Of a DNA stretch of 64,000 nucleotides, positions 1-64,000 are shown piece by piece; position 1 is the first letter of the stretch, and every line of letters begins with the position of its first letter. The stretch spans positions 1,012 through 65,011 of the forward strand of contig JBAYVT010000001.1 in the NCBI GenBank assembly GCA_041674405.1, in the 5' to 3' direction. Below the pieces are notes generated by a model. The model was not told where the DNA came from. It did no database searches and saw only the letters and a list, made by a program, of their open reading frames with translations. The DNA is from Patescibacteria group bacterium. GTDB lineage: Bacteria; Patescibacteriota; UBA1384; XYA2-FULL-43-10. A program made the position numbers and the translations under genes.

Positions 1-236
1 GCAATAAGGGCAGAGATAATCAGAAAAAACTACAATTTTCACCTTTGCGTCAACCGATCCTATGTGGGCGGCATCATCACGATAAATTAAAGATTCATCA
101 TTTTTTATGTCACTGCTTTGGGGGCTTTCGTCTGTACTTTCGGGACCTTTGCTCTTGTTTGGAAGTGCAAGAATCACTCCACCGGCGATCAAAATTATAA
201 TTATTATAAGAATTATCCAATTACCAGCATTTTTCA
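1..236 (-). CDS. DsbA-like thiol:disulfide oxidoreductase, N-terminal part (gene runs off the window start)
   Basis: Minus-strand translation from the ATG at 236 gives MKNAGNWIILIIIIILIAGGVILALPNKSKGPE...KVKIVVFSDYLCPYC. This is an N-terminal TM anchor followed by a thioredoxin-fold CPYC active-site motif. It is not in the ORF track because it is cut by the window edge. Confidence 0.5.
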
Positions 237-423
237 TCTTGCTCCTAAAAATTACTTTTGTAACCAAAAGTTTAACAAAAAATAGAATATACTTCAAACA
301 TATCTTTACTCTGTTTATTTCTCCTTAAAAAAAATTTCTTGTTTGTTTATATCAAAATATCAAAACGACCCAACTAAAATTCGCGCTGGATCATTTTGAA
401 GAGCTCAAAATATTAGAAAAGAG

Positions 424-582
424 CTACATCTCTTTATTCGAACCCGCACCCCAAAATCCTAGAATTGCAATAATGAGGCCGGTAATTACCAAAACCCATT
501 TGTTTGCTGCGCTGGACATGTTGAGATATGGTTCGATAATCACCCATATGCCCAGAATACCAATTACCCAAGCTTGCCACAT
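424..582 (-). CDS. Small 2-TM membrane protein (52 aa)
   Basis: ATG at 582 sits 7 nt after an aaaggagc SD. Translation is MWQAWVIGILGIWVIIEPYLNMSSAANKWVLVITGLIIAILGFWGAGSNKEM, two hydrophobic helices. It lies immediately downstream of the heliorhodopsin on the same strand. Confidence 0.35.
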   Translation of the reverse strand: MWQAWVIGILGIWVIIEPYLNMSSAANKWVLVITGLIIAILGFWGAGSNKEM

Positions 583-691
583 ATTAGCTCCTTTCCTAAA
601 TTATTCGACCTTTTCTCGATCTTATAACAAAGCTAGAGCTAATTCTTCAGTAGATTCTACAATGCACCAACGCTGGGTTATTGATACTTGC

Positions 692-1453
692 TTACGGGCG
701 CAGCGTTCCGGCGAAGACTTGCCAAGCAAGCAAAGATTTGGCGACTAAACTCAGTATTATGTATGCCCTTTCGCCATAAAGATAATCCGCCCACTTGCCA
801 ACTTTTTTGTATTGTAGAATTTGGTTTATCGCAAAGCTGTTGAAGAAAACAAAGATTGAAAAATAAATCCAGTAGACAAAATCTGGTGCTTTGTTCTCTC
901 CACCGCCGGCACCGAATAAATATATCGCGATAGCCGCCCAAGGAATGATTCCGGCGATACAGCCAAAAACAAACGAAGTCCAATTTGTCTTTTCTGTTGA
1001 CTGGTTATGAAGCTCCATCATCCAACCAAAAAGAATCATACTTGCATTGACACCGACAAAGGCAATTAAAGTTGCAATATCATAAATACCAACCAACATG
1101 GCGATAACGACGATCATCAAAGATGAAGAAATCGAGTATTCAATCCAACGGAAAAAGTTGATGTGCTTCGCTAAATTCTTATTGTAAATTGCATTCAAGC
1201 CCGGCAGAGTGATTAAAAGGTGAAAAAACGCCGAGAGAAACAAAAATGATGCAACCAAGGGGCCAATTTTCAGATCAGCCAAAGTTTCCGGCGTTGGCAC
1301 TAACTTTTTGACTGCGACATCAAATTTCAAAAATGATGCCGTAACCGGCAACGAGAACGTGCTCGAAACAATAAGCATCACAATGCCTTGTCCAAGATGC
1401 AGAAGAAACATAACAAGGTTGAATTTGCGCAGACCCTTAAGTTTTGCTTCCAT
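692..1453 (-). CDS. Heliorhodopsin (7-TM retinal protein, inverted topology family)
   Basis: 253 aa with 7 predicted TM helices. The last helix carries SxxxK (LSLVAKSLL), the heliorhodopsin Schiff-base lysine motif. Long matches to motifs I recall from heliorhodopsin 48C12: RWIEYSISSSLMIVVIA, GVNASMILFGW, FGCIAGIIPW, FFNSFA, LQYK, GERAYIILSLVAKSLLAWQVF. A GGAGG SD sits 5 nt upstream of the ATG. Confidence 0.8.
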   Translation of the reverse strand: MEAKLKGLRKFNLVMFLLHLGQGIVMLIVSSTFSLPVTASFLKFDVAVKKLVPTPETLADLKIGPLVASFLFLSAFFHLLITLPGLNAIYNKNLAKHINFFRWIEYSISSSLMIVVIAMLVGIYDIATLIAFVGVNASMILFGWMMELHNQSTEKTNWTSFVFGCIAGIIPWAAIAIYLFGAGGGENKAPDFVYWIYFSIFVFFNSFAINQILQYKKVGKWADYLYGERAYIILSLVAKSLLAWQVFAGTLRP

Positions 1454-1470
1454 ACAACCTCCCCATTATT

Positions 1471-2235
1471 TTATCTTTCAATTTCCTGGCGCTTAAATAT
1501 GAAAATCGAAATTATCATAAAAAGTATGATGATTGCGATTGTGGTGATCAACGACGGCAAATAATCATGTGGGGAAAGGCCGGTAAAAATGTCTTTGTAA
1601 TTTGTCATTATATTACCTGGCAAAATTTTTTTGATTTCCTTGATAAGAGAAAGAATTATTGTGATTACTATCTGAATGCCGAACGAAATAAATGCGGCAA
1701 CAATTTGATTGCTTGTAAATGCGCTGCATAGAATTGTGGTTGCTGTGATGAAAAGGAGATAAACAAAAAATATTGATGCAAGCAATGAGAAAAGAGCGAA
1801 TGAAAATGATCCAAAAATGACAATGGTGTAGGCGTAAAAAATAAGTGACGAAGCGATATAGATCACCGCAAGCACTGAATAAGCGGCAAAAAATTTAGAA
1901 AGAACAAACTTTGCCCTCGAGACCGGTTTGGTGAGAACAACTTCAAGAGTTTTTTTATTCTTTTCCTCGGCGATGATACCAGCAAAGACAAACACCAAAA
2001 CTAATAATGCGATTTGGCTTATATTTTTGACAAACTGATCGATGGAATCTCTCCATGTTGGCTCGGGCAATTGAATTGAAAGACCCGGAGTTTGTGGAAT
2101 ATTTTTTAAGAGCTCGGGCGTAATTTTAGCTAGTGCTGGTGAGGCAAAAGCAATGAAGAGAAACAAAATTACTAAAATTAGTAACTTCTTGGTTCTTATT
2201 ATTTCTAAAATTTCTTTTCCAAATAGTGCATTCAT
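1471..2235 (-). CDS. ABC-2 family transporter permease
   Basis: 254 aa, 6 TM segments, N-terminal cytoplasmic stretch. Start overlaps the stop of the upstream ABC ATPase (ATGA-type coupling). Typical ABC-2 exporter permease architecture. Confidence 0.7.
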   Translation of the reverse strand: MNALFGKEILEIIRTKKLLILVILFLFIAFASPALAKITPELLKNIPQTPGLSIQLPEPTWRDSIDQFVKNISQIALLVLVFVFAGIIAEEKNKKTLEVVLTKPVSRAKFVLSKFFAAYSVLAVIYIASSLIFYAYTIVIFGSFSFALFSLLASIFFVYLLFITATTILCSAFTSNQIVAAFISFGIQIVITIILSLIKEIKKILPGNIMTNYKDIFTGLSPHDYLPSLITTIAIIILFMIISIFIFKRQEIER

Positions 2236-3161
2236 TATTTCCCCTTTCTGACCAAATCAAGGAATAAATCTTCGATTTCTGGAAGTTTGATGCCATAAGA
2301 ATAAATACCGACCGACTCATCGGCAAAAAATTTAATCGGTAGATTTTTCCTTACATCATCTTCACTTCTTAGCCAAATTTTAGCAGACGTAGCATCAACT
2401 TCGACCCTGAGTGCCCACGGTACCTTTTTTAGCTTGGGAACGAGTTTAGCCGGATTTTCGGAAAATTCGACGTACAATATCAGCTTGGTGTATTTTTCTT
2501 TAAGTTCCGGTAAGGACGAGGCAGCAGCGATCTTGCCCTCATTTATAATTACGACATCGTCGCAGATTTTATCGACATCAGAGAGAATATGGGTGGATAG
2601 AAAAATCGTCTTATTGGCTGAAAGTGTTTGAATAACGTTCAAGACTTCTTTGCGTCCGATCGGGTCCAAGGCAGAAACCGGTTCGTCGAGGATCAAAATT
2701 TTCGGGTCATTAATAAGCGCTTGGGCAATGCCGAGGCGCTGTTTCATGCCGCCCGAGTATGCGCCAATACGTTTATTTTGGGCATTTTCAAGGTTGACGA
2801 GTTTTAAAACCTCGGTGATCTTGGTTTTCTGCTGCTTTTTAGAAATGTTGAATGTGTCAGCAATAAATGAAAGATATTCTTTTCCCTTCATCCAATTGTA
2901 AAATGCCGGAAGTTCTGGCAAGTAGCCGAAAAGATTATTTAGCCCAGAATTACCGAATTCAATTTTATTGTCATTTAGTGATATTTCGCCGGAGGTTGGC
3001 TTTGAAAGTCCGACGATCATCCGAAGCGTTGTCGTCTTTCCTGCCCCGTTCGGCCCGAGAAAACCGACAACACGGTTATTCTCAACATTAAATGAAATAT
3101 TATCGACAGCGGTGAAATTGCCAAATTTTTTTGTAAGATTTTTGACAGATATTACGCTCAT
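2235..3161 (-). CDS. ABC transporter ATP-binding protein
   Basis: Walker A GPNGAGKTT, Q-loop, ABC signature LSGGMKQRL, Walker B ILILDEP, H-loop LSTHIL. C-terminal about 90 aa extension typical of ABC-2 exporter ATPases. Confidence 0.9.
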   Translation of the reverse strand: MSVISVKNLTKKFGNFTAVDNISFNVENNRVVGFLGPNGAGKTTTLRMIVGLSKPTSGEISLNDNKIEFGNSGLNNLFGYLPELPAFYNWMKGKEYLSFIADTFNISKKQQKTKITEVLKLVNLENAQNKRIGAYSGGMKQRLGIAQALINDPKILILDEPVSALDPIGRKEVLNVIQTLSANKTIFLSTHILSDVDKICDDVVIINEGKIAAASSLPELKEKYTKLILYVEFSENPAKLVPKLKKVPWALRVEVDATSAKIWLRSEDDVRKNLPIKFFADESVGIYSYGIKLPEIEDLFLDLVRKGK

Positions 3162-3367
3162 TCTTCATCCGTTCTTCCGATCAATAGATATAGAATCGGG
3201 CCGATAATATTGATCAAGATAATTATCAAAAGCCAAGCGACGGGTGATAAGTTTTTTGTTTTCCATTTGCGAGCCAAGTCAACTACGGCGTAGACCATAA
3301 GCCCAAGCTCGATAATGGCTATTGGCAGCGCCAAAAGCAAAATTTGTGAAACATTTGTAGTATCCAT
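3158..3367 (-). CDS. PLDc_N-like small membrane protein (2 TM)
   Basis: 69 aa, two TM helices with a basic loop (DLARKWKTKNLSP) between them. Resembles small PLD-nuclease-N-terminal-domain proteins commonly encoded upstream of ABC-2 ATPases. Overlaps the ATPase start by 4 nt. Confidence 0.45.
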   Translation of the reverse strand: MDTTNVSQILLLALPIAIIELGLMVYAVVDLARKWKTKNLSPVAWLLIIILINIIGPILYLLIGRTDEE

Positions 3368-3404
3368 TTGACTCCTTGATTACAATGAAATCATATCAGA
3401 GCAA

Positions 3405-3842
3405 TTATGACTTAGTAAAGCCTGTAAATTGACCTAAAGCCAAAATGCAAAAGTCAAGATAATAAGTTAAAATCAATAAAGTTTTTCCTTCATTTTCCTT
3501 GGCACGGGACAGAAGGAGATGAGTAATTAGTTTCTTTGGAATTTTTTGGTTAAATTTTATCTGAATAGTTTTCTTGCCGGTGGCATAGCCCATAGTTTCT
3601 AATTCTTGGCGGGATTTATCATCGAGAACGAATGCTAAACCGAAAGCTATGTGATTTTTGAAAGTGGAGAAACCAGCTAAGAGACCATGATACTTATAAA
3701 ACGGCACTCCCCAGCTGATGGATTCTGAGGCATTGGGCACTGCGGATTTAATAACAGATCTAATTTCTCTCGAGATTGGCTGTGCTTCATCTGGAGTATT
3801 CTTGATGTATTCATCCACATTTTTTGCTTCATAATTTCTCAT
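3405..3842 (-). CDS. DUF1801 (YdhG-like) domain protein
   Basis: 145 aa. Pattern DEYIKNTPDEAQPISREIRSVIKSAVPNASESISWGVPFYKYHGLLAGFSTFKNHIAFG matches the YdhG/DUF1801 fold consensus from memory. Confidence 0.55.
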   Translation of the reverse strand: MRNYEAKNVDEYIKNTPDEAQPISREIRSVIKSAVPNASESISWGVPFYKYHGLLAGFSTFKNHIAFGLAFVLDDKSRQELETMGYATGKKTIQIKFNQKIPKKLITHLLLSRAKENEGKTLLILTYYLDFCILALGQFTGFTKS

Positions 3843-3931
3843 GTACCAATCCGATATTTGATTAATTATTAGCTCGAGAATATAATTATATTGTTTTTAT
3901 ATCAATGTAGATTTTCCTAAGGGAGGGAAAA

Positions 3932-5056
3932 ATGAGAAAGTTCTCAATTGCTATTGTGGCGGCGCTCATGCTGTCGTTATTTGGCTTTTCAGGTCCGGAG
4001 AAGGCAAAGGCCGACACAGTGATTGCACCGCCGTGTAATTTTTCCTCACAGACGCTTCTTGGAAGCAATTATCTGGCTCAGACTTTTGTGCCTGGTGTGG
4101 ATAATATTGATAATGTTGGAATTTTGGTCGGAAATTTCAGTGCTAGTTCGGTAAAATTTAATCTGATGCTGACTGGACCGAACGGACAAGTTCTTGCAAC
4201 ACGACCGACTTCGCTTTCCGGTAATTTCGCTTGGCCATATCGTTATATTGATCCTCAATTTTCGATTCCATCTACAAGGACTGGAACATATGTGATCTGG
4301 GTCTACCCATATACCGGATATGAAAATAATGAATTATATGTAAAAGGTTCTGCATTTAGTGATGAGAGCTGTTATCCGAACGGCGGAGCATATCAAAATA
4401 TTTTTACCAATTTACACCGTGATTTTAGCTTCGTAGTTTTTGGGCACAATAATGATGCTTCAGCTCCCGAAGTAGTTGAAGCACCAGCAGACCAACAACC
4501 GCCTGTCGATAATCAGTCTCTGCCAGCTGCTGACCAGCCGTCTGGAACATCTTCTGATACAGCAACGACAAACGCAACAGAAAAGTCGAGCAATTCACCA
4601 AAAGATTTGACTGCCAAATGGGACGAAAACGCAAACGCGGTAAACTTGTCATGGAGTGTGTCGTCACTTTCCGGGCTTAGCGGATATGAAATTTATAAAA
4701 CCAATTCGACCGAGAACACATTCTCCAAGCTTGGGACGACAACCAAAGACGTTCTTTCTTACCAGGACAAAGATGTCAAATACGGAGAGTCGTATTTGTA
4801 TTATGTTGTTGGGGTGGCGGGAACAGCTGTTTCTGATAGTTCCAACACAGTCTCGTTCCTTGTTGATGATCAAGGCATAAAGCCATCGACTCCGCTTCCC
4901 GGTGAACAAAATGAGAGTTTTTGGCAAAAGGTTGGAAATAATATCGTAAATAATCAAGTATATTTGCTTGGGGCATCAGCATTGCTCTTAACTCTTCTCC
5001 TTATTCTTGAGGTTATTGAACGAATCCGAAAACGATCTCAAAAGAATCGTCTCTAG
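3932..5056 (+). CDS. Secreted/cell-surface protein with fibronectin type III domain and C-terminal TM anchor
   Basis: N-terminal signal peptide (MRKFSIAIVAALMLSLFGFSGPEKAKA). Ser/Thr/Pro-rich linker. FN3-like segment (LTAKWDENANAVNLSWSV...YEIYKTNSTEN...YLYYVVGV). C-terminal hydrophobic helix plus basic tail (LLGASALLLTLLLILEVIERIRKRSQKNRL). GGGAGGGAAAA SD before the ATG. Confidence 0.6.
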   Translation: MRKFSIAIVAALMLSLFGFSGPEKAKADTVIAPPCNFSSQTLLGSNYLAQTFVPGVDNIDNVGILVGNFSASSVKFNLMLTGPNGQVLATRPTSLSGNFAWPYRYIDPQFSIPSTRTGTYVIWVYPYTGYENNELYVKGSAFSDESCYPNGGAYQNIFTNLHRDFSFVVFGHNNDASAPEVVEAPADQQPPVDNQSLPAADQPSGTSSDTATTNATEKSSNSPKDLTAKWDENANAVNLSWSVSSLSGLSGYEIYKTNSTENTFSKLGTTTKDVLSYQDKDVKYGESYLYYVVGVAGTAVSDSSNTVSFLVDDQGIKPSTPLPGEQNESFWQKVGNNIVNNQVYLLGASALLLTLLLILEVIERIRKRSQKNRL

Positions 5057-5071
5057 AAAATTAAGGTTGCT

Positions 5072-5111
5072 AAATTCAAAGATCCGCCTAGCTAGGCGGA
5101 TCTTTGAATTT
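5072..5111. terminator. Perfect 40-bp palindrome (aaattcaaagatccgcctag|ctaggcggatctttgaattt); likely bidirectional terminator or operator
   Basis: Read directly: 20+20 nt perfect inverted repeat immediately after the stop of the FN3 gene, followed by TTTG on the plus strand. Confidence 0.5.
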
Positions 5112-5137
5112 GTTGCCCGTTATATTTTGTATGTAGA

Positions 5138-5166
5138 TTGACACACGATCAATATTGTGTTATTAT
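5138..5166 (+). promoter_or_regulatory. Sigma70-like promoter TTGACA-N17-TATTAT
   Basis: Consensus -35 TTGACA (5138-5143), 17-nt spacer, -10 TATTAT (5161-5166). It sits directly in front of the high-GC island at 5170-5690. Confidence 0.45.
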
Positions 5167-5209
5167 TCGCCAGTGTCGGACTACTACTTCGCAGCCATGG
5201 AGGATTATC

Positions 5210-5635
5210 TTGAAACCCGAAGAAGTGAAAGCATTGGCAAGTTGTTTTGTCAATCGGTGTGAGCAAGCGTTCGTCGACAATCCGCAGGGCCCGCAACTGC
5301 GCGTGTTCGAAAGAGGTGGACGATGGTATGCGGGTGTGATCCTGCGTATTTGCCGAGATATCGACACCTCAGTTGTGCTTGTAGTGCTAAGTGAGCATTT
5401 GCAGCTTGAGGTAGTCGAGGAAATCAAGCGAATGCGCCCCGGGGTCGATGTCGTGACGATCGCAAGATCTGTGAGAGTCAGAGTGTCATCCTTTGTTGCG
5501 CGACTGGAATCCGGCGTATTGCTTTGCTTGACCGGAAGGCAAGCCGGTTTCCTCCAGTCGCTTCTCGTCACACTACCCGTGAGCGCAATTCCCCTCGCAC
5601 TCAGCCGCACAACCGAATCCGCAGCCGGCAACTAG
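5210..5635 (+). CDS. Hypothetical protein in high-GC island A (alternative reading: structured ncRNA)
   Basis: GGAGGA SD (5199-5204) is followed 5 nt later by a TTG start in frame with a 141-codon ORF ending at TAG 5633-5635. GC is about 57% against about 35% for the flanks. The antisense strand is also open, as expected at high GC. No family recognised. Confidence 0.35.
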   Translation: MKPEEVKALASCFVNRCEQAFVDNPQGPQLRVFERGGRWYAGVILRICRDIDTSVVLVVLSEHLQLEVVEEIKRMRPGVDVVTIARSVRVRVSSFVARLESGVLLCLTGRQAGFLQSLLVTLPVSAIPLALSRTTESAAGN

Positions 5636-5690
5636 CCGGTACTGAAGTACTGGGAGAGCACGGCTTCGCCGTGCTCCTTTCAGTTATTAG
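5634..5690 (+). terminator. Multi-hairpin terminator incl. 9-bp stem with UUCG tetraloop (gagcacggc-ttcg-gccgtgctc)
   Basis: Hairpins at 5634-5651 and 5656-5677 are followed by a T-rich tail ctttcagttattagatcgttttt. Confidence 0.45.
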
Positions 5691-5704
5691 ATCGTTTTTA
5701 AGAG

Positions 5705-5917
5705 TTACATATGCAAAAGTGTAAAAACCTTGTAAATCAGAAGCGCGGGCCAAACGATTGCTTTCAGAAAGCCTAAGACCCCCCACCAAAACGTATCTGC
5801 TTGCTGAATAAAATACACTGCAGCGCCGATGAATGCCAGTCCGTAAGCACCACCAAATATTCCATTGGCGCTTCCCTTGCCTTTACTAACCTTCAATTCA
5901 CATTTTTCTTTTGCCAT
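5705..5917 (-). CDS. Small membrane protein (70 aa, 2 TM)
   Basis: aagggagaa SD before the ATG. Translation MAKEKCELKVSKGKG...GLAFIGAAVYFIQQADTFWWGVLGFLKAIVWPALLIYKVF. Confidence 0.45.
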   Translation of the reverse strand: MAKEKCELKVSKGKGSANGIFGGAYGLAFIGAAVYFIQQADTFWWGVLGFLKAIVWPALLIYKVFTLLHM

Positions 5918-5977
5918 AATTCTCCCTTATTAATTATATTTAGAATATACATCACAAGTATTGGTGACGAAAATATT

Positions 5978-6160
5978 TTATTCTCCAATATCATCTTTCA
6001 ATTTCCTTATAGACATTGCTCGGATATCTTTGAGAGCAATCACTCGCCCATCTCCAAGGAGAACCTTACCGCTTTTATGGTCAGCAAATTTGCCTGTGGT
6101 AACCTCACCGGTCCGATACTTTATCCAGATAGTAGTACCTTTAGGGTAACTTGTATGCAT
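5978..6160 (-). CDS. Hypothetical small protein (about 60 aa)
   Basis: Internal ATG at 6160 overlaps the stop of the upstream gene by 4 nt (ATGA coupling). Translation MHTSYPKGTTIWIKYRTGEVTTGKFADHKSGKVLLGDGRVIALKDIRAMSIRKLKDDIGE. Confidence 0.3.
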   Translation of the reverse strand: MHTSYPKGTTIWIKYRTGEVTTGKFADHKSGKVLLGDGRVIALKDIRAMSIRKLKDDIGE

Positions 6161-6162
6161 AT

Positions 6163-6873
6163 TTAGGGCTTTTTTGGAGTTATTGTTGCCAAACAATCTT
6201 TTTGGTCAAATGTTCCTATTCCAATCTGGCGTACAGACATGCCTTGATCGTCATTTACATCATGGATTAGGCCCTCATTGGTTGCAATTGTGCGCAAGCT
6301 AGAAACAAGAATGATTGCATTTTCACGTTGCTCTGGTGGTATTTCAGCAGTAAGACCATTTTTGGCTTCGTAATAATCACTCATCCAGTAATACTCTGGT
6401 TTCGGCGATTCAGAGGGTTGTGTAACCCGAAAAAACAACACGAGATCAGGATTTATTTTTTCATCACCAAGCGCTTCGAGGTTAACTTGATATCCAGTCT
6501 CACTTTGCCTTACTTGTCCATCGTTATGAGGTGTTTCGGGTATAGTGACCTCTTTACCCAAGAAACCGCTTACATCTCCACCCCATCTTTTTTTACGCGC
6601 TTTATAAGCAAAATCTGAAAAAGCCATTGAATGAGCAATCAGTTCTGCCATTCTATTATCGGAAGATCTGATATTCTCGGGCAATGATTCGTAAAGGTCC
6701 GGATCTTCAAAATACTCCGCCACCATGGGGTTTATTATTATTCCTTGAGCTTTCAAAAAATCACAAATCTTTAATACCTGTTCTTCTGCTTTTTTCTCAC
6801 GATCAATAGGAGGCAATTCTGCGCTATTGAAAGGAGATTGTTCAACACTACCGTAGTCATTTGCTTTTCTCAT
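6163..6873 (-). CDS. Hypothetical protein (236 aa, soluble)
   Basis: Long ORF with AT-rich codon usage typical of the host. No family recognised. Confidence 0.5.
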   Translation of the reverse strand: MRKANDYGSVEQSPFNSAELPPIDREKKAEEQVLKICDFLKAQGIIINPMVAEYFEDPDLYESLPENIRSSDNRMAELIAHSMAFSDFAYKARKKRWGGDVSGFLGKEVTIPETPHNDGQVRQSETGYQVNLEALGDEKINPDLVLFFRVTQPSESPKPEYYWMSDYYEAKNGLTAEIPPEQRENAIILVSSLRTIATNEGLIHDVNDDQGMSVRQIGIGTFDQKDCLATITPKKP

Positions 6874-7018
6874 ACTATCCTTTTATTTGGCTATTAAGAC
6901 CATGCCGGTAATAATTAAACATATTGCTAAAAATTCCGTTCGCCAGGAATAAAAAAGTAATTCAGTTCACATTTATATTCTCATAATATGAAAAATAATT
7001 GAACTGGAATGCCTGAAT

Positions 7019-8830
7019 TTAGTTCTTTTTTGCCCGGTAGCGTTCTGCAGCGGTGAGGAGTTTTTTGCGCATACGCAGGGATTGTGGGGTTACCTCAAGT
7101 AGTTCATCGTCTTCAAGAAAATCGATGCACTGCTCGAGAGACATTTTTGTATGAGGAGTTAAGATGGTTGCAATATCCGAATTCGAAGCGCGTACATTGG
7201 ATAATTTCTTTTCCTTGGTAACGTTGATATCGAGGTCGTCTTCGCGGGAATTTAGCCCCACGATCATCCCAGCGTAAACATCTGTTTGAGGTGGGATAAA
7301 GGTGATTCCTCTCTGCTGGGCGATGTTTAAGCCATAAGTTACGGCTTTGCCAGATTCAAAGGCGATCATTACGCCGTTTCGAAGTTTTGGAATTGCTGCC
7401 CCAACTTTTTCATAGCGCAAAAAGATTGAGTTGATCACTGCTGTTCCTTTAGAAAGTGTCACCAAAGTATTGCGAAGGCCGAGTGTGCCGCGGGTTGATA
7501 TCTCAAAAACCAGCCTTGTTGTGGAGTCTGAGTTTTGTGATTGGTGAATTAATATTCCTCGACGTCTGCTGATTTCGCCAATTACCGAACTTGCAAATTT
7601 ATCATCGACGTCGATGGTGAGTTCTTCGATTGGCTCGCAGGTTATTCCGTCAATTTCTCTGGTGATAACTTGGGGTTTGCCGACTTGAAGCTCGAATCCT
7701 TCACGGCGAAGGTTTTCGATAAACACCGATAGGTGGAGTTCACCTCTGCCGGAAATAATATAATTCCCGTCTGCAGCGACATGGAATCGCATCGCAATAT
7801 TTGTCTCGAGCTCTTTCATTATTCGCTCGAGTAATTGCCGCAAGGTTACAAACTTGCCTTCGCGTCCGGCGAAAGGTGAAGTATTGGCGTACATCGAAAT
7901 TGAAAGCGTAGGCTCCTCGATTGCCATTGAAGGAACGATGTCGATCTCTCCGGGGTCGCAGATTGTGTCGCCGATTGAAACTTTCGAAAGGCCGGCAATT
8001 GAAACAATATCGCCAGATAAGGCTTCCTTGACCTCAATTTTTCTTAGTCCTGCATTTTGAAATATTTTTTCCGCTTTTCCGCTCTGGACAGCTCCCTCTT
8101 CGTTCGCTAAAACAACATTTTGGCTGGTGGAAATTTTCCCCCGGATTATTTTACCGATTGCGTATTTGCCCAAGAAATTATCGTAGCTGAGGGCAGAGAC
8201 CAACATTTGAAACGGCTTGTCGTCGTCTTTTTGCGGCTCTGGTATATACTTAACTATTCCATCCATCACTGGGGTAAGATCTGCGGGAGAGGTAAAGTCT
8301 GCCGGCATTTTTTCCCAAGATTTTCCTTCCCGCCCGATTGCATAATAGATCGGAAAATCGAGCTCGCTATCATCTTTTGCAAGTTCTAGAAATAGGTCAT
8401 AAGTTTTATTCAAGGTATTTTCGATATCAGCGTTATTTTTATCGATCTTATTTACGACAACGATAATTTTAAGGCCAATTTCGAGCGCCTTTTTAAGGAC
8501 AAACTTGGTCTGGGGCATTGGCCCCTCTTTGGCGTCAATCACCAAGATAGCGCCGTCTGCCATATTCAGCGTTCGCTCGACCTCTCCGGCGAAATCCGCG
8601 TGTCCCGGAGTGTCAATAATATTTATTTTCACTCCCTTGTATTCGATAGAAGTATTTTTGGCAAGAATCGTAATTCCCCGCTCGCGCTCCTGATCGTTCG
8701 AATCTAAAATCAGAGTTTCCGACATTAAGGCCTCATTCTCACGGAATGTTTTTGACTGCTTCAAAAATCCATCAACAAGGGTGGTTTTGCCATGGTCAAC
8801 GTGAGCGATTATTGCGACATTTTTTATCAT
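7019..8830 (-). CDS. typA: Translational GTPase TypA/BipA
   Basis: MIKNVAIIAHVDHGKTTLVD G1 motif, DTPGHADF, NKID. EF-G-like domain order with the BipA-specific C-terminal domain. Start placed at MIKN (internal to the longer listed ORF). Confidence 0.9.
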   Translation of the reverse strand: MIKNVAIIAHVDHGKTTLVDGFLKQSKTFRENEALMSETLILDSNDQERERGITILAKNTSIEYKGVKINIIDTPGHADFAGEVERTLNMADGAILVIDAKEGPMPQTKFVLKKALEIGLKIIVVVNKIDKNNADIENTLNKTYDLFLELAKDDSELDFPIYYAIGREGKSWEKMPADFTSPADLTPVMDGIVKYIPEPQKDDDKPFQMLVSALSYDNFLGKYAIGKIIRGKISTSQNVVLANEEGAVQSGKAEKIFQNAGLRKIEVKEALSGDIVSIAGLSKVSIGDTICDPGEIDIVPSMAIEEPTLSISMYANTSPFAGREGKFVTLRQLLERIMKELETNIAMRFHVAADGNYIISGRGELHLSVFIENLRREGFELQVGKPQVITREIDGITCEPIEELTIDVDDKFASSVIGEISRRRGILIHQSQNSDSTTRLVFEISTRGTLGLRNTLVTLSKGTAVINSIFLRYEKVGAAIPKLRNGVMIAFESGKAVTYGLNIAQQRGITFIPPQTDVYAGMIVGLNSREDDLDINVTKEKKLSNVRASNSDIATILTPHTKMSLEQCIDFLEDDELLEVTPQSLRMRKKLLTAAERYRAKKN

Positions 8831-8887
8831 ATCAATCCTCTTGCCCTGAGCGAGGTCGAAGGGCAACATTTCTTAATTTCATATTAT

Positions 8888-10144
8888 CTAGTTTGCTTCG
8901 ACAAAAGTGAGCGCAAATCCCTTATTATTCCCTCTTCCAGTGCGGCCGATCCGGTGAATATAGTCATTATAGGTCTGGGGAATTGTGTAATTGATAACAT
9001 GCGAGACATTACTGATGTCAAGTCCGCGCGCGGCGACATCTGTGGCAACAAGAATTTGAATTTGGTCATCGCGAAATTTTGATAGCGCCTTCTGGCGTTG
9101 GTTTTGGCGCTTGTCTCCGTGGATAGAATCGGCTCGAAATCCACTCTCTGCGAGATTTTTAGTGAGTTTTTCCACATCGCGCTTGGTCTCTGAGAAAATA
9201 AGGACCTTTTTGGAGCCTTCTTTTGATAAAATATCTGTCAATCGATTGAACTTATTATCAGCGTGCACTTTTACAATATCTTGGTCGACATTTGCCGCTG
9301 TCTCACCAGTGATGGTTTTTACAATGACAGGGTTAATTAAAAATTCACGGACAAGAGTCTCGATTTTTATCGGTAGCGTTGCAGAGAAAAACAGCGATTG
9401 ACGTTTGTCTGGAAGCTCGGCCAGAATTCGTTTAATTTCATCGACAAAGCCCATATCGAGCATCCGATCGATTTCATCGAGAACAATATTTTGAAAAAAT
9501 GAAAAATTAATATTGGCCCGGTCTTTTAGATCCTTGAGACGTCCGGGAGTACCAATGACGAAATTGGGATGGCTGCGGAGATCTGATATCTGGCGGTAGA
9601 TAGGTACGCCGCCGACGCAAATTGCCGAATATATTCCCATGCCTTTGGCAAATTTGCGAAATTCGACATTTATCTGCTGGGCAAGTTCGCGAGTTGGCGC
9701 AATGATAAGAACTTTTTGATTCTTGTCGCGAAAGCATTTATCGATTAAAGGTAGCAAAAATGCCGCTGTCTTCCCAGTCCCCGTATTGGCAAGTCCTAGA
9801 ATATCGCGACCGGACATAACATGCCCGATCGATTGGTCTTGAATTGGAGTTGGAGTTTCGTAACCGATTTCCTTCAAGTTCATATTAATTTTTTGTGAGA
9901 AAGAAAAATCAGCAAAATTGTGAATAATTTTTACGTGATTCGTGGCGGTGTTTGGAACTGCCTTTTTTACAAAGCGCTGAATATCAATCACTTCACCCCT
10001 GTTGTGTCGACGAGAATTTTGTGAGTTTGAGTAGCGCGGACGTGAACTGAATTTTCCGTGAGCAGGCTTACTAAAATTTGGTTTTCCGAACCGGGAAAAT
10101 CCACGATCAAAAGAACGTTTTTGGTGAGATCTAAAATTTTGCAT
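8888..10144 (-). CDS. DEAD-box ATP-dependent RNA helicase
   Basis: Q-motif region, motif I GTGKTAAF, motif II VLDEIDRML (DEID variant), SAT, HRIGRTGR. Arg/Ser/Gly-rich N-terminal extension. Confidence 0.85.
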   Translation of the reverse strand: MQNFRSHQKRSFDRGFSRFGKPNFSKPAHGKFSSRPRYSNSQNSRRHNRGEVIDIQRFVKKAVPNTATNHVKIIHNFADFSFSQKINMNLKEIGYETPTPIQDQSIGHVMSGRDILGLANTGTGKTAAFLLPLIDKCFRDKNQKVLIIAPTRELAQQINVEFRKFAKGMGIYSAICVGGVPIYRQISDLRSHPNFVIGTPGRLKDLKDRANINFSFFQNIVLDEIDRMLDMGFVDEIKRILAELPDKRQSLFFSATLPIKIETLVREFLINPVIVKTITGETAANVDQDIVKVHADNKFNRLTDILSKEGSKKVLIFSETKRDVEKLTKNLAESGFRADSIHGDKRQNQRQKALSKFRDDQIQILVATDVAARGLDISNVSHVINYTIPQTYNDYIHRIGRTGRGNNKGFALTFVEAN

Positions 10145-10407
10145 ACAATTTCCTACGCGAGATTTCGCGTTAATATTAAAACTTCGAATAGCTCTTTAAG
10201 AACGTCGAAGTTTTAATTCGGAAATCTAAAGAACGATTTCGAGACTTCGAAAGTATATCATTAATTAGTATTTAAGTCAAGGATTGTATCTCGATGAATT
10301 AAGAGGTTGTAAGCTTGATGATTGCTCAAGTTGTACCAGTATGAATTGAAAATAATCAATTTCTAAAGGTTAAAACCAATGCGGGCCAATTAAAACACAA
10401 ATAAAAA

Positions 10408-10445
10408 GACCAGAGGAATTAAATAAATTAATTGCTCTGGTCTTG
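10408..10445 (-). terminator. Rho-independent terminator of high-GC gene B
   Basis: gaccagag...ctctggtc 8-bp stem followed on the minus strand by a TTTTTATTTGTGTTTT run. A second 8-bp hairpin (gctccgac/gtcggagc) lies at 10447-10469. Confidence 0.5.
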
Positions 10446-10501
10446 CTCCGACAAACGTCGTCGGAGCACCAGTACCACCTCCAGTTCACCAAGACTTGAC
10501 G

Positions 10502-10993
10502 CTACAGCGCCGGCGGCTGCGGCATGCCGCAGCCAATCATTACGATACCCACGCTGCCTGCGGGTGCAGCCTCCATGATGCGCTCGACGGTGCACTGCGG
10601 GCAGGTGCATGTGGACTTGTCCCTCGTCCAGACCTTCCAACCTGCCGCGACTCCGTAGTGCCGCTCGCCGAAAAGGCCGAAGACAGCCTTCATCTCGTAG
10701 TCGTAGATGTCCGTGATGAGCTTCACCCGCGCTGCATGCTCGAGGCACTGGCGCAGGAAGTCCTTGTTGTCGTCTGTGTCCTGTTCCTCGATCTCATCGA
10801 GTTTCTTCAAGATGCCCTCGGCCTCCGGCCGGAAGCTCTCGATGAGGCTGTACAGGCGCTTCAGCTCCTCGGGCAGGTCCCCGATCACATTGGCGTTCTC
10901 CGGGATCGGACCCTCGGGCTCGATTAGCTCAACTACTCCCATGCCAGCCAGTACGTCCTGAATCTTTAACATCGACATCACCTTTATTTTCAC
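10502..10993 (-). CDS. Hypothetical protein, high-GC island B (163 aa, acidic, CxCPxC motif)
   Basis: GC about 60% ORF with coherent protein-like composition. C-terminal KSTCTCPQC. The first about 12 codons are AT-rich. Confidence 0.5.
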   Translation of the reverse strand: MKIKVMSMLKIQDVLAGMGVVELIEPEGPIPENANVIGDLPEELKRLYSLIESFRPEAEGILKKLDEIEEQDTDDNKDFLRQCLEHAARVKLITDIYDYEMKAVFGLFGERHYGVAAGWKVWTRDKSTCTCPQCTVERIMEAAPAGSVGIVMIGCGMPQPPAL

Positions 10994-11027
10994 TGCCGAT
11001 CGTTATCAGTCAGTGCCCCCTTGCCAC

Positions 11028-11077
11028 CTTTCGGGAGCAAATAATCGGAAATAATTCCAAACATTTGCTCCCGAAAG
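11028..11077. promoter_or_regulatory. 15-bp perfect inverted repeat with 20-nt loop (ctttcgggagcaaat ... atttgctcccgaaag), 35 nt upstream of gene B start
   Basis: Read directly. Located in the C-B intergenic region on the minus-strand transcript. Could be a terminator/attenuator or an operator. Confidence 0.35.
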
Positions 11078-11244
11078 ATTGAATAATATTAACATATTAA
11101 TTCTGATCTGTCAACGATCGTGAATTGTAGTGTTTCTTGCCTTCGGTTGGCATAATCACACAATATACTTAAATTACAACCCTCTTAATCAAAGAACGAA
11201 CCGGCACGCCGATTCGCTCAATGATCATCCCCTCTTTTCCAGTT

Positions 11245-11880
11245 CTAGTGGCTCCTGCCCCCTCGGCCTCGGTCCTTTGCGCCGCGCGTATCCTTGCCCT
11301 GAAGAGCAAGGCGCTTCTGCTTGTCGGCGCGCCTCTTCTTTTGCTCGTCGGTCGGCGATTTCTTCTTGCCCAAGATTCGCTCCTGGGTCGGCGATTTCCT
11401 CGCTTTCTCCTTGGCAAGAAGCGCGCGAACTTCGCGCTTAACCCAGCCATCAAGGCGGTCCAGGTGGACATCCCGTTCCTCCACGCAGACGACCTGGAAG
11501 AGAAGCGGATCGGTCTTCTGGATGGAAACGCATACCTGCGTGTAGCATCCGTTCCGGTGGTAGATGACGCGGCCGGCGGTGATGAAGCACACCGACTGCG
11601 GCTCCTTGTCCGGGTTGGTTGCGGTTGTGCTCGAGGCAATTCCCTCCTTCTGGTCGTCCAGGTGGATGCGGTCCGTATTTGTGGGTACGCTCACATCCAT
11701 CAGGTTGACGAAGAGTCTCGCCTTGGGGATCCGCGCCATAGCTTGAGGAATCCGATACATCCCGTTGCCCTGGTCGGCAAGCTTGACGAAGAGCCGCTGC
11801 CCGACTACCAAGCAGGCAAGCCTGTGATTGTGGATAATGGCGGCATTGCCATTGTTCCGTGAAACCGCGAAATACAGCAT
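11245..11880 (-). CDS. Hypothetical protein, high-GC island C (about 211 aa) with highly basic Lys/Arg-rich C-terminal tail
   Basis: AGGAGG SD 6 nt before the ATG at 11880. Globular N-terminal region, then a tail KEKARKSPTQERILGKKKSPTDEQKKRRADKQKRLALQGKDTRGAKDRGRGGRSH. GC about 58%. Confidence 0.5.
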   Translation of the reverse strand: MLYFAVSRNNGNAAIIHNHRLACLVVGQRLFVKLADQGNGMYRIPQAMARIPKARLFVNLMDVSVPTNTDRIHLDDQKEGIASSTTATNPDKEPQSVCFITAGRVIYHRNGCYTQVCVSIQKTDPLLFQVVCVEERDVHLDRLDGWVKREVRALLAKEKARKSPTQERILGKKKSPTDEQKKRRADKQKRLALQGKDTRGAKDRGRGGRSH

Positions 11881-12066
11881 TTTTTCCTCCTGAGTATTGG
11901 TGTGATTGCGGCGATATTGTTTTAACATAAATTGTTTAGTTTGTAAACCTTTAAAAAGGATGTAAACACAAAAACACCGCCGGTGTTCAGGGCGGTGTTT
12001 TAATATAGAATCAGGCTAACTATTTCGATGTATAGGAAATTCCCTTCGACTTCGCTCAGGGCGAGA

Positions 12067-14715
12067 CTATTTGGAAGTATAGCTGATTCCGGATTTCGCG
12101 GCGATTACGGCTTGTGCAGCGGCAAGTCTGGCGATTGGGACGCGATATGGTGAGCAGGAAACATAATTCATCTTTACTTTGTGGCAGAAGTGAATTGTGG
12201 TAGGATCTCCGCCGTGCTCTCCACAGATGCCGACTTTCAGATTCTTCTTTGATGATCGGCCTTTCTCGATCCCAATCTCAACCATTTTGCCGACACCGTC
12301 TTGGTCGAGAGTTTGGAATGGATCAGCGTCAAAGATGCCAATTTCCTTGTAAACTTTGATGAATTTGCCGGCGTCGTCGCGGGAGAAGCCCATTGTCATT
12401 TGGGTTAAGTCGTTGGTTCCGAAGGAGAAGAATTCAGCTTTCTCAGCGATCTCGTCTGCAGTTACAGCGGCTCGTGGAACTTCGATCATTGTGCCAACCT
12501 TATAGTCGATCTTGGTTTTGTATTCGGACATGACTCGGGTAGCAGTTTCATCAACAACTTTCTTCTGGTTCTCAAACTCCTTGACATTGCCTACAAGCGG
12601 GATCATGATTTCCGGAACGATCTTAAATCCATCTTTCGCAAGTTCGCAAGCGGCAGAGATGATAGCTTCAGCCTGCATCTCGGTGATTTCCGGATATGTA
12701 ATTCCGAGGCGGCAACCGCGGTGGCCAAGCATCGGATTGAATTCGTGCAAATCTTCAGAAACCTGTTTGATCTTGGATTCAGAAATACCGATTTTTTTCG
12801 AAAGAGCTTTGACATCCTCGTTTGTCTTTGGCAAAAACTCATGCAAAGGCGGGTCCAAAAGACGGATGGTTACCGGAAAACCCTTCATTTCGCGGAAGAG
12901 GCCAAGGAAATCTTCTTTCTGGAAAGGTAAGAGCTTTTTCAAGGCTTTTCTTCTTTCGTCTTCGGTATCGGCAAGAATCATCTGTTGCATGAATGGAAGG
13001 CGCTTCTCGTCGAAAAACATGTGTTCGGTGCGGCAGAGGCCGATGCCTTCGGCGCCAAATTCTCGAGCGGTCTTGGCATCAGTCGGCGTGTCTGCATTGG
13101 TGCGAACTCCGAGGACGCGGGTTTTGTCAGCCCAGCCCATGAGAGTCTTGAATTCGGCTTTGATCTCCGGCTCGATTGTTTTGACCTCGCCAAGGATGAC
13201 TTGGCCGGTAGAGCCGTTTAGGGCGATCCATTCCCCTGCTTTGACTGTATATGAACCAACAGTAAATTTCTTCGCTTTTTCATCAATCTTTATATCACCG
13301 CAGCCGGCAACGCATGTTTTGCCCATTCCGCGGGCAACAACTGCGGCGTGGCTGGTCATACCGCCGCGGCAGGTCAAGATTCCCTGTGCTGCGTACATGC
13401 CGTGGATATCATCCGGTGAGGTCTCAGCGCGGACCAGGACGACCTTTTCGTTGTCGCCAAGTTCGGCAGCGGTATCTGCGTCGAAAACGACCTTACCGAC
13501 AGCGGCACCGGGAGAGGCCGGAAGTCCCATTGCGATAACCTCAAGCGTAGCTTTCGGATCGATGACAGGGTGCAAAAGCTGGTCGATAGTTTCCGGTTCT
13601 AGCCGCATTACAGCTTCGTCTTCTCCGATCATTTTCTCTTTGACCAAATCAACAGCGATCTTGACAGCAGCTTGGGCAGTTCTTTTGCCGGTTCTGGTCT
13701 GTAACATGTAGAGCTTGTTTCTTTCGATGGTAAACTCAAAATCCTGAACATCTTTATAATGTTTTTCAAGTTTGTCTGTGATTGCCTTGAGCTCTGTAAA
13801 TGCTTTTGGCATCTCCTTCTTGAGATCGGCTATCGGGTGCGGCGTGCGTACGCCGGCTACAACATCTTCGCCCTGTGCATTGGTAAGGAATTCACCGTAG
13901 AACTCCTTATCACCAGTGGAAGGATTTCTAGTGAATCCGACGCCGGTGGCGCAGTCATCACCCATGTTGCCGAAGACCATTGCCTGGACATTTACGGCTG
14001 TTCCCAAATTGTGAGGAATGTTATTCAAGTTTCTGTAAGTATTGGCTCGGTCATTGCCCCAGCTCTCGAATACCGCTTTGTAGGCCATTTCAAGTTGTTT
14101 AGCCGGATCCTCTGGAAATTCTTTGCCGGTCTCTTTCTTGACCAATTTTTTATATCCGTCGATCACATCTAGAAGATCGTCGGCGGTGAGGTCGGTATCA
14201 AGTTTAGCACCGGCTTTGTCTTTGACAAGATCTAGAACATGTTCAAATTTGTCTTTGTCGATAGCAAGTACGACATTTCCGAACATCTGGATAAATCTTC
14301 GGTAGGCGTCGTGAGCAAATCGGGAATTCCCGGTAAGCTCGGCCATGCCTTTGACAGTTTCATCGTTCAAGCCAAGGTTTAGGATCGTATCCATCATACC
14401 CGGCATCGAGAACTTGGCGCCGGAACGGACGGAGAGAAGGAGCGGATTTTTGGCGTCGCCGAATTTTTTTCCGGTTGACTTTTCAACTTTTGCAAGCATT
14501 GGTGCAAGCTCGGAGTCAAAGTCCTTCGGCAGTTTCTTGCCGTTGTTGTAATAGTAATTGCACATTTCGGTCGTGATAGTAAAACCTGATGGGACCGGAA
14601 CGCCTAAATTCGACATTTCGGCAAGGTTTGCGCCTTTACCGCCCAAGAGAGCTTTCATTTCCGCTTTGCCTTCGGCTTTTCCGTCACCGAAATAATAGAT
14701 GTACTTCGTACTCAT
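12067..14715 (-). CDS. ppdK: Pyruvate, phosphate dikinase
   Basis: 882 aa. N-terminal ATP-grasp (GGKGANLAEM). Central phospho-His domain (GGMTSHAAVVARGMG). C-terminal PEP-utilising TIM barrel (CGEHGGDP). Confidence 0.9.
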   Translation of the reverse strand: MSTKYIYYFGDGKAEGKAEMKALLGGKGANLAEMSNLGVPVPSGFTITTEMCNYYYNNGKKLPKDFDSELAPMLAKVEKSTGKKFGDAKNPLLLSVRSGAKFSMPGMMDTILNLGLNDETVKGMAELTGNSRFAHDAYRRFIQMFGNVVLAIDKDKFEHVLDLVKDKAGAKLDTDLTADDLLDVIDGYKKLVKKETGKEFPEDPAKQLEMAYKAVFESWGNDRANTYRNLNNIPHNLGTAVNVQAMVFGNMGDDCATGVGFTRNPSTGDKEFYGEFLTNAQGEDVVAGVRTPHPIADLKKEMPKAFTELKAITDKLEKHYKDVQDFEFTIERNKLYMLQTRTGKRTAQAAVKIAVDLVKEKMIGEDEAVMRLEPETIDQLLHPVIDPKATLEVIAMGLPASPGAAVGKVVFDADTAAELGDNEKVVLVRAETSPDDIHGMYAAQGILTCRGGMTSHAAVVARGMGKTCVAGCGDIKIDEKAKKFTVGSYTVKAGEWIALNGSTGQVILGEVKTIEPEIKAEFKTLMGWADKTRVLGVRTNADTPTDAKTAREFGAEGIGLCRTEHMFFDEKRLPFMQQMILADTEDERRKALKKLLPFQKEDFLGLFREMKGFPVTIRLLDPPLHEFLPKTNEDVKALSKKIGISESKIKQVSEDLHEFNPMLGHRGCRLGITYPEITEMQAEAIISAACELAKDGFKIVPEIMIPLVGNVKEFENQKKVVDETATRVMSEYKTKIDYKVGTMIEVPRAAVTADEIAEKAEFFSFGTNDLTQMTMGFSRDDAGKFIKVYKEIGIFDADPFQTLDQDGVGKMVEIGIEKGRSSKKNLKVGICGEHGGDPTTIHFCHKVKMNYVSCSPYRVPIARLAAAQAVIAAKSGISYTSK

Positions 14716-14893
14716 AGTAGATTCCTATTTAATAATGACGAAATTATATTAGCAAAAAATTATTTTAAGATCAAATATCCTTTATTTATAACATTCCCAA
14801 ATATTTGAGATATCTGATCAAATGATAGACAAATCCGGTAAAATATGTTAAAAAAGATTGCGCACATCATCCAGCACCCAACAGGAGAAAACC

Positions 14894-15679
14894 ATGATCC
14901 CGATGTACCTGAAGGATATTCCGATCGGTCCACATGTGGGTAAGGTGGTTGAAGAGTTCGATTCCGACACAGAGACACGCTACAGCATCCTGTCGGGCGT
15001 GTTCAACAACCAGGGATATATCCTCTCCCGCGAGGATGTAGAGGAAGAGTTCGGCAAGAACTCGTGCCTCCTTGACTTCATTTCACACGTTCATCTGCGC
15101 GAGCAGATGGCTGGATTAACCTTGTGGCTCAAGACTTTCGTCGCAGAAGTGAGAGGCGAAGGCGCTGCTCGTGTCATGTTTCCCGAATTTGAAGAGCACA
15201 ACGCACGAATACACTTGTTGCGAAGCGAGTGGATTCGCCACGAGGCCATTCGGGAGGCTACCAACGACGCGCTGAAAGCCCTGGCGGAATGCATGCGATG
15301 GTTCAACATTCAGATGGTGGCGGGATGGATCCAGCGCACCCTGACGGATGTGCTGGAACAGATGGAAATCTGCATGGATTTCGATGCATTCGAAGTGCCG
15401 CGGCAGTGTTCGTTGCTCGACGATCTGGCGTATCGTATGGGCAGAAGCGAGATGCGGTCGTCATGCGCCCGCGCCTACAACAGCCTGGCTGTCGCCTGTG
15501 AGTCGAGCCCGATCTTCAAAGACGTGGTGCTTCTTCCTCCCGAAAAGATTGTTCGTCTCGGACAGTGGCGCATGGGGCTGATCCAAGATCCGGGTCTTGT
15601 CCCAGAAGAGAAGCCCGAGGAGGACGAGGACGATTACGCCCTGAACGAATCCGGCATATTCGTGCCGAAGAAGAAGTGA
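14894..15679 (+). CDS. Hypothetical protein, high-GC island D (about 261 aa, acidic C-terminus)
   Basis: AGGAGA SD 5 nt before the ATG at 14894 (MIPMYLKD...). GC about 57%. Ends EEKPEEDEDDYALNESGIFVPKKK. Confidence 0.5.
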   Translation: MIPMYLKDIPIGPHVGKVVEEFDSDTETRYSILSGVFNNQGYILSREDVEEEFGKNSCLLDFISHVHLREQMAGLTLWLKTFVAEVRGEGAARVMFPEFEEHNARIHLLRSEWIRHEAIREATNDALKALAECMRWFNIQMVAGWIQRTLTDVLEQMEICMDFDAFEVPRQCSLLDDLAYRMGRSEMRSSCARAYNSLAVACESSPIFKDVVLLPPEKIVRLGQWRMGLIQDPGLVPEEKPEEDEDDYALNESGIFVPKKK

Positions 15680-15734
15680 TAGGAGGTGGAGAGCCGTGAG
15701 CGGACCTGTGTGGCCCGCTCTTGGCGTTTTAAAA

Positions 15735-16208
15735 CTAATTAATTATAACCCCGCCGATGAAGTTCTGTGAGAATACGACTTCATCCTTATATTCAATATA
15801 TTCGTTGTCTGCAAAGTCTTCGATATTTCCAGTAAGTGCGCTAAAGTATTCAAAATTGCCATCATGAAAATGCTGGGGCCCACGGAAAGGTGATTCCGGA
15901 TCCATCGCAAGAAGAGCCGTTTTTAAAAATTCGATCGTCTTTTTCGTGAGTTCTTTGTCGCCGTGGTGATCAAAAGCCATGCCACCGGCGTATGCCATTG
16001 CCCAAACAGGCTTGCCTTCGAAATAAACGATCTCCTGCCCAGGGGCGAAATAGTGTCCTGTATATGAATCGTGAAACAGCCAATCCCCTTCTTTGTATTC
16101 AATCTCGTCAAAACCTTGGCGCTGCGGTGAGACTTCATTGCCATCACCAGCGTAGCCGTTTTTATTGGCTTCGTATAAAAATTTTTTTAATTCATCTAAA
16201 TTAATCAT
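15735..16208 (-). CDS. Hypothetical conserved protein (157 aa)
   Basis: Soluble. Host-like AT-rich codon usage. No confident family assignment. Confidence 0.5.
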   Translation of the reverse strand: MINLDELKKFLYEANKNGYAGDGNEVSPQRQGFDEIEYKEGDWLFHDSYTGHYFAPGQEIVYFEGKPVWAMAYAGGMAFDHHGDKELTKKTIEFLKTALLAMDPESPFRGPQHFHDGNFEYFSALTGNIEDFADNEYIEYKDEVVFSQNFIGGVIIN

Positions 16209-16271
16209 GGCTGTTATTTGATCATTTATGTCGTCAAAAACTGAACGATCGTCGAAATTTCGACGATCAAT

Positions 16272-16550
16272 TTATTTTTTATTTTTTTCCCAAATAGATC
16301 TAAACCATGGCAAAGTTAGCGTCGAGAGCATAAATCCTACCGTCGGTACTATTGCATTTAGAAATGGCTGGTCAATTTTTATTGCTAAAAGATAAAGCGA
16401 AATTGCCAAGTAGGTAAAAACTGCGATAAGGATTCGCCTAGCCCAACTTGTTTCCCAGGCTTTATCGAGCTCTACACTTAAATTGCGAGATTTGATCTTC
16501 ACAATCTCGTCTTCAAGTTTTTGAACACGTTCATCTTTCATTAGTTTCAA
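16272..16550 (-). CDS. Small membrane protein (92 aa, 2 TM)
   Basis: N-terminal coiled/charged segment then two hydrophobic helices. Confidence 0.4.
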   Translation of the reverse strand: MKLMKDERVQKLEDEIVKIKSRNLSVELDKAWETSWARRILIAVFTYLAISLYLLAIKIDQPFLNAIVPTVGFMLSTLTLPWFRSIWEKNKK

Positions 16551-16842
16551 TCTACATTATTTCTAGACTGATATCAATTCGATTGCCATTTTATTAGGGA
16601 TATGAGGAGCTAGTTGCGAGGCGCCCCTCCTACCCCTAAAACCCCACCACCCGCACGCTAAAATTTGAATGATTTTCTGGCCGAAGCTCTTCGGGTATTT
16701 CAGTACCCGCTTTCAGCCCTAGAAATCCTACTATTTGAAAAATAGCCGTGTTTAATCTGTGGGCTGTACGTCGGTGTGGTTGAGGGCTCTTGTATGGCCG
16801 AAGCAGACTATTATTATTTATTAATTTATCTATAATTAAAAT

Positions 16843-18567
16843 ATGAAAAAGTATTTATTGAGTTTTGTGTTTGCACTAATCGTTATTTTTCCGATCAAGG
16901 CGTTGGCTCGGGACAATGTTGACTATTGGTATATCAAGAATTTTGATAGCAATATTACTATCAACAAGGATTCATCTTTAAGTATTGATGAAAAAATCAC
17001 TGCTGATTGCGGAGATTGCGTGGGGAAACATGGAATATTTAGAATGTTGCCTACTGTTTATTCGCCTGAATTAAATAAGACAAACAATCTGCATATCGAG
17101 CTTATTAGCATTACTAATTTTCAAGGACAACCATACAAATATCAAACCACTAATGATTACCGAGATCACACCATTACTTGGAAAATTGGTGATCCTAACA
17201 CAACGGTATCTGGAATTAACGAATACGAGATTAAATATAAAGTATTGAATGGGATCAGAAGTGGAAATTCCGATTTTGACGAATTCTATTGGAATCTCAA
17301 CGGTAATTTTTGGGATCTACAGACTGATAAATTTACCGCTTATATTAAATTTCCTGATGGTGCGAATAAGGGCAATACTACGACCAATTTATATAGTGGC
17401 AAATATGGCATGAGCACAAATAACACTGCTTCGATGTCATGGATCGATAATCAGAATTTAATGGTCGAAAGTCCAAATGATAGGATACTGGTCGAAAAGG
17501 AAGGAATTACTCTGTCAGCAACATTTCCGAAAAACATCATTGTGCCCTACAAGCCAACGTTTCTTGACCTTTACGGTGTGTATTTATATCTGCTAATTCC
17601 TCTTTTGGTGCTAATGTTATGCATATTATTTTGGTCGAAATTTGGCAAGGACCCGAAGATTAATCCAACAGTAGTTCCGGAATTTGAAATACCGGAAAAA
17701 ATGTCGCCAATGTCACTCGGGATGGTTGAAGCAGATGGCCAATTAAAAAGCCAATTCATCTCAGCTACGATTATTAATTTAGCGGTAAAAGGTGCTCTAA
17801 AGATAGAAGAGATTCCCAAAAAAGGAATATTTGGCCATGTGGATTATAAAATGATTAAGCTCGAAAAACCGAAAGATGCACTCACGGACGATGAAGCCGA
17901 ACTTCTATCCGACATATTTAATAGCGAAGATACAAAACTTCTTTCGGACATGAAAAATAAATTTTATGTAAATATTCCCGGCCTTACTTCAAGGGTTCAA
18001 GATAATTTGGTCGCAAAAAAATATCTATGGAAGAGTAGCCGCGCAATGCAGGGCGCTTTTATCAGTATCGCGGCAGTACTTACTGGTTTGGGTATTGGTT
18101 TTGGATATTTGGGATGGATGGTAATAATCTCTGGAATATTATCAGGAATAATATTATTTATTTTTTCATTCTTGATGCGAAGGCGAACAATCGAGGGGGC
18201 AAAATTCAATCTTCGTGTAAAAGGGCTTCGAATGTATATGGAGACAGCCGAAAAATATCGAGCGAAGTTTAATGAGAAAGAAAATATCTTCGAAAAATTT
18301 TTACCCTACGCCATCATGTTTGGCATAACTACGCTCTGGATTGAGAAAATGAAGGCGATTTATGGAGAGAAATATATTACCAGCTACATGCCGATTTGGT
18401 ATGCAGGATCTATCAGCCATTTTGATCCCGATACTTTCAACCAGACTATTTCGAACATGTCATCAAATATGGCATCAACTATTAATTCTTCACCTTCGAG
18501 CTCCGGCTCGGGCGGCGGCGGTTTTTCTGGTGGCGGAGGCGGAGGCGGCGGAGGCGGAGGTTGGTAG
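16843..18567 (+). CDS. DUF2207-like membrane protein with C-terminal poly-Gly tail
   Basis: Signal peptide, large extracytoplasmic domain, multiple C-terminal TM helices, and a terminal SGSGGGGFSGGGGGGGGGGGW tract. This is the layout I associate with the DUF2207 family. Confidence 0.6.
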   Translation: MKKYLLSFVFALIVIFPIKALARDNVDYWYIKNFDSNITINKDSSLSIDEKITADCGDCVGKHGIFRMLPTVYSPELNKTNNLHIELISITNFQGQPYKYQTTNDYRDHTITWKIGDPNTTVSGINEYEIKYKVLNGIRSGNSDFDEFYWNLNGNFWDLQTDKFTAYIKFPDGANKGNTTTNLYSGKYGMSTNNTASMSWIDNQNLMVESPNDRILVEKEGITLSATFPKNIIVPYKPTFLDLYGVYLYLLIPLLVLMLCILFWSKFGKDPKINPTVVPEFEIPEKMSPMSLGMVEADGQLKSQFISATIINLAVKGALKIEEIPKKGIFGHVDYKMIKLEKPKDALTDDEAELLSDIFNSEDTKLLSDMKNKFYVNIPGLTSRVQDNLVAKKYLWKSSRAMQGAFISIAAVLTGLGIGFGYLGWMVIISGILSGIILFIFSFLMRRRTIEGAKFNLRVKGLRMYMETAEKYRAKFNEKENIFEKFLPYAIMFGITTLWIEKMKAIYGEKYITSYMPIWYAGSISHFDPDTFNQTISNMSSNMASTINSSPSSSGSGGGGFSGGGGGGGGGGGW

Positions 18568-18644
18568 GCCAAATACTTCGCCTAAATCCTAATTTCTAAT
18601 TACTAATTTCTAAACATAATCGGAAATTGTTCATTCAATCATAT

Positions 18645-18673
18645 ACAAAAAATGCCCCTTGGGCATTTTTTGT
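18645..18673. terminator. Bidirectional rho-independent terminator (aaaaaatgcccc ttg gggcatttttt)
   Basis: 7-bp GC-rich stem with a 3-nt loop, flanked by A6 and T6. It sits between convergent genes. Confidence 0.6.
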
Positions 18674-18687
18674 ATATTTAGCGTTGA

Positions 18688-18942
18688 TTATGCGGCAAAT
18701 AATTTGGTTCCTTCTTTGACCTTTTTGCTAACCTTCATTCCAACTTCGTCGCCTTTTTTTACCTCAGCTACATCCTCGTGGTCTTTCTGCATCGATTCCA
18801 CTTTTTGGGTAAAGTCGGCACCATGGCCCATAAAATGAACTTCATCGCCATCTTTACAGCTTACCGAAAACTTTATCACCGCCACCCCGATGTGGTCAAA
18901 ATAGTGCGTTACTTCTCCGATCTCCTTTTCATCATTCGCCAT
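18688..18942 (-). CDS. Hypothetical small protein (84 aa)
   Basis: Soluble, His-rich (HYFDH, HFMGHGADF). Confidence 0.4.
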   Translation of the reverse strand: MANDEKEIGEVTHYFDHIGVAVIKFSVSCKDGDEVHFMGHGADFTQKVESMQKDHEDVAEVKKGDEVGMKVSKKVKEGTKLFAA

Positions 18943-19114
18943 ATGACTCCTTAGGTTAGAGACTAAGAATACATAAATATTATAGCATTGTTGTCAAACA
19001 AATCACTGTGCAAGTGAATATATCAATTATATTTTATTGCAGAGTTGACTACTATACAGAAATGTGTTAGAACTGATCAGTGATTGTTATCTACACGGAG
19101 GGGGTTTTGCTTCG

Positions 19115-19540
19115 ATGGCTGAGACGTACTTGTTTCGTGGCCGTCCGCATTGCCGGATTTCTGGTCTGGGTGTAGCGCACCTTAAGGCAAATGCCGGCAA
19201 TACACTGGCGTACGTAAGGCTGGGCATCGTCCTCGAAGACGGACTGACGCAGGAGGGCGTCAGTGCTACAGGGCGGTACTACGACGGTGAAGGGAAAACA
19301 AGGGAACGCGGTCATGCAGACAATGCTAGCGTCATTACAGTTCTCGCGATGCTAAATGACACCTGCAGGAATCTCAGCCGCGAAGCGAATGTCAAACATG
19401 CCCATTTCAACTTCGACGGTAAGGAAGTTGAGGTCGGCATTGAGTTCCATGCGCGCAGAAATGTCGGTCAGGCATTTTTGTCCAGCGTAGCGGATCTCTT
19501 CGAGGAGTCGTTTGCTGCCGTCAGTGCGGCGGTAGCCTAG
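19115..19540 (+). CDS. Hypothetical protein, high-GC island E (about 141 aa)
   Basis: GGAGGGGG SD upstream of ATG 19115 (MAETYLFRGRPH...). GC about 58%. Confidence 0.4.
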   Translation: MAETYLFRGRPHCRISGLGVAHLKANAGNTLAYVRLGIVLEDGLTQEGVSATGRYYDGEGKTRERGHADNASVITVLAMLNDTCRNLSREANVKHAHFNFDGKEVEVGIEFHARRNVGQAFLSSVADLFEESFAAVSAAVA

Positions 19541-19578
19541 ACGTGTGTGGGGGGAGAATCAGGCGAGTGCTTTCGGGC

Positions 19579-19614
19579 GCTCGTCTGTTGGTTTTAAGAT
19601 ATTATTTTGTAAAC
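19579..19614 (+). terminator. Rho-independent terminator after island E gene
   Basis: 11-bp stem (with two G-U pairs) caggcgagtgc-tttcgg-gcgctcgtctg followed by ttggtttt. Confidence 0.45.
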
Positions 19615-19703
19615 TAAAATTATGATCTCTTGCAAGGAGATTATAGAAATATATAAAAAAATGATTTCGGATGCGCCAGTGCCTGTCGGGGCAAGACGCA
19701 TAT

Positions 19704-20066
19704 TCAGCTCTCCTGGTCGAGCTCGAGGTTCTCGACCAGGGCCTGGAAGAGCATATCTCCAGGTGTCTGGGGACCCACATCTTTGCTGGTTTCGTAGAAG
19801 AAGCTATTGCCATCTTCCAGGGAAAGCTCCAGGTCAAGAACTCGTCGAAATTCCCCGTCACCATCGAGGTCAAGAATCTCGTACAAAGTGGTGATGAGGT
19901 CGGAGAGCTCTGATATATCGCAGAGCCGCTCCGGCATGACGAAACGCGAAGCCTGGAGTTGTGCCCGAATCTTGCTGACGAGCGACCGATTACACCATGG
20001 CGACTCCTTAATGAACTCGTCAATGGCCATGTTGATCTTCACAGAGAGCGGTCTCTCTGGGATCAT
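19704..20066 (-). CDS. Hypothetical acidic protein, high-GC island F (120 aa)
   Basis: Convergent with island E gene. GC about 55%. Asp/Glu/Leu-rich. Confidence 0.4.
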   Translation of the reverse strand: MIPERPLSVKINMAIDEFIKESPWCNRSLVSKIRAQLQASRFVMPERLCDISELSDLITTLYEILDLDGDGEFRRVLDLELSLEDGNSFFYETSKDVGPQTPGDMLFQALVENLELDQES

Positions 20067-20143
20067 ACCTCAACACCTCCCTCATTTCAGGCTAGTACGA
20101 CAAAAGTAGTATATAACAAAATATCAATTAATAGTACAGGTGA

Positions 20144-20983
20144 TTATTTTATCCTCTCCACTAGAACTTTGAGAGCGATTTTTGGCAGGGCCATTTGGCG
20201 TTTTATGCGTTTTGGGCTACGAATTAAGCGATAAAGCCACTCGATGCCAATTTTACTCATCCAGCGCGGTGCCCTTTTTTGAACACCGGCGATAAAATCA
20301 AACGTACCGCCCACGCCAACACCAACTTTGCATCCGGTTTTAGCTAAATTTTTTGCAAGCCATTTTTCTTGCCTTGGAGAGACAAATCCGACTAAAAGTA
20401 TATCAGCAGAAGACTTTTTGACCACTTCAATTATTTTTTTCTCGTCAGCGATGGAATCTGTGCTTGAATACACTCCAGCAACCTTCAGATCATTGATATC
20501 TGTTTGCAGCTTAAGAGAGGCTTTCTCAACGACATTTGGATCAAGCCCCTTAGAATATCCTAGAAGGAATATTCGGTAATTGTTTTGCGCTGATATTTTG
20601 GCAATGTCCCAGATAAAATCTGATCCTGCAATTGTACCCGGGATAAAATTTCTATAAATAGCGATACTGATTGGAAAAAATAAGTACGCCAAAAACCACT
20701 GAAAAAATACGTAAATTTGTTTTATGACAGGGGTTTTTGGCCGCCATGCATTTACCAATCCGTAGTTTAATATAATACCCGCTCCATCAACTGAATTAAT
20801 TTTAGTTTTTGTATTTAGAACTTGCTTAAAATCCGGATCATGAAGCGCATTCCATACAAATTCCAAATTCACAGTTGCAATAATGCTTGTTTGTTTGGAA
20901 TTTTCGACAAGAGATACAAATTTTTCCCTAGCCTCGTCTTGGCTCAAGGGATCAAGTTTAATGCCAAATAAATTAATTTTCAT
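20144..20983 (-). CDS. WecB/TagA/CpsF family glycosyltransferase
   Basis: Family-typical N-terminus (MKINLFGIKLDPLSQDEA) and C-terminal GVGVGGTFDFIAGVQKRAPRWM motif. Contains an unusual internal hydrophobic insert (IYVFFQWFLAYLFFPISIAIY). Confidence 0.7.
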   Translation of the reverse strand: MKINLFGIKLDPLSQDEAREKFVSLVENSKQTSIIATVNLEFVWNALHDPDFKQVLNTKTKINSVDGAGIILNYGLVNAWRPKTPVIKQIYVFFQWFLAYLFFPISIAIYRNFIPGTIAGSDFIWDIAKISAQNNYRIFLLGYSKGLDPNVVEKASLKLQTDINDLKVAGVYSSTDSIADEKKIIEVVKKSSADILLVGFVSPRQEKWLAKNLAKTGCKVGVGVGGTFDFIAGVQKRAPRWMSKIGIEWLYRLIRSPKRIKRQMALPKIALKVLVERIK

Positions 20984-22131
20984 ATTTTTTCCATCATTTT
21001 TTGATGTTTTTCATATTCTGCAAAAATTGTTTTCTCAAAATCAGAAGCAAATTTCTCTGTAGAAAAATTTTTAGCTTGTTCCTGGCATGCGTCCGGTGAA
21101 ATTTTTTCATAAATCAATTCAAGCCTATTTATGGCATCATTCAACGAATCTGCTGTTGGTTCATCGAAAAATACCCCTGTTTTACCATCAATCACAGATT
21201 CGGTTACCCCGCCTCTTCTATACGCTACGACGGGCCTCCCGGCAGCCATTGATTCAACAGGGGTAAGCCCAAAGTCTTCTTCACCCGGAAAAACAAAAGC
21301 TTTGGCCCTGGCATAGAGTTGTGCAATTGTCTGGTCGCTTTGCCAACCAAGAAGAGAAATGTTATTTTTTGCCGTTGATTTTAGCCTGTCGAAATCAGAA
21401 CCTTCGCCAACGATAAATAATTTTTTGCCGTTTTTGTTGAAAGCCTCAATTGCCAAATCGATCTTTTTATATGGCGAAAGCCTTGATACTATCAGATAAA
21501 AATTTTCAGGCTTCTTGCCGGTGGGCTGTATATTTTTAATGTTTGCCGGAGAGTAGACGACATTTGCGCTGGCGCGATAGTACTTCCGGATTCTTAATTC
21601 CACAGTCTTAGAAATCGCAATCCAGCTATCTACCCTTTCTGCAGCGCTTTTATCCCAAACTCGAATTTTACTAAGCATGTTTCTGATTATAATCCCGACC
21701 AAACCAAAGCCTATACTATTTTCGGCAAGATACTCATGGTGCCAGTCCCACACATACCGCATTGGAGAATAACAATAGGATATGTGCAAGGTGTTTGGCC
21801 GAGTAATAACGCCATGAGCAAATGAATTTGAACTTGAAATTACAATGTCATAATCCGATAAATCAAAATCTTCGATTGCTTGAGGAAATTTTGTAAGAAG
21901 AAGTTTTTGTCTGTTCCGGATAAATTTTGGTAGTTTTTGAAGCCGGGATGTAATTATTTTGAAGCCCTTACCGGAAAATATTCGCTTGGTTCCCTTTTCA
22001 TCATAAAGTAGCGTATAAATCGGTGCATTTGGAAAAACTTTGTGCATTTCGAGGAGGACTCTCTCAGCACCACCGATTTTGATTAAATAATCATGCACGA
22101 TTGCAATTTTGATGTCGTTTTTATTTGCCAT
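20980..22131 (-). CDS. Glycosyltransferase family 4 (GT-B)
   Basis: N-terminal Rossmann (IAIVHDYLIKIGGAERV) and C-terminal EX7E-type region (FPGEEDFGLTPVESMAAGRP). Confidence 0.8.
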   Translation of the reverse strand: MANKNDIKIAIVHDYLIKIGGAERVLLEMHKVFPNAPIYTLLYDEKGTKRIFSGKGFKIITSRLQKLPKFIRNRQKLLLTKFPQAIEDFDLSDYDIVISSSNSFAHGVITRPNTLHISYCYSPMRYVWDWHHEYLAENSIGFGLVGIIIRNMLSKIRVWDKSAAERVDSWIAISKTVELRIRKYYRASANVVYSPANIKNIQPTGKKPENFYLIVSRLSPYKKIDLAIEAFNKNGKKLFIVGEGSDFDRLKSTAKNNISLLGWQSDQTIAQLYARAKAFVFPGEEDFGLTPVESMAAGRPVVAYRRGGVTESVIDGKTGVFFDEPTADSLNDAINRLELIYEKISPDACQEQAKNFSTEKFASDFEKTIFAEYEKHQKMMEKI

Positions 22132-23212
22132 TGTATGTTAGATTAATTATTTTTAATGTTTCTTGTGCGGTTCTTTCCCAGCTAAATTCTTTTAATCTCT
22201 CGGAACCCTTTTGGACCAACTTTTGCCCAAGTTTTTTATCACTGATCAGCTTGTAAATAGCATCAGCAATTTCGTTTTGTTTATGCGGGTTGAAAAAGAC
22301 TGCTGCATCACCTGCTGCTTCAGGAATCGAAGATGCATTTGAACATGCAATTGGCGTTTGTGCCGCAAATGATTCAAGTATGGGAATACCAAAACCTTCA
22401 TATAAAGAAGGATAAACAAATACATCAGCGTTTATATATAATCCGGGCAAATCTTTCTCTTGAATAAAACCAGGAATGATAACATCTTTTGAAAGATTGC
22501 CTAGTGCACGAATTTCGCGGTCAATTTCCCCAAAACGAAATCCTCTTTTTCCTGCAATTACCAATTTGTGCGTAATTTCCGGGTGATCTTTTCTCAAAAT
22601 TCCATAGGCGGCAACAAGATTTCTAGTATTTTTGCGTTCCTCCAGCCTGCCTACGGACAAAATATAGCTTTGTTTGGTTGGCCTATAATTAGAACTTTGT
22701 TTAAATTGATTTTTATCGTATCCGAGGTGGATGACCCCCATAATTTGATTATATTTTGGGTAGAAATGCTTAAAATCATTCATAGTCTGTTGGCTGATAA
22801 ATATAATTGCATTGGCTTTTGCTGCTGCCCTGCCAAGAGATAATTTTTGTAAAAAACGATCTTTTTGAGAATATGCTTTAGGAAAAAATTTTGATCCGAA
22901 GTCGTGAATGACGGGAATCATTTTCACTCCATTTACAAGTGGTAACATGTATCCTGGAGAAATAAAAACGTCTGGGTTGGTAGCTTGTATCAGCCGCGGC
23001 AATTTTAAATTATGCCAAAAACGTGCTTGAGAAGAAATTATAAACTTGGCATTTTTAAATTTTTGCGGAAATTGAATCGGGGCATCACTATATAAAATGT
23101 AATTATTCTTTTTGTCCAAAATAAGTAAATGATAGATAAGCTCAAAAGCGAAGTTTTCAACTCCTGTTTTTTTCTCTTTCGCTGCTTGTGATGCATCAAT
23201 TCCGATCAGCAT
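22121..23212 (-). CDS. Glycosyltransferase family 4 (GT-B)
   Basis: GIDASQAAKEKKTGVENF N-terminus. C-terminal YPSLYEGFGIPILESFA motif. Confidence 0.8.
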   Translation of the reverse strand: MLIGIDASQAAKEKKTGVENFAFELIYHLLILDKKNNYILYSDAPIQFPQKFKNAKFIISSQARFWHNLKLPRLIQATNPDVFISPGYMLPLVNGVKMIPVIHDFGSKFFPKAYSQKDRFLQKLSLGRAAAKANAIIFISQQTMNDFKHFYPKYNQIMGVIHLGYDKNQFKQSSNYRPTKQSYILSVGRLEERKNTRNLVAAYGILRKDHPEITHKLVIAGKRGFRFGEIDREIRALGNLSKDVIIPGFIQEKDLPGLYINADVFVYPSLYEGFGIPILESFAAQTPIACSNASSIPEAAGDAAVFFNPHKQNEIADAIYKLISDKKLGQKLVQKGSERLKEFSWERTAQETLKIINLTYNGK

Positions 23213-23224
23213 TGCACTCCTCAG

Positions 23225-23320
23225 ATGAAATTACCTCACAGAATGATCACACAGAAAGGCACAGAACAAACTGACAACTATGATGCATTTCTGTGTAAAT
23301 CTGTGAAAAAATTCTGTGAT
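23225..23320. promoter_or_regulatory. Cluster of at least 8 direct/inverted copies of heptamer CACAGAA/TTCTGTG in the promoter region of the glycosyltransferase operon
   Basis: Read directly: ctcacagaatgatcacacagaaaggcacagaacaaactgacaactatgatgcatttctgtgtaaatctgtgaaaaaattctgtgatg. Confidence 0.3.
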
Positions 23321-23321
23321 G

Positions 23322-24332
23322 TTATTGTTCTTTTGCCCATAAAATGGATTTTTTGTACGATTCCAGATTGTCCAGGGCGATTCCGGCGCCTTTTACACAA
23401 CATAACTCCGGATCCTCGGCTGTTTCGCATGGAACGCCCGTAACCCGCGTCATGAGTGTGTCTAAATCGCGCAGCTTTGCACCGCCGCCTGTCAGTATAA
23501 TTCCTTTATCCATAACATCCGAGGCTAGTTCGGGGGGGGTTTTCTGAAGAACCTCTTTTACAGCATTTATTATTTCCAAAAGAGGAGACTTCACAGCCTT
23601 AACCATATCTTCCGAAGAAATCATTATGCTTTCCGGTAAACCCGTTACGGCATTTGATCCCGAAATTTCCGTTTTTTGTTCCCTCTTTACCGGCATAGCG
23701 GAGCCAATTTTCTTTTTTATTTCTTCTGCTGTCTGGTCGCCGATAATCAGATTGAATTTTTTACGAATGTAATTCGCAATAGCGGAATCAATTTTCATTC
23801 CACCAACTCTCGCAGAGGATGAGGCTACGATATCTCCAAGTGCGATTACCGCAACTTCTGATGTCCCACCGCCAATGTCTATAATCATATTGCCTGAGGC
23901 GGTGGCTATCGGAATTCCTGCGCCAAGCGCGGCGGCGATAGGTTGCTTGATAATATAAGCGTGTTTTGCTCCTGCAGAAATACAAGCATCAACAACGGCA
24001 CGCTTTTCAGTAGAAGTGACCCCTGCCGGGACAGTAATCATGACCTCTGGCTTTGAAAATCGAATCCTACCGAGAATTCTATCTAGAAAATTTTTTAGCA
24101 TTGATTCGGTAACTTTGTAATTTGCAATCACACCATCCTTCAATGGATATGCTGCAATAATACTCTCTGGTGTCCGCCCCAACATTTCTTTTGCGTTCTG
24201 CCCTATCGCCATAATTTTATTGTCTGATGCTTGCAAAGCAACAACAGAAGGCTCGTTTATTACAACGCCTTTTTTGGGCAAATAGACGAGAACGTTCGTG
24301 GTCCCCAGATCGATTGCGACTTTTTTCGACAT
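23322..24332 (-). CDS. mreB: Rod shape-determining protein MreB
   Basis: Actin-fold motifs DLGTTNVLVY, GIVLTGGGAKL. 336 aa. Confidence 0.9.
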   Translation of the reverse strand: MSKKVAIDLGTTNVLVYLPKKGVVINEPSVVALQASDNKIMAIGQNAKEMLGRTPESIIAAYPLKDGVIANYKVTESMLKNFLDRILGRIRFSKPEVMITVPAGVTSTEKRAVVDACISAGAKHAYIIKQPIAAALGAGIPIATASGNMIIDIGGGTSEVAVIALGDIVASSSARVGGMKIDSAIANYIRKKFNLIIGDQTAEEIKKKIGSAMPVKREQKTEISGSNAVTGLPESIMISSEDMVKAVKSPLLEIINAVKEVLQKTPPELASDVMDKGIILTGGGAKLRDLDTLMTRVTGVPCETAEDPELCCVKGAGIALDNLESYKKSILWAKEQ

Positions 24333-25591
24333 TATTTCCTTACAATATTAGTCCCAAGCGAATGAAGTTTCTCGTCGATTTTTTCATATCCACGGTCAAT
24401 TAGTTCAATGTTGTTTATGGTGGTGGTTCCATTAGCGATCAAGGCAGCTGCTACAAGCGCTGCTCCGCCACGAATGTCATTGCTTTCGATTTCGCACCCC
24501 ACAAGTGGCTCTGGCCCATAAACATAGACGATGTGCGGGCTTTCAACAGCAATGTTTGCGCCCATTTTTTTAAGCTCGCTAATGTATGCAAATCTGCTTT
24601 CGAAAAGAGTTTCAAATATCCTGGTTGGCCCGTCTGACTGGGTGGAGAGAGCGGCATAAACTGATTGTAAATCTGTTGGAAAGCCTGGATATGTCCGCGG
24701 GTCAATATCGATGGATTCTAGTTCACCGCGTTTTTGGGTGATAATATTATATTTCCCATCTTTGTTTTTGATGCTGAAATTAGCACCCATGTCAGCAAGC
24801 TTTTTAAGCACAATTGCCATATGGTCCGGTATGACATCGTAGATTTCTATACAAGAATTTGTGGCAACTGCCATGCAGAGAAAAGTTCCTGCCTCAATAC
24901 GGTCTGGTATAACCCGATGCGTTACCCCATGAAGTTCACTCACACCTTCAATCGTAAGTTTGTGGGTGTCTTTTCCCTGGATTTTTGCGCCCATTGAATT
25001 TAGAAAATCAATCAAATCGCCTATCTCTGGCTCAGCATTGGCAACGGAAATGGTCGTGGTTCCACTGGCCATCACAGCAGTCATAATGGCGTTTTCTGTT
25101 GCTGTTACCGAAAGTTCGGGCAATATAATATCGGCCGCCTTTGGTTTTCCGGTCAAAGAATATGAATCGTCATGCTCTTCAACGCTTATTTCGAATTGTT
25201 TCATGACGTTTAAATGGCTATCGATAGGCCGTGCCCCTATCAGGCATCCGCCGGGTTGGGCAAATGTAACTTTGCCAAATTTTCCGACCATTGGCCCGGC
25301 CATTACTATTGATCCCCTCAGTTTCTTGGTTAAATTTCTATCCAAGTTTGTGCTGTTTATTGGCCGAGGGTCTATGGTAACAGAATTTCCATCGACATCA
25401 ATTTTGGCACCGATCGATCTGATAATGTCCTCAAGGGTACGAATATCAGCGATATTAGGAACATTGTGAATAGTTGAAGGAGAATCCGCCATGATTGCTG
25501 CGGGAATTATTTTGAGGGCGGCATTTTTAGCCCCGGAAACTTTGACCATTCCCGATAAATCGGCGCTTCCTTCAATTACAAATTTTGCCAT
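24332..25591 (-). CDS. murA: UDP-N-acetylglucosamine 1-carboxyvinyltransferase
   Basis: 419 aa. MAKFVIEGSADLSGMVKVSGAKNAALK N-terminus. Catalytic Cys-containing loop region. EPSP-synthase fold. Confidence 0.9.
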   Translation of the reverse strand: MAKFVIEGSADLSGMVKVSGAKNAALKIIPAAIMADSPSTIHNVPNIADIRTLEDIIRSIGAKIDVDGNSVTIDPRPINSTNLDRNLTKKLRGSIVMAGPMVGKFGKVTFAQPGGCLIGARPIDSHLNVMKQFEISVEEHDDSYSLTGKPKAADIILPELSVTATENAIMTAVMASGTTTISVANAEPEIGDLIDFLNSMGAKIQGKDTHKLTIEGVSELHGVTHRVIPDRIEAGTFLCMAVATNSCIEIYDVIPDHMAIVLKKLADMGANFSIKNKDGKYNIITQKRGELESIDIDPRTYPGFPTDLQSVYAALSTQSDGPTRIFETLFESRFAYISELKKMGANIAVESPHIVYVYGPEPLVGCEIESNDIRGGAALVAAALIANGTTTINNIELIDRGYEKIDEKLHSLGTNIVRK

Positions 25592-25733
25592 ATTTTTTCC
25601 TTGATAAATTCAGTTACATTCTATTCTAAATAGCTACTAAATTCAAGATGAGTATCATTTGTGGCGCAGAGATTAATGACAGCACAATTTACAACTTATA
25701 GCCATATTCCAGCTATTGTGCTATATTTTTTTC

Positions 25734-26450
25734 ATGACTAATAAAAGAGTTAAGCGGTTACCAAAAATTATTCTAGGGCAACTGGCCGTAATACTTGTAA
25801 TTGTGATAATTGCGTCTGGGCTTATTTTTTATGCCCAAGGATATAAGATCAACTTGAAAAATTTTAAGGTTATTCGCACAGGAATGATACTGCTGGTTAC
25901 AGACCCGACTCCGGATCATATTGTTATTAATGGCATAGAAGAAAATAACACGAGCGAGTACTCTAAAACTTTCACATCTGGTTATTATGATATCACCATA
26001 TCAAAAGATAAATACCAGAATTGGCACAGATCTGTTTTTATTGATCCTGGAAAACTTGTAACGTTTAAAGAGATAAAACTATTTCTAAAAGATCCAGAAG
26101 TCTCTGAGCTGACTGATCAGTCAAAAATTAATTTTTTGAATACTCCAAATAGCTATTTGGCCGAAAATTCCACAAACGACCTTACATTTAATCGGTACGA
26201 AATTTGGGTTAATGGATCACTGCTAACGCGATTTTCATCTCAAATAAATTCACCAATGTGGTATCCTGACGACGATCATATCGTATATCAAATTGGTAAC
26301 GAGATTCACGTTATTGATAAATCTGGATATAACGACACAAAGCTCGTTACTCTGAGCACCAACAATCCTACTCGATTTACAATCGGCAATAAGGGAAGAG
26401 AGCTATATTTTCTAGATGGTGAAAGTTATAAGATAGCCGATATCCGATAA
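25734..26450 (+). CDS. Membrane-anchored PEGA-like domain protein
   Basis: N-terminal TM (ILGQLAVILVIVIIASGLIFYAQG) then a beta-rich extracytoplasmic domain (PDHIVINGIEEN...YDITISKDKYQNWHRSVFIDPGK). Confidence 0.45.
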   Translation: MTNKRVKRLPKIILGQLAVILVIVIIASGLIFYAQGYKINLKNFKVIRTGMILLVTDPTPDHIVINGIEENNTSEYSKTFTSGYYDITISKDKYQNWHRSVFIDPGKLVTFKEIKLFLKDPEVSELTDQSKINFLNTPNSYLAENSTNDLTFNRYEIWVNGSLLTRFSSQINSPMWYPDDDHIVYQIGNEIHVIDKSGYNDTKLVTLSTNNPTRFTIGNKGRELYFLDGESYKIADIR

Positions 26451-26451
26451 C

Positions 26452-27219
26452 CTATCTCGCATAAGGCAGAGTCTGGCTGTCAGTTTTGTTTTTGTTGATG
26501 TTGTTCAGGGCTGGGTCGGGATTCGTTTGCGATGCAACAATAACAAGGCGATTTATGCTAGTTCCGACTGGTGTGCATGTGACAAGTGTAAGAATTGAGT
26601 CTTTTCCCTGATTCAAAACAGACAGATCGTCAGGTTTCGTAATGAAAATTTTCGAAACGGTATAAGTGAAAAGCCTGCTTTGATATTTGATAAAAATTTT
26701 ATCACCGACAACAACCCTATTTAATGTTGCAAAAATACTTTTATATTTTCCCGGAGCCCAAAGATAGTTCGAACTATGTCCCGTAATAAATATGTTTCCA
26801 ATTTCTCCCGGGTCGGCAGTTCCTGCCAAATGTATTGTGCCGTTTTCGAGAGCTTTTGATGTGGTATCAGGGCTGTTAACCACGTCCCAAGTGATTGGAG
26901 CATTAATTCCAATTCTTTGCACATAAATTGTGTTGTCTGAAATCGATATTGTTCCGGAGCGCGAGCCCGATGCATTATTGTCGTTGGTAGTTGTGCCACT
27001 ACTTGTAACGCCGGGGTTTTCTGAAGTTCCTTGTGAAATGTCGCTTTTATACCAATAATTAATTTTTGTAAGTACCGCTGGACCATTGATTAAAAGAAAA
27101 ACACCAGCAGCCAAAAAAATCGTGAGAATTATATATAAAGCATATAAAGAACGGCGAGGATTTTTATTTTTTTTCCCCGCAAAAATGTTTTCAAGATCCT
27201 GTTCGGTAAATGATTTCAT
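26452..27219 (-). CDS. Sortase family transpeptidase
   Basis: N-terminal TM anchor, catalytic His region (IFITGHSSNY), and the TLVTCTP active-site Cys signature. Confidence 0.7.
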   Translation of the reverse strand: MKSFTEQDLENIFAGKKNKNPRRSLYALYIILTIFLAAGVFLLINGPAVLTKINYWYKSDISQGTSENPGVTSSGTTTNDNNASGSRSGTISISDNTIYVQRIGINAPITWDVVNSPDTTSKALENGTIHLAGTADPGEIGNIFITGHSSNYLWAPGKYKSIFATLNRVVVGDKIFIKYQSRLFTYTVSKIFITKPDDLSVLNQGKDSILTLVTCTPVGTSINRLVIVASQTNPDPALNNINKNKTDSQTLPYAR

Positions 27220-27238
27220 ATATGATGTTTATATTTGA

Positions 27239-27323
27239 TGGTGCCGCAGCCCGGACTCGAACCGGGATGGATTTCTCCACACGATTTTGAGTCGTGCGTG
27301 TCTACCAATTCCACCACAGCGGC
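27239..27323 (-). tRNA. tRNA-Leu (anticodon CAA), CCA encoded
   Basis: Hand-folded cloverleaf: long variable arm (type II), anticodon loop cuCAAaa, T-loop ggttcgagtcc. One acceptor-stem mismatch. 3' CCA present in the DNA. Confidence 0.7.
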
Positions 27324-27412
27324 GCAGTTAATTATCACTCGTTAATTCTAGCAAAAAATCGGTTTAAACTCAATTGTAAATTATTGTATAATGGTTCGGG
27401 AGGGATTTTTTA

Positions 27413-29014
27413 ATGTTTGAAAATAATCTATTTAAACGTTCCAAAAACAACGGCTTTAAAAAGTCTCCGCTTGTGTTGATTGTTTTAGATGGTTGGGGAA
27501 TCGCCCCGTCTTGGGGAGGAAATGCAATAACATTATCATCTACTCCGGTGTTTGATGGTCTCTTGCGTGAATATCCATCCACCGCCCTACAAGCTTCTGG
27601 CCTAGCTGTTGGCCTTCCGGACGGCGCGCCTGGCAACTCTGAAGCTGGACATTTAAATATCGGGGCTGGAAGAATTGTACACCAAGATATCTCACTTATC
27701 GATTCAGCGATAGAAAACGGAGATTTTTTTAAAAACGATATTCTCCGTGAAACATATGAACATGCAGAAAAAAACGAGAGCAACATTCACATTATGGGGC
27801 TCTTGTCTGATGTTGGCACGCATAGCCACATACGGCATCTGGATGCATTGCTTAAGTATTTTAAAGATAAAAATTTTAATCGGATATACATTCATCTTTT
27901 TTCTGATGGCAGAGATTCTGATCCGATGTATGGAATTGAGCTAATTGGCAAGGTTAACAAAATAATTGAAGGCGCTGGTATTGGCAGGATCGAATCTATC
28001 ATGGGCCGTTTTTATGCAATGGACCGCGATAACCGCTGGGGGCGCACAGCCCGTGCTTATAATTGTTTTGTCCGATCTGAGGCAGAATCGGTAGAAAACG
28101 CTAACGAAGTTTTTTCCAGATCATATGCTGCTGGCACAACCGATGAATTTATTGAGCCAAGAATAATTAATAATAAAAATTTTCATTTCGTTCCCATCCG
28201 GGATAATGATTCAATAATAATTTTTAATTTTAGATATGACAGGGTCAACCAACTAATTGATTGTTTCGTTAAAGATTCGATTGATCGCTTTCCCGACCAT
28301 AGAAAGCTCCAAAACCTTTTTGTTTCTTCCTTTGCGAACAGCTCTGATATGACAAAATTTAAAACGATTATACAAGCTCCTAAAATAGAAAATCCGATTG
28401 CCAAAGTTTTATCAGAAAACGGCTTGAAGCAATTACATATTGCTGAAACAGAGAAATTTCCTCATGTAACCTATTTTTTTAATGGTGGCATTGATGAGGC
28501 AAACAAGAATGAAGACCGGTTAAGAATTCCCTCGCCCAAGGTTCGAACATACGACCTTAAGCCTGAAATGAGTGCCGATAAGGTTTTAAAGTCTGTACTC
28601 TCTGCGCTGAATAAAAATATTTATGATTTTTATGTTGTAAATTTTGCCAATCCTGACATGGTGGGCCATACCGGAAATTTAAAGGCTACCATGCACGCTG
28701 TTTCGTTCGTCGACCAGTGCCTTGGACAGATAATACTTAGTATCCAGAGTAAAAACGGAACCGCGGTAATATGCGCTGACCATGGTAACGCCGAACAAAT
28801 GGTTAATCCGCAAACCGGTGATCCGGATACGGAACACACGACCAATCCTGTTCCGTTTATTGTGGTAAGTGATAATTTGAAAGATAAAATTTCACTCAAC
28901 TCAAACGGCTCGTTATCAAATATTGCCCCGAGTATTTTGGATCTTTTGAATATAGATGTTCCAAATGAAATGAAAACCAAAGAAAGTTTAATCATAAAAC
29001 GGGAGATGATTTAG
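27413..29014 (+). CDS. gpmI: 2,3-bisphosphoglycerate-independent phosphoglycerate mutase
   Basis: LIVLDGWG, catalytic Ser in GNSEAGHLNIGAGR, metal ligands NPDMVGHTGN and CADHGNAE. Confidence 0.9.
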   Translation: MFENNLFKRSKNNGFKKSPLVLIVLDGWGIAPSWGGNAITLSSTPVFDGLLREYPSTALQASGLAVGLPDGAPGNSEAGHLNIGAGRIVHQDISLIDSAIENGDFFKNDILRETYEHAEKNESNIHIMGLLSDVGTHSHIRHLDALLKYFKDKNFNRIYIHLFSDGRDSDPMYGIELIGKVNKIIEGAGIGRIESIMGRFYAMDRDNRWGRTARAYNCFVRSEAESVENANEVFSRSYAAGTTDEFIEPRIINNKNFHFVPIRDNDSIIIFNFRYDRVNQLIDCFVKDSIDRFPDHRKLQNLFVSSFANSSDMTKFKTIIQAPKIENPIAKVLSENGLKQLHIAETEKFPHVTYFFNGGIDEANKNEDRLRIPSPKVRTYDLKPEMSADKVLKSVLSALNKNIYDFYVVNFANPDMVGHTGNLKATMHAVSFVDQCLGQIILSIQSKNGTAVICADHGNAEQMVNPQTGDPDTEHTTNPVPFIVVSDNLKDKISLNSNGSLSNIAPSILDLLNIDVPNEMKTKESLIIKREMI

Positions 29015-30580
29015 TTGGAAAAGATTACTTCGAAAAAAGTTTGTTTGATAATACTGGACGGCTGGGGTTTCTCGCTAAATCGCGCTGGAAATGCAATTTT
29101 TTTAGCTGGCCCAAGGAACTTCGATAATTTATGGCAATCATATGGCCATGCAGTTCTATCGACTCATAGCAATTTACAGAAAAATAACGATGATAGTATT
29201 AATTCTCAAATTTGTTATACACAAATCTCGGCTGGTCGATTTGTTAAAAGCGAATCTCAAATCATTGCTGATGAATTTACGAGCGGAAATTTTTTAGAAA
29301 ATGAGGTTTTAAACAACACATTTTTAAATGCAATTTCCCATGACTCAAACGTTCATTTTGTTTGTCCAATAGATGAAAGTGAATATTCCCTGGAATATAT
29401 ATATGGCCTTCTAAAAATGGCATCATCGTATCAGGAGGTTTCTGTATATATCCACTTGGTAATTTCAAAGGATAACTCATACCAGGAACTTTACCAAGTC
29501 CTGGACAAGATAAAAGATTCTACCTCAAAGACCAGTAATTGCATCATTGCATCAATATTCGGAAGTGATTATTCAGCGTATGACATAACGGAATATTCAA
29601 AAATTCTTTCGGCCTACAATGCAATCATTTGGGGCGAAGGAAAACAATATTTTGAGATATCGCAAGTCCTAAAGTCCAACGAGGAAAAAAATGTCAGACC
29701 CCACCAAATTGAGCCATCCATTATCGTAAACGATGGTAAAGCCGTAGGAATTTCATCAGATTTCGATAACTTTATATTTAGTTCAGTAACAGGTGAACCA
29801 GTCAAAATGCTTTTTATATCTCTGGCTAATGGTATAAAAAGCGTAAAATCACGCCGAAAATTTAATCTTAAGCTTATTCCGTTTGCTGATTATTTACACA
29901 CTAAAAGTGTAAGTTGTGATCATGTATTCAAAAGTGTGGCAATATCGCCAAACTTATCGGAGATTATTAGTAAGTCTGGGATTGGTCAATTTCACGTTGG
30001 GGAAAGCATAAATGAAGATGAAGTAAGTTTTTATTTTAATGGCAGGATATCAAATAATTTTCCTGAAGAAAAAATTATGATTGTCACGTCTTCTGAAAAC
30101 TCTGCAAAGAACCATGGTTTGTCTTCGTCTTATATTGCCAAAGTAACGATTGACCAAATGATGAAGAACAAAGAGTGTTTTATTGTCGCCGGCTTTGCAA
30201 ATGTTGATTATTTTGCTCATACTAAAGATGTGAGATCTACCGCCTTGGCAGTAGCCGCGCTTGATGATTGTTTAAAATTAATTTATGACGCATCGATAAG
30301 AACAAACACAACTCTGGTGATTACGGGAAGTCACGGAAACGCGGAAAATATGGCAAGAAGTGCCAATTTAGATACGTTCTCGAAAAGTCCTGTTCCTTTC
30401 ATTGTCGTTTCACCGGAAACGAGAAAAAACACAACCTCTCAATTCAGACAGGTAAATTTTTCAAGCATGATTTCTTTGAAACATTCAATTTGTGATATTG
30501 CCCCAACAATTTTAAACATCATGGATATTAAAATTCCATCAGAGTTTTCCGGGAGAAGTCTTATAAATTATTTAGAATAG
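29015..30580 (+). CDS. Divergent iPGM paralog (possible pseudoenzyme or altered specificity)
   Basis: TTG start 0 nt after the gpmI stop. Same domain order (IILDGWGF ... NVDYFAHTKD ... GSHGNAENM). The GH of the SEAGH motif is replaced (NSQICYTQISAGR) and ADHGN is replaced by GSHGN. Confidence 0.65.
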   Translation: MEKITSKKVCLIILDGWGFSLNRAGNAIFLAGPRNFDNLWQSYGHAVLSTHSNLQKNNDDSINSQICYTQISAGRFVKSESQIIADEFTSGNFLENEVLNNTFLNAISHDSNVHFVCPIDESEYSLEYIYGLLKMASSYQEVSVYIHLVISKDNSYQELYQVLDKIKDSTSKTSNCIIASIFGSDYSAYDITEYSKILSAYNAIIWGEGKQYFEISQVLKSNEEKNVRPHQIEPSIIVNDGKAVGISSDFDNFIFSSVTGEPVKMLFISLANGIKSVKSRRKFNLKLIPFADYLHTKSVSCDHVFKSVAISPNLSEIISKSGIGQFHVGESINEDEVSFYFNGRISNNFPEEKIMIVTSSENSAKNHGLSSSYIAKVTIDQMMKNKECFIVAGFANVDYFAHTKDVRSTALAVAALDDCLKLIYDASIRTNTTLVITGSHGNAENMARSANLDTFSKSPVPFIVVSPETRKNTTSQFRQVNFSSMISLKHSICDIAPTILNIMDIKIPSEFSGRSLINYLE

Positions 30581-30587
30581 AGGCACA

Positions 30588-31145
30588 ATGCAAACCACAA
30601 TCGAAGTATCGGCTCGCCACATTCATCTTACTGCGGAAGATTTTGAAAAATTATTTGGAAAATCTGAAATGTCGATACGAAATAATTTAAGCCAAAAGGG
30701 TGAATTTGCCTCAAATGAAACCCTTGAGGTTGTTGGTCCCAAAAGCAGAATTGTTAAGGTTCGGGTTCTTGGCCCGTTTAGGGAAAAATCACAATTGGAA
30801 ATATCCAGGACTGATAGCGTATCCTTGGGAATAGATGCTCCCTATTTAGAATCTGGCGATGGAAACGGAGCTAGAATTAGAATTATAGGATCTAAAGGTG
30901 AAATTATCGATAATATAGCTATTGTTGCCATGCGCCATATTCACTTATCTCCCCTAAATGCACAAAAAGCCGGAGTATCCGACGGGGACTTTGTTTCGGT
31001 GAAAATATCTGGCGAAAGACAGACAACATTGGGTAAAATTATTGTGCGAATTGAGGATAATTTTTTGAACCACGTCCATCTTGACACGGATGATGCCAAT
31101 GCTTGCGGAATTGTTTCTGGCTTTCAAACCGAGATTATTAAATAA
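30588..31145 (+). CDS. PduL-type phosphate acyltransferase (phosphotransacetylase/propanoyltransferase)
   Basis: Two PduL repeats, each with an xRHIHL motif (SARHIHL, AMRHIHL) plus GxxGxRxR-like segments. Sits directly upstream of acetate kinase. Confidence 0.7.
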   Translation: MQTTIEVSARHIHLTAEDFEKLFGKSEMSIRNNLSQKGEFASNETLEVVGPKSRIVKVRVLGPFREKSQLEISRTDSVSLGIDAPYLESGDGNGARIRIIGSKGEIIDNIAIVAMRHIHLSPLNAQKAGVSDGDFVSVKISGERQTTLGKIIVRIEDNFLNHVHLDTDDANACGIVSGFQTEIIK

Positions 31146-31159
31146 AAACTGGAGCATAA

Positions 31160-32239
31160 ATGATTGCTGTCTTTAATCCGGGATCATCATCATTAAAATA
31201 TAAGGTTTTTGACCCCGATTCTAATTTTAGTGAAACTTTGAGTGGGTCGGTCAATAATATCGGTGACGATGACTTTGCTGATCATGCTGTGGCAGCAAAG
31301 TATTTGGCAAAAGAAATAAAAAATCATAAGGTTCATTTAAATGTTATTGCATATCGAATTGTGCATGGAGGCGGTTTGCTAGAAAATGGCGTCCAAGCTA
31401 CGGAAAAAAATATCAAAATCCTTGAGAGTTTTTCTTCGCTTGCACCACTTCATAATCCGCCGGCAATTCTGACAATTAAATCGTGCGAGCCACTATTTGG
31501 CCACGCAAAACATCTGATGTTTTTCGATACTGATTTCTTTGCTGAGTTGCCAGATGAAGAAGCTACCTATCCCCTACCTTTAAATATATCTTCAGATCTT
31601 AAAATCAGGCGTTTTGGATTTCATGGCATATCACATAAATATGCAATGAAAAAATCTGACCCACAAACCAAATCGAATATCATTACAATTCATCTTGGGG
31701 CGGGGTGCTCGATTGCTGCAATTAAAAGAGGAAAACCAATCGCAACTTCGCTAGGTTTTACTCCAGACGAAGGATTAATGATGCAAACACGCTCTGGTGA
31801 TATTGATCCGGGAATAATTTTCTTTCTTATCGAAAAATATGGCATGGATCGTACCCGTGAAATAATTGAAAAAGAATCCGGACTTAGGGGCGTTAGTGGG
31901 ACCGATGGCAACATGTTGAATGTTTTATATGCTGCTGGTTTGAAAATTGAAGATCCGGCATTTAAGCCAAAAATGATTAGAACCGAGAAAGGCATTAAGA
32001 ACGCAAAATTTGCACTTGAGCTATATGTGAGAAGAATCCAAAAGTATGTAACGTATTACACATTTTTGCTCGGGAGTGTTGATAAGCTTATTTTCACCGG
32101 CATGATTGGCGCGGGATCATCTGTGATTAGAAATATGATTGTTGAAAACTTTGATCGCCTACCAATTCATGAATATGAAGTTATAAAACCCAACGAAGAA
32201 CTTGCTATTGCCCTGGAGGCTTGTAAGAAAGAGTATTAA
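31160..32239 (+). CDS. ackA: Acetate (propionate) kinase
   Basis: MIAVFNPGSSSLKYKVF N-terminus. FHGISHKY. ASKHA fold. 359 aa, slightly short. Confidence 0.85.
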   Translation: MIAVFNPGSSSLKYKVFDPDSNFSETLSGSVNNIGDDDFADHAVAAKYLAKEIKNHKVHLNVIAYRIVHGGGLLENGVQATEKNIKILESFSSLAPLHNPPAILTIKSCEPLFGHAKHLMFFDTDFFAELPDEEATYPLPLNISSDLKIRRFGFHGISHKYAMKKSDPQTKSNIITIHLGAGCSIAAIKRGKPIATSLGFTPDEGLMMQTRSGDIDPGIIFFLIEKYGMDRTREIIEKESGLRGVSGTDGNMLNVLYAAGLKIEDPAFKPKMIRTEKGIKNAKFALELYVRRIQKYVTYYTFLLGSVDKLIFTGMIGAGSSVIRNMIVENFDRLPIHEYEVIKPNEELAIALEACKKEY

Positions 32240-32258
32240 TCGAATAAAATAAGAGTAC

Positions 32259-33299
32259 ATGTCGGAAACAAACAAAAAATTAGTAACAGGCAATGAAGCA
32301 GCTGTTCTCGGGGCAATCGCGGGAGGTGCTGAAATAATGTTTGGCTACCCAATAACGCCGGCAACGGAAATTTTACAAAACTGGGCAGCTAAATCTCTTG
32401 ATAATTCATCTTTATCATATTTGCAAACTGAGGATGAGACCGCGGCCGGATTTTGTGTCAATGGGGCACTTCTGGCTGGAGTAAAGGCTTTTACTGCATC
32501 TGCCGGGCCCGGGCATATTCTCTTACAGGATCCGATCTCAATGGCAGAAATGGAGCGATTGCCTTTTGTTGGGATTATGATGCAGCGCGGCGGCCCGTCG
32601 ACAGGGACTGTTAATTTTTCACAGCAGGAAGTAAATTTGGCTTCGTTTGGCGGAAACGGCGATGGCTTGCGTGTGGTTTATTCGGCTTCGAGCGTACATG
32701 AAATGTACACTTTGACAACAAAAGCATTTTCAACCGCATGGAAATTTCGCTTTCCAACTTTTGTGCTCGGTGATGGATATCTCGGCAAAACTGAAATGTT
32801 AATAGAGCTTCCCAAGCTTTTAAAGCCAGTGCCAGCTTATAAAATTTTAAAAGAAAATGCAGCTGCTCCCACTTATCTTCGAAACTGCTACTCCGATGAG
32901 GAATCCTTCGGTTCTGTCCTGGACGAAAACATTAAGGATTGGAAGAAATCAAAACATGCAATTGCTGAATCCGAATCTTATAAACTTTCCGGAATAAACG
33001 AATTAATCATTGCCCACGGAATTGTAGCCGAAGCTTGCAAAGATGCGATCGATAAAATGCTCACTCGTAACAAAAAAATCGGTTTGTGGAGGCCAATAAC
33101 GCTAAATCCGATCGATTCCGCCTCATTAATTGCAGCAGCTAAAAAAGTCAGAAAAATTCACATTTTTGAATCAGCACTTAATCAATTTGCCCGAATTATC
33201 AAATACGAATTGGCTGGCCTAAAATTGGATATTATTGAGCACGGCAAACCCGCACGTGGATTTACTCCTGAGGAAATTATCGAGGAGATTATGCAATGA
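32259..33299 (+). CDS. 2-oxoacid:ferredoxin oxidoreductase alpha subunit
   Basis: KorA/PorA-like N-terminus (LVTGNEAAVLGAIAGGAEIMFGYPITPATEI). Confidence 0.8.
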   Translation: MSETNKKLVTGNEAAVLGAIAGGAEIMFGYPITPATEILQNWAAKSLDNSSLSYLQTEDETAAGFCVNGALLAGVKAFTASAGPGHILLQDPISMAEMERLPFVGIMMQRGGPSTGTVNFSQQEVNLASFGGNGDGLRVVYSASSVHEMYTLTTKAFSTAWKFRFPTFVLGDGYLGKTEMLIELPKLLKPVPAYKILKENAAAPTYLRNCYSDEESFGSVLDENIKDWKKSKHAIAESESYKLSGINELIIAHGIVAEACKDAIDKMLTRNKKIGLWRPITLNPIDSASLIAAAKKVRKIHIFESALNQFARIIKYELAGLKLDIIEHGKPARGFTPEEIIEEIMQ

Positions 33300-34021
33300 A
33301 TGAAATTATGCCAAAATGCTGGAATTGCAATACTAAACCGCACTTATTTTGTCCTGGTTGTGGGCATGGCATTACGTTAAAACACCTCGGATACGCAATC
33401 GACGAGATGGAAATTGCCAATAATGTTACTTTGGGCATAGATATAGGATGCTCACTTCTCTCCTGGAATTTCTTCAATTTTGATACTATTCAGACTCATC
33501 ACGGCAGAACAAACCCGACAATGGTCGGATACAAAATGGCAAACCCAAAGCGAGTTGCCATTGCTTACATGGGTGATGGCGGTGGTTATGCGATAGGTTT
33601 ACAATCCTTACTGCATGCAGCTTTTCGAAACGATCCAATTACTGTTATTTTGGTTAATAACGAAAACTATGCTATGACCGGCGGCCAAGTTGCGCCAACT
33701 ACTGAAACTGGAATAGTAACAGCGACCACGCCAAAGGGTAAACCTGTATCATTTGGTCCCGGCTTTCATGGTCCCGAACTAGTCCGCTGTATCGCGAATG
33801 ATAAAGCATTTGTCGCCCGTGTTTCTGTTTCCCAGCCGGAAATTATTAAGTTGACACTTAAAAAAGCGATTGAAAATCAAATTAAAAACAAATTATTTTC
33901 TTTTGTTGAGGTTCTTTCCATCTGTCCGACAAACTGGAAAACCAATGCAAAGGAATCGTTTAATCGACTTTTGGATATGGAAAAATACTACCATGTCGAA
34001 GAAATCAAACCGAATGAATAA
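33296..34021 (+). CDS. 2-oxoacid:ferredoxin oxidoreductase beta subunit (TPP-binding)
   Basis: CPGCGHG, TPP-binding GDGG...NN motif. Start overlaps the alpha stop (ATGA). Confidence 0.8.
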   Translation: MNEIMPKCWNCNTKPHLFCPGCGHGITLKHLGYAIDEMEIANNVTLGIDIGCSLLSWNFFNFDTIQTHHGRTNPTMVGYKMANPKRVAIAYMGDGGGYAIGLQSLLHAAFRNDPITVILVNNENYAMTGGQVAPTTETGIVTATTPKGKPVSFGPGFHGPELVRCIANDKAFVARVSVSQPEIIKLTLKKAIENQIKNKLFSFVEVLSICPTNWKTNAKESFNRLLDMEKYYHVEEIKPNE

Positions 34022-34832
34022 TAATTCGATAAAAATTATCCTCGCAGGTGAAGGTGGCCAAGGGGTTCAAACAATTGCTAAGGCATTGTTTAATGCTGCA
34101 ATTTCTGCTAAATACAATGTTTCATACATTCCCTCTTTTGGTGTCGAACAGCGCGGTACGCCATCTGTGGCTTATATTACGCTGTCTCACGGCCAAATAC
34201 GTTATCCCCGTTTCGAATTTGCTGATGTGGCGCTTGTCATGGGAGAACGAGCAATGGATCGTGTAGCAGGGGTTATCAATCCGAATACGAAGCTGATTTT
34301 CGATACCTCAAACATGGACACAAAAAATTTAAAAAAGCCTTGGGTTAAACGGCTTGGCGTTCCGGCTACCAGATATGCTTTAGAAAAATTTTCACCGAAA
34401 TCATATAACGTATTAATGTATGGTGCTTTGTGCAAAGAGCTTGGTTTTGACCCAAAGATATCGTGGGATTCCATACATAGCATTTTGAAAGATAAATTTA
34501 AAACCAAGGAAATTGCAGAAATGAATCACGATGCGTTTTCTTTCGGTTATGAAATTGTCTTTGAACACAAGAATTTTTCCAAGCCAATCTATGAGACCAA
34601 AAAGACAGATAATATTTTTAGAAATGCCGAAAAGATCGCCACGATCTCGCCCGAAAGATGCAAGGGTTGTGGAATCTGCATAGAAAAATGTCCAGTTAAG
34701 GCATTATCTTTTGGTGAAGATTTGGGTGTGTTCTCCACTCCGGTTCCAGATATTAACCTTGAAAAATGTATCGCTTGTGGCAATTGTCGACGCTACTGTC
34801 CCGACGGGGCGATTAAAGTTGATAAAAAATAA
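34014..34832 (+). CDS. 2-oxoacid:ferredoxin oxidoreductase gamma subunit fused to 2x[4Fe-4S] ferredoxin (delta)
   Basis: Gamma-like ILAGEGGQGVQTIAKA N-terminus. C-terminal CKGCGICIEKCP and CIACGNCRRYCP clusters. Internal ATG chosen so the gene starts 8 nt before the beta stop. Confidence 0.7.
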   Translation: MNNNSIKIILAGEGGQGVQTIAKALFNAAISAKYNVSYIPSFGVEQRGTPSVAYITLSHGQIRYPRFEFADVALVMGERAMDRVAGVINPNTKLIFDTSNMDTKNLKKPWVKRLGVPATRYALEKFSPKSYNVLMYGALCKELGFDPKISWDSIHSILKDKFKTKEIAEMNHDAFSFGYEIVFEHKNFSKPIYETKKTDNIFRNAEKIATISPERCKGCGICIEKCPVKALSFGEDLGVFSTPVPDINLEKCIACGNCRRYCPDGAIKVDKK

Positions 34833-34839
34833 ATTTAAA

Positions 34840-34876
34840 ATAAAAAATCTGCCTGAATCAAGGGCGGTTTTTTATT
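34840..34876 (+). terminator. Weak rho-independent terminator after OFOR operon
   Basis: A-run, 5-bp stem cugcc/ggcgg (one G-U), then a T6 run. Confidence 0.35.
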
Positions 34877-35065
34877 TTGGTGGACCCGATCAGACATTAG
34901 AACCCGTTTCACTCTTTCGAAACCCTCGGTTCCGAATAACCTCCTATACGGGCAACTCTTGTTTCCCGACCCCTTCCGGAGCTCAAGCCTTCTCTTTGGG
35001 GAGAACAAATTAAAATAGAGTCGCAAGGACTCATTTTATTCTGGTGGACCCGATCAGGCTTGAAC
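34869..35065. repeat. 24-bp direct repeat (ttttatt[t/c]tggtggacccgatcag) duplicating the tRNA-Ala 3' end; att-like
   Basis: Copies at 34869-34892 and 35042-35065, 1 mismatch, bracketing about 150 bp. The second copy is the real tRNA-Ala 3' end plus 8 nt downstream. Confidence 0.5.
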
Positions 35066-35119
35066 TGACGACCTCCTCGATGCCATCGAGGCGCTCTAGC
35101 CAACTGAGCTACGGGCCCA
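35042..35119 (-). tRNA. tRNA-Ala (anticodon GGC), CCA encoded
   Basis: Hand-folded: acceptor gggcccg/cgggtcc, D-arm gctc-agttggcta-gagc, anticodon stem cctcg/cgagg with loop atGGCat, T-arm gtcag-ttcaagc-ctgat, discriminator A, CCA. Confidence 0.8.
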
Positions 35120-35244
35120 AAATTAACTAATAACTTAAAACTCAAAAGTTAAAACTGAACTAATTTACTATACCTAATTACCAATAATTAATCAATCCAG
35201 AGAGTATATTTCTGTGTTGATCAGTGCGAAAAATCAGAGAAATT

Positions 35245-35769
35245 TTATTCAATACAGCACTCAATTGCACGCTTTACGACCGCACCTATTTTACCAAGAA
35301 AACCTTTGCCTTTTTCTTCGTGTCGATTGATTTTGGCATCTTCAATTTTAGAAATATTTTTGGAATCGACAATTTTCATATTTAGCGCCCAAAATAATGA
35401 GTACAGATCAAAGGCTTTTTCATAAAATTCTTCTGCCTGTTTGCGGTTTTTTTTGAGATTGACCTTATTTCCCACTTCGATAAGCCGCATGGATGCTGCC
35501 AAAAGATGCTTTGAAAGGCACCAGATCTCGCCTTCGGGCTCTTTAACCAATTTTTGCATGACTTCTTTGCGTATCTCGCGAACTTCTTTTAGCATATCGA
35601 AATACTTTGTTTTGTTCGTTTTTTCAGCGGTAAAATAAAAATGTTCTTCGATTGAAACCAGGTTCATTACAGCAATTGAAAGATCTTCATCAAGAGAAAG
35701 GTCAAAACCTTTTTCTTTTGACTCTTCTACTTTTTTGATTAACTTTTGAATTTCTTTGTCATTTGCCAT
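35245..35769 (-). CDS. Hypothetical protein (174 aa, helical, Lys/Glu-rich)
   Basis: Host-like codon usage. No family recognised. Confidence 0.45.
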   Translation of the reverse strand: MANDKEIQKLIKKVEESKEKGFDLSLDEDLSIAVMNLVSIEEHFYFTAEKTNKTKYFDMLKEVREIRKEVMQKLVKEPEGEIWCLSKHLLAASMRLIEVGNKVNLKKNRKQAEEFYEKAFDLYSLFWALNMKIVDSKNISKIEDAKINRHEEKGKGFLGKIGAVVKRAIECCIE

Positions 35770-35773
35770 AAAT

Positions 35774-36343
35774 TTATTTTATTACTTTTATTTGAATAAG
35801 ACCGTGTATCAGCAAACTGCCGATGAGGATATATCCGACCGGCATAGCAATTTTCTGGAACGGAAAGTATGAATGATTGTGGTTTTTTCGTTTTAACGTA
35901 TTGTAATTTACCAGTGCTAGGACAAATAAAACGGACCCCGCTATCATTCCATCCAGCAATCGATCAATTCCCAAAAAAGTATTTTTAGGGTGTCCTATAA
36001 TACCGGTGTAATAAAGCGGTAAGATTGTAATAAAATATAGTGCCAAAGCGGCTAGAGGATAAATATATCTTGGCTCGACTTTTTTTGATTTCATCCAATT
36101 GAACATCCAGAAAGTAAGAGAAACCATGAGGGCGCCGATCCACATTCCGGTGATAAGATCATCGATCTTAAAATATCGAGAAAGCCCAAGCCCTGCAGCT
36201 ACAGCAACAGTACAAACTGGGCAAAAAGCGCTAACAGCAGTAGGAACTAGCGCAATTATCCCAGCAATTGCGATTGCATAAAATTTTGATGATCTTAGCT
36301 TCATAGGCAAAATAATCATATACAAAAATAATCCTGATTTCAA
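35774..36343 (-). CDS. Membrane protein (189 aa, about 5 TM, CPVC motif)
   Basis: Hydrophobic helices. FCPVCTVAVAAG. Confidence 0.45.
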   Translation of the reverse strand: MKSGLFLYMIILPMKLRSSKFYAIAIAGIIALVPTAVSAFCPVCTVAVAAGLGLSRYFKIDDLITGMWIGALMVSLTFWMFNWMKSKKVEPRYIYPLAALALYFITILPLYYTGIIGHPKNTFLGIDRLLDGMIAGSVLFVLALVNYNTLKRKNHNHSYFPFQKIAMPVGYILIGSLLIHGLIQIKVIK

Positions 36344-36475
36344 TAGAAATATCAGATTAAATTATAAATAAGCCGTCGAAATTGGTGTGTGATCTCTTGT
36401 ATATCATTCTAAAGAAATTTTTAGGTTAGCTTGTTATGATCAAAACACTAAAAATTGAATAAAGGGTCGAAATAA

Positions 36476-36510
36476 CAAAAGCAGGCCATTGGCCCGCTTT
36501 TGTTGTATTT
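36476..36510. other. Long A/T-flanked hairpin (aacaaaagcaggcc-attg-ggcccgcttttgtt)
   Basis: 14-bp stem with 1 mismatch and a 4-nt loop. Could be a bidirectional terminator or the end of an unannotated small RNA. Confidence 0.3.
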
Positions 36511-36623
36511 AGGCTTAAATTAGGGTAAATTATACTGGTATTTGGGCATTTAGTCCCGATGCGTGCCGATCGGGATTCCGAAAGTGTTGCTCTTCGGGAC
36601 TCAAAGCGTAATTCTAAATATTT

Positions 36624-36698
36624 GGTCGCTTAACTCAGCGGTAGAGTGCTTCGTTCACATCGAAGAAGTCACTGGTTCGAATCCAGTAGCGACCACCA
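36624..36698 (+). tRNA. tRNA-Val (anticodon CAC), CCA encoded
   Basis: Hand-folded: acceptor ggtcgct/agcgacc, anticodon stem cttcg/cgaag with loop ttCACat, T-arm actgg-ttcgaat-ccagt, discriminator A, CCA. Confidence 0.8.
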
Positions 36699-36805
36699 GA
36701 ACACTCTGATGAGGCCACCCCGACCAGTCGGGGTAATGCCCACCATTCGACTTTCGGTCTTCGCCTGAATCATATGATAAACCAAACTAATATTCAATCA
36801 AAAAA

Positions 36806-36836
36806 TGCCCGCCAGGGCCTTTTGTTTTTATAGACC
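36806..36836. terminator. Bidirectional terminator between tRNA-Val and island G gene
   Basis: aaaaaatgcccgccagggccttttgttttt: short GC stem flanked by A and T runs. Confidence 0.35.
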
Positions 36837-36897
36837 ATGAACGACCCCTTGTGGAGGTCGTCAGGCACTTCTTCTTGGAAGCCAAGAGATTCGGCTT

Positions 36898-37263
36898 CTA
36901 GGCGATATAGGGACACGGTTTGCCATTCTCATGGATTCCGTGGCAAAGACCACAGACGTACTTGTCTGCGAATACCTCTTGTGGGTGGGCTTTGGGCGGC
37001 TGGTCTTTGAGTGTATAGTGCTCGCCGTTGAAGTCCCAACACATACTAGGACACCACTGCCTAGCCCTCTCGGGAGTATTTCTTACAGCGTCGTCGCTGT
37101 CCAATGCAAACATGGCGGCGACAGCTCGTAGAACCTCCTCTCGGTTGGTCGGATCCTCGACATCCACCTCTGTCTGCGTTGGGAAGGTCCTCTCTGGAAA
37201 GTAGACCCTGATGCGGTGTTTTTCTTCCATGGTGGCGGGTGTCTCACTCCTTTCGTGCGACAC
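36898..37263 (-). CDS. Hypothetical protein, high-GC island G (121 aa, Cys-rich C-terminus)
   Basis: GC about 56%. CPSMCWDF...CGLCHGIHENGKPCPY. Located 200 nt downstream of tRNA-Val. Confidence 0.45.
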   Translation of the reverse strand: MSHERSETPATMEEKHRIRVYFPERTFPTQTEVDVEDPTNREEVLRAVAAMFALDSDDAVRNTPERARQWCPSMCWDFNGEHYTLKDQPPKAHPQEVFADKYVCGLCHGIHENGKPCPYIA

Positions 37264-37369
37264 CTAATTTATATAACATTTCTGTGTATTCGTCAATGAT
37301 ACCTGGTCAAATAGATTTGAATTTAGATTAATGTTATGATTAATTTGGATCATAATTCAGGAGGGAAAT

Positions 37370-37663
37370 ATGCAAATAAAAGAACTTTTAGCCAAAGGTA
37401 AAGAAATCTGGGGCGAACCGGCGGAGCCAATCACGCTCTCATATATTATCGTTCGGATGGGAAAGGTTTTTGGCGACATTTGTCGATGGGAGCGCAATGC
37501 GCCCAAAGACGCCTCTGTCCACTCAGATGACGACTTAAAAAAGGAGCTAGGTAATATAATATTTAGCACGATAAGATGGTGTGATGACCTCGGATATGAT
37601 CCTGAAGAGTGCATCAATCTTGCTATTAAGTGTCAAGAAGACGGTCATGCTAAGCTTGCATAA
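37370..37663 (+). CDS. MazG-like nucleotide pyrophosphohydrolase domain protein (small)
   Basis: 97 aa all-alpha. Spacing of EExxE/DxxE-like acidic residues (ERNAPKDASVHSDDDLKKELGNIIF) resembles MazG-like/YpjD proteins. Confidence 0.45.
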   Translation: MQIKELLAKGKEIWGEPAEPITLSYIIVRMGKVFGDICRWERNAPKDASVHSDDDLKKELGNIIFSTIRWCDDLGYDPEECINLAIKCQEDGHAKLA

Positions 37664-37731
37664 TTATTCTTGAAAAAACCTCAATTTTATGCGATAATGC
37701 TGAAGTATAAGAATTAAACATGTGAGAGAAA

Positions 37732-37938
37732 ATGGCAGAACCAAAGAAAAGGACAAACAATTCAAAGCAAGGCATGCGTAGAATGCATGACAAGAAATCT
37801 GTTTCCGGGCTAAATTATTGTCCAAATTGCAAAGAGCCGAAGAGAATGCACTCAGTTTGTGATAGCTGCGGTTTTTATAATGGGAAATTGGTTATCGAAC
37901 AGAAAAAAGAAAAAACTGATTCATCCGTAAAAGAATAG
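37732..37938 (+). CDS. rpmF: 50S ribosomal protein L32
   Basis: MAEPKKRTNNSKQGMRRMHDK...CPNCKEPKRMHSVCDSCGFYNGK: L32 Zn-ribbon pattern. Confidence 0.8.
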   Translation: MAEPKKRTNNSKQGMRRMHDKKSVSGLNYCPNCKEPKRMHSVCDSCGFYNGKLVIEQKKEKTDSSVKE

Positions 37939-37958
37939 AAATTAATTTTTTTTGATAA

Positions 37959-38390
37959 ATGAATCGACATCTTGGTAGAATGATCGCAATGCAGACACTT
38001 TTCGAATATGATTTTCGAGATGGTGCTGATGTTGAGGAAATAAAATCTCGCAATATTAACGAGTATAATGATGCAACCGACTCAGAATTTGTAGTGAAGC
38101 TTGTTGATGGTACACTTAAATCTACTGAGTCTATTGACGAAGAAATCAAAGCAGCAGCTCCGGAATGGCCCCTGGATCAAATATCGCTTATTGATAAATC
38201 AATTCTTCGCCTTGCTATTTATGAACTTAAATACGAGAATGACGTGCCTGCTAAAGTTGTTATAAATGAAGCAGTTGAGTTGGGAAAACAATTTGGTGGA
38301 GAAAATTCATCGAAATTTATCAACGGCGTTCTCGGAACTGTTTATGAGAAAATAACTTCTGGAGACAATAAAAAAAGTGACGACAATTGA
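37959..38390 (+). CDS. nusB: Transcription antitermination factor NusB
   Basis: MNRHLGRMIAMQTLFEYDF, all-helical, 143 aa. Confidence 0.8.
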   Translation: MNRHLGRMIAMQTLFEYDFRDGADVEEIKSRNINEYNDATDSEFVVKLVDGTLKSTESIDEEIKAAAPEWPLDQISLIDKSILRLAIYELKYENDVPAKVVINEAVELGKQFGGENSSKFINGVLGTVYEKITSGDNKKSDDN

Positions 38391-39075
38391 TTTTGAAAAA
38401 GTTATCGGTATTGAATTTAAAAACAAAGATCTTTTAAATAACGTATTTATTCATCGATCGTATTTAAATGAGCACAGAAGCTTGCAGCTCGAACATAATG
38501 AAAGATTAGAATTTTTAGGAGATGCTGTTCTGGAGCTTTGCGTGACACAATACTTATTTAACAAATTTTCCGATAAGCCTGAAGGTGTCATGACCAACTG
38601 GAGATCCGCGCTTGTAAAAGGTGAATCTCTCTCTGCCGAGGCTAAGCGCCTTGGTTTAAATGATCTTATAAAGACATCTCGCGGAGAAGCTAAAAATGTC
38701 GGAAAAGCGCGAGACTTGATACTGGCTAATGCGTTTGAGGCTTTGATAGGTGCAATATATCTTGACCAAGGGTATGAAATTGCATACAAATTTATTGAAA
38801 AAAATATTATTTATAAACTTGCCGAAATTATCAACCAAGGTTTATATTACGATTCAAAAAGTAAATTTCAAGAACTCGCACAAGATGTTTTAAGTATTAC
38901 GCCGTCATACACTACTGTTTCCGAGAATGGGCCCGATCATGCCAAGGTTTTTGTTGTCGGCGCATTTCTGGGAGACAAAAAAGTCGCTGAGGGATCAGGC
39001 AACTCTAAACAAAAAGCACAAAGTGAAGCAGCTAAAGCCGCCCTTCAAAAATGGGACGATATTTGTAAACAATAG
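38377..39075 (+). CDS. rnc: Ribonuclease III
   Basis: ERLEFLGDAVLE catalytic signature plus C-terminal dsRBD (GPDHAKVFVV...GSGNSKQKAQSEAAKAAL). Confidence 0.9.
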   Translation: MTTIDFEKVIGIEFKNKDLLNNVFIHRSYLNEHRSLQLEHNERLEFLGDAVLELCVTQYLFNKFSDKPEGVMTNWRSALVKGESLSAEAKRLGLNDLIKTSRGEAKNVGKARDLILANAFEALIGAIYLDQGYEIAYKFIEKNIIYKLAEIINQGLYYDSKSKFQELAQDVLSITPSYTTVSENGPDHAKVFVVGAFLGDKKVAEGSGNSKQKAQSEAAKAALQKWDDICKQ

Positions 39076-39080
39076 CTCTA

Positions 39081-40037
39081 TTAGTTGAACCACTTGATAT
39101 TGGTAAATCCCCAATCAAGCAATTTTCGCGATTCATCAGCTGAGGCTGGCGCTGTGTCAGCGTAAGTGTGTAAAACAATGCCTATTAGCGTGTGTCCATC
39201 TCTTTTTGCGGCTGAGACAAGGCAATGTCCAGCTTCGGGCATATAACCGGTTTTAACGCCAATTGCCCCGGGATATTGGTATTCCCCGACCAACCTGTTT
39301 GAATTTTTTAATTCGTGGTAAATACTATTGTCAATGTTGGTAGCGGTATATTCTTGCGTGTTTACAATTTCCCTAAACTTTTCAAATCGCATGGCGTATT
39401 TCGTCGCAAGAAACAAGTCATATGCACTTGAATAGCCGGCTACATCAAGACCCGCCGGGTCTAAATAATTGGTATTTTTCATTCCTAGGCGTGCTGCTGT
39501 TTCATTCATTTTGGAAACAAAGTCCGCTGTGCTAGAGTTGTCTTTTGACATGTGCTGAGCTAATGCATAAGCGGAATCATTACCTGATTTAATTAATAAG
39601 CAATGCAGCAAATCATCTACGCTGATTTTTTCTCCGACTTGTAAATATGCATCGGCACCGATCTGGTAGGCAGCCTCTGGAGTTATTGTAACTATATCGT
39701 CCAATTTGTAATTTTCGAGTACAACTATAGCAGTCATGATTTTTGTTGTTGATGCAATTGGTACTCTTGTATTAGAATCATATGAAGTAAAAATTGTGCC
39801 GCTGTCCATATCGGCTAAAAGATAGTGATTTGCGTTAATATTTGGGTTTGGGGCATTTTTTGAAACCTGCGGGCGAATTACAACTTCTGGCAAAGATAGA
39901 TCAATCATTGATGCTGCCGCAGTATTTTTTGAACCATTTTCGTCCTTATATATCGCATTATCCAATTTGAAAACGATCGGAGAAAACCCAATCAAATTAA
40001 AAAAAATTGACATCGCGATTATAGATTTTAGAATCAT
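39081..40037 (-). CDS. D-alanyl-D-alanine carboxypeptidase (peptidase S11, low-MW PBP)
   Basis: SxxK (IASTTKIMTA), SGN (IKSGNDSA), KTG (VKTGYM). N-terminal signal anchor. Confidence 0.8.
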   Translation of the reverse strand: MILKSIIAMSIFFNLIGFSPIVFKLDNAIYKDENGSKNTAAASMIDLSLPEVVIRPQVSKNAPNPNINANHYLLADMDSGTIFTSYDSNTRVPIASTTKIMTAIVVLENYKLDDIVTITPEAAYQIGADAYLQVGEKISVDDLLHCLLIKSGNDSAYALAQHMSKDNSSTADFVSKMNETAARLGMKNTNYLDPAGLDVAGYSSAYDLFLATKYAMRFEKFREIVNTQEYTATNIDNSIYHELKNSNRLVGEYQYPGAIGVKTGYMPEAGHCLVSAAKRDGHTLIGIVLHTYADTAPASADESRKLLDWGFTNIKWFN

Positions 40038-40744
40038 ATCATTTGGTCTCGATCGATAGACTTAAGTTGTCCGGCTCTCAAACCTATCTCATTAAGTACC
40101 AGCTTTCCTATTCGAACTCGTAGGATTGTGCAAACAGACAAACCAATTTTATCACACATACGGCGAATTTGTCGATTATAGCCAGTGGTAAGCACTAAAT
40201 TAAATTTGATCATATTTTTGCGTTTTTCGATCTTAATTTTATCAATTGATTTCGCCTGCATTCTTGTTCCTTTGATGTTGATCCCCTTGGTCAAGCGATT
40301 AAGGTCAGAAATTTTGAATGATTCAGACATATTAGCTTCGACGTAGTATTCTTTTTCATGTTTGAAACTCGGGTGCGTTAGTTGTTGTATTAGCTCACCA
40401 TCATTTGTAAGAATAATTAAGCCTTCCGAATCCATGTCTAGGCGACCGACGGGATTTAGTTTTTTTTCATCGGGAATATAATCAGCAATGGATTTTCTGC
40501 CAAGCTCATCGGACTTTGTTGCTACCACCCCCCTTGGCTTATAAAAAGCATAATATTCAAGCTTGGATGTGGCAATAATTATTTTGTCATTTACAACAAC
40601 TTTGTCGATCTTTGGATCGATAGAATCACCAAGTTTGGCAATTATCCCATTGACTTTGACTTTACCGGCACGAATATGCTCGTCAGCAGAGCGCCGCGAG
40701 CATATTCCATTACTTGATAAAAATTTGTTTATGCGAACTCTAGT
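40034..40744 (-). CDS. rRNA pseudouridine synthase, RsuA/RluB family
   Basis: N-terminal S4 domain (VRINKFLSSNGICSRRSADEHIRAGKVKVNG) and catalytic Asp in GRLDMDSEGLIILTNDG. Start placed at the internal ATG overlapping the aspS stop. Confidence 0.8.
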   Translation of the reverse strand, partial: TRVRINKFLSSNGICSRRSADEHIRAGKVKVNGIIAKLGDSIDPKIDKVVVNDKIIIATSKLEYYAFYKPRGVVATKSDELGRKSIADYIPDEKKLNPVGRLDMDSEGLIILTNDGELIQQLTHPSFKHEKEYYVEANMSESFKISDLNRLTKGINIKGTRMQAKSIDKIKIEKRKNMIKFNLVLTTGYNRQIRRMCDKIGLSVCTILRVRIGKLVLNEIGLRAGQLKSIDRDQMI

Positions 40745-42173
40745 CATCGATTTTTGTATCGGAATTCTTAATTTCCTTACCCTTCGCCTCTTTGGCAAGC
40801 TCGACGTGTACATCTTTGAGTTGCTGCTCGGATACAGCCGATGGGGCACCCATCATTACGTCTCTGGCGTCTCCGGTCTTCGGAAATGCTATCACCTCAC
40901 GAATTACATCTTCGCCAGCTAAAATAGCGGCTAATCGGTCAATTCCCGGCGCCACACCTCCATGTGGCGGAGCCCCATATTCAAAAGCTTCGAGCATATG
41001 CCCAAACCTGCGCAGCTTTTCTTCTTCCGAAACGCCCAAAAGATTAAAAATTTTATCCTGAATTTCACGAGTGTGAATCCTGATAGATCCGCTGGCGATC
41101 TCAAAACCGTTCAATACCAAGTCATAGCAGTATGATCGGACCTCTTCTGGTTTACTATCGAGTTTATCGATATCTTCTTTGTTCGGCATGGTAAACGGAT
41201 GATGAGACGACACAAGCTTCTTGTCTGCCTTTGAATATTTAAATAGCGGGGTATCAACAACCCAGCAAAAGCCGAACTCCTTCTTGTCTTCCTTATTCTT
41301 TCTAATATCCGGTTTGTCGTTGCCATATTCCTCCATCGAATCGGCAAACTTGATCCTTGGAAAAGGCTTTTCTGTAATTTTTCCGCCAGGGACTAGCTTT
41401 TTAACGATTTCTATCATCATCGGTTCGATAAGAGAGTAAATGTCTTCTTCTTCAATAAAACTCATCTCAATATCAAGCTGGGTAAACTCTGGCTGTCTAT
41501 CGCCTCTCTGGTCCTCGTCGCGAAAACAACGGGCGACCTGAAAATATCTTTCAATTCCACCAACCATAAGAAGCTGTTTGAATTGTTGAGGGCTTTGCGG
41601 CAATACATAGAATTCCCCCGGGTAAATCCTGGATGGCACGATATATTCCCTTGCGCCTTCAGGAGTCGATTTTGTAAGATACGGCGTTTCAATTTCCCGA
41701 AATCCTCTCTCCCATAAATACTCCCGAACCGTTTTTACAATATCGTGACGAAGTGTGATGTTTTTAGCCATTCGTTCGGATCGCAAATCAAGATAGCGAT
41801 ATTTAAGTCGTAGTTCCTCATCAACCCCAAGAGTATTTTTGTCAATTTCAAAAGGTGGGGTTTTAGCTTTATTTAGAACCTTGAGATCTACAGCTTCCAT
41901 TTCAACTGTGCCGGTGATCAAATCTTTGTTAATCATTTTTTCTGGTCGTGCATTGATTTTGCCTTCTATCGAAATAACCCACTCCGGCCGGATCTCAGAA
42001 ACCTTTTCATAAGCTTTTGATCCAGGTACGAAAACGACTTGCAAAAGGCCCGACATATCTCGAAGATCGATAAAAACAATCTTACCATGATCTCGGCGAA
42101 CATTTACCCAGCCAGATACTTTGACACTTTCGCCAATTTTTTTCACCGTTTCTGAAACTAGTATTCTTTTCAT
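40740..42173 (-). CDS. aspS: Aspartyl-tRNA synthetase (short form, no GAD insertion)
   Basis: OB-fold N-domain, class II motifs (FRDEDQRGDRQPEFTQLDIE, GGVAPGIDRL). About 477 aa from the MKRIL start, which overlaps the pheT stop. Confidence 0.85.
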   Translation of the reverse strand: MKRILVSETVKKIGESVKVSGWVNVRRDHGKIVFIDLRDMSGLLQVVFVPGSKAYEKVSEIRPEWVISIEGKINARPEKMINKDLITGTVEMEAVDLKVLNKAKTPPFEIDKNTLGVDEELRLKYRYLDLRSERMAKNITLRHDIVKTVREYLWERGFREIETPYLTKSTPEGAREYIVPSRIYPGEFYVLPQSPQQFKQLLMVGGIERYFQVARCFRDEDQRGDRQPEFTQLDIEMSFIEEEDIYSLIEPMMIEIVKKLVPGGKITEKPFPRIKFADSMEEYGNDKPDIRKNKEDKKEFGFCWVVDTPLFKYSKADKKLVSSHHPFTMPNKEDIDKLDSKPEEVRSYCYDLVLNGFEIASGSIRIHTREIQDKIFNLLGVSEEEKLRRFGHMLEAFEYGAPPHGGVAPGIDRLAAILAGEDVIREVIAFPKTGDARDVMMGAPSAVSEQQLKDVHVELAKEAKGKEIKNSDTKIDD

Positions 42174-42174
42174 T

Positions 42175-44433
42175 TTATCCTCGCAATTTAGCGTTATATT
42201 TATCTTCAACCTCGCTGATAATATTTTGGATGATTTGGTCGGCCTCGTGATCATTGAGGGTTTTATCCGGCGCCTGTAAATAAATGTGGAAAGCAACATT
42301 TTTCTTATTCAAGCCAAACATATCTGAAGCAAATTCGTCGAAAAGCTCAACACGATTAATCAAGTTTGAAAGTTTGTAAATTTCGCTAATAATATTATCT
42401 GACTTGACATCGATATCCAAAATAAATGCCAAATCGCGTGTGACAGACGGAAATTTGGAAACCGGGCGAAAATGAATTTCTCGATCGCTGACTTTTAGAT
42501 CAAGATCATCGTTGCTTGCGCTCATTCCGGCGATAATATCGGCGGTCTTTATTTCGAATACAAATGTATTCTGCTTCTTGATCTTGTATTTATTGGCGTC
42601 ATCGCCGATTAATTCTTTAATTTCTATTGTGTTTTTAATATTTCCAAGCCTGGAAAGAGCGGCTTTTGCCGATTCAATTAGTTTTTTGGGATCTTTGCCT
42701 GAGGCTACAACACCGACCATGCTTGTCTCGTCGGTTTTGGTAAACACGTTTCCAATCTCAAACATCAGAACCGGATCGAAAGTAGGGTTTTTTGCAACTG
42801 ATTTCAAAAGGCCGGGAATCAACGAATTTCTCATGTATTTATTTTCGGGCTGAACGGGATTTTTAACGACAAGTAAATTTTTATCGGAAATATCTAGATC
42901 ACGAAGGTCATGTTCAGACATGAATGAATAATTGTAAACCTCTGAAAAACCAAGGTTTGCAAGAATATCCTTGATGTATTCCCTTTTGAAATAGTCTCCC
43001 CTTTTTGGTTTTAGATTGGTCTCTGGAAGATTGTGCATTGGAAGTTTATTATAACCATATATTCTGCCAACTTCTTCAGCGAGACAGCGAAAATCAACTA
43101 TGTCGTGGCGAAATGTCGGGATAGCACATTTACTGCCCGATATCTCAAAACCAAGATTCTCCAAAACCTTATTAACCTCGTAATCCTTAAATTCGTGACC
43201 CAATAGATCATTAATGCCAGAGAAATTAATTTCAATTTCGTCTCTCTCCGGCTCGTTGCCCACAATCACGCATTCCCCTACTTCAGCATCCGGACAATAT
43301 TCAAGGATCATTTGGGTTGCCTTGTTGAGTGCGCGCTCAATACCAGCGCTATCAATTCCACGCTCAAACCTGTAACTAGCATCTGTCATTATCTCAAGTT
43401 TTTTTGCAGTCTTGCGAATTGTTTTTGGATTAAACTGCGCAGCTTCAAGAATAATGTCGATGGTATCGCTTTCAATTTCTGAATTCTTACCGCCGATAAT
43501 TCCGGCTATTGCGATCGGTTTTTCAAAGTCAGCGATAACAAGATCATCATCGGACAGAATACGAATTTTATCATCCAGTGAAATCATTTCTTCATTATCG
43601 CTAGCTGAACGAACGGCAATTTGATAATCTTTAATTTTTTTGGCATCAAAAGCATGCATCGGTTGCCCTAGATCGAGCATAATATAATTTGTAATATCGA
43701 CAATATTATTGATCGGCTTAAATCCGCAGGCCAAGAGTCGATTGGCTATCTTGTTGTTTGATGGGCCTACCTTAATATTTTTAATGATTCTAGCGCCATA
43801 TCGTGGACATTTATTCTTATCAAAAATCTCTATGTTTAGTTGGTCTTTTGTCTTATTTTTGGCATCAAATTTTATATTGGGATAATTAATTGTCTCCGAT
43901 AACGTGGCGGCGACTTCGCGTGCCATACCGATATGGCTAAAGCAATCACCGCGATTTGGGGTTGGTTTGATGTCAAGGACAATGTCTTGTGATAAGATTT
44001 CCGAAATCTTTGTTCCCAATGGTGTATCGGGCGGCAAAATCTTGATGCCGGAATGATCATCCCCCACACCAAGTTCGCGCTCGGAGCAAAGCATGCCGGA
44101 TGAAGCAACACCACGAATTACGGCTTCTGAAATTTCCATATCCCCTATCTTAGTACCGGGTTTGGCCAAGGGGACGCGTTGCCCAACTTCAATATTTGGA
44201 GCACCGCAAACAATCTGTATGTCATTTTTGCCATCATTAACCACAACTTGATGAAGCCGGTCTGCATTGGGATGTTTGTCAATTTGTTTAATTTCAACTA
44301 CGATAACATTTCCGTCGATCTCACCGATAACATCCTCGACTTCCGTACCAGAAAATATAATCTTGTTAACTAGATCCTCGTCAGAAACATTACTATTTAG
44401 ATAATCAACAAGCCAGCTTTTTAAGATTCTCAT
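42175..44433 (-). CDS. pheT: Phenylalanyl-tRNA synthetase beta subunit
   Basis: 752 aa. N-terminal tRNA-binding OB domain, B3/B4, B5 and C-terminal anticodon-binding domains. Confidence 0.9.
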   Translation of the reverse strand: MRILKSWLVDYLNSNVSDEDLVNKIIFSGTEVEDVIGEIDGNVIVVEIKQIDKHPNADRLHQVVVNDGKNDIQIVCGAPNIEVGQRVPLAKPGTKIGDMEISEAVIRGVASSGMLCSERELGVGDDHSGIKILPPDTPLGTKISEILSQDIVLDIKPTPNRGDCFSHIGMAREVAATLSETINYPNIKFDAKNKTKDQLNIEIFDKNKCPRYGARIIKNIKVGPSNNKIANRLLACGFKPINNIVDITNYIMLDLGQPMHAFDAKKIKDYQIAVRSASDNEEMISLDDKIRILSDDDLVIADFEKPIAIAGIIGGKNSEIESDTIDIILEAAQFNPKTIRKTAKKLEIMTDASYRFERGIDSAGIERALNKATQMILEYCPDAEVGECVIVGNEPERDEIEINFSGINDLLGHEFKDYEVNKVLENLGFEISGSKCAIPTFRHDIVDFRCLAEEVGRIYGYNKLPMHNLPETNLKPKRGDYFKREYIKDILANLGFSEVYNYSFMSEHDLRDLDISDKNLLVVKNPVQPENKYMRNSLIPGLLKSVAKNPTFDPVLMFEIGNVFTKTDETSMVGVVASGKDPKKLIESAKAALSRLGNIKNTIEIKELIGDDANKYKIKKQNTFVFEIKTADIIAGMSASNDDLDLKVSDREIHFRPVSKFPSVTRDLAFILDIDVKSDNIISEIYKLSNLINRVELFDEFASDMFGLNKKNVAFHIYLQAPDKTLNDHEADQIIQNIISEVEDKYNAKLRG

Positions 44434-44440
44434 ATAGCCT

Positions 44441-45121
44441 CTAAAATTGCTTTAAAAATCGAAGATCACTTGATCTAAACGTCCGAACGTCGGAAATACC
44501 ATAACGAACCATGATTGGCCGCTCGACGCCAGGACCAAAGGCAAAACCAGTATATTTGTCAGGATCAAGCCCCATATTTTTAATTACAACTGGATTTACC
44601 ATTCCTGCGCCGCCCAGCTCAAGCCATTTACCACGAAAGTTTGTATCAAACTCAATCGAAGGTTCGGTAAACGGAAAATGATGGGGGCGAAAACGCAAAT
44701 CTATTGTTTCACCAAAAATTTCTTTGTAATATTCCTTCAGGATGTTGAAAAGTTGGCCGATATTTACCTTCTCGTCGATATAAAGGCCTTCAATCTGAAC
44801 AAATGTTGTCTCATGGCCGGAATCAGTTGCTTCGTTGCGAAAACAAACTCCAGGAACAACTACGCGAAATGGCGGTTTGTGTGTTTCTCCATACCGAACT
44901 TGCGAATTCGAGGTTTGGGTCCGTAAAACTCGTCCATCTTCTAGCCAAAAGGTATCTTGTACATCGCGAGAGGGATGATCAGAAGGCGTATTTAAGGCAT
45001 CAAAATTGTACCACTCAGTATCAACCTCGGGGCCTTCATAAACATCAAAACCGTGTGACTCAAAAAATTTGACCGACTTGCGAATTATTTGAGTAACAGG
45101 GTGTAAATTACCTCGTGTCAT
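44441..45121 (-). CDS. pheS: Phenylalanyl-tRNA synthetase alpha subunit (catalytic core only)
   Basis: Class II motifs (FRPHHFPFTEPS, GGAGMVNP...GFAFGPGVERP). 226 aa, lacking the usual N-terminal about 100 aa. Confidence 0.85.
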   Translation of the reverse strand: MTRGNLHPVTQIIRKSVKFFESHGFDVYEGPEVDTEWYNFDALNTPSDHPSRDVQDTFWLEDGRVLRTQTSNSQVRYGETHKPPFRVVVPGVCFRNEATDSGHETTFVQIEGLYIDEKVNIGQLFNILKEYYKEIFGETIDLRFRPHHFPFTEPSIEFDTNFRGKWLELGGAGMVNPVVIKNMGLDPDKYTGFAFGPGVERPIMVRYGISDVRTFRSSDLRFLKQF

Positions 45122-45507
45122 ACTATTTTTACTTTCTTAGTTTGGAAAAATAATTCTAAAAGACCGATCACTAAAACAATTGGAATACCGATCCAAAAAT
45201 CCAAAATTTTTACGCCGCGTAAAATGAATAACGAAGTGATAGCAGATGAAAACAACACTGCCTGACGGACTGATGGCCAAAATAGTGAAAAAATAATTTC
45301 AGATTTCTTCAGATAAATTTTTAGATAAAAAAGTATAATTGAAAACATTCCTGCCAAGCCCAAAAATAGAGACAAATAAAAGTATACAAAGTTAGCTACC
45401 GAGGCATCGAAAGGATTATAATTAAAAACACACAAAATGAATGAAGCGATAGCCACAACCGTGATTGAATATACAAAAAATAAATTTGCCTTCAGCATCA
45501 AGAACAT
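45118..45507 (-). CDS. Membrane protein (129 aa, 4 TM), overlaps pheS start by 4 nt
   Basis: Hydrophobic ORF translationally coupled to pheS. Confidence 0.4.
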   Translation of the reverse strand: MFLMLKANLFFVYSITVVAIASFILCVFNYNPFDASVANFVYFYLSLFLGLAGMFSIILFYLKIYLKKSEIIFSLFWPSVRQAVLFSSAITSLFILRGVKILDFWIGIPIVLVIGLLELFFQTKKVKIV

Positions 45508-45540
45508 AATATCAGATTTTAGCCGAAAAATTAAGAGTGA

Positions 45541-45858
45541 TTATAGCTTTTTAAAAAGGTTATCAACCTTTTCTGCGTAGCTTTCATTAAGATCAAGAAT
45601 AAATCTAAAATTTGGAATAATACGAAGCTTTATTTTCCCTGCCAGGTCTTTGCGGATTTCTTTTGCGTGAAAGTTTAGCTGATCGACAATTTTCTGATCA
45701 TCATTTAATACACTGATATATATTTTTGAAGATGAAAGATCGGATGACGTATCAACCCTGACAATTGAGGCAATATTTCCCCCAATGTAGTCCAAAATAC
45801 TAAACGAGAGCTTAGAAAGAATGAGTGCGTTGACTTGTTTAATGCGTGAGGAATCCAT
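45541..45858 (-). CDS. rbfA: Ribosome-binding factor A
   Basis: 105 aa KH-like. RIKQVNALILSKLSFSIL...IASIVRVDTSSDLSSSKIYIS pattern typical of RbfA. Confidence 0.6.
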   Translation of the reverse strand: MDSSRIKQVNALILSKLSFSILDYIGGNIASIVRVDTSSDLSSSKIYISVLNDDQKIVDQLNFHAKEIRKDLAGKIKLRIIPNFRFILDLNESYAEKVDNLFKKL

Positions 45859-45934
45859 GGTTAGTCCTTAGTTTGTAGTCCTTAGTCTGTAGAAAATTCA
45901 CTACGAGCTACGGACTACTTACTACTGACTGACT

Positions 45935-46321
45935 TTATCGCTTAGACCATTGTGGAGCACGGCGGGCACCTTTAAGCCCTGGCTTCTTTCGTTCTTTTTC
46001 TCGAGGATCACGCGAGAGCAGCCCGGCTTTTTTCAAAGATGTACGAAATTCTGAATTATATTCAACCAAAGCGCGGGAAATGCCGTGGCGGATAGCCTCT
46101 TTTTGGCTTTGAAATCCACCGCCGACTACCTTAGCAGATACAGCGAAAGAACCCTTCTTGCCAACTATTTCAAAAGGTAAAATAATTTCTTCTGAAAGAT
46201 CAGTGGTTTTGTCGTTTATTGAACTCTCTTTTTTGCCCTCAAAAATACGAACGCGTGCAACTGCGCTCTTGCGCCTTCCGGTACCGAAATAATATTTTTC
46301 TTTTTTTGCGGTTTCTGCCAT
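45935..46321 (-). CDS. rpsI: 30S ribosomal protein S9
   Basis: C-terminal PQWSKR, GGGFQSQKEAIRHGISRAL. Confidence 0.9.
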   Translation of the reverse strand: MAETAKKEKYYFGTGRRKSAVARVRIFEGKKESSINDKTTDLSEEIILPFEIVGKKGSFAVSAKVVGGGFQSQKEAIRHGISRALVEYNSEFRTSLKKAGLLSRDPREKERKKPGLKGARRAPQWSKR

Positions 46322-46329
46322 GTTCTACC

Positions 46330-46740
46330 TTACTTGTTTACAAATTTAACATTAACGTGCGGATGCTGGTCTCCGGCATAAACTTTAAGCCGATTAAGTT
46401 TTAAAGCTTGAAGCTTGTTTTTGGGTAACATTCCGGAAACAGCGTGCTTAATGATAAATTCAGGATTTTCCTCTTTAATATCTTTGTATTCTTTGGTTTT
46501 AAGATTGCCAATATAACTCGTGTGCTTATAATACCTTTTGTCGAGCTCTTTGTTTCCGCTAAGCTTAACATCTTTTGCATTGATAACAACAACATAACCA
46601 CCAAGGTCAAGATTTGGTAAGTAATCCGGGCGGTTTTTGCCGTTTAGTATATCAGCAATTCGGGTGCATGAACGACCGAGAATTTGATCCTTCAGGTCGA
46701 AGATATACCAGTTTCGATTTTGTTCAGTTTTATTAGCCAT
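46330..46740 (-). CDS. rplM: 50S ribosomal protein L13
   Basis: WYIFDLKDQILGR N-terminus. Confidence 0.9.
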   Translation of the reverse strand: MANKTEQNRNWYIFDLKDQILGRSCTRIADILNGKNRPDYLPNLDLGGYVVVINAKDVKLSGNKELDKRYYKHTSYIGNLKTKEYKDIKEENPEFIIKHAVSGMLPKNKLQALKLNRLKVYAGDQHPHVNVKFVNK

Positions 46741-46741
46741 A

Positions 46742-47179
46742 TTATTTCTTTGTTATCTCTTTTTCACTAGTTTTCTTTGCAAGTTTCTTTTGGGAATCCT
46801 TTTTATCATCCGTGGCTTTCTCGGGTTCCTTGACGAAAACTTTTTTATCCACTAGCATAAGGCGCACGACCTGAGCATTGTCTCCAAGTCTTTTATGGAG
46901 CCGGTAGCTTTTGATAAATCCGGATTTTCTTTCAGAATATCGTTGTTTGAGGTCGGTAAGGACTTTGTCGGCGGCATTTTTATCAAAAAGTATGGAATAA
47001 ATCTGTCTTTTTGCATGAAGGTCATCAAGTTTAGCTTTTACAATAATCTTTTCCACAAAAGCCTTAACTTCTTTGGCTCTCGGGGCTGTGGTGTCGATTT
47101 GTTCGTACAACAAAAGAGACGCCGCAGCGTTGCGAATTACATGCTCTCTATGCGCTTTTTTCATCCCAAGTTGTCTCAT
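46742..47179 (-). CDS. rplQ: 50S ribosomal protein L17 with Lys-rich C-terminal extension
   Basis: MRQLGMKKAHREHVIRN...; about 30 aa basic tail. Confidence 0.85.
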   Translation of the reverse strand: MRQLGMKKAHREHVIRNAAASLLLYEQIDTTAPRAKEVKAFVEKIIVKAKLDDLHAKRQIYSILFDKNAADKVLTDLKQRYSERKSGFIKSYRLHKRLGDNAQVVRLMLVDKKVFVKEPEKATDDKKDSQKKLAKKTSEKEITKK

Positions 47180-47180
47180 A

Positions 47181-48131
47181 TTAACTCAGCTTCTCTTTTA
47201 CCTCGTCAATTCCCTTTTGCCCAAGTCCCTTGATTTCGGATAATTTAAGATCGGACAATCTTTTAAGGCCAGCTATAGTTTTAATTCCGGCATTAACCAA
47301 AGCATTCGTGGTTCGTTGCGAAAAATTAGCGTCTTCAATTTTTGTTTTTGGGTCAAGTCCGATTTCGTCAGCTTCTTCTTCGCCACCCAACAATTCTTCT
47401 TCTTCTATTTCAACTTCGTTTTTTGGCATCTCGGTAAGCTCAAACGGAACCTCTTCATTGAAGGCAAAAGCCTTGTAATGATCAATCAAAATGTTTGACG
47501 CGGATATTAATGCATCATATGGAGCAATACTTCCGTCACTATCGATCTCAATGACCAATTTGTCATAGTTTGTCATCTGGCCAACACGGGTATTTTCAAT
47601 ATCCATTTTAACTCGGGTAATTGGGGAAAATGCAGCATCGATGTCAATTCGACCAATTTCTTTTCCTTTGTCGGTAAAGTCTTCGGTAGATCTAAATCCT
47701 CTGTCTTTTTCAATTGTAACTTCAAGTTCGAATTGAGCACCTTTATCCAGTGTGGCAATGTGAACTTCTGGATTAATTATTTCAATGCTAGAATTCTTAG
47801 AAAAATCAGCACCAGTGACTTCGCCGGGACCTTTTTTGGAAATCATCAATGCGGTCGGTTCATCACTATCTGATTTAACATTAATCTCCTTAAGGTTGAG
47901 CATAATTTCAAGGAGATCCTCCTTAACATGCGAGATCGCTGTAAACTCATGAGGAGCACCCTCAAGCTTAAAAGATGTGATCGCTGATCCAGGAATAGAT
48001 GACAGTAAAACACGTCTTAACGCATTGCCAAGAGTAGCACCATAGCCAGGATAAAGCGGATCAATAACAAACCTGGATTTGTTATCCTCAAGCTTTTCCT
48101 CTCTAATTTTTGGCAGAGATATTTTCTCCAT
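47181..48131 (-). CDS. rpoA: DNA-directed RNA polymerase subunit alpha
   Basis: N-terminal dimerisation domain (GYGATLGNALRRVLLSS). C-terminal alpha-CTD HhH (LSDLKLSEIKGLGQKGIDEV). Confidence 0.9.
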   Translation of the reverse strand: MEKISLPKIREEKLEDNKSRFVIDPLYPGYGATLGNALRRVLLSSIPGSAITSFKLEGAPHEFTAISHVKEDLLEIMLNLKEINVKSDSDEPTALMISKKGPGEVTGADFSKNSSIEIINPEVHIATLDKGAQFELEVTIEKDRGFRSTEDFTDKGKEIGRIDIDAAFSPITRVKMDIENTRVGQMTNYDKLVIEIDSDGSIAPYDALISASNILIDHYKAFAFNEEVPFELTEMPKNEVEIEEEELLGGEEEADEIGLDPKTKIEDANFSQRTTNALVNAGIKTIAGLKRLSDLKLSEIKGLGQKGIDEVKEKLS

Positions 48132-48144
48132 ATTTATCTCCTTT

Positions 48145-48738
48145 TTATCTAGAGTAAAATTCTACGATTAAATTCTCATTAATATTTAGTTCGATTTCCA
48201 CTCTCTCAGGTATGTGTTTTACTAATATTTCTTTTTTTGCATCATCTAAGGAAATCCAGTTTGGTGCAGCATTTTTTGTATTTTTAACAATCTCCAACGT
48301 TTTGGGATATTTCACAACATCGTTGGGTTTGACAATAATTGAAGGTGAAGTTGCTCGTTTGTTGTTTACATAAACACGACCGTGAGATGCTAGCTGGCGA
48401 GCCGTGGCATGCGAATTTACAATTCCACTTCGGAACAAAACATTATCAAGCCGTGATTCCAACAACGAAACCAGATTTTCAGCGGTATTTCCTGTTTTCC
48501 TGTCAGCGTTTTCGTAATATATTTTGAGTTGGGATTCTGATATACCATAAACTTTTCTGATTTTTTGTTTTTCGCGAAGCTGTTTGCCGTATTCAGATAG
48601 TTTGATTCGTGATGTCGGGCCATGCTGCCCTGGCACATAAGGTCTTTTTACAACTGCACACTTTGGAGAAAGACAACGCTCTCCTTTGAGCATCAATTTC
48701 TCTCCTTCGCGTCTACATTTTCTGCATCCATGATTCAT
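48145..48738 (-). CDS. rpsD: 30S ribosomal protein S4
   Basis: Zn-finger CRKCRREGEKL...C, S4 domain. Start taken at the internal ATG just after the rpsK stop. Confidence 0.85.
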   Translation of the reverse strand: MNHGCRKCRREGEKLMLKGERCLSPKCAVVKRPYVPGQHGPTSRIKLSEYGKQLREKQKIRKVYGISESQLKIYYENADRKTGNTAENLVSLLESRLDNVLFRSGIVNSHATARQLASHGRVYVNNKRATSPSIIVKPNDVVKYPKTLEIVKNTKNAAPNWISLDDAKKEILVKHIPERVEIELNINENLIVEFYSR

Positions 48739-48740
48739 AA

Positions 48741-49145
48741 CTATACTCTTCTTTCTTTCTTCGCACGGCATCCGTTATGTGCAATTGGGGTGATATCTTT
48801 GATTGTCTCCACGGTAAGGTTGGAATTAATCAAAGCTCGAACGGCTGATTCTCTTCCTGCACCTACACCGGAAACAAACACTTTTACTTTGGAAAGGCCG
48901 TATGCTTTTGCTTTTTCAACAGCATCAGTTGCAGCAAGCTGCGCAGCATAGGGAGTAGATTTCTTCGTCCCCTTAAAACCAATCGAACCGGCAGATGCCC
49001 AAGTTACTACATTTCCATCTTCATCTGTCACGGAAATAATTGTATTGTTAAAGGATGACTGAATATAAATACTTCCAGAATAAACTGATTTTTTGACCTT
49101 TTTTCTTACCACTTTTGTGGCTTTTTTATCAACAGCTTTTGCCAT
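48741..49145 (-). CDS. rpsK: 30S ribosomal protein S11
   Basis: IYIQSSFNNTIISVTD...GFKGTKKSTPYAAQ. Confidence 0.9.
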   Translation of the reverse strand: MAKAVDKKATKVVRKKVKKSVYSGSIYIQSSFNNTIISVTDEDGNVVTWASAGSIGFKGTKKSTPYAAQLAATDAVEKAKAYGLSKVKVFVSGVGAGRESAVRALINSNLTVETIKDITPIAHNGCRAKKERRV

Positions 49146-49155
49146 TTATTTCCTC

Positions 49156-49539
49156 TTATGTCTTTTGAGCGGCAGGTTTACGCCCGGAGCCAACAGTAAT
49201 TTTCTTACCACGTTTGGTTCGAGCATTTGTTTTGGTGCGTTGTCCTCTGGCTGGCAAACCTTTAATATGCCGAACCCCCCGATAAGCACCAACCTCTTTG
49301 AGCCGTTTAATATTTTGGCTAATCATCATCCTAAGATCACCCTCAACCTTGAATGCAGCAATAGCTTTTCTGATTTTCTCAACATCAGTCTCACTCAAAT
49401 CTTTAACGCGAATATCGCCGCTTACGCCGGATTTTTCAATAATTTTTCGGCTGGTTGTACTGCCTATGCCAAAAATATATGTGAGGGCAATATTTAATTT
49501 TTTTTCGTTAGGAATATTTACGCCAGCTATTCTTGCCAT
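49156..49539 (-). CDS. rpsM: 30S ribosomal protein S13
   Basis: [26 protein letters not shown]. Confidence 0.9.
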
Positions 49540-49540
49540 G

Positions 49541-49687
49541 TTATCCTTGCCTCTGCTTGTGTTTAGGGTTTTCGCAAATCACAAAAATTCGTTCCTTCGC
49601 GCTTGTTCGTTTGGACTTGCCTTTCTTGCTGCGAGAAACGATTTTGCATTTGTCGCACATTTTTTTTACAGATGGTCTAACTTTCAT
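49541..49687 (-). CDS. rpmJ: 50S ribosomal protein L36 (with about 10-aa internal insertion)
   Basis: Hand-translated: [48 protein letters not shown]. Not in the ORF track because it is under 60 aa. Confidence 0.8.
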
Positions 49688-49701
49688 TGTTTATATTCGG
49701 C

Positions 49702-49923
49702 TTACGCAATATCGCGAAATACAATTCTGCCTTTGGTTAAATCATAAGGCGACATTTCTATAGAAACCTTATCTCCAGGAAGAACGCTAATTCGATGCAT
49801 TCGCATTTTTCCACCAAGCGATGCAGTAATTTCGTATCCTGAATCAAGTTTAACTAAAAAACTAGCATTGGGGAGGGTTTGGATTACCGCTCCCTTCGCT
49901 GTTATGACATTTTCTTTTTTCAT
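49702..49923 (-). CDS. infA: Translation initiation factor IF-1
   Basis: S1-like OB: [39 protein letters not shown]...IVFR. Confidence 0.85.
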
Positions 49924-50058
49924 ACTACACAAGGGATAATATCATATTAAACGAGTAGAGTCAACACTGCTTATACGAATCCATACACTGATCAATACAA
50001 TCGCTAATATTTGGCAAAATTACGTGTAATTTGGGTTGATTTAGGTATCCGATTTAAA

Positions 50059-50820
50059 CTATACAGTTATAATTTCGCTTCTTTTACTGCCAATCAAAAT
50101 TGTGTGTTCGAAATGCGCCGCTTTACTCCCGTCTAGTGTTGATACGCTCCATCCATCAGAGGATGTCTTAACATCGTGCGAACCCACAACAACCATAGGC
50201 TCAATTGCTACGGCGATTCCGGAAACAAGTTTTTCTCCTTCGTTTTTCCTTCCAAAATTGGGTATTTGTGGATCTTCATGCACATTACGCCCTACCCCGT
50301 GCCCAACAAGCGCACGAACAACACTAAAACCCTCTTTTTTAATATACATTTCAACAGCGTTTCCAATATCACCAGTGGTGTGGCCGGCTATTGCATTGGC
50401 AATTGCAATTTTAAGGGCCTGCTCTGTGACCTTAATAAGTTTCTCGTCGATTTTATTTTTTGGAGAGCCGGCAATTACACTCTTTGCCATATCCGTATTC
50501 ATTCCGTGATAGTTAACGCCTAGGTCGACTGAAACAATGTCGCCTTCGCGAATAATTTTATTTGGATAAGGAATTCCGTGGACGATTTCATCATTTAGAG
50601 AGACGCACAAAGCAGCAGGAAATGGATTATCATCTCCGGGAGGATAGTTTTTAAAGGATGGAGTGCCACCTTGCTGCCTGATTGACGATTCGGCTATTTG
50701 ATCCAATGAAGCCGCGGAAATCCCGGGTTTAATCGCGAGAATCACCTCAGAAAGGGCATTTTTGAGTATTTTGCCCGATTTGCGGAGTAATTTAATTTCG
50801 TTGCTACTTAATTTCTGCAT
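50059..50820 (-). CDS. map: Methionine aminopeptidase type I
   Basis: Pita-bread metal ligands (D...D...H...E...E). GHGVGRNVHEDP. Confidence 0.9.
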   Translation of the reverse strand: MQKLSSNEIKLLRKSGKILKNALSEVILAIKPGISAASLDQIAESSIRQQGGTPSFKNYPPGDDNPFPAALCVSLNDEIVHGIPYPNKIIREGDIVSVDLGVNYHGMNTDMAKSVIAGSPKNKIDEKLIKVTEQALKIAIANAIAGHTTGDIGNAVEMYIKKEGFSVVRALVGHGVGRNVHEDPQIPNFGRKNEGEKLVSGIAVAIEPMVVVGSHDVKTSSDGWSVSTLDGSKAAHFEHTILIGSKRSEIITV

Positions 50821-51460
50821 TAATTACTTTTTCTTCAATTTCTTTTTCTACCTCGGGAATGGTTTGTTCGCCATTTATTTCAATCAAGATTGCCTGATTC
50901 TTAAACTCCTCAACAACATCGTCAATCCTTGGCTTGTAAATAGAAATTCTGTTCTCAACTACTTCGGCCTTATCATCAGCCCTTGAAATCAAAGAACCAC
51001 CGCATGCATCACAGATTGTAGCTGTTCCGCCGATAAAGTTTTTGCCACATTTTGAACATACTTTTCGGTTTAAAATTCTATTGAGCGCAGATTCTGGTTC
51101 AATTTTAATCCAGACGCATACCGGTTTATCAATACCAAGATCCTTGCACATCTCAAAAAATAAGTCGGATTGGTTTTTTGTAAAAGGAAAATTATCTAAA
51201 ACAATATCGCCCTCTATGCCATCAATATTTTTTTTAATGATATCAACGGCAATTTCATCCGGCTGTGGAATTCCCTTATCATAACGCTCTTTCATTTCTT
51301 TGTAGAATGGATCAGAAAAATCAGCATTTTCCAGCTCTTTTCGAATTAGATTACCCATACCAAAAACGGTAACTTTCATTTTTTTCGCCATTATTTCAGC
51401 TTGCGTTCCTTTACCTGATCCCGGTAACCCGAGAAAGCTGTAGACTGTTCTTTCTGACAT
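50804..51460 (-). CDS. adk: Adenylate kinase (with Zn-binding lid)
   Basis: P-loop GLPGSGKGTQ. Lid CSKCGKNF...CDACGGSL. Confidence 0.9.
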   Translation of the reverse strand: MSERTVYSFLGLPGSGKGTQAEIMAKKMKVTVFGMGNLIRKELENADFSDPFYKEMKERYDKGIPQPDEIAVDIIKKNIDGIEGDIVLDNFPFTKNQSDLFFEMCKDLGIDKPVCVWIKIEPESALNRILNRKVCSKCGKNFIGGTATICDACGGSLISRADDKAEVVENRISIYKPRIDDVVEEFKNQAILIEINGEQTIPEVEKEIEEKVINAEIK

Positions 51461-51513
51461 TTGTTTTCCTTAAATTAACAATAATTATTCCTAAATTATC
51501 TTTTATTTTTAAA

Positions 51514-52788
51514 TTAGTAATGATCGTATGTATGCATTAAAAGCTGGGCGGTAAGCTGTCTCATAGTGTCAATAATGACGGCAACGAGAATTAGTATGCC
51601 TGTTCCACCGATTGCAAGGGTAGAAATATTTGTTACCGATTGAACAATATATGGCAACACACCGATAAGGCCAAGGAATACTGCCCCCAGAAATGTAATT
51701 CTGCTAATAATTTTTCCTAAATATATTTTAGTTTCCGTTCCGGGCCTTAGTCCAGGTAAATAACCGCCCTGTTTTTGTAAATTTTCAGAAATCTGGTCCG
51801 GTTTAAACACTACCGATGTATAGAAGAAAGTGAACAAGAAAATCAGTATGAAATATATGATAGCGTAATACAAATTGTTGTTCACAAGTGTAACTATCCA
51901 AGTTGCAGCATGTTTTATCCAATCAGTTTTTGCGTTTTCAAGATATTTGCCGAGGACGCCTGGAATAACCATAATACTCATGGCAAAGATTATCGGAATT
52001 ACCCCCGCTGTATTTACGCGAATCGGAAGATGAGAATCAACCGCGCCATATTGCGTAGCTCCTCTTGCCCGACGAGCATAAGAAACGGAAATATTTCTTT
52101 GGCCCTCGGTTATATAGATAATTGCTGCGACAATAAGGACAAGCAGAATGCCAATGCCAACAACGCTCAAGATTTTGGTAACATCGCCGGCAGTTAAAAG
52201 AGCGGCTGTATTTCGAAATTGGGTCGGAAATCCGGATAAAATACCCAATGAAATTATCAGTGAAATTCCATTGCCAATCCCTTTTTCGGAGATTAATTCA
52301 CCAAGCCACATAAGAAGCATAGTACCAGCCGAAGCAGAAATCAGCATCATAATAAGATCAAACATAGTCCAAGATGGGACAATGCCTTGGCTGCGTAAGA
52401 CTGCAAGCATAGCATAGGCCTGCAATATTGCGATGGGAACGGTGGCATATCTTGTCCATTGATTTATTTTTTGTTGGCCGGATTGGCCTTCTTTCTGAAG
52501 CTCCTCAATGCTTGGCACAACCATTGCTAAGAGCTGAAATATAATAGATGAGGTTATATACGGGCCAACCCCCATCAAAATGACAGAAAAATTGCTCATC
52601 GTGCCACCAGAGAACATATCAAGTAGTCCAAATATCTGGTTATTTTGGAAAAACAATTTTAGTTGGTTAAAATCTACGCCAGGCAACGGAACATGAGCAA
52701 TTAGCCGCGTTAACAATAGCAGTGAAACGGCAATAATTACCTTGTTTCGTAAATCCTTATACTGCCAGATTTTAGTCAAAAAGTTCAT
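51514..52788 (-). CDS. secY: Preprotein translocase subunit SecY
   Basis: 10 TM. 424 aa. Conserved N-terminus LRNKVIIAVSLLLLTRLIAHVPLPGVD. Confidence 0.9.
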   Translation of the reverse strand: MNFLTKIWQYKDLRNKVIIAVSLLLLTRLIAHVPLPGVDFNQLKLFFQNNQIFGLLDMFSGGTMSNFSVILMGVGPYITSSIIFQLLAMVVPSIEELQKEGQSGQQKINQWTRYATVPIAILQAYAMLAVLRSQGIVPSWTMFDLIMMLISASAGTMLLMWLGELISEKGIGNGISLIISLGILSGFPTQFRNTAALLTAGDVTKILSVVGIGILLVLIVAAIIYITEGQRNISVSYARRARGATQYGAVDSHLPIRVNTAGVIPIIFAMSIMVIPGVLGKYLENAKTDWIKHAATWIVTLVNNNLYYAIIYFILIFLFTFFYTSVVFKPDQISENLQKQGGYLPGLRPGTETKIYLGKIISRITFLGAVFLGLIGVLPYIVQSVTNISTLAIGGTGILILVAVIIDTMRQLTAQLLMHTYDHY

Positions 52789-52818
52789 ACAAAAAAATTC
52801 CGCTTATTTAGCTCTTCG

Positions 52819-52847
52819 ATTTTAACTTAATATTATGCGTAAGTCAA
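52819..52847 (-). promoter_or_regulatory. Sigma70-like promoter for secY (TTGACT-N17-TAAAAT)
   Basis: On the minus strand: cgTTGACTtacgcataatattaagtTAAAATcg, about 30 nt upstream of the secY ATG. Confidence 0.4.
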
Positions 52848-52899
52848 CGATAAATTAGTTTGAAAGATTGAGACATGAGATGAAAACAACGATCGTAAT

Positions 52900-55800
52900 C
52901 TAATATCTTGAAAATATCTTTATCCAAGAAAACGCCCGCTGAAAAGCTTCCAGTATGAGATTTAAGGCGGATTGCTGGGCTTTCTGGGTGATTACAGCAT
53001 TGTCTTCCGATGTGCCAGGATTGCCGGCTTTGTCTTTGGATACGGCTCTTAAATGGTAGGTCTTGGTCGGATCAAGATTGGAGATAATGACAACATGGGC
53101 ATTGGAATAGGATCCGTCTTCCTGGGTTTTGGAAGAATAATTGGAAGATGATACTCCTTCGCCGTATTCAACCTGAGAGGTAGAGGTTTCATCTGTGCGC
53201 CAGGAAACAACCACTTGGGCTTTACCACCATCGGATGATGTGCCGGTTTTGGATTCAATGGTAAGTTCTGTTACTTTTGGCGGACGGGAATCAAGAGCGG
53301 TTTTAAAAGTGTTGGTATCACTTGTGGCCTTGTTACCATATTGGTCTGTGCCTGAAGCAGTAAGAGTGTAGGAGGCGTTGTCAGAAAGATTTGCAATGCT
53401 GATTTCATGATCTTTCTTCATGTCGGAAGTAGCTACTTCTCTCTGTTCTCCACCAGATGGACCATAAAGGACAGATGAGGTGGTCTCGACATTGGTTGCC
53501 CAAGTTACCTTCATGCCAGCATAGGCCTGATCGTCAACGGGCTCAAAGCGAAGATTGGAGATGATGGGGATGGGGGGAGTGGAAAAATCCTTAAGGCCAT
53601 AAAATCTTGTTCCGTCTTGAGCTGTCGCATCAACTCTTAATTGATAGCTGGTACCACCAGAAAGACCAGCTAGTTCTTTAGAAAATTCAGTGCTATAGGT
53701 ATCACTGACAACAATTGATTGGCCAAGATCGCCAACACCAAATTCCAAATTAGTTTTTGCTGGATAAGTGGTAGTCCATGAAACGCTTGCAAGTGTTGGA
53801 GTCAAGACTTTGACTTCTAAATTTTTAATGCCTGGTGCCACCGCCGTGGTGGTCTCATGCCAGGCAGATTCTCCAGTGTTGGCAGAAGTATCCATCCATG
53901 TGACTTTGTAACGATAAGTGCGTTCCGGTTCGAGGCCAACCACCCTTACATTGTGGTTGATGTCAAAACCACCGAAGGCTTGTTCGGTGAGATATTCATT
54001 GCCCTCATAGACGATAACTGATCCTTTGGTGTTTTTGTTAGTCGTCCAGCTCACCGTGATCGATGACGGACCGGCAGTAACGTTCGGCCCATCGATGATG
54101 TTTACTACTCCAGTAGAGCAGTAAACTCCGGTCTGATAAGCAGAGACATTACCTGCATTGTCTTTCGATCTAATGTATATTACATTATCTCCTTCTTGAT
54201 AAGGATGAAGGGAAAGCGTGGTATCGGCAGTAGATTGGACTTGGCCTTGAGAACCATTTTTGTAGTCATAACCAGCAATACCGGCACCGCCGGAATCTCC
54301 GGGAGCATCCCAGGTGGCGGTGAAGTCTTGGGTGGTGGAACAGCCAACAGGAGATAGATTGATATACTCCGGAGCAGGTGGCGGACCGCCATCATAGGAA
54401 TACGTGAATAACTTGGTGGCGGGAGTTTGAATATTCAGGTCGTTATCTTCGGATTTAATAAGCAGATAATATGTGACTCCGGATGTCAAAGCGCCTGCTG
54501 GCACTTGGATATGTTGTTCTGTATCTGCTGCACCGGAATGGGCTTGATAGTGATATGCGCCACTTGATTCCAAAACACCAGATGTAGAGACGGGATCAGC
54601 TGAATCAGAGGTACCAAAGTAGATAAGGTAGCCGCGGATACCGGAACCCCCTTCTTCATCAGCCGCTCCGGCGAAGGTGATGTAGGGACTAGCACTATTT
54701 CCCCAGCCGGAGTCGGTAAACTCGGTGGTCTTTCCGGAGTCACTGTAGAAATGGGCAGAGGAGGGATTGGTGGGGGCAGTAGTATCTGATCCGGTATGAG
54801 TAATGGTGATATTATCCATCATCCCATCCCAGCGGTCGGTTATAGAGTTCACTCGGCTACCGATGTAAAAGTAATAACCACACGAAAGGTTCCCCCAAGG
54901 AGTATCATCAAGAAGAGACGCCACCTCTGTACTATTAACATTAAGTGATATTATTCCACTAGTCCCATCGTAAAGGACCTGAACATTATTCCAGCTCCCG
55001 TCCGCCAAACTAAGAGCTTGGGATTCCAAAACCAGCTTACGGCTTGCAGTTGTAAGATACATTCTAAGCCTGTAATCAAAGATGTCGTAGACCAATCGCA
55101 GTTCGTCTGTGCTCCCCTGGGCGTCAAAAAGTATCTTTTCTTTTGTAAAAGTCGACAAAAAGCCCGATCCGTCAATTTTTGTTTGGACAACTCGATTGTT
55201 TTGATAGTCAACAATATAGATATTTTCAGAAGTCACATCATAAGCAATTCCTCGGGGATAATTGAAATTACCGACTCCACTTCCGTTTGTACCGTAAGTT
55301 GTCCACCCGGTGCCATCCATCTTGGTTTTTACAATGCGATGATTGTTATAATCAGTCACAAAAATATTGCCACTTTCTGAATCGACCGTAATACCGCGAG
55401 GTCCATTGAAATTACCTGTCCCATTGCCAGCAGTACCGTAAGCTGTCCATCCTGTGCCGTCCATTTTAGTTTTGACAATGCGGTTGTTGCTATAGTCAGC
55501 GACATAAACATAATCATTGACTTGATCATAATCAATGTAGCAAGGATTGCTGAAGTTTCCTTCACCGCTGCCATTTGTGCCGTAAGCCGTCCACCCGGTG
55601 CCATCCATCTTGGTTTTTACAATACGGTTATTGCCATAATCAACGACGTAAACGTAATCACCAACTGAATCATAAGCAATACCATATGGATGATTAAAAT
55701 TGCCAATGCCACTGCCCACCGTTCCGTAAGCCGTCCACCCGGTGCCATCCATCTTGGTTTTCACGATACGGTTGTTGCTATAGTCAGCGACATAAACATA

Positions 55801-57204
55801 ATCACTTGCCGGATCATAGGCGATACCATATGGACCATTAAAATTACCTACTCCACTTCCAGTTGTGCCATATGCAGTCCACCCCGTACCATCCATTTTG
55901 GTTTTCACAATGCGGTTGTTGCTATAGTCAGTGACATAGATGTAACCACTGGATCGGTCATGAGCAATGCCTAGTGGTTGATTAAATCCAGCCGTACCCC
56001 TGCCATTTGTACCATATGCAGTCCACCCCGTACCATCCATTTTGGTTTTCACAATATTACGATTTCCAGAATCAACCACATAAATATTACCGCTCCCGGG
56101 GTCAAAAACAATACCAGCTGGTTCGGAAAATTTCCCTACTCCACTTCCGTTCGTGCCATATGCAGTCCATTCTGTTCCATCCATCTTGGTTTTGACAATA
56201 CGCTTATTGCCAGTATCAGCAACGTAGGCATAATCACCAGTGGCGTCATAAGAAATACCCGATGGGTTTGAGAAATTGCCTACTCCACTTCCAGTTGTGC
56301 CATATGCAGTCCATTCTGTTCCATCCATCTTGGTTTTGACAATACGCTTATTGCCATAATCAGCGACATAGGCGTAATCACCAACCGGATCATAGGTAAT
56401 ACCGTATGGGCTACTGAAATTTCCTACTCCACTTCCGTTCGTGCCATAAGTTGTCCATCCCGTACCATCCATCTTGGTTTTGACAATGCGGTGATTGCCA
56501 GTATCAGCAACATAGAGATAGCTATTTGTCGAATCATAAACAATGCTATATGAAAGTCCAAAATTTCCTACTCCACTTCCGTTCGTGCCGTAAGTTGTCC
56601 ACCCGGTGCCATCCATCTTGGTTTTGACGATGCGTTTATTGCTGGTATCCATCACATATATATACCCACTAGATGAGTCGTATGCAATTCCACGTGGATT
56701 ATTAAAATTTCCTATTCCACTTCCGTTCGTGCCATAAGTTGTCCATCCCGTACCATCCATCTTGGTTTTGACAATGCGGTTGTTACCATAGTCTGCAACA
56801 TAGACGTAACCATTGGCAGCATCATAGGCAATATTATATGGCAAATAAAGCTGTCCACTGGTGTCAATTGAATTTTTTCCATAATCATCTTTTTGAAAGT
56901 CCAAGGAAATAGAGCCTTTGGACGCAGATAGATTATCATTGGTAGCATATTTTAGAGTCTCGGCGCCATCGTAAGTATATTTAAGAGAACTTCCCGATCC
57001 ACCCTCAGCATTCGTAGTTGAGAGGGTGGGAAAGGTACTATCCGTAGAAGCAGTCCCTAACCCAACAGAGTAATCTGCATTATAGCTTCCATTATCATAT
57101 GAGGTTCTGAAAGAATCTCCTGCTTTGGTTCCTTTTGTAAATATTGGGAAAATATTGTAGGCTACCAAAAATATGATCGTGAGAGAAACGACCAAAATTC
57201 CCAA
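52900..57204 (-). CDS. Giant secreted/surface protein (1434 aa): N-terminal TM anchor, 12 tandem NHL repeats (two 6-bladed beta-propellers), LamG/concanavalin-like domain, several FN3/PAP-N-like domains
   Basis: 12 repeats of about 47 aa (consensus YVADYGNNRIVKTKMDGTGWTAYGTNGSGVGNFNxPxGIAYD). Jelly-roll segment (LRLVYDIFDYRLRMYLT...ISLNVNS). Repeated ...SWTT...YRYKV... beta-sandwich modules. TTG start (alternatively an upstream ATT). Inserted between rplO and secY. Confidence 0.8.
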   Translation of the reverse strand: MGILVVSLTIIFLVAYNIFPIFTKGTKAGDSFRTSYDNGSYNADYSVGLGTASTDSTFPTLSTTNAEGGSGSSLKYTYDGAETLKYATNDNLSASKGSISLDFQKDDYGKNSIDTSGQLYLPYNIAYDAANGYVYVADYGNNRIVKTKMDGTGWTTYGTNGSGIGNFNNPRGIAYDSSSGYIYVMDTSNKRIVKTKMDGTGWTTYGTNGSGVGNFGLSYSIVYDSTNSYLYVADTGNHRIVKTKMDGTGWTTYGTNGSGVGNFSSPYGITYDPVGDYAYVADYGNKRIVKTKMDGTEWTAYGTTGSGVGNFSNPSGISYDATGDYAYVADTGNKRIVKTKMDGTEWTAYGTNGSGVGKFSEPAGIVFDPGSGNIYVVDSGNRNIVKTKMDGTGWTAYGTNGRGTAGFNQPLGIAHDRSSGYIYVTDYSNNRIVKTKMDGTGWTAYGTTGSGVGNFNGPYGIAYDPASDYVYVADYSNNRIVKTKMDGTGWTAYGTVGSGIGNFNHPYGIAYDSVGDYVYVVDYGNNRIVKTKMDGTGWTAYGTNGSGEGNFSNPCYIDYDQVNDYVYVADYSNNRIVKTKMDGTGWTAYGTAGNGTGNFNGPRGITVDSESGNIFVTDYNNHRIVKTKMDGTGWTTYGTNGSGVGNFNYPRGIAYDVTSENIYIVDYQNNRVVQTKIDGSGFLSTFTKEKILFDAQGSTDELRLVYDIFDYRLRMYLTTASRKLVLESQALSLADGSWNNVQVLYDGTSGIISLNVNSTEVASLLDDTPWGNLSCGYYFYIGSRVNSITDRWDGMMDNITITHTGSDTTAPTNPSSAHFYSDSGKTTEFTDSGWGNSASPYITFAGAADEEGGSGIRGYLIYFGTSDSADPVSTSGVLESSGAYHYQAHSGAADTEQHIQVPAGALTSGVTYYLLIKSEDNDLNIQTPATKLFTYSYDGGPPPAPEYINLSPVGCSTTQDFTATWDAPGDSGGAGIAGYDYKNGSQGQVQSTADTTLSLHPYQEGDNVIYIRSKDNAGNVSAYQTGVYCSTGVVNIIDGPNVTAGPSSITVSWTTNKNTKGSVIVYEGNEYLTEQAFGGFDINHNVRVVGLEPERTYRYKVTWMDTSANTGESAWHETTTAVAPGIKNLEVKVLTPTLASVSWTTTYPAKTNLEFGVGDLGQSIVVSDTYSTEFSKELAGLSGGTSYQLRVDATAQDGTRFYGLKDFSTPPIPIISNLRFEPVDDQAYAGMKVTWATNVETTSSVLYGPSGGEQREVATSDMKKDHEISIANLSDNASYTLTASGTDQYGNKATSDTNTFKTALDSRPPKVTELTIESKTGTSSDGGKAQVVVSWRTDETSTSQVEYGEGVSSSNYSSKTQEDGSYSNAHVVIISNLDPTKTYHLRAVSKDKAGNPGTSEDNAVITQKAQQSALNLILEAFQRAFSWIKIFSRY
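55100..56820. repeat. About 12 tandem near-identical 141-bp coding repeats (NHL blades) inside the giant gene
   Basis: Long near-identical DNA stretches are visible (e.g. ccgtaagttgtccacccggtgccatccatcttggttttgacaatgcggt recurring). Confidence 0.7.
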
Positions 57205-57380
57205 AATGCTCTTTTTGTGAATAATTTTTTTTATTTATTCCCCTCACATTTTTTAGTGACAAATACATTTTAACAAAATGTGGCATATCTCATCAATATT
57301 TGAAAGGAAAATGTAACTCATTGCCGTGTACACATGTAAAAATATGCTTACAGAGCGTCTAATTCTTTATTTTTGAATTT

Positions 57381-57407
57381 TGTAAAACAAAAACCGGCTT
57401 TTGCCGG
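57381..57407 (-). terminator. Rho-independent terminator after rplO (ccggc-tttt-gccgg + T-run on minus strand)
   Basis: Read directly. Terminates the spc operon transcript before the giant gene and secY. Confidence 0.5.
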
Positions 57408-57433
57408 AATTTGTTTAGACAAATCGATTGAAA

Positions 57434-57916
57434 TTATTTAGAGCTTTTCTTCGCAGCAGATTTTTTGTCGGATTTAGCGGCTTCCTTTTTTTCAACCTTT
57501 GTTTCAGGCTTTACAAATAAAGAGGCTATGCTTTTGGAAGCTTTGATATCTAGAAGGGAAACCTTGACTGTAAGTTTGCCGTTGTTAAGTATCTTTGCTT
57601 TGCTGCCAGTTTCAATCAGCTTTTTCTCAACAAGTGATTTTAAGCTGACAACCTCGCCATCTTTGTAATTCTTGGAAATGTCGTCGAGGGAAATAACTCT
57701 GGCTTTATCATTAACTGATTTAAAGCCTCGAAGTTTCGGCAGGCGCATTGAAAGCGGTGTTTGGCCACCTTCAAAACGTTTGGGAATATTAAAACCAGAA
57801 CGTGATTTTTGGCCCTTGGTTCCGCGCCCTGCTGTTTTACCTTGTCCCGCAGAAATTCCGCGCCCAATTCGCTTAATGCTTTTTTTGCTATATGATTTTA
57901 GTGATATTTTTTCCAT
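57434..57916 (-). CDS. rplO: 50S ribosomal protein L15 (Lys-rich C-terminal extension)
   Basis: GRGISAGQGKTAGRGTKGQKSRSG. Confidence 0.9.
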   Translation of the reverse strand: MEKISLKSYSKKSIKRIGRGISAGQGKTAGRGTKGQKSRSGFNIPKRFEGGQTPLSMRLPKLRGFKSVNDKARVISLDDISKNYKDGEVVSLKSLVEKKLIETGSKAKILNNGKLTVKVSLLDIKASKSIASLFVKPETKVEKKEAAKSDKKSAAKKSSK

Positions 57917-57924
57917 GAGTTTGC

Positions 57925-58593
57925 CTATTTTTTAGCTTTAATTTTCGCTTTCGTGTCCTTCTTTGCCGGTTTGCTATTTGGTTTTATTGGCTCTGCTTTT
58001 TTTTCTCCAGTCTTTTCTTCAGCTAATTCAACTTTTACCTCTTTAACCTCAACGCGTTCGCTCTTTTTATCAAAATCTGAGATCTTGTCAACAACACGTG
58101 CACTAAAAGATTGTAAAGCTTTTATCGTGGCAGTAACGTTATTAACTTTGTTTTGGCTCCCCATTGATTTTGCCAAGATATCTGAAATGCCGGCAAGCTC
58201 AACCACGGCACGTACCGAACCACCAGCAACGATGGAAGTACCACTAGAAGCCGGCTTTAGAAGAACGATGGCTGCACCATATTTAGATCTGACTTCATGC
58301 GGAATTGTGCCTTTTATGATAGGAACATTGACTAGGCGTTTCTTTGCTTTGGTAGAAGCCTTTCGAACAGCGTCTGCAACTTCATTTGCCTTGGCAACAC
58401 CCATTCCGACGCGGCCTTTTCTGTCACCCAAAACGATCAAAGCTCTAAAACGGATTCTTCGTCCGCCTTTTACAACTCTGGAGATTCTAGAAACCTCAAT
58501 CACGCGCTCCTCAAATTCCTTTTCTTCTCGAGGTTTTCTGTCCCTGTGAGCAGATCTTGGCCTCATAATATTTTTTTCAAGTTCTTTGGGCAT
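57925..58593 (-). CDS. rpsE: 30S ribosomal protein S5 (N- and C-terminal extensions)
   Basis: dsRBD-like (RVIEVSRISRVVKGGRRIRFRALIVLGD) and S5 C-domain. Followed directly by rplO: no rpmD (L30). Confidence 0.9.
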   Translation of the reverse strand: MPKELEKNIMRPRSAHRDRKPREEKEFEERVIEVSRISRVVKGGRRIRFRALIVLGDRKGRVGMGVAKANEVADAVRKASTKAKKRLVNVPIIKGTIPHEVRSKYGAAIVLLKPASSGTSIVAGGSVRAVVELAGISDILAKSMGSQNKVNNVTATIKALQSFSARVVDKISDFDKKSERVEVKEVKVELAEEKTGEKKAEPIKPNSKPAKKDTKAKIKAKK

Positions 58594-58601
58594 GTTTCCT
58601 C

Positions 58602-58922
58602 TTAGATGTTTAAGCCTGATTTTTTTGCTGCTTCTACTAATTCTTTTACCGCACCATGATAGCGATATTCCGATCGGTCCAAAACAACACTTTTGACTTT
58701 CTTTTCTGCAGCTTTTTTGGCGATCTCTTCGCCGACTTTTCTAGCCATATCGGTAAGCTTGCCATCTCCTGCCTTAAGCGTTGATACAGCGACCAAGACA
58801 TTTCCTGTTTCCGAATCGACTATTTGGGCGTACATATTCTTATTTGAGCGTACTACAATAAGCCTTGGCAAATTTTGATTGGCACTGTTAATTTTCTTGA
58901 TTTTATTTCGAACGTTTGCCAT
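58602..58922 (-). CDS. rplR: 50S ribosomal protein L18
   Basis: PRLIVVRSNKNMYAQIVD... Confidence 0.9.
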   Translation of the reverse strand: MANVRNKIKKINSANQNLPRLIVVRSNKNMYAQIVDSETGNVLVAVSTLKAGDGKLTDMARKVGEEIAKKAAEKKVKSVVLDRSEYRYHGAVKELVEAAKKSGLNI

Positions 58923-59486
58923 TTATGCTGCCTTTCCTGCAGACTGAGCAGTTTTACCGGCTTTTCTGCGAATGACTTCTTCACTATATTTAATGCCTTT
59001 GCCCTTATACACCTCTGGTGGCCTGACTTTTCGGACTTTGGCTGCAAATTCACCAACTTTTTGCCTGTCAATTCCTTCGATAACAATGGAATTTTTAACC
59101 ACATTGACCGCAATTTCCTCTGGGATGTCGAGCTTTATCTCGTGTGAATAACCCATGTTGAGAATCAATTCTGTTCCTTCAACCCGAACACGATAACCGG
59201 TACCTTTGAATTCGAGTGTCTTTTTGGCACCCTTAGACAAATCAGCAATAATTCCAGAAATAAGGCGGGTTATAAGCCCATGCTGTGATTTTTCAAATTT
59301 TGAATTTCCATTTCGGCTTGTCGTGATAATACCATTTTCTATCTTTACTTTAATTTCATCCGGCAAATCTAAAATTCTTTCACCTTTTGTTGATTTTGCA
59401 ATAAACTTGTTATTTTCAACAGATATTGTGATATTGTCATCAGTTTTAATTGGTCGTTTTCCTAGTCTTGACATATTTCCTACCAA
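58923..59486 (-). CDS. rplF: 50S ribosomal protein L6
   Basis: Two-domain L6: SRLGKRPIK...GYSHEIKLDIPE. Confidence 0.9.
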   Translation of the reverse strand: MVGNMSRLGKRPIKTDDNITISVENNKFIAKSTKGERILDLPDEIKVKIENGIITTSRNGNSKFEKSQHGLITRLISGIIADLSKGAKKTLEFKGTGYRVRVEGTELILNMGYSHEIKLDIPEEIAVNVVKNSIVIEGIDRQKVGEFAAKVRKVRPPEVYKGKGIKYSEEVIRRKAGKTAQSAGKAA

Positions 59487-59857
59487 ATTTCACAAATTAA
59501 TTCACCACCGATATTCGTTTTCTTGGCTTCGCGTCCAGAAATCACACCGACTGGCGTTGACATTACGATGAGTCCCAGGCCACGCAAAGGTTTAGGAATA
59601 TCGTTGGCTTTGACATAAATGCGCTGTCCCGGCTTACTCAATCTCTTTAAATGCATCATTTTACCAGCGCCAAACGTAACAAGAAGCATCTTTTGGTTCT
59701 TAACAATTTTTTCAGAAACCGCAGAAATAAACCCTTCCTTTAGGATCACGTCCAAAACCGCTTTCTTGTGTTTCGAGTAAGGCAAAACTGCTTCGGTTTT
59801 TCCGGCGCTTAATGCGTTTTTCAATCTGATTAATAAATCTGCAATTGGATCTGACAT
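59480..59857 (-). CDS. rpsH: 30S ribosomal protein S8
   Basis: MSDPIADLLIRLKNA... Confidence 0.9.
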   Translation of the reverse strand: MSDPIADLLIRLKNALSAGKTEAVLPYSKHKKAVLDVILKEGFISAVSEKIVKNQKMLLVTFGAGKMMHLKRLSKPGQRIYVKANDIPKPLRGLGLIVMSTPVGVISGREAKKTNIGGELICEIW

Positions 59858-59911
59858 ATTGTCTCTTAAAGTTTAATTGATATATTTTCTGTGTTTAAAA
59901 TTCTGTACAAT

Positions 59912-60097
59912 TTACCAGCTGGACTTGGTTACGCCAGGTATTTCTCCACGGCTAGCTCGCTCTCTAAAGCAGATGCGGCACATATCATACTTTCTTATGT
60001 AAGCACGCGGCCGTCCGCAAAGCTTACATCTTCGTATTTTACGTGTGGAAAATTTTGGCTTTCTATTCGCCTTTACAATCATCGATTCTTTAGCCAT
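59912..60097 (-). CDS. rpsZ: 30S ribosomal protein S14 type Z (Zn-ribbon)
   Basis: 61 aa with CKLCGR...CRICFRE. Confidence 0.9.
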
Positions 60098-60651
60098 TAT
60101 TTGCTCCCTTCTTGTTTTTCAAACGGGAATCCTAGCGCAGAAAGCAATGCCTCACATTCGGCATTATTCTTGGCAGTTGTATTAACATTTATCTGAAAAC
60201 CGAAATTCTCGGTTACATTTTCAAATTTAATTTCGGGCATGATTGTATGCTCAGAAATTCCAAGCGAATAATTGCCCCTGCCATCGAATCCATTTCGGGA
60301 CAATCCCTTGAAATCTCTAACGCGTGGAAGAGCGACATTGGCTAGGCGGAAAATAAAATCATACATTTTCTCGCCGCGTAGTGTTACTGTAAGGCCGACT
60401 GGCTGGCCAATTCGCAGCTTAAATGCAGAAACTGCTTTTCTGGATTTGTTGATTTTAGGTTTCTGGCCAGTAATTATTGCCAGGTCATTCTGAATTTTTT
60501 CAATTGCTTTTTCTTCTTCTTTGAATTTGCCAACACCCGAGGATACAACTACTTTTGTAACTTTCGGTGTTCTTTCGATATTGGTAAAAGAGAGAGTTTT
60601 TTTGAGCTCTGGCCTGATCGTGTCATAAAATTTTTCTTTCAAAGCGGTCAT
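60097..60651 (-). CDS. rplE: 50S ribosomal protein L5
   Basis: 184 aa, L5 fold motifs. Confidence 0.9.
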
Positions 60652-60971
60652 TACTTGGCTCCTCCCTCAATTGACTGATTGCATTTTTTGCAAATTCGAA
60701 TTTTAGCATCATTCTTTATGCTGTATCCGACTCTTCCTGATTTGCCGCAATTCGGGCAAATGACAGCAACATTGGATGCGTCAAGCTTTTTGTTGATGTC
60801 GATTATTCCACCCTGCGGGTTCTTGCGGCTCGGCTTAACATGTTTTTTCATGATATGAACGCCTTTTACAGTAAGTTTATTTTCGGTGGCAAAAACACTA
60901 TCAACTATGCCGCTTTTTCCGCGGTCTTTGCCAACTTTTACCAATACATTGTCATTTTTCTTAATTTTCAT
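60651..60971 (-). CDS. rplX: 50S ribosomal protein L24 (KOW + C-terminal Zn-ribbon extension)
   Basis: MKIKKNDNVLVKVGKDRGKSG...CPNCGK...CKKCNQ. Confidence 0.85.
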   Translation of the reverse strand: MKIKKNDNVLVKVGKDRGKSGIVDSVFATENKLTVKGVHIMKKHVKPSRKNPQGGIIDINKKLDASNVAVICPNCGKSGRVGYSIKNDAKIRICKKCNQSIEGGAK

Positions 60972-61015
60972 CGTATTTACTTTATGAACTTTATAAACTT
61001 TATGGACTTAATAGA

Positions 61016-61381
61016 CTATAATACTTCGGGTGCTAACGAAATTATTTTCATGTAGCCATTTCTTATCTCGCGTGGAATAGGCCCGAAAATACGCGTACCT
61101 CGTGGATTTTTATCATTGTCGATAATTACCGCAGCGTTTTCATCAAACCGGATATATGAGCCATCTTCGCGGCCAAGTTCTTTTCTTGTCCTCACTATCA
61201 CTGCTTTTACAACTTCCTTTTTCTTGACAGTTCCGCGAGGAATAGCGACTTTCACCGATGCGGTAATAACATCACCAATCTTGGCTGCATCTCTTTTTTT
61301 GTGTCCCAAAATAGTAATGCATTCGATTTCCTTTGCACCAGTATTGTCTGCAACTTTTAATCTTGTTCCGGGCTGAATCAC
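61016..61381 (-). CDS. rplN: 50S ribosomal protein L14
   Basis: [18 protein letters not shown]. Confidence 0.9.
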
Positions 61382-61629
61382 TAGCTAACCTTTCTTACCG
61401 CTTCAAAATGCTTATTTTTTGAAAGTGGCTTTGTTTCTTTAATTTCAACAACATCACCTGTTTTATATTCGTTCTTCTCATCGTTGACCAAGTATTTCTT
61501 TGAAACCTTATACTTCTTTTTATAAAGGCGATTTGTCTTGATCCGGTCAACCGAAACGGTAATGGTTTTGTCTAAACCATCAAACACTACTTCGCCAACT
61601 AAAATTCTAGATGTTTTTTCTTCTTTCAT
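61381..61629 (-). CDS. rpsQ: 30S ribosomal protein S17
   Basis: OB-fold, 82 aa. Confidence 0.85.
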
Positions 61630-61631
61630 TT

Positions 61632-61832
61632 TTACTCCGCACTCGCATTCTTAATGGTAAGAAGCCGAGCAAGTTTCTTTTTATTATCGGAAATCTGAGC
61701 GTGATTTGAAGATTTTCCTGCTTTAACAGAAAGGCTTTTTACGGCAATTTCTTTTCTGGCTTTTGCAATTTCTGCCAAAATCTCAGTATCTTTCATATTT
61801 TTTATTCTTTTCAATTCTTCGGTTTTTTTCAT
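61632..61832 (-). CDS. rpmC: 50S ribosomal protein L29
   Basis: 66 aa helical. Confidence 0.8.
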   Translation of the reverse strand: MKKTEELKRIKNMKDTEILAEIAKARKEIAVKSLSVKAGKSSNHAQISDNKKKLARLLTIKNASAE

Positions 61833-62242
61833 TATTCTTCCTTTGTGAGAAATTTGGTCTTGACGGAAATTTTATGCTGAGCTAGTCTCATCGCTTCTTT
61901 TGCTATGTCGTAAGGTACGCCATCCATTTCAAACAATATTCTGCCTGGGCGAATAACTGCCACGAAGTGGTCAAGTGCGCCCTTGCCCGAACCCATCGGT
62001 ACTTCTGCGCTAGTTGCAGTTACAGGTTTGTTCGGAAAAACCCTAATCCAGATTTCACCACCGCGCTTGACATATCGAGTCATGGCGCGCCGTGCAGCTT
62101 CGATTTCACGTGCGGAAATCCAGCCATCCGACAAAGCCTTGATTGCATACTTACCAAAGGAAATTTCTGATCCGCGATATGCCAAACCTCGGCGCTTGCC
62201 GCGCTGTTCTTTCCTGTGTTTCATTTTCTTTGGCATTAACAT
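61832..62242 (-). CDS. rplP: 50S ribosomal protein L16
   Basis: [19 protein letters not shown]. Confidence 0.9.
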
Positions 62243-62263
62243 GTGAATAATCCTTCGTGTATA

Positions 62264-62911
62264 TTATTTCTCGGTTTTTGCAAATTCAATTTCTCTCTCG
62301 CCGTTATAAATCCAAACCTTGACGCCGATAATTCCGTAAGTTGTAAGGGCGGTTACATAAGAATAATCAATTCCACTCTTGAATGTTGAAAGAGGAACAG
62401 TGCCCAGGATCACCTTCTCGGTCCTAGCAATATCGGCTCCATTCAAACGCCCTGAAACTTGAACCTTAATGCCGCGAACCCCAGATTCTTTTGCCTTCTC
62501 GGCAGCTTGTTTCATAGCCCGCCTGAATGGCATTCTTTTTTCAAGTTGGAAAGCAACATTTGAAGCGACATAAGCAGCGACTGTTTCCGGTTTTTTTACC
62601 TCAACAATGTTGATTCTGGCCTTACCACCGGTTTCTTTTTCTACGAACTCTTTAATTTTTTCAGAACCGGCACCGCCGCGGCCAATTATAACACCGGGCC
62701 TTGCGGAATAAATTGAGACGGAAATCATATTCGCATCACGATCAATGATCACATCAGTGACGGCAGCGCTTTTTAAGCGGTCCTTGATCTTGTCGCGAAG
62801 TTTTATATCGGAAATAAGGTTTTTAGCGTAGTTTTTGCTCTCAAACCATGTTGATTTCCAACTTTCGTTAATCTTCAAACGTATCGATTTTGGATTTACC
62901 TTCTGTCCCAT
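62264..62911 (-). CDS. rpsC: 30S ribosomal protein S3
   Basis: MGQKVNPKSIRL; KH domain. Confidence 0.9.
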   Translation of the reverse strand: MGQKVNPKSIRLKINESWKSTWFESKNYAKNLISDIKLRDKIKDRLKSAAVTDVIIDRDANMISVSIYSARPGVIIGRGGAGSEKIKEFVEKETGGKARINIVEVKKPETVAAYVASNVAFQLEKRMPFRRAMKQAAEKAKESGVRGIKVQVSGRLNGADIARTEKVILGTVPLSTFKSGIDYSYVTALTTYGIIGVKVWIYNGEREIEFAKTEK

Positions 62912-62913
62912 AA

Positions 62914-63474
62914 TTATTCCTTTGCTTGCTTCGTAGAAGCCTTTTTAGCTTTAGGCTTTGCTGTATCAGCTTTCTTGTTTTTTCCGACACTTTCGGTCGG
63001 AACTCCGACATCCGCCTTCGGCGTGGTCGTCGGAGCTTTTTCAACTTTATTAACTTCTGCTTTTTCAGCTTTGTTTGCCTCTTTTTTCTCGACTTTAACT
63101 TCTTCTTTGGATGATTTCGTTTTATTATTGGCTTTTGTGGCTTCGATTTCATCAGACAAAGTAAGAGTCAAGTGGCACATTCGTTTCTTAATCGCTGTGG
63201 CACGGCCCTTTGAAACAATTCTTCGTCTTTTCAGCCGTGGGCCTTCGTCACACTTGATGTTTTTAACAAAAACGTTTTCTGTATCCAATTCCTGATCCTT
63301 GTAGGCAGCGATGCCGGATTTCAAAAGCGAATACAGGTCATTAGAAACGGCGGTTTCGGCATATTTGAGAATTGCCAATGCTTCGGAAGCATTTTTTCGC
63401 TTGATTCCGAAAAGAACCGGACGAACTTTCCTTGGTGAGACTCTCAGATACATTTTTTTAACTGTAATTTCCAT
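62914..63474 (-). CDS. rplV: 50S ribosomal protein L22 with about 75-aa Lys/Ala/Glu-rich C-terminal extension
   Basis: L22 core to about residue 110, then a KANNKTKSSKEEVKVEKKEANKAEKAEVNKVEK... tail. Confidence 0.85.
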   Translation of the reverse strand: MEITVKKMYLRVSPRKVRPVLFGIKRKNASEALAILKYAETAVSNDLYSLLKSGIAAYKDQELDTENVFVKNIKCDEGPRLKRRRIVSKGRATAIKKRMCHLTLTLSDEIEATKANNKTKSSKEEVKVEKKEANKAEKAEVNKVEKAPTTTPKADVGVPTESVGKNKKADTAKPKAKKASTKQAKE

Positions 63475-63499
63475 ATTTCTTGTTGTAAATTATTTTATA

Positions 63500-63790
63500 T
63501 TATGCCCCAGCTTTTGCCTGTTCTTTGGCCATTTTACCACCATGCCTGACAAACTTTCTGGTAGGCGAGAATTCACCCAGCCTGTGCCCAACCATATCCT
63601 CAACTATAAATACCGGAATATGTTCTTTGCCATTGTGGACTGCGATTGTCACTCCCACCATTTCAGGCGAAATAACACAAGCTCGCGACCAGGTTTTGAT
63701 CGGTTTTCTGTCTCCAGACGCCTTAGCAGCCATAACTTTGCGAAGAACGCGTTCATCTACGTATGGGCCTTTTTTGAGTGAGCGTGACAT
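63500..63790 (-). CDS. rpsS: 30S ribosomal protein S19
   Basis: [19 protein letters not shown]. Confidence 0.9.
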
Positions 63791-64000
63791 TATTTCCTCT
63801 TCTTGACGATTAATAAAGCTGACTTTTTATTTCTCTTTCGAGTCTTGTGGCCGAGCGCCGGCATACCCCAAGGCGTTTTCGGATACTTAAGACCGATTGA
63901 GGTTCCACCCTCACCACCACCATGCGGGTGATCGCAAGGATTCTTCGCTTTACCTCTAACGTGTGGTTTTCTGCCAGAAAGGCGAACTCGGCCAGCTTTA
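63790..64000 (-). CDS. rplB: 50S ribosomal protein L2, C-terminal part (gene continues beyond window)
   Basis: Hand-translated C-terminus ...[24 protein letters not shown]; upstream GGHGGGEGR-type region. The stop overlaps the rpsS ATG by 1 nt. Confidence 0.8.

Follow-up and report, generated by a model that had tools for sequence, protein, structure and literature searches.

The tRNA-Ala(GGC) locus considered here raises a simple question: why does the 3′ end of an intact tRNA gene occur twice within a short distance, and what is the DNA that separates the two copies? The locus is part of the window, the whole 64,000-nucleotide stretch of DNA that was analysed, and its host is a Berkelbacteria-like CPR bacterium (the gamma subunit of the adjacent oxidoreductase finds its best matches in Berkelbacteria/Patescibacteria MAGs, with up to 55% identity). 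An earlier note on this DNA had described a 24-nt duplication of the tRNA-Ala 3′ end around a GC-rich non-coding segment and had asked whether it is the remnant of an integrative element. The duplication is real, with 23 of 24 positions identical, and includes 8 nt of flanking sequence, as the note had described. Its coordinates required a small correction, since the first copy had been placed one base off (it lies at 34870-34893) and the second eight bases too far to the right (35034-57, not 35042-65). The 140 bp between the copies (34894-35033) have a G+C content of 48%, against 41% for the window, and hold no long ORF with homologs.

The repeat is formed by TTTTATTTTGGTGGACCCGATCAG at the distal and TTTTATTCTGGTGGACCCGATCAG at the proximal copy, with a start-to-start spacing of 164. 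On the minus strand it reads CTGATCGGGTCCACCA followed by [G/A]AATAAAA. The first part corresponds to the 3′ strand of the T stem, the 3′ strand of the acceptor stem and the ACCA of tRNA-Ala(GGC), and the remaining 8 nt belong to the flank. The exact 16-mer occurs in the 64-kb window only at these two copies, and we calculate that chance alone would produce a 24-mer with a single mismatch about 1e-8 times. An extension of the repeat past 24 nt was not significant in the window (p=0.32). The tRNA-Ala shows no difference from that of the related locus L085, and its T loop, TTCAAGC, is unusual; this loop is part of the stretch of nt 53-63. The same arrangement is found base for base in two more independent assemblies (ENA ERZ27247358 and JGI 3300037067). 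Since the tRNA, the repeat and the insert are identical in three independent assemblies, the arrangement is no assembly artefact. The features of the locus are collected in Table 1.

Table 1. Features of the tRNA-Ala(GGC) locus, ordered along the tRNA strand (window coordinates).
Feature	Position	Strand	Basis and remarks
tRNA-Ala(GGC), functional	35042..35118	-	ARAGORN; Rfam tRNA 59.3 bits; G3:U70; CCA encoded
T-arm segment AGTTCAAGCCT	35056..35066	-	tRNA nt 53-63; sense counterpart of S′
Proximal repeat copy	35034..35057	-	Repeat search; last 16 nt of the tRNA followed by GAATAAAA
Small hairpin GAGTCcttgcGACTC, then TATTTTAATT	35008..35032	-	Terminator-like, bidirectional; directly 3′ of the tRNA
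S′, antisense T loop/T stem of tRNA-Ala, AGGCTTGAGCT	34980..34990	-	10/11 to the reverse complement of AGTTCAAGCCT
Core common to L135/L136	34908..34979	-	GGAAGGGGUC, H1, UAUAGGA, H2, GAGUG; alignment, consensus fold, covariance-model match 93.6 bits
Hairpin H1	34949-34968	-	Within the conserved core
Hairpin H2, UUCGGAACC-GAG-GGUUUCGAA	34916-34936	-	Within the conserved core
Conserved ACGGGU, then variable ~10 nt up to the distal repeat	34894..34907	-	Alignment; weak T-loop-like similarity (GTTCtAAtG)
Distal repeat copy	34870..34893	-	Repeat search and relatives; CTGATCGGGTCCACCA followed by AAATAAAA
Bidirectional intrinsic terminator	34849..34877	.	Used jointly with the convergent gamma/delta gene of a 2-oxoacid:ferredoxin oxidoreductase (gene end 34832)

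In the direction of the tRNA, the gene is thus followed by a short flank with a hairpin, the antisense segment S′, the conserved two-hairpin core of ~70-100 nt, the sense copy of the tRNA tail and the native terminator. The origin of this arrangement becomes apparent from related genomes, whose loci were retrieved through the neighbouring 174-aa protein. L085 and L160 are the two closest relatives whose loci reach the tRNA end. In L085/L086 (90% amino acid identity of the 174-aa protein), tRNA-Ala is followed directly by AAACTTGAAACCGCGTTTAGCGGTATTTTTTT and the terminator. In L160 (84%), the tRNA-Ala ends with CTGATCGGGTCCACCA and is followed directly by AATAAAAATCCACCACCGGTGGTTTTTTATTT and the terminator. 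A second tRNA tail or the 140 nt were found in neither of them, and the insert has no counterpart in about 70 other loci of the same gene neighbourhood. Such empty sites agree with the proposal of the earlier note that the repeat brackets inserted DNA. Because the tRNA-Ala of L085 and L160 directly abuts the terminator, the ~164 bp is, judged by these alignments, extra DNA gained in the lineage of the window. The flank of the distal copy, AAATAAAAAACCGCC...TTTTTTATTTT, is similar to the native tRNA-Ala flanks of L160 and L085, and therefore the distal copy, together with the strong bidirectional terminator, is most simply the original end of the tRNA gene.

The locus is hypervariable among the close relatives (L084, L087, L159, L157 and L158). 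An example is L084 (85%), which carries a GIY-YIG gene and a foreign tRNA-Ala nested within a broken tRNA-like shell and, further along, genes for a large serine recombinase, an ATPase of the TrwB/DUF87 type and Replic_Relax; this element has no sequence in common with the window insert. The tRNA of L087 and L159 is broken after nt 10 by a two-hairpin motif, which is followed by a GIY-YIG ORF. L157 and L158 are identical in the 174-aa protein and the upstream DNA, and their divergence begins inside the tRNA. The block from tRNA-Ala to tRNA-Val has in the window the inverted orientation relative to L085/L164. A GC-rich ORF beside tRNA-Val was considered as a homolog of the GC-rich ORFs beside tRNA-Ala in L085/L160 and rejected, the ORFs being not homologous. 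Small GIY-YIG ORFs are generally found close to tRNAs in the CPR loci, 10 of 12 lying within 600 nt of one, and another ORF-less remnant of a GIY-YIG-associated motif is located in the window at 36543-36615. A comparable population heterogeneity has been described at an archaeal tRNA locus, where it is due to a recombinase-bearing element (PMC3293823).

The insert was searched for genes and for known RNAs. No long ORF with homologs was present in the six frames, the concatenated six-frame translations had no homolog among 5.8 billion proteins, and the translations gave no Pfam signal. A GIY-YIG coding trace was likewise absent from all frames of the window insert by tblastn and Pfam. The comparison with the leaders of GIY-YIG cassettes resulted in a weak match to L084 only (p=0.016 before correction for 18 tests), which is not relied on. 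In Rfam 15, where the earlier note had suggested looking for a family, the insert had no match at E values up to 10, and only the tRNAs were recovered. A tmRNA or permuted tmRNA was rejected, ARAGORN making no such call, and so was a decayed tandem tRNA copy, as outside the repeat the insert does not significantly resemble tRNA-Ala, the related tRNA-Val of relatives or any other of the 184 tRNAs in the retrieved loci. Under relaxed ARAGORN settings (80% threshold), a 73-nt cloverleaf is reported at 34882-34954, ending in the distal copy, and an in-register call of this kind is rare in shuffled sequences (only 21 of 5000). This cloverleaf is secondary and probably a by-product of H1, because its "5′ acceptor strand" lies in H1 and is kept in the homologous unit of L135, where no acceptor pairing is possible.

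This homologous unit emerges from a survey of tRNA ends, in which copies of the own ends of 165 tRNAs were sought nearby in 94 CPR loci. Within 400 nt, 10 such copies occur in 193,620 positions versus 1 in 373,532 control positions, i.e., an approximately 19-fold enrichment, and 9 of the 10 are copies of the 3′ end on the downstream side. One locus, L135:3516-3705, contains behind tRNA-Gly(GCC) a homolog of the window insert, and the same sequence is present in L136, which comes from a different sample. The 174-aa protein of L135 is only 53% identical to that of the window, which places the unit in a distant CPR genome. The two inserts, of 143 nt in L135 and 140 nt in the window, align over about 105 nt with a local score of 65, against a mean of 18 (sd 2.9, maximum 36) in 3000 shuffles. 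The L135 insert matched no Rfam family at E values up to 5.

Three parts recur in both inserts: the duplicated 3′ end of the tRNA that they adjoin, the T arm of this tRNA in antisense, and a conserved core of about 70 nt with two hairpins. The core and its continuation have the order GGAAGGGGUC, H1 (CGGGrAAC-4 nt-GUUsCCCG), UuUAGGA, H2 (UUnnnAACC-GAG-GGUUnnnAA), GAGUG and ACGGGU, with an extra hairpin between GAGUG and ACGGGU in L135 only. The variable pairs of H2 are C-G, G-C and G-U in the window and A-U in all three cases in L135, which makes two fully compensatory changes and one half change (G-U/A-U). These pair changes are suggestive of a conserved structure, even though with two sequences the covariation is not significant, as 121 of 500 shuffles reach the same measures. 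With a covariance model of the core, the window and L135/L136 copies reach 94-98 bits, and the model recovered no further members from 625 kb of CPR loci or from the viral-contig candidates. Only two independent, sequence-homologous members are known at present, the window and L135/L136, and both come from the surroundings of the conserved 174-aa gene, to which the sampling was confined. Their sites are tRNA-Ala and tRNA-Gly, in two genomes. The members differ in the length of the duplication, which is 24 nt in the window and at least 59 nt in L135. The perfect part of the L135 tail consists of 11 nt of the tRNA and 48 nt of AT-rich flank, and a degenerate continuation follows beyond it.

The search for further copies was extended to other collections. 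Exact-pattern scans with the insert, both junctions and the element-type core gave no hits in viral contigs and none in metagenome contigs. Scans of viral contigs with conserved motifs produced 6, 24 and 82 candidates, none of which is a real member according to the covariance model, and blastn against phages and plasmids gave no match. Excised forms, circular junctions and polymorphism within the species were likewise not observed. The search for an enzyme was equally negative. The window holds no integrase or recombinase by inspection of its ORF list or by Pfam on the unknown ORFs. An effector of the Cas12k, DEDD recombinase or TnpB/IscB type has no ORF in the unit and no obvious one among the flanking ORFs (those flanking the L135 copy were judged without annotation), and no mobilising enzyme linked to either homologous copy was found. 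A literature search on the motif, or on GIY-YIG/tRNA cassettes in CPR bacteria, returned nothing.

A part of each unit that matches its site is the antisense T arm. In L135, the segment GGCAAGCAGAATCGAACTG is the exact reverse complement of nt 51-69 of tRNA-Gly (19/19, p<0.001). The window segment S′ has 8 exact positions in a row, or 10 of 11, in common with the reverse complement of nt 53-63 of tRNA-Ala, which is not significant taken alone (p=0.057). Both segments occupy the same alignment columns, and in both members the antisense T arm is located 2-3 nt upstream of GGAAGGGGUC. Antisense T-arm segments are also present in an insert behind tRNA-Leu of L135 (12/13, p=0.003) and in an insert behind tRNA-Asn of L121 (10/10, p=0.008). 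An antisense copy of the own T arm thus occurs in 4 of the 4 inserts bracketed by a duplicated tRNA tail, and all four segments span the left boundary of the direct repeat within the tRNA. The L135 tRNA-Leu and L121 inserts have only this architecture and a short GRAGGG motif in common with the window unit. The L121 insert additionally contains an 81-aa GIY-YIG ORF (PF01541, E=5e-17), and its order is tRNA-Asn, hairpin, GIY-YIG ORF, antisense T-arm segment, a structured stretch of about 45 nt and a 21-nt copy of the tRNA tail.

The inverted T-arm copies are 55-75 nt apart, and within a single strand the T arm and S′ are predicted to form a long hairpin, which is much more stable than in shuffled sequences (z=-6.9 for L135, z=-4.7 for the window). 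Alternatively, S′ of L135 can pair with the duplicated tail and so close a cloverleaf-like fold that contains the core hairpins (z=-4.1). The L135 copy is closed by terminal inverted repeats of about 12 bp; the window copy has no closing stem. The sole mismatch of S′ in the window and one pair of H2 are G-U on the tRNA-sense strand and A-C on the opposite strand; the tRNA strand thus gives the better structure. The insert precedes the strong terminator and is part of the transcription unit of the tRNA, and the window copy is probably transcribed along with the tRNA as its trailer.

The two loci establish that a small gene-free unit with a conserved, predicted structured core stands behind two different tRNAs in two distant genomes. 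Comparison of the sequences further demonstrates that the antisense segment and the duplicated tail have been re-specified for the local tRNA in each genome. From these features we infer the mobility of the unit and the mechanism behind it. The explanation that we hold with moderate confidence is a non-autonomous mini-element targeting tRNA 3′ ends, whose antisense T arm would serve as the match to the target or as part of a folded attachment site. On this view, the unit would belong to a family of small elements, not described so far, which home to tRNA 3′ ends. Its window copy is probably old, degenerate and immobile, because S′ is imperfect (10/11) and the closing stem is lacking.

Within this mechanism, S′ in the antisense and the duplicated tail in the sense direction would together correspond to the target on both sides of the junction, which lies at the T loop/T-stem 3′ strand. 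Both may fold against the T arm of the tRNA itself or against each other. The resulting folded or paired structure could act as an attachment site or as a guide for an enzyme provided in trans, either a nuclease or a recombinase. A candidate for such an enzyme is a small tRNA-linked GIY-YIG nuclease, as in the L121 insert; these nucleases are the obvious candidates because one is present inside the L121 analogue and 10 of the 12 such ORFs lie near tRNAs. The duplication, long and of variable length (window, 24 nt; L135, at least 59 nt), would arise from recombination or repair at the tRNA tail. Such a duplicated tail would keep the tRNA intact and, in the transcript, may compete with the tRNA for the antisense segment. 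A more far-reaching version of this mechanism, which we consider distinctly improbable, is a protein-free guide-directed homing element; ultra-small bacteria would harbour mobile elements of a new class, guided by nucleic acid. The antisense T arm would then be a re-programmable guide fused to a conserved scaffold RNA or to a folded single-stranded DNA. The scaffold would recruit a nuclease or recombinase in trans, e.g., the CPR GIY-YIG proteins, to the chosen tRNA 3′ end, and the duplicated tail would protect the function of the tRNA.

An unlikely alternative is that the insert is a functional gene for a conserved structured RNA, a tRNA trailer or small RNA, which is not mobile. In this scenario, S′ pairs with the T arm of the precursor, the duplicated tail is a competing decoy or a tRNA-like 3′ end, and the presence or absence among relatives reflects the gain and loss of a regulatory RNA. 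The high conservation of the core between genomes whose 174-aa proteins are only 53% identical, the hairpins with compensatory changes and the two G-U pairs favouring the tRNA-sense strand are all consistent with such an RNA. The same applies to the alternative pairing of S′ with the tRNA or the duplicated tail, and to the position inside the tRNA transcription unit upstream of a strong terminator. However, the module is absent from about 70 other loci of the same neighbourhood, the closest relatives included, and no Rfam family matches it. The folding energy of the window copy alone is no better than that of shuffled sequences (z=-0.41 and -0.93). Moreover, the perfect 59-nt duplication of L135, of which 48 nt are AT-rich flank, speaks for a recent event in the DNA rather than for an RNA feature conserved over a long time.

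A free-standing GIY-YIG homing-endonuclease cassette, whose nuclease gene was deleted and only the non-coding ends left, could also give an ORF-less insert, and we regard such an origin as quite unlikely. The L121 tRNA-Asn insert with its 81-aa ORF has the architecture seen in the window, and its approximately 100 nt of non-coding sequence are compatible in size with the 140 nt of the window insert. The proximity of 10 of the 12 small GIY-YIG ORFs to tRNAs (<600 nt), as well as the other ORF-less remnant within the window, fits the same origin. Nevertheless, the insert retains no GIY-YIG coding trace in any frame and has no significant similarity to the non-coding parts of the L121 insert. The L135 unit is equally ORF-less, 143 nt long and homologous throughout, which makes two independent deletions unlikely.

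Very unlikely is the origin favoured by the earlier note, in which the repeat represents attL and attR of a decayed tyrosine-integrase island or prophage in the tRNA-Ala 3′ end. The sharp-edged repeat starting at the 3′ strand of the T stem, the empty sites of the relatives and the native-looking flank retained by the distal copy are what such an integration would leave, and L084 carries a recombinase-bearing element at the same locus. That element, however, uses a serine recombinase and has no sequence in common with the insert, and neither the segment nor its surroundings yielded an integrase or a coding remnant. The homologous unit at another tRNA in another genome is equally small (143 nt), which argues against the independent decay of a large element, and to our knowledge an internal antisense T arm is not a feature of attP arms. 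Neither are the neighbouring genes the cargo remnants that the note had suggested as a possibility, because both the 174-aa protein, with 5302 homologs across CPR bacteria, and the 189-aa membrane protein conserved beside it in many loci are widespread in CPR. The fallback of the same note, a mini-element or small RNA, fits best. Finally, a scar of local rearrangement, in which the distal copy is the tail of a decayed tRNA-Ala duplicate or of a "type 2" tRNA-Val, left by the inversion that separates the window genome from L085/L164, is extremely unlikely: the in-register cloverleaf (21/5000 shuffles), the tRNA-Val of L164 with a tail 15/16 identical at the same place and orientation beside the oxidoreductase gene, and the inverted tRNA-Ala/tRNA-Val block speak for it, but the interior shows no significant resemblance to either of these tRNAs (p=0.1-0.4), the supposed acceptor 5′ strand GCCCG is part of H1 and kept in L135, whose tRNA-Gly tail offers it no pairing partner, and a decayed tRNA would not hold 23/24 identity in its tail with the rest randomised.

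The preferred reading, a mini-element targeting tRNA 3′ ends, has several consequences. Known tRNA-targeting agents are integrase-bearing elements of kilobase size, whereas the unit described here has about 140 nt and no gene, and its antisense segment changes with the adjoining tRNA. If the unit is mobile, the choice of its target would be written in nucleic acid and not in protein, CPR bacteria with their tiny genomes would still turn over their tRNA loci, and the unit would be a candidate substrate for the many small GIY-YIG proteins adjoining CPR tRNA genes. If it is instead a trailer RNA masking and unmasking the T arm, it would represent an undescribed control of tRNA maturation.

Several known systems resemble the unit in part. 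Prophages, genomic islands, and archaeal plasmids and viruses duplicate tRNA 3′ ends as attL and attR, and tRNA loci are hot spots of such integration. As in these systems, the repeat of the unit is a tRNA 3′ end starting from the T arm, the tRNA is intact, the displaced tail keeps its native flank and the presence varies among close relatives. In contrast to them, the window unit has no integrase or cargo and only 140 nt between the repeats, the repeat runs into the flank (at least 59 nt in L135), and an antisense T arm and a conserved structured core lie inside. The unit is also similar to the MITEs (Rickettsia palindromic elements, Correia, RUP), being about 140 nt long, non-coding, structured and above the host in G+C, and occurring at different sites in different genomes, with terminal inverted repeats of about 12 bp in the L135 copy. 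It differs from them in that its inverted termini are the tRNA target sequence and are specific for each copy. Its target duplication is long and variable, compared with 2-10 bp in MITEs, and its known members number two.

Some free-standing GIY-YIG homing genes settle behind a host gene, at its 3′ end, and supply it with a replacement tail; examples are the fungal mitochondrial atp6/cox cases and SegB in the tRNA region of T4. The likeness consists in the host gene, which remains functional through the tail copy on the element side while the old tail is pushed downstream, and in the L121 analogue, which carries a GIY-YIG ORF. The window and L135 units differ by the lack of an ORF, and we know of no counterpart of the antisense T-arm segment in the described homing cassettes. 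Folded single-stranded attachment sites are a further parallel. The attP(+) of CTX-phi consists of two inverted dif-like sites about 90 nt apart, and the attC sites of integrons are of the same folded type. The unit likewise has two inverted target-like copies, 55-75 nt apart, within one long predicted hairpin. It is directed, however, to the T arm of a tRNA and not to dif or attI, is far smaller, and has no known link to Xer or IntI.

The last comparison concerns systems that carry guides, such as the type V-K CAST with a homing crRNA against tRNA genes, the IS110 bridge RNA and the omega RNA of IscB/TnpB. In these systems, as in the unit, a variable target-complementary segment adjoins a conserved structured scaffold, and the insertion lies just downstream of a tRNA gene. 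Unlike them, the unit has no effector gene nearby, no Rfam or sequence similarity to their RNAs, and a long target duplication. The likeness to guide-bearing elements and to folded attachment sites is therefore one of logic only, and the unit looks like tRNA-targeted mobile DNA of an undescribed kind.

The short stretch upstream of the tRNA-Val of the window opens with GGGCATTTAG, the initial 10 nt of the "type-1" tRNA-Val(CAC), and continues into two hairpins, TCCCGATGCGTGCCGATCGGGA and TTCCGAAAGTGTTGCTCTTCGGGA, downstream of which lies a functional tRNA-Val that differs from type-1. Among the fetched CPR loci, L085 and L161 have the type-1 gene as a pseudogene; in L162, whose contig runs out within it, it is apparently intact. 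In two further loci, L087 and L159, it is the tRNA-Ala that is broken after nt 10 by the same two-hairpin motif, and here a GIY-YIG ORF comes after the motif. The window thus carries a second tRNA-associated remnant, which has no ORF.

The tRNA-Val(CAC) of the relatives occurs in three sequence types, which substitute for one another. The 3′ halves of the type-2 tRNA-Val and of the tRNA-Ala are nearly identical, and the two are separated by position 3, with A3-U70 in the former and the alanine identity pair G3-U70 in the latter. The window region 34870-36700 was compared with L085, L161, L162 and L164, and the block of tRNA-Ala, 174-aa protein gene, membrane-protein gene and tRNA-Val is inverted relative to L085 and L164. 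The loci L157 and L158 are identical in the 174-aa protein and the upstream DNA, but part within the tRNA-Ala at about nt 27, beyond which the anticodon stem, the T arm and the flank all differ. This point marks a recombination breakpoint inside the tRNA-Ala gene. Several Logan/ENA contigs of relatives likewise stop within these tRNAs.

The 174-aa protein lacks a Pfam domain, although its homologs in CPR bacteria number more than 5000. In many loci it is adjoined by a membrane protein with a CPxC motif, and the two form a conserved gene pair. Behind the tRNA-Val lies an islet with a G+C content of 52% versus 41%, which carries the 121-aa ORF and, after it, one of 97 aa; both lack a Pfam match and a homolog among the fetched loci. 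The close relatives L085 and L160 carry G+C-rich ORFs behind their tRNA-Ala, unlike those of the islet.

Short-range duplications of tRNA tails also occur elsewhere. In the distant genome L135 (region 8646-8748), the tRNA-Leu(TAG) shows a repeat of about 60 nt of tail and flank, with an antisense T-arm piece. Four related loci, L100, L103, L109 and L110, carry 12 nt of the tRNA-Gly(TCC) tail a second time, 22 nt downstream.

Coordinates of the tRNA-associated features in the window and in the fetched loci (L-numbers)
Feature	Location	Strand	Remark
ORF-less tRNA-associated remnant	window 36543-36615	+	upstream of tRNA-Val 36624-36698
174-aa protein / membrane-protein gene pair	window 35245-35769 and 35774-36343	both -	
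G+C-rich islet	window 36699-37270 and 37370-37663		directly after tRNA-Val 3′ end
121-aa ORF in islet	window 36898-37263	-	
Recombinase-bearing element	L084:2329-7880		directly 3′ of tRNA-Ala locus in 85% relative
GIY-YIG + replacement tRNA cassette	L084:1972-2470		
GIY-YIG + replacement tRNA cassette	L012:7093-7560		
GIY-YIG + replacement tRNA cassette	L115:1400-1900		L099, L156 likewise
GIY-YIG + replacement tRNA cassette	L014:7520-7906		

Besides its large serine recombinase, the L084 element carries genes for a DUF87/TrwB-like ATPase, Replic_Relax and DUF3768. It is an integrative element at the same tRNA-Ala site as the window insert, and it is possibly conjugative.

Small GIY-YIG ORFs were located by tblastn in the CPR loci L012, L014, L084, L099, L114, L115, L121, L141 and L156, and 10 of the 12 lie within 600 nt of a tRNA gene. 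Complementary flanks surround the ORF in L121 and L114. In L084, L012, L115, L099, L156 and L014, the small GIY-YIG gene is paired with a whole "replacement" tRNA, for Ala or His, and each pair is enclosed in a tRNA-like shell with a short hairpin in place of its anticodon loop. This hairpin is a direct repeat, with one copy on each side of the cassette. No description of such a cassette was found in the literature searches; the unit looks like a homing cassette, which would break the tRNA gene and supply its own substitute.

Follow-up and report, generated by a model that had tools for sequence, protein, structure and literature searches.

The gene for a predicted giant surface protein lies between rplO and secY, whose adjacency is among the most conserved in bacteria, in the genome of the uncultivated, Berkelbacteria-like member of the Patescibacteria studied here; this position is derived. 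Our model as a whole, to which we assign a probability of roughly 60%, is that the gene encodes a Sec-exported surface binding protein that was relocated or inserted at the rplO-secY junction, with a transcription pattern of its own. The product would be a cell-surface member of a large uncharacterized family in Patescibacteria (Berkelbacteria-like), and the locus defines the architecture of that family: twelve NHL blades nested within a split LamG domain, a stalk of six FN3 modules and a tail that is conserved. Attachment to other cells is the presumed lifestyle of Patescibacteria. The foremost candidates for host recognition in them are, to our knowledge, large surface proteins, of which almost none has been characterized.

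The gene and its neighborhood

The analyzed stretch of 64,000 nucleotides (the window) contains an ORF on the minus strand (52900..57204) that codes for 1434 amino acids from a TTG start at 57204. This confirms that a real 4.3-kb gene sits between rplO and secY, as the first-pass annotation had it. Its flanks, all on the minus strand and verified with Pfam, belong to an otherwise canonical ribosomal-protein cluster: on the upstream side L5, S8, L6, L18, S5 and L15, the last being the product of rplO (57434..57916), and on the downstream side SecY (51514..52788; Pfam SecY 1.2e-99), Adk, Map, IF-1, S13, S11, S4, RpoA and L17. Including a terminator-like hairpin, the interruption amounts to 4.6 kb, and the canonical spc organization, in which secY follows rplO within one unit, is broken at this point. 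The true start of the ORF may be an in-frame ATA at 57234, which lies 5 nt past a Shine-Dalgarno-like GAGGGG box (57245-57240); it would extend the product to 1444 aa and provide an extra basic n-region, KKIIHKKSI.

A predicted exported protein with an FN3 stalk and a conserved tail

A predicted signal peptide (aa 1-27; 57124..57204, minus strand) opens the protein, with a hydrophobic helix at residues 2-22, placed at the same residues by the AF2 model, followed by an AxA-type site, TKA-G. Both the h-region and this site are conserved in position among 15 aligned homologs, where sites of the form SNA-A, AKA-I and TKA-G precede a conserved mature N-terminus, SFxANxD; a basic n-region is present only if translation starts from the ATA. 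The N-terminal helix is probably a cleavable signal peptide, a reading which the AxA-type site and the conserved mature N-terminus favor over the N-terminal anchoring that had been proposed.

The C-terminal half of the molecule is dominated by six FN3 or purple-acid-phosphatase-N-like beta-sandwich modules (aa ~830-1406; 52987..54717, minus strand). These are recovered concordantly by AF2 (six sandwiches, pLDDT 84.4), by Foldseek (probability 1.00 to multi-FN3 ectodomains) and by Pfam (Pur_ac_phosph_N 2.2e-16, 60.6 bits vs 30; fn3 5.5e-9, 36.6 bits vs 25), whereby the earlier count of at least four modules is sharpened to six. We estimate the length of this stalk at 20 nm or more.

Beyond the stalk there is only a short amphipathic tail (aa 1407-1434, QQSALNLILEAFQRAFSWIKIFSRY; 52903..52986, minus strand), a candidate anchor, docking or sorting element in which AF2 places a helix at residues 1413-1424. 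Its consensus is VLTPQKSESVLDIIINSLENTFGWLKKLGK, with the S and the W invariant across homologs, and an HMM of the tail matches the window ORF with E 1e-10, while no Pfam or NCBIfam model, sorting-domain models included, matches it at E<=10. The tail terminates at least 73 of the 145 top representative clusters (about half or more), the proteins ending in it span 271-6321 aa, and it is present in 36 of the best 120 NHL matches. A query combining stalk and tail retrieved at least 1108 clusters at E<=1e-30; a word-indexed search with the tail alignment (A3) returned 40 short fragments only, one of which is named WWE3. Neighboring genes in the homolog loci combine this stalk and tail with NHL or DUF2341/LamG3 heads, and the FN3/PAP-N stalk recurs in a neighboring giant with a Kelch head, the C-terminus of which runs off the locus. 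The helix of the tail has an amphipathic character and includes E, Q and R, which sets it apart from a classic transmembrane anchor. Most likely it would tether or dock the protein at the cell envelope, with the head borne on the six-module FN3-like stalk. There is no sortase-like gene near the ORF.

Linkage of the family to a MacB-type ABC pair

Directly downstream of the surface-protein gene, 8 of the 11 homolog loci encode a pair of proteins with ABC_tran and MacB_PCD/FtsX domains, respectively, the flanks being otherwise unrelated. The best NCBIfam similarities of this pair are to LolD/FtsE/MacB and LolC/E; since none of the scores comes near the curated cut-offs, it is not orthologous to any named system. 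The window gene stands apart in this regard: it is followed by secY, and tblastn detects no FtsX homolog in the 64 kb. An ABC ATPase at 2235-3161, the only candidate partner in the window, proved to be unrelated. Given the absence of the pair from the window, this copy may work differently or use a distant partner. The family-wide genetic link between giant surface proteins and a MacB-type ABC transporter is testable. As a tentative extension, which we rate as possible though on balance doubtful, the tail could be an undescribed Patescibacteria surface-display or sorting signal served by a MacB/FtsX-type ABC machine dedicated to it, with the window gene as an uncoupled member beside secY.

The same synteny lends itself to another explanation, namely that the protein is no adhesin for foreign surfaces and instead a structural, S-layer-like component of the envelope or a partner regulated by a MacB-type ABC mechanotransmitter. 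MacB/FtsEX-type systems are indeed described as exerting mechanotransmission onto extracytoplasmic partners (PMC5985334, PMC6355983, PMC7668044), and one S-layer-domain protein (4qvs) is found among the matches of the LamG profile described below. We consider this explanation unlikely: the protein has no SLH or other wall-binding domain, its gene in the window is without the ABC pair, and the variability of the heads argues for diversifying ligand recognition.

A LamG-like head split by twelve NHL blades

The central part of the protein consists of twelve arrayed NHL blades (aa 113-685; 55150..56868, minus strand), whose motifs recur from residue 143 to residue 671 with an exact spacing of 48 aa. 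Pfam recognizes them with NHL (PF01436) at E 1.9e-61 (201.6 bits vs a cut-off of 20), and the twelve blades counted at first pass are upheld. The array is bracketed by two LamG/ConA-like portions on the minus strand, one of 5 strands at aa 28-110 (56875..57123; AF2 strands 31-104) and the other of 9 strands at aa 686-815 (54760..55149; AF2 strands 689-803); the AF2 model comprising the N-terminal helix and the LamG strands has a pLDDT of 83.6. When the two portions were joined and the NHL array excised, the resulting profile (A4) matched solved structures of the neurexin-1alpha LNS (E 2.1e-18) and of laminin alpha1 (3.2e-10), its best domain covering positions 37-180 continuously across the excision point. 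The LamG score of the whole protein is below the Pfam cut-off (Laminin_G_1 18.6 bits vs 24); the isolated segment of aa 685-818 passes that of Laminin_G_3 (PF13385; 32.8 bits vs 27.6), and the Laminin_G_3 alignment crosses the excision junction. The concanavalin/LamG-like domain noticed at first pass is thereby substantiated and, judging from the profile alignment, it is split by the nested twelve-blade array. Within it, the blades would close into two six-bladed propellers, so that the distal head is predicted to be a LamG/ConA-like sandwich interrupted by a double propeller.

Propellers of the NHL and related types may be enzymes, and it is conceivable that those of the window protein are catalytic (as in a lactonase, an arylesterase or a PAL-like lyase), with the LamG and FN3 modules targeting an exported enzyme to its substrate. 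Pfam does report weak signals for Arylesterase (5.7e-27), Lactonase (1.6e-7) and SGL; however, the Arylesterase match contains no individually significant stretch. Further, the best structural matches of the propellers are binding propellers (TRIM71, TRIM2, NHLRC2, LRP and PknD), the blades are near-consensus repeats with invariant residues (D, Y, W, G) of a structural kind, and Kelch or LamG-only heads are swapped onto the same stalk, a pattern that fits variable binding modules. An enzymatic role is accordingly quite improbable.

Rather, we infer from the architecture a host-attachment or ligand-binding role for the 1434-aa protein, which would act as an adhesin or receptor; its ligand would be external, for instance a glycan or a protein of a host cell or of a substrate. 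In Patescibacteria, large surface proteins with FN3 and ConA domains have been proposed as adhesins and host-adhesion factors (PMC13059738), and adhesins are required for epibiotic growth according to Tn-seq (PMC10633639). The literature yielded nothing specific on NHL proteins in Berkelbacteria or Patescibacteria, or on MacB in connection with Patescibacteria surface proteins.

A derived position at a recurrent breakpoint

That rplO and secY are ordinarily adjacent is borne out across other Patescibacteria, where this is the case in 106 of the 110 assessable loci. The Berkelbacteria-like clade departs from this norm: 12 of its 23 loci have an interrupted junction, as opposed to 4 of 110 in other Patescibacteria (Fisher p = 4.5e-8). 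Within the clade, the split is therefore less unusual than claimed at first pass, the junction being a recurrent breakpoint whose integrity has been lost repeatedly. The cargo differs among the interrupted loci that were compared, with no cross-matches from the cargo genes of three of them (L007, L009 and L010). The closest genomes, with SecY 66-70% identical, have either an rplO-secY spacer of 31-52 nt or unrelated cargo, and the junction is intact in the nearest relatives (L005, L006, L014 and L008); scans of GTDB genomes and of metagenomes with SecY found no relative closer than this.

As about half of the clade is interrupted, an early loss of the adjacency is plausible, and the gene might by extension be an ancient, lineage-typical resident of the junction as opposed to an insertion. 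This possibility is already largely refuted and we give it very little credence: all 11 homolog loci lie elsewhere than at rplO-secY, none of the 144 distinct SecY loci has a homolog nearby, and the nearest relatives have either an intact junction or other cargo. The position of the window gene is therefore derived, as the insertion proposed at the outset implies, and the gene would have arrived in the ribosomal-protein cluster by relocation or insertion, in the orientation of its neighbors. The placement is a local rearrangement and not a new principle. Although repeat-rich genes can mis-assemble and the GC content of the ORF is above that of its flanks, an assembly chimera or mobile-element cargo is exceedingly improbable, as the excess is at codon position 2, reflecting amino-acid composition, the GC3 of 0.398 is native (range of the neighbors 0.315-0.419), neither direct nor inverted repeats flank the gene and no relatives are found on viral contigs that would indicate a mobile-element or phage origin, the ORF is intact and on the same strand with sensible signals at both joints, and an existing record, which counts 3 member sequences, places the protein on a contig of 250,826 bp.

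A recurrent breakpoint at this junction in one clade bears on the evolution of the operon, and it concerns anyone who relies on this ribosomal block of synteny when binning these genomes or using them in phylogenomics.

Transcription signals at the two joints

Eleven nucleotides past the rplO stop codon lies an intrinsic-terminator-like hairpin with an A-tract and a U-tract (57379..57423, minus strand). With a folding energy of -19.6 kcal/mol (z = -7.3; 0 of 200 shuffles fold as well), it is both more extended and stronger than the rho-independent terminator originally called at 57381-57407, and a strong terminator likewise follows rplO immediately in a second interrupted locus (L007). Since this terminator would insulate the ORF from ribosomal-protein transcription, the earlier conclusion that the gene sits at a very highly expressed locus is unwarranted.

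On the minus strand, promoter-like sites are found ahead of both the inserted gene (57267..57296; TTGATG-18-TAAAAT with an extended -10 TG, identified by consensus match alone, 9/12) and secY (52819..52847; TTGACT-17-TAAAAT, 10/12 matches), though such matches are common in this AT-rich DNA, with 29 found vs 18 expected. The latter is the consensus promoter previously ascribed to secY, and as a promoter-like sequence it is present. Between the ORF and secY there is no terminator, the 111-nt spacer being unstructured (z +2.2); secY may consequently be read through from the inserted gene. Taken together, these signals suggest a pattern in which the ribosomal-protein transcripts would be stopped at the hairpin after rplO, while the inserted gene probably has its own promoter, from which transcription probably continues into secY-adk-map, supplemented by the second promoter-like site.

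Comparison with known systems

Relative to the canonical S10-spc-alpha cluster, the window retains the gene order from L5 to L15 and from SecY to L17, and differs in the rplO-secY interruption with its terminator and in the absence of L30 between S5 and L15. The ABC pair of the homolog loci has the same ABC_tran plus MacB_PCD/FtsX make-up as the MacB, LolCDE and FtsEX systems; it is absent from the window, and what connects it with the surface proteins is gene linkage.

The tail resembles known C-terminal sorting signals (T9SS CTD, LPXTG, PEP-CTERM and GlyGly-CTERM) in that it closes many large exported proteins at their very C-terminus, and its helix is often followed by a short basic cluster, as in C-terminal sorting or anchoring signals. 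In FN3-stalk relatives from other groups, the same place is taken by a C-terminal ...RKMLLLK resembling a T9SS sorting domain. Unlike LPXTG- or PEP-CTERM-type signals, however, the helix of the tail has conserved polar residues, in keeping with its not being transmembrane.

The closest known counterparts of the blades are the six-bladed NHL propellers of TRIM71/LIN-41, TRIM2 and NHLRC2 and of the extracellular sensor of M. tuberculosis PknD. In contrast to these, the window protein is predicted to be exported, has no kinase or RING partner, and lines up its twelve blades without interruption and with perfect periodicity, the whole array being nested in another domain. That domain can in turn be aligned by profile with neurexin LNS2 and laminin LG domains, in addition to its match to PF13385. 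Among adhesins, it is a known design that a ligand-binding module projects from a split domain, and bacterial adhesins have "split" companion domains (Graham et al. 2024, cited in PMC13059738); here the inserted module is a 573-aa putative double propeller and the protein is not an RTX/T1SS adhesin.

Finally, the proteins of PMC13059738 and PMC10633639 come from Absconditicoccaceae and Saccharibacteria; neither the NHL head nor the C-terminal tail is described for them, and their likeness to the family of the window protein is one of architecture. What the giants of PMC13059738 share with the window protein is the phylum-level group, their size, FN3 and ConA-like domains, a predicted signal peptide and a probable location at the cell surface.

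Domain architecture of the giant protein between rplO and secY

The gene separating rplO from secY encodes a large adhesin-like patescibacterial surface protein in a derived position, at a junction that is often broken in its clade. Pfam searches show that the right-hand third of the window is a minus-strand ribosomal-protein cluster, with L5, S8, L6, L18, S5 and L15 (rplO, 57434-57916) upstream of the gene and SecY (51514-52788), Adk, Map, IF-1, S13, S11, S4, RpoA and L17 downstream of it. As the first-pass annotation had it, the gene is a single ORF of 1434 codons (52900-57204) on the strand shared with L15 and SecY; its best homologs carry the names Candidatus Berkelbacteria or Patescibacteria group. 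The listed start is a TTG at 57204, but the true one may lie 10 codons upstream, since a Shine-Dalgarno-like GAGGGG (57245-57240) stands 5 nt ahead of an in-frame ATA at 57234 whose use would extend the protein by KKIIHKKSI, a basic n-region of typical form.

The twelve NHL blades proposed earlier are borne out by a Pfam NHL match (E 1.9e-61), by an R[IV]VKTKMDGTGW motif recurring twelve times at exactly 48-residue spacing (aa 143 to 671; a 144-nt tandem repeat with 72% matches in the DNA) and by an AF2 model of aa 1-850 built from a 15-sequence alignment (pLDDT 83.6). In the model an N-terminal helix (aa 2-22) is followed by five strands (aa 31-104), twelve four-stranded blades (aa 122-675) and nine further strands (aa 689-803). 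The predicted LamG-like domain also holds: it falls below the Pfam threshold when the whole protein is queried and exceeds it when the segment is taken alone (Laminin_G_3, 32.8 bits vs 27.6). A profile of 11 family members, with the propellers excised and aa 28-110 fused to aa 687-818, matches the neurexin-1alpha LNS domains (E 2.1e-18) and also laminin LG domains. The alignments run unbroken over the excision point, the consensus '...geielklkk' pairing with the neurexin strand 'EITLSFKT' and 'kvLlttqg' with 'GLMLHTGK'. Profile and model thus show a split LamG domain with the entire NHL array nested within one of its loops.

The N-terminus, previously taken for an anchor, is probably instead a cleaved signal peptide, since those of 15 homologs resemble Sec signal peptides with AxA-type sites (SNA↓A, AKA↓I; TKA↓G in the window protein) followed by a conserved SFxANxD. 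At the other end, where at least four FN3/PAP-N-like modules had been expected, an AF2 model of aa 821-1434 (pLDDT 84.4) has six beta-sandwich modules and a terminal helix, and Foldseek matches it to multi-FN3 ectodomains such as gp130, RPTP-sigma and fibronectin. GC skew is +0.08 to +0.13 over this stalk half of the gene (53001-55000) and negative in the NHL half and in all neighboring minus-strand genes.

The gene position is derived and the junction is a recurrent breakpoint

A SecY scan of GTDB genomes and metagenomes gave 144 distinct loci, in which we placed S5, L15, SecY and Adk by tblastn. L15-SecY adjacency is indeed the usual state: in Patescibacteria at 48-56% SecY identity it is kept in 106 loci and interrupted in four. 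In the window's clade (at least 57% identity) 11 loci are adjacent and 12 interrupted (odds ratio 29, Fisher p 4.5e-8). Relatives with the same gene here were sought, and none of the 144 SecY loci has a homolog nearby; the nearest genomes (66-70% SecY identity) have rplO-secY spacers of 31 and 52 nt or other cargo. One of them, L007, carries four co-oriented, unrelated genes, which encode an acyltransferase, a 5'-nucleotidase and two unknown proteins, after a strong terminator directly following rplO, as in the window. At another locus, L010, the cargo is about seven genes on the opposite strand, TspO and DUF456 among them, and further loci have no L15 inside 4-8 kb. No other locus has homologs of the cargo genes in L007, L009 and L010. 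Hence, of the unusual insertion first proposed, the position of the gene itself is derived, while the split is lineage-typical, the junction being a recurrent breakpoint of the clade.

The secY-adk junction, intact in the window, is also interrupted in many clade members: in L009-L012 and L089-L102 (SecY 8001-9250, adk ~11600-13400) the two genes are separated by 2.4-3.5 kb holding same-strand genes, among them one for a LysM protein. S5 is followed directly by L15 (57916-57925) with no L30 gene between, an absence typical of CPR/Patescibacteria; together with the names of the best homologs, it marks the source as an uncultivated member of that group.

The gene does not resemble a mobile element or something recently acquired from a foreign source, as the insert has no flanking repeats, the protein has no viral relatives, and the GC3 of 0.398 lies within that of the neighbors (0.315-0.419), the surplus GC sitting at codon position 2 on account of a Gly/Ser/Thr/Ala-rich composition.

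The supposed terminator after rplO is an extended hairpin between an A-tract and a U-tract, formed by the 59 nt that follow the gene (-19.6 kcal/mol, z -7.3, 0/200 shuffles equally stable). Minus-strand promoter-like matches precede both the giant gene (TTGATG-18-TAAAAT, extended -10, 57296-57267) and, as noted earlier, secY (TTGACT-17-TAAAAT, 52847-52819), though such matches are frequent in this AT-rich DNA (29 observed vs 18 expected). The 111 nt ahead of secY are unstructured (z +2.2) and contain no terminator-like site. On the simplest reading, ribosomal-protein transcripts would end after rplO, the giant gene would use its own promoter, and secY-adk-map would be transcribed from that promoter and the second site. 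The gene would then not simply be carried by ribosomal-protein expression, contrary to the very highly expressed setting envisaged for it.

Elsewhere in the window, a tandem pair resembles cofactor-independent phosphoglycerate mutase (27413-29014, 29015-30580), the second gene being much more divergent (Metalloenzyme 1e-35 vs 1.8e-78). A short, weak tRNA match (35052-35112, minus strand; 38.3 bits) spans positions 7-64 of the 71 in the model and may reflect a tRNA that is truncated or unusual. GC reaches 0.52 across 10001-16000, against about 0.39 elsewhere, in a region holding a pyruvate phosphate dikinase gene (12067-14715).

An undescribed C-terminal tail and a linked ABC pair

Homologs conserve the final ~28 residues, QQSALNLILEAFQRAFSWIKIFSRY, with the S and W invariant, and the same tail ends neighboring giants with DUF2341/LamG3 rather than NHL heads. 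Exhaustive searching with the tail and the two FN3 modules before it gave 1108 clusters at E<=1e-30. The tail, with the consensus VLTPQKSESVLDIIINSLENTFGWLKKLGK, is C-terminal in at least 73 of 145 new top representatives by a strict pattern (~100 by eye), which span 271 to 6321 aa. Where family members carry names, these are Berkelbacteria, Patescibacteria group or WWE3. No Pfam or NCBIfam model touches it; the tail is undescribed. One tail-bearing cluster (P0168, with P0275 and P0276) on short MAG contigs of 3-5 kb is labeled Thermoplasmata archaeon, reflecting either mis-binning or extension of the family to archaea. At L171 (2495-7380), a 1346-aa LamG3 giant lacking the tail is followed by 110-aa and 152-aa ORFs, the latter ending in it, probably a frameshifted/pseudogenized member or an assembly error. 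The FN3/PAP-N stalk proteins P0121-P0265 fall into two C-terminal classes, the FGW amphipathic tail and ...RKMLLLK, which occupies the same position and is similar to a T9SS sorting domain; sorting modules may thus be interchangeable upon a common stalk.

Across eleven distinct homolog loci (34-47% identity), none has rplO or secY beside the homolog, and in one the homolog follows rplS. In eight, co-oriented genes for an ABC ATPase of ~245 aa and a MacB_PCD/FtsX permease of ~380-400 aa come after the giant gene, or after two or three such genes in tandem, and the remaining flanks are unrelated between loci; in the other three the pair is non-adjacent. Adjacency kept amid shuffled neighborhoods is standard evidence of functional linkage, which we accordingly infer here. 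The pair belongs to the MacB/LolCDE/FtsEX superfamily, yet scores far under every curated cut-off. MacB/FtsEX-type machines act by mechanotransmission on extracytoplasmic partners (PMC5985334, PMC6355983, PMC7668044). The pair is missing beside the window copy, where secY is the next gene, and the 64-kb window holds no FtsX homolog. At two homolog loci (L166 4175-14621; L085 11618-11920) the giant-gene/ABC cluster splits a second pair of genes that are commonly adjacent, being placed between recA and recX or immediately ahead of recX. The tail and its link to the ABC pair, partly outside the window, are the more novel lead.

In two giant-gene clusters (L169 1-19017, L168 4038-16311), one with an interposed TetR gene, DUF2341/LamG3, NHL and Kelch heads share a common FN3/PAP-N stalk; the tail is confirmed for genes with NHL and DUF2341/LamG3 heads, and the Kelch gene extends beyond the locus end.

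Comparison with known surface proteins

Sequence and models together indicate a head that is distal and variable, a rigid stalk of multiple FN3 modules and, at the proximal end, the conserved tail. This plan, the head swaps inside gene clusters and the tandem paralogs are features to be expected of surface-displayed binding proteins. Adhesins are genetically required for patescibacterial epibiotic growth (PMC10633639). The split LamG with its nested array is like the split-domain design known in other bacterial adhesins, as related through a reference cited in PMC13059738, and the overall plan agrees with what PMC13059738 proposes for large FN3/ConA proteins in other Patescibacteria.
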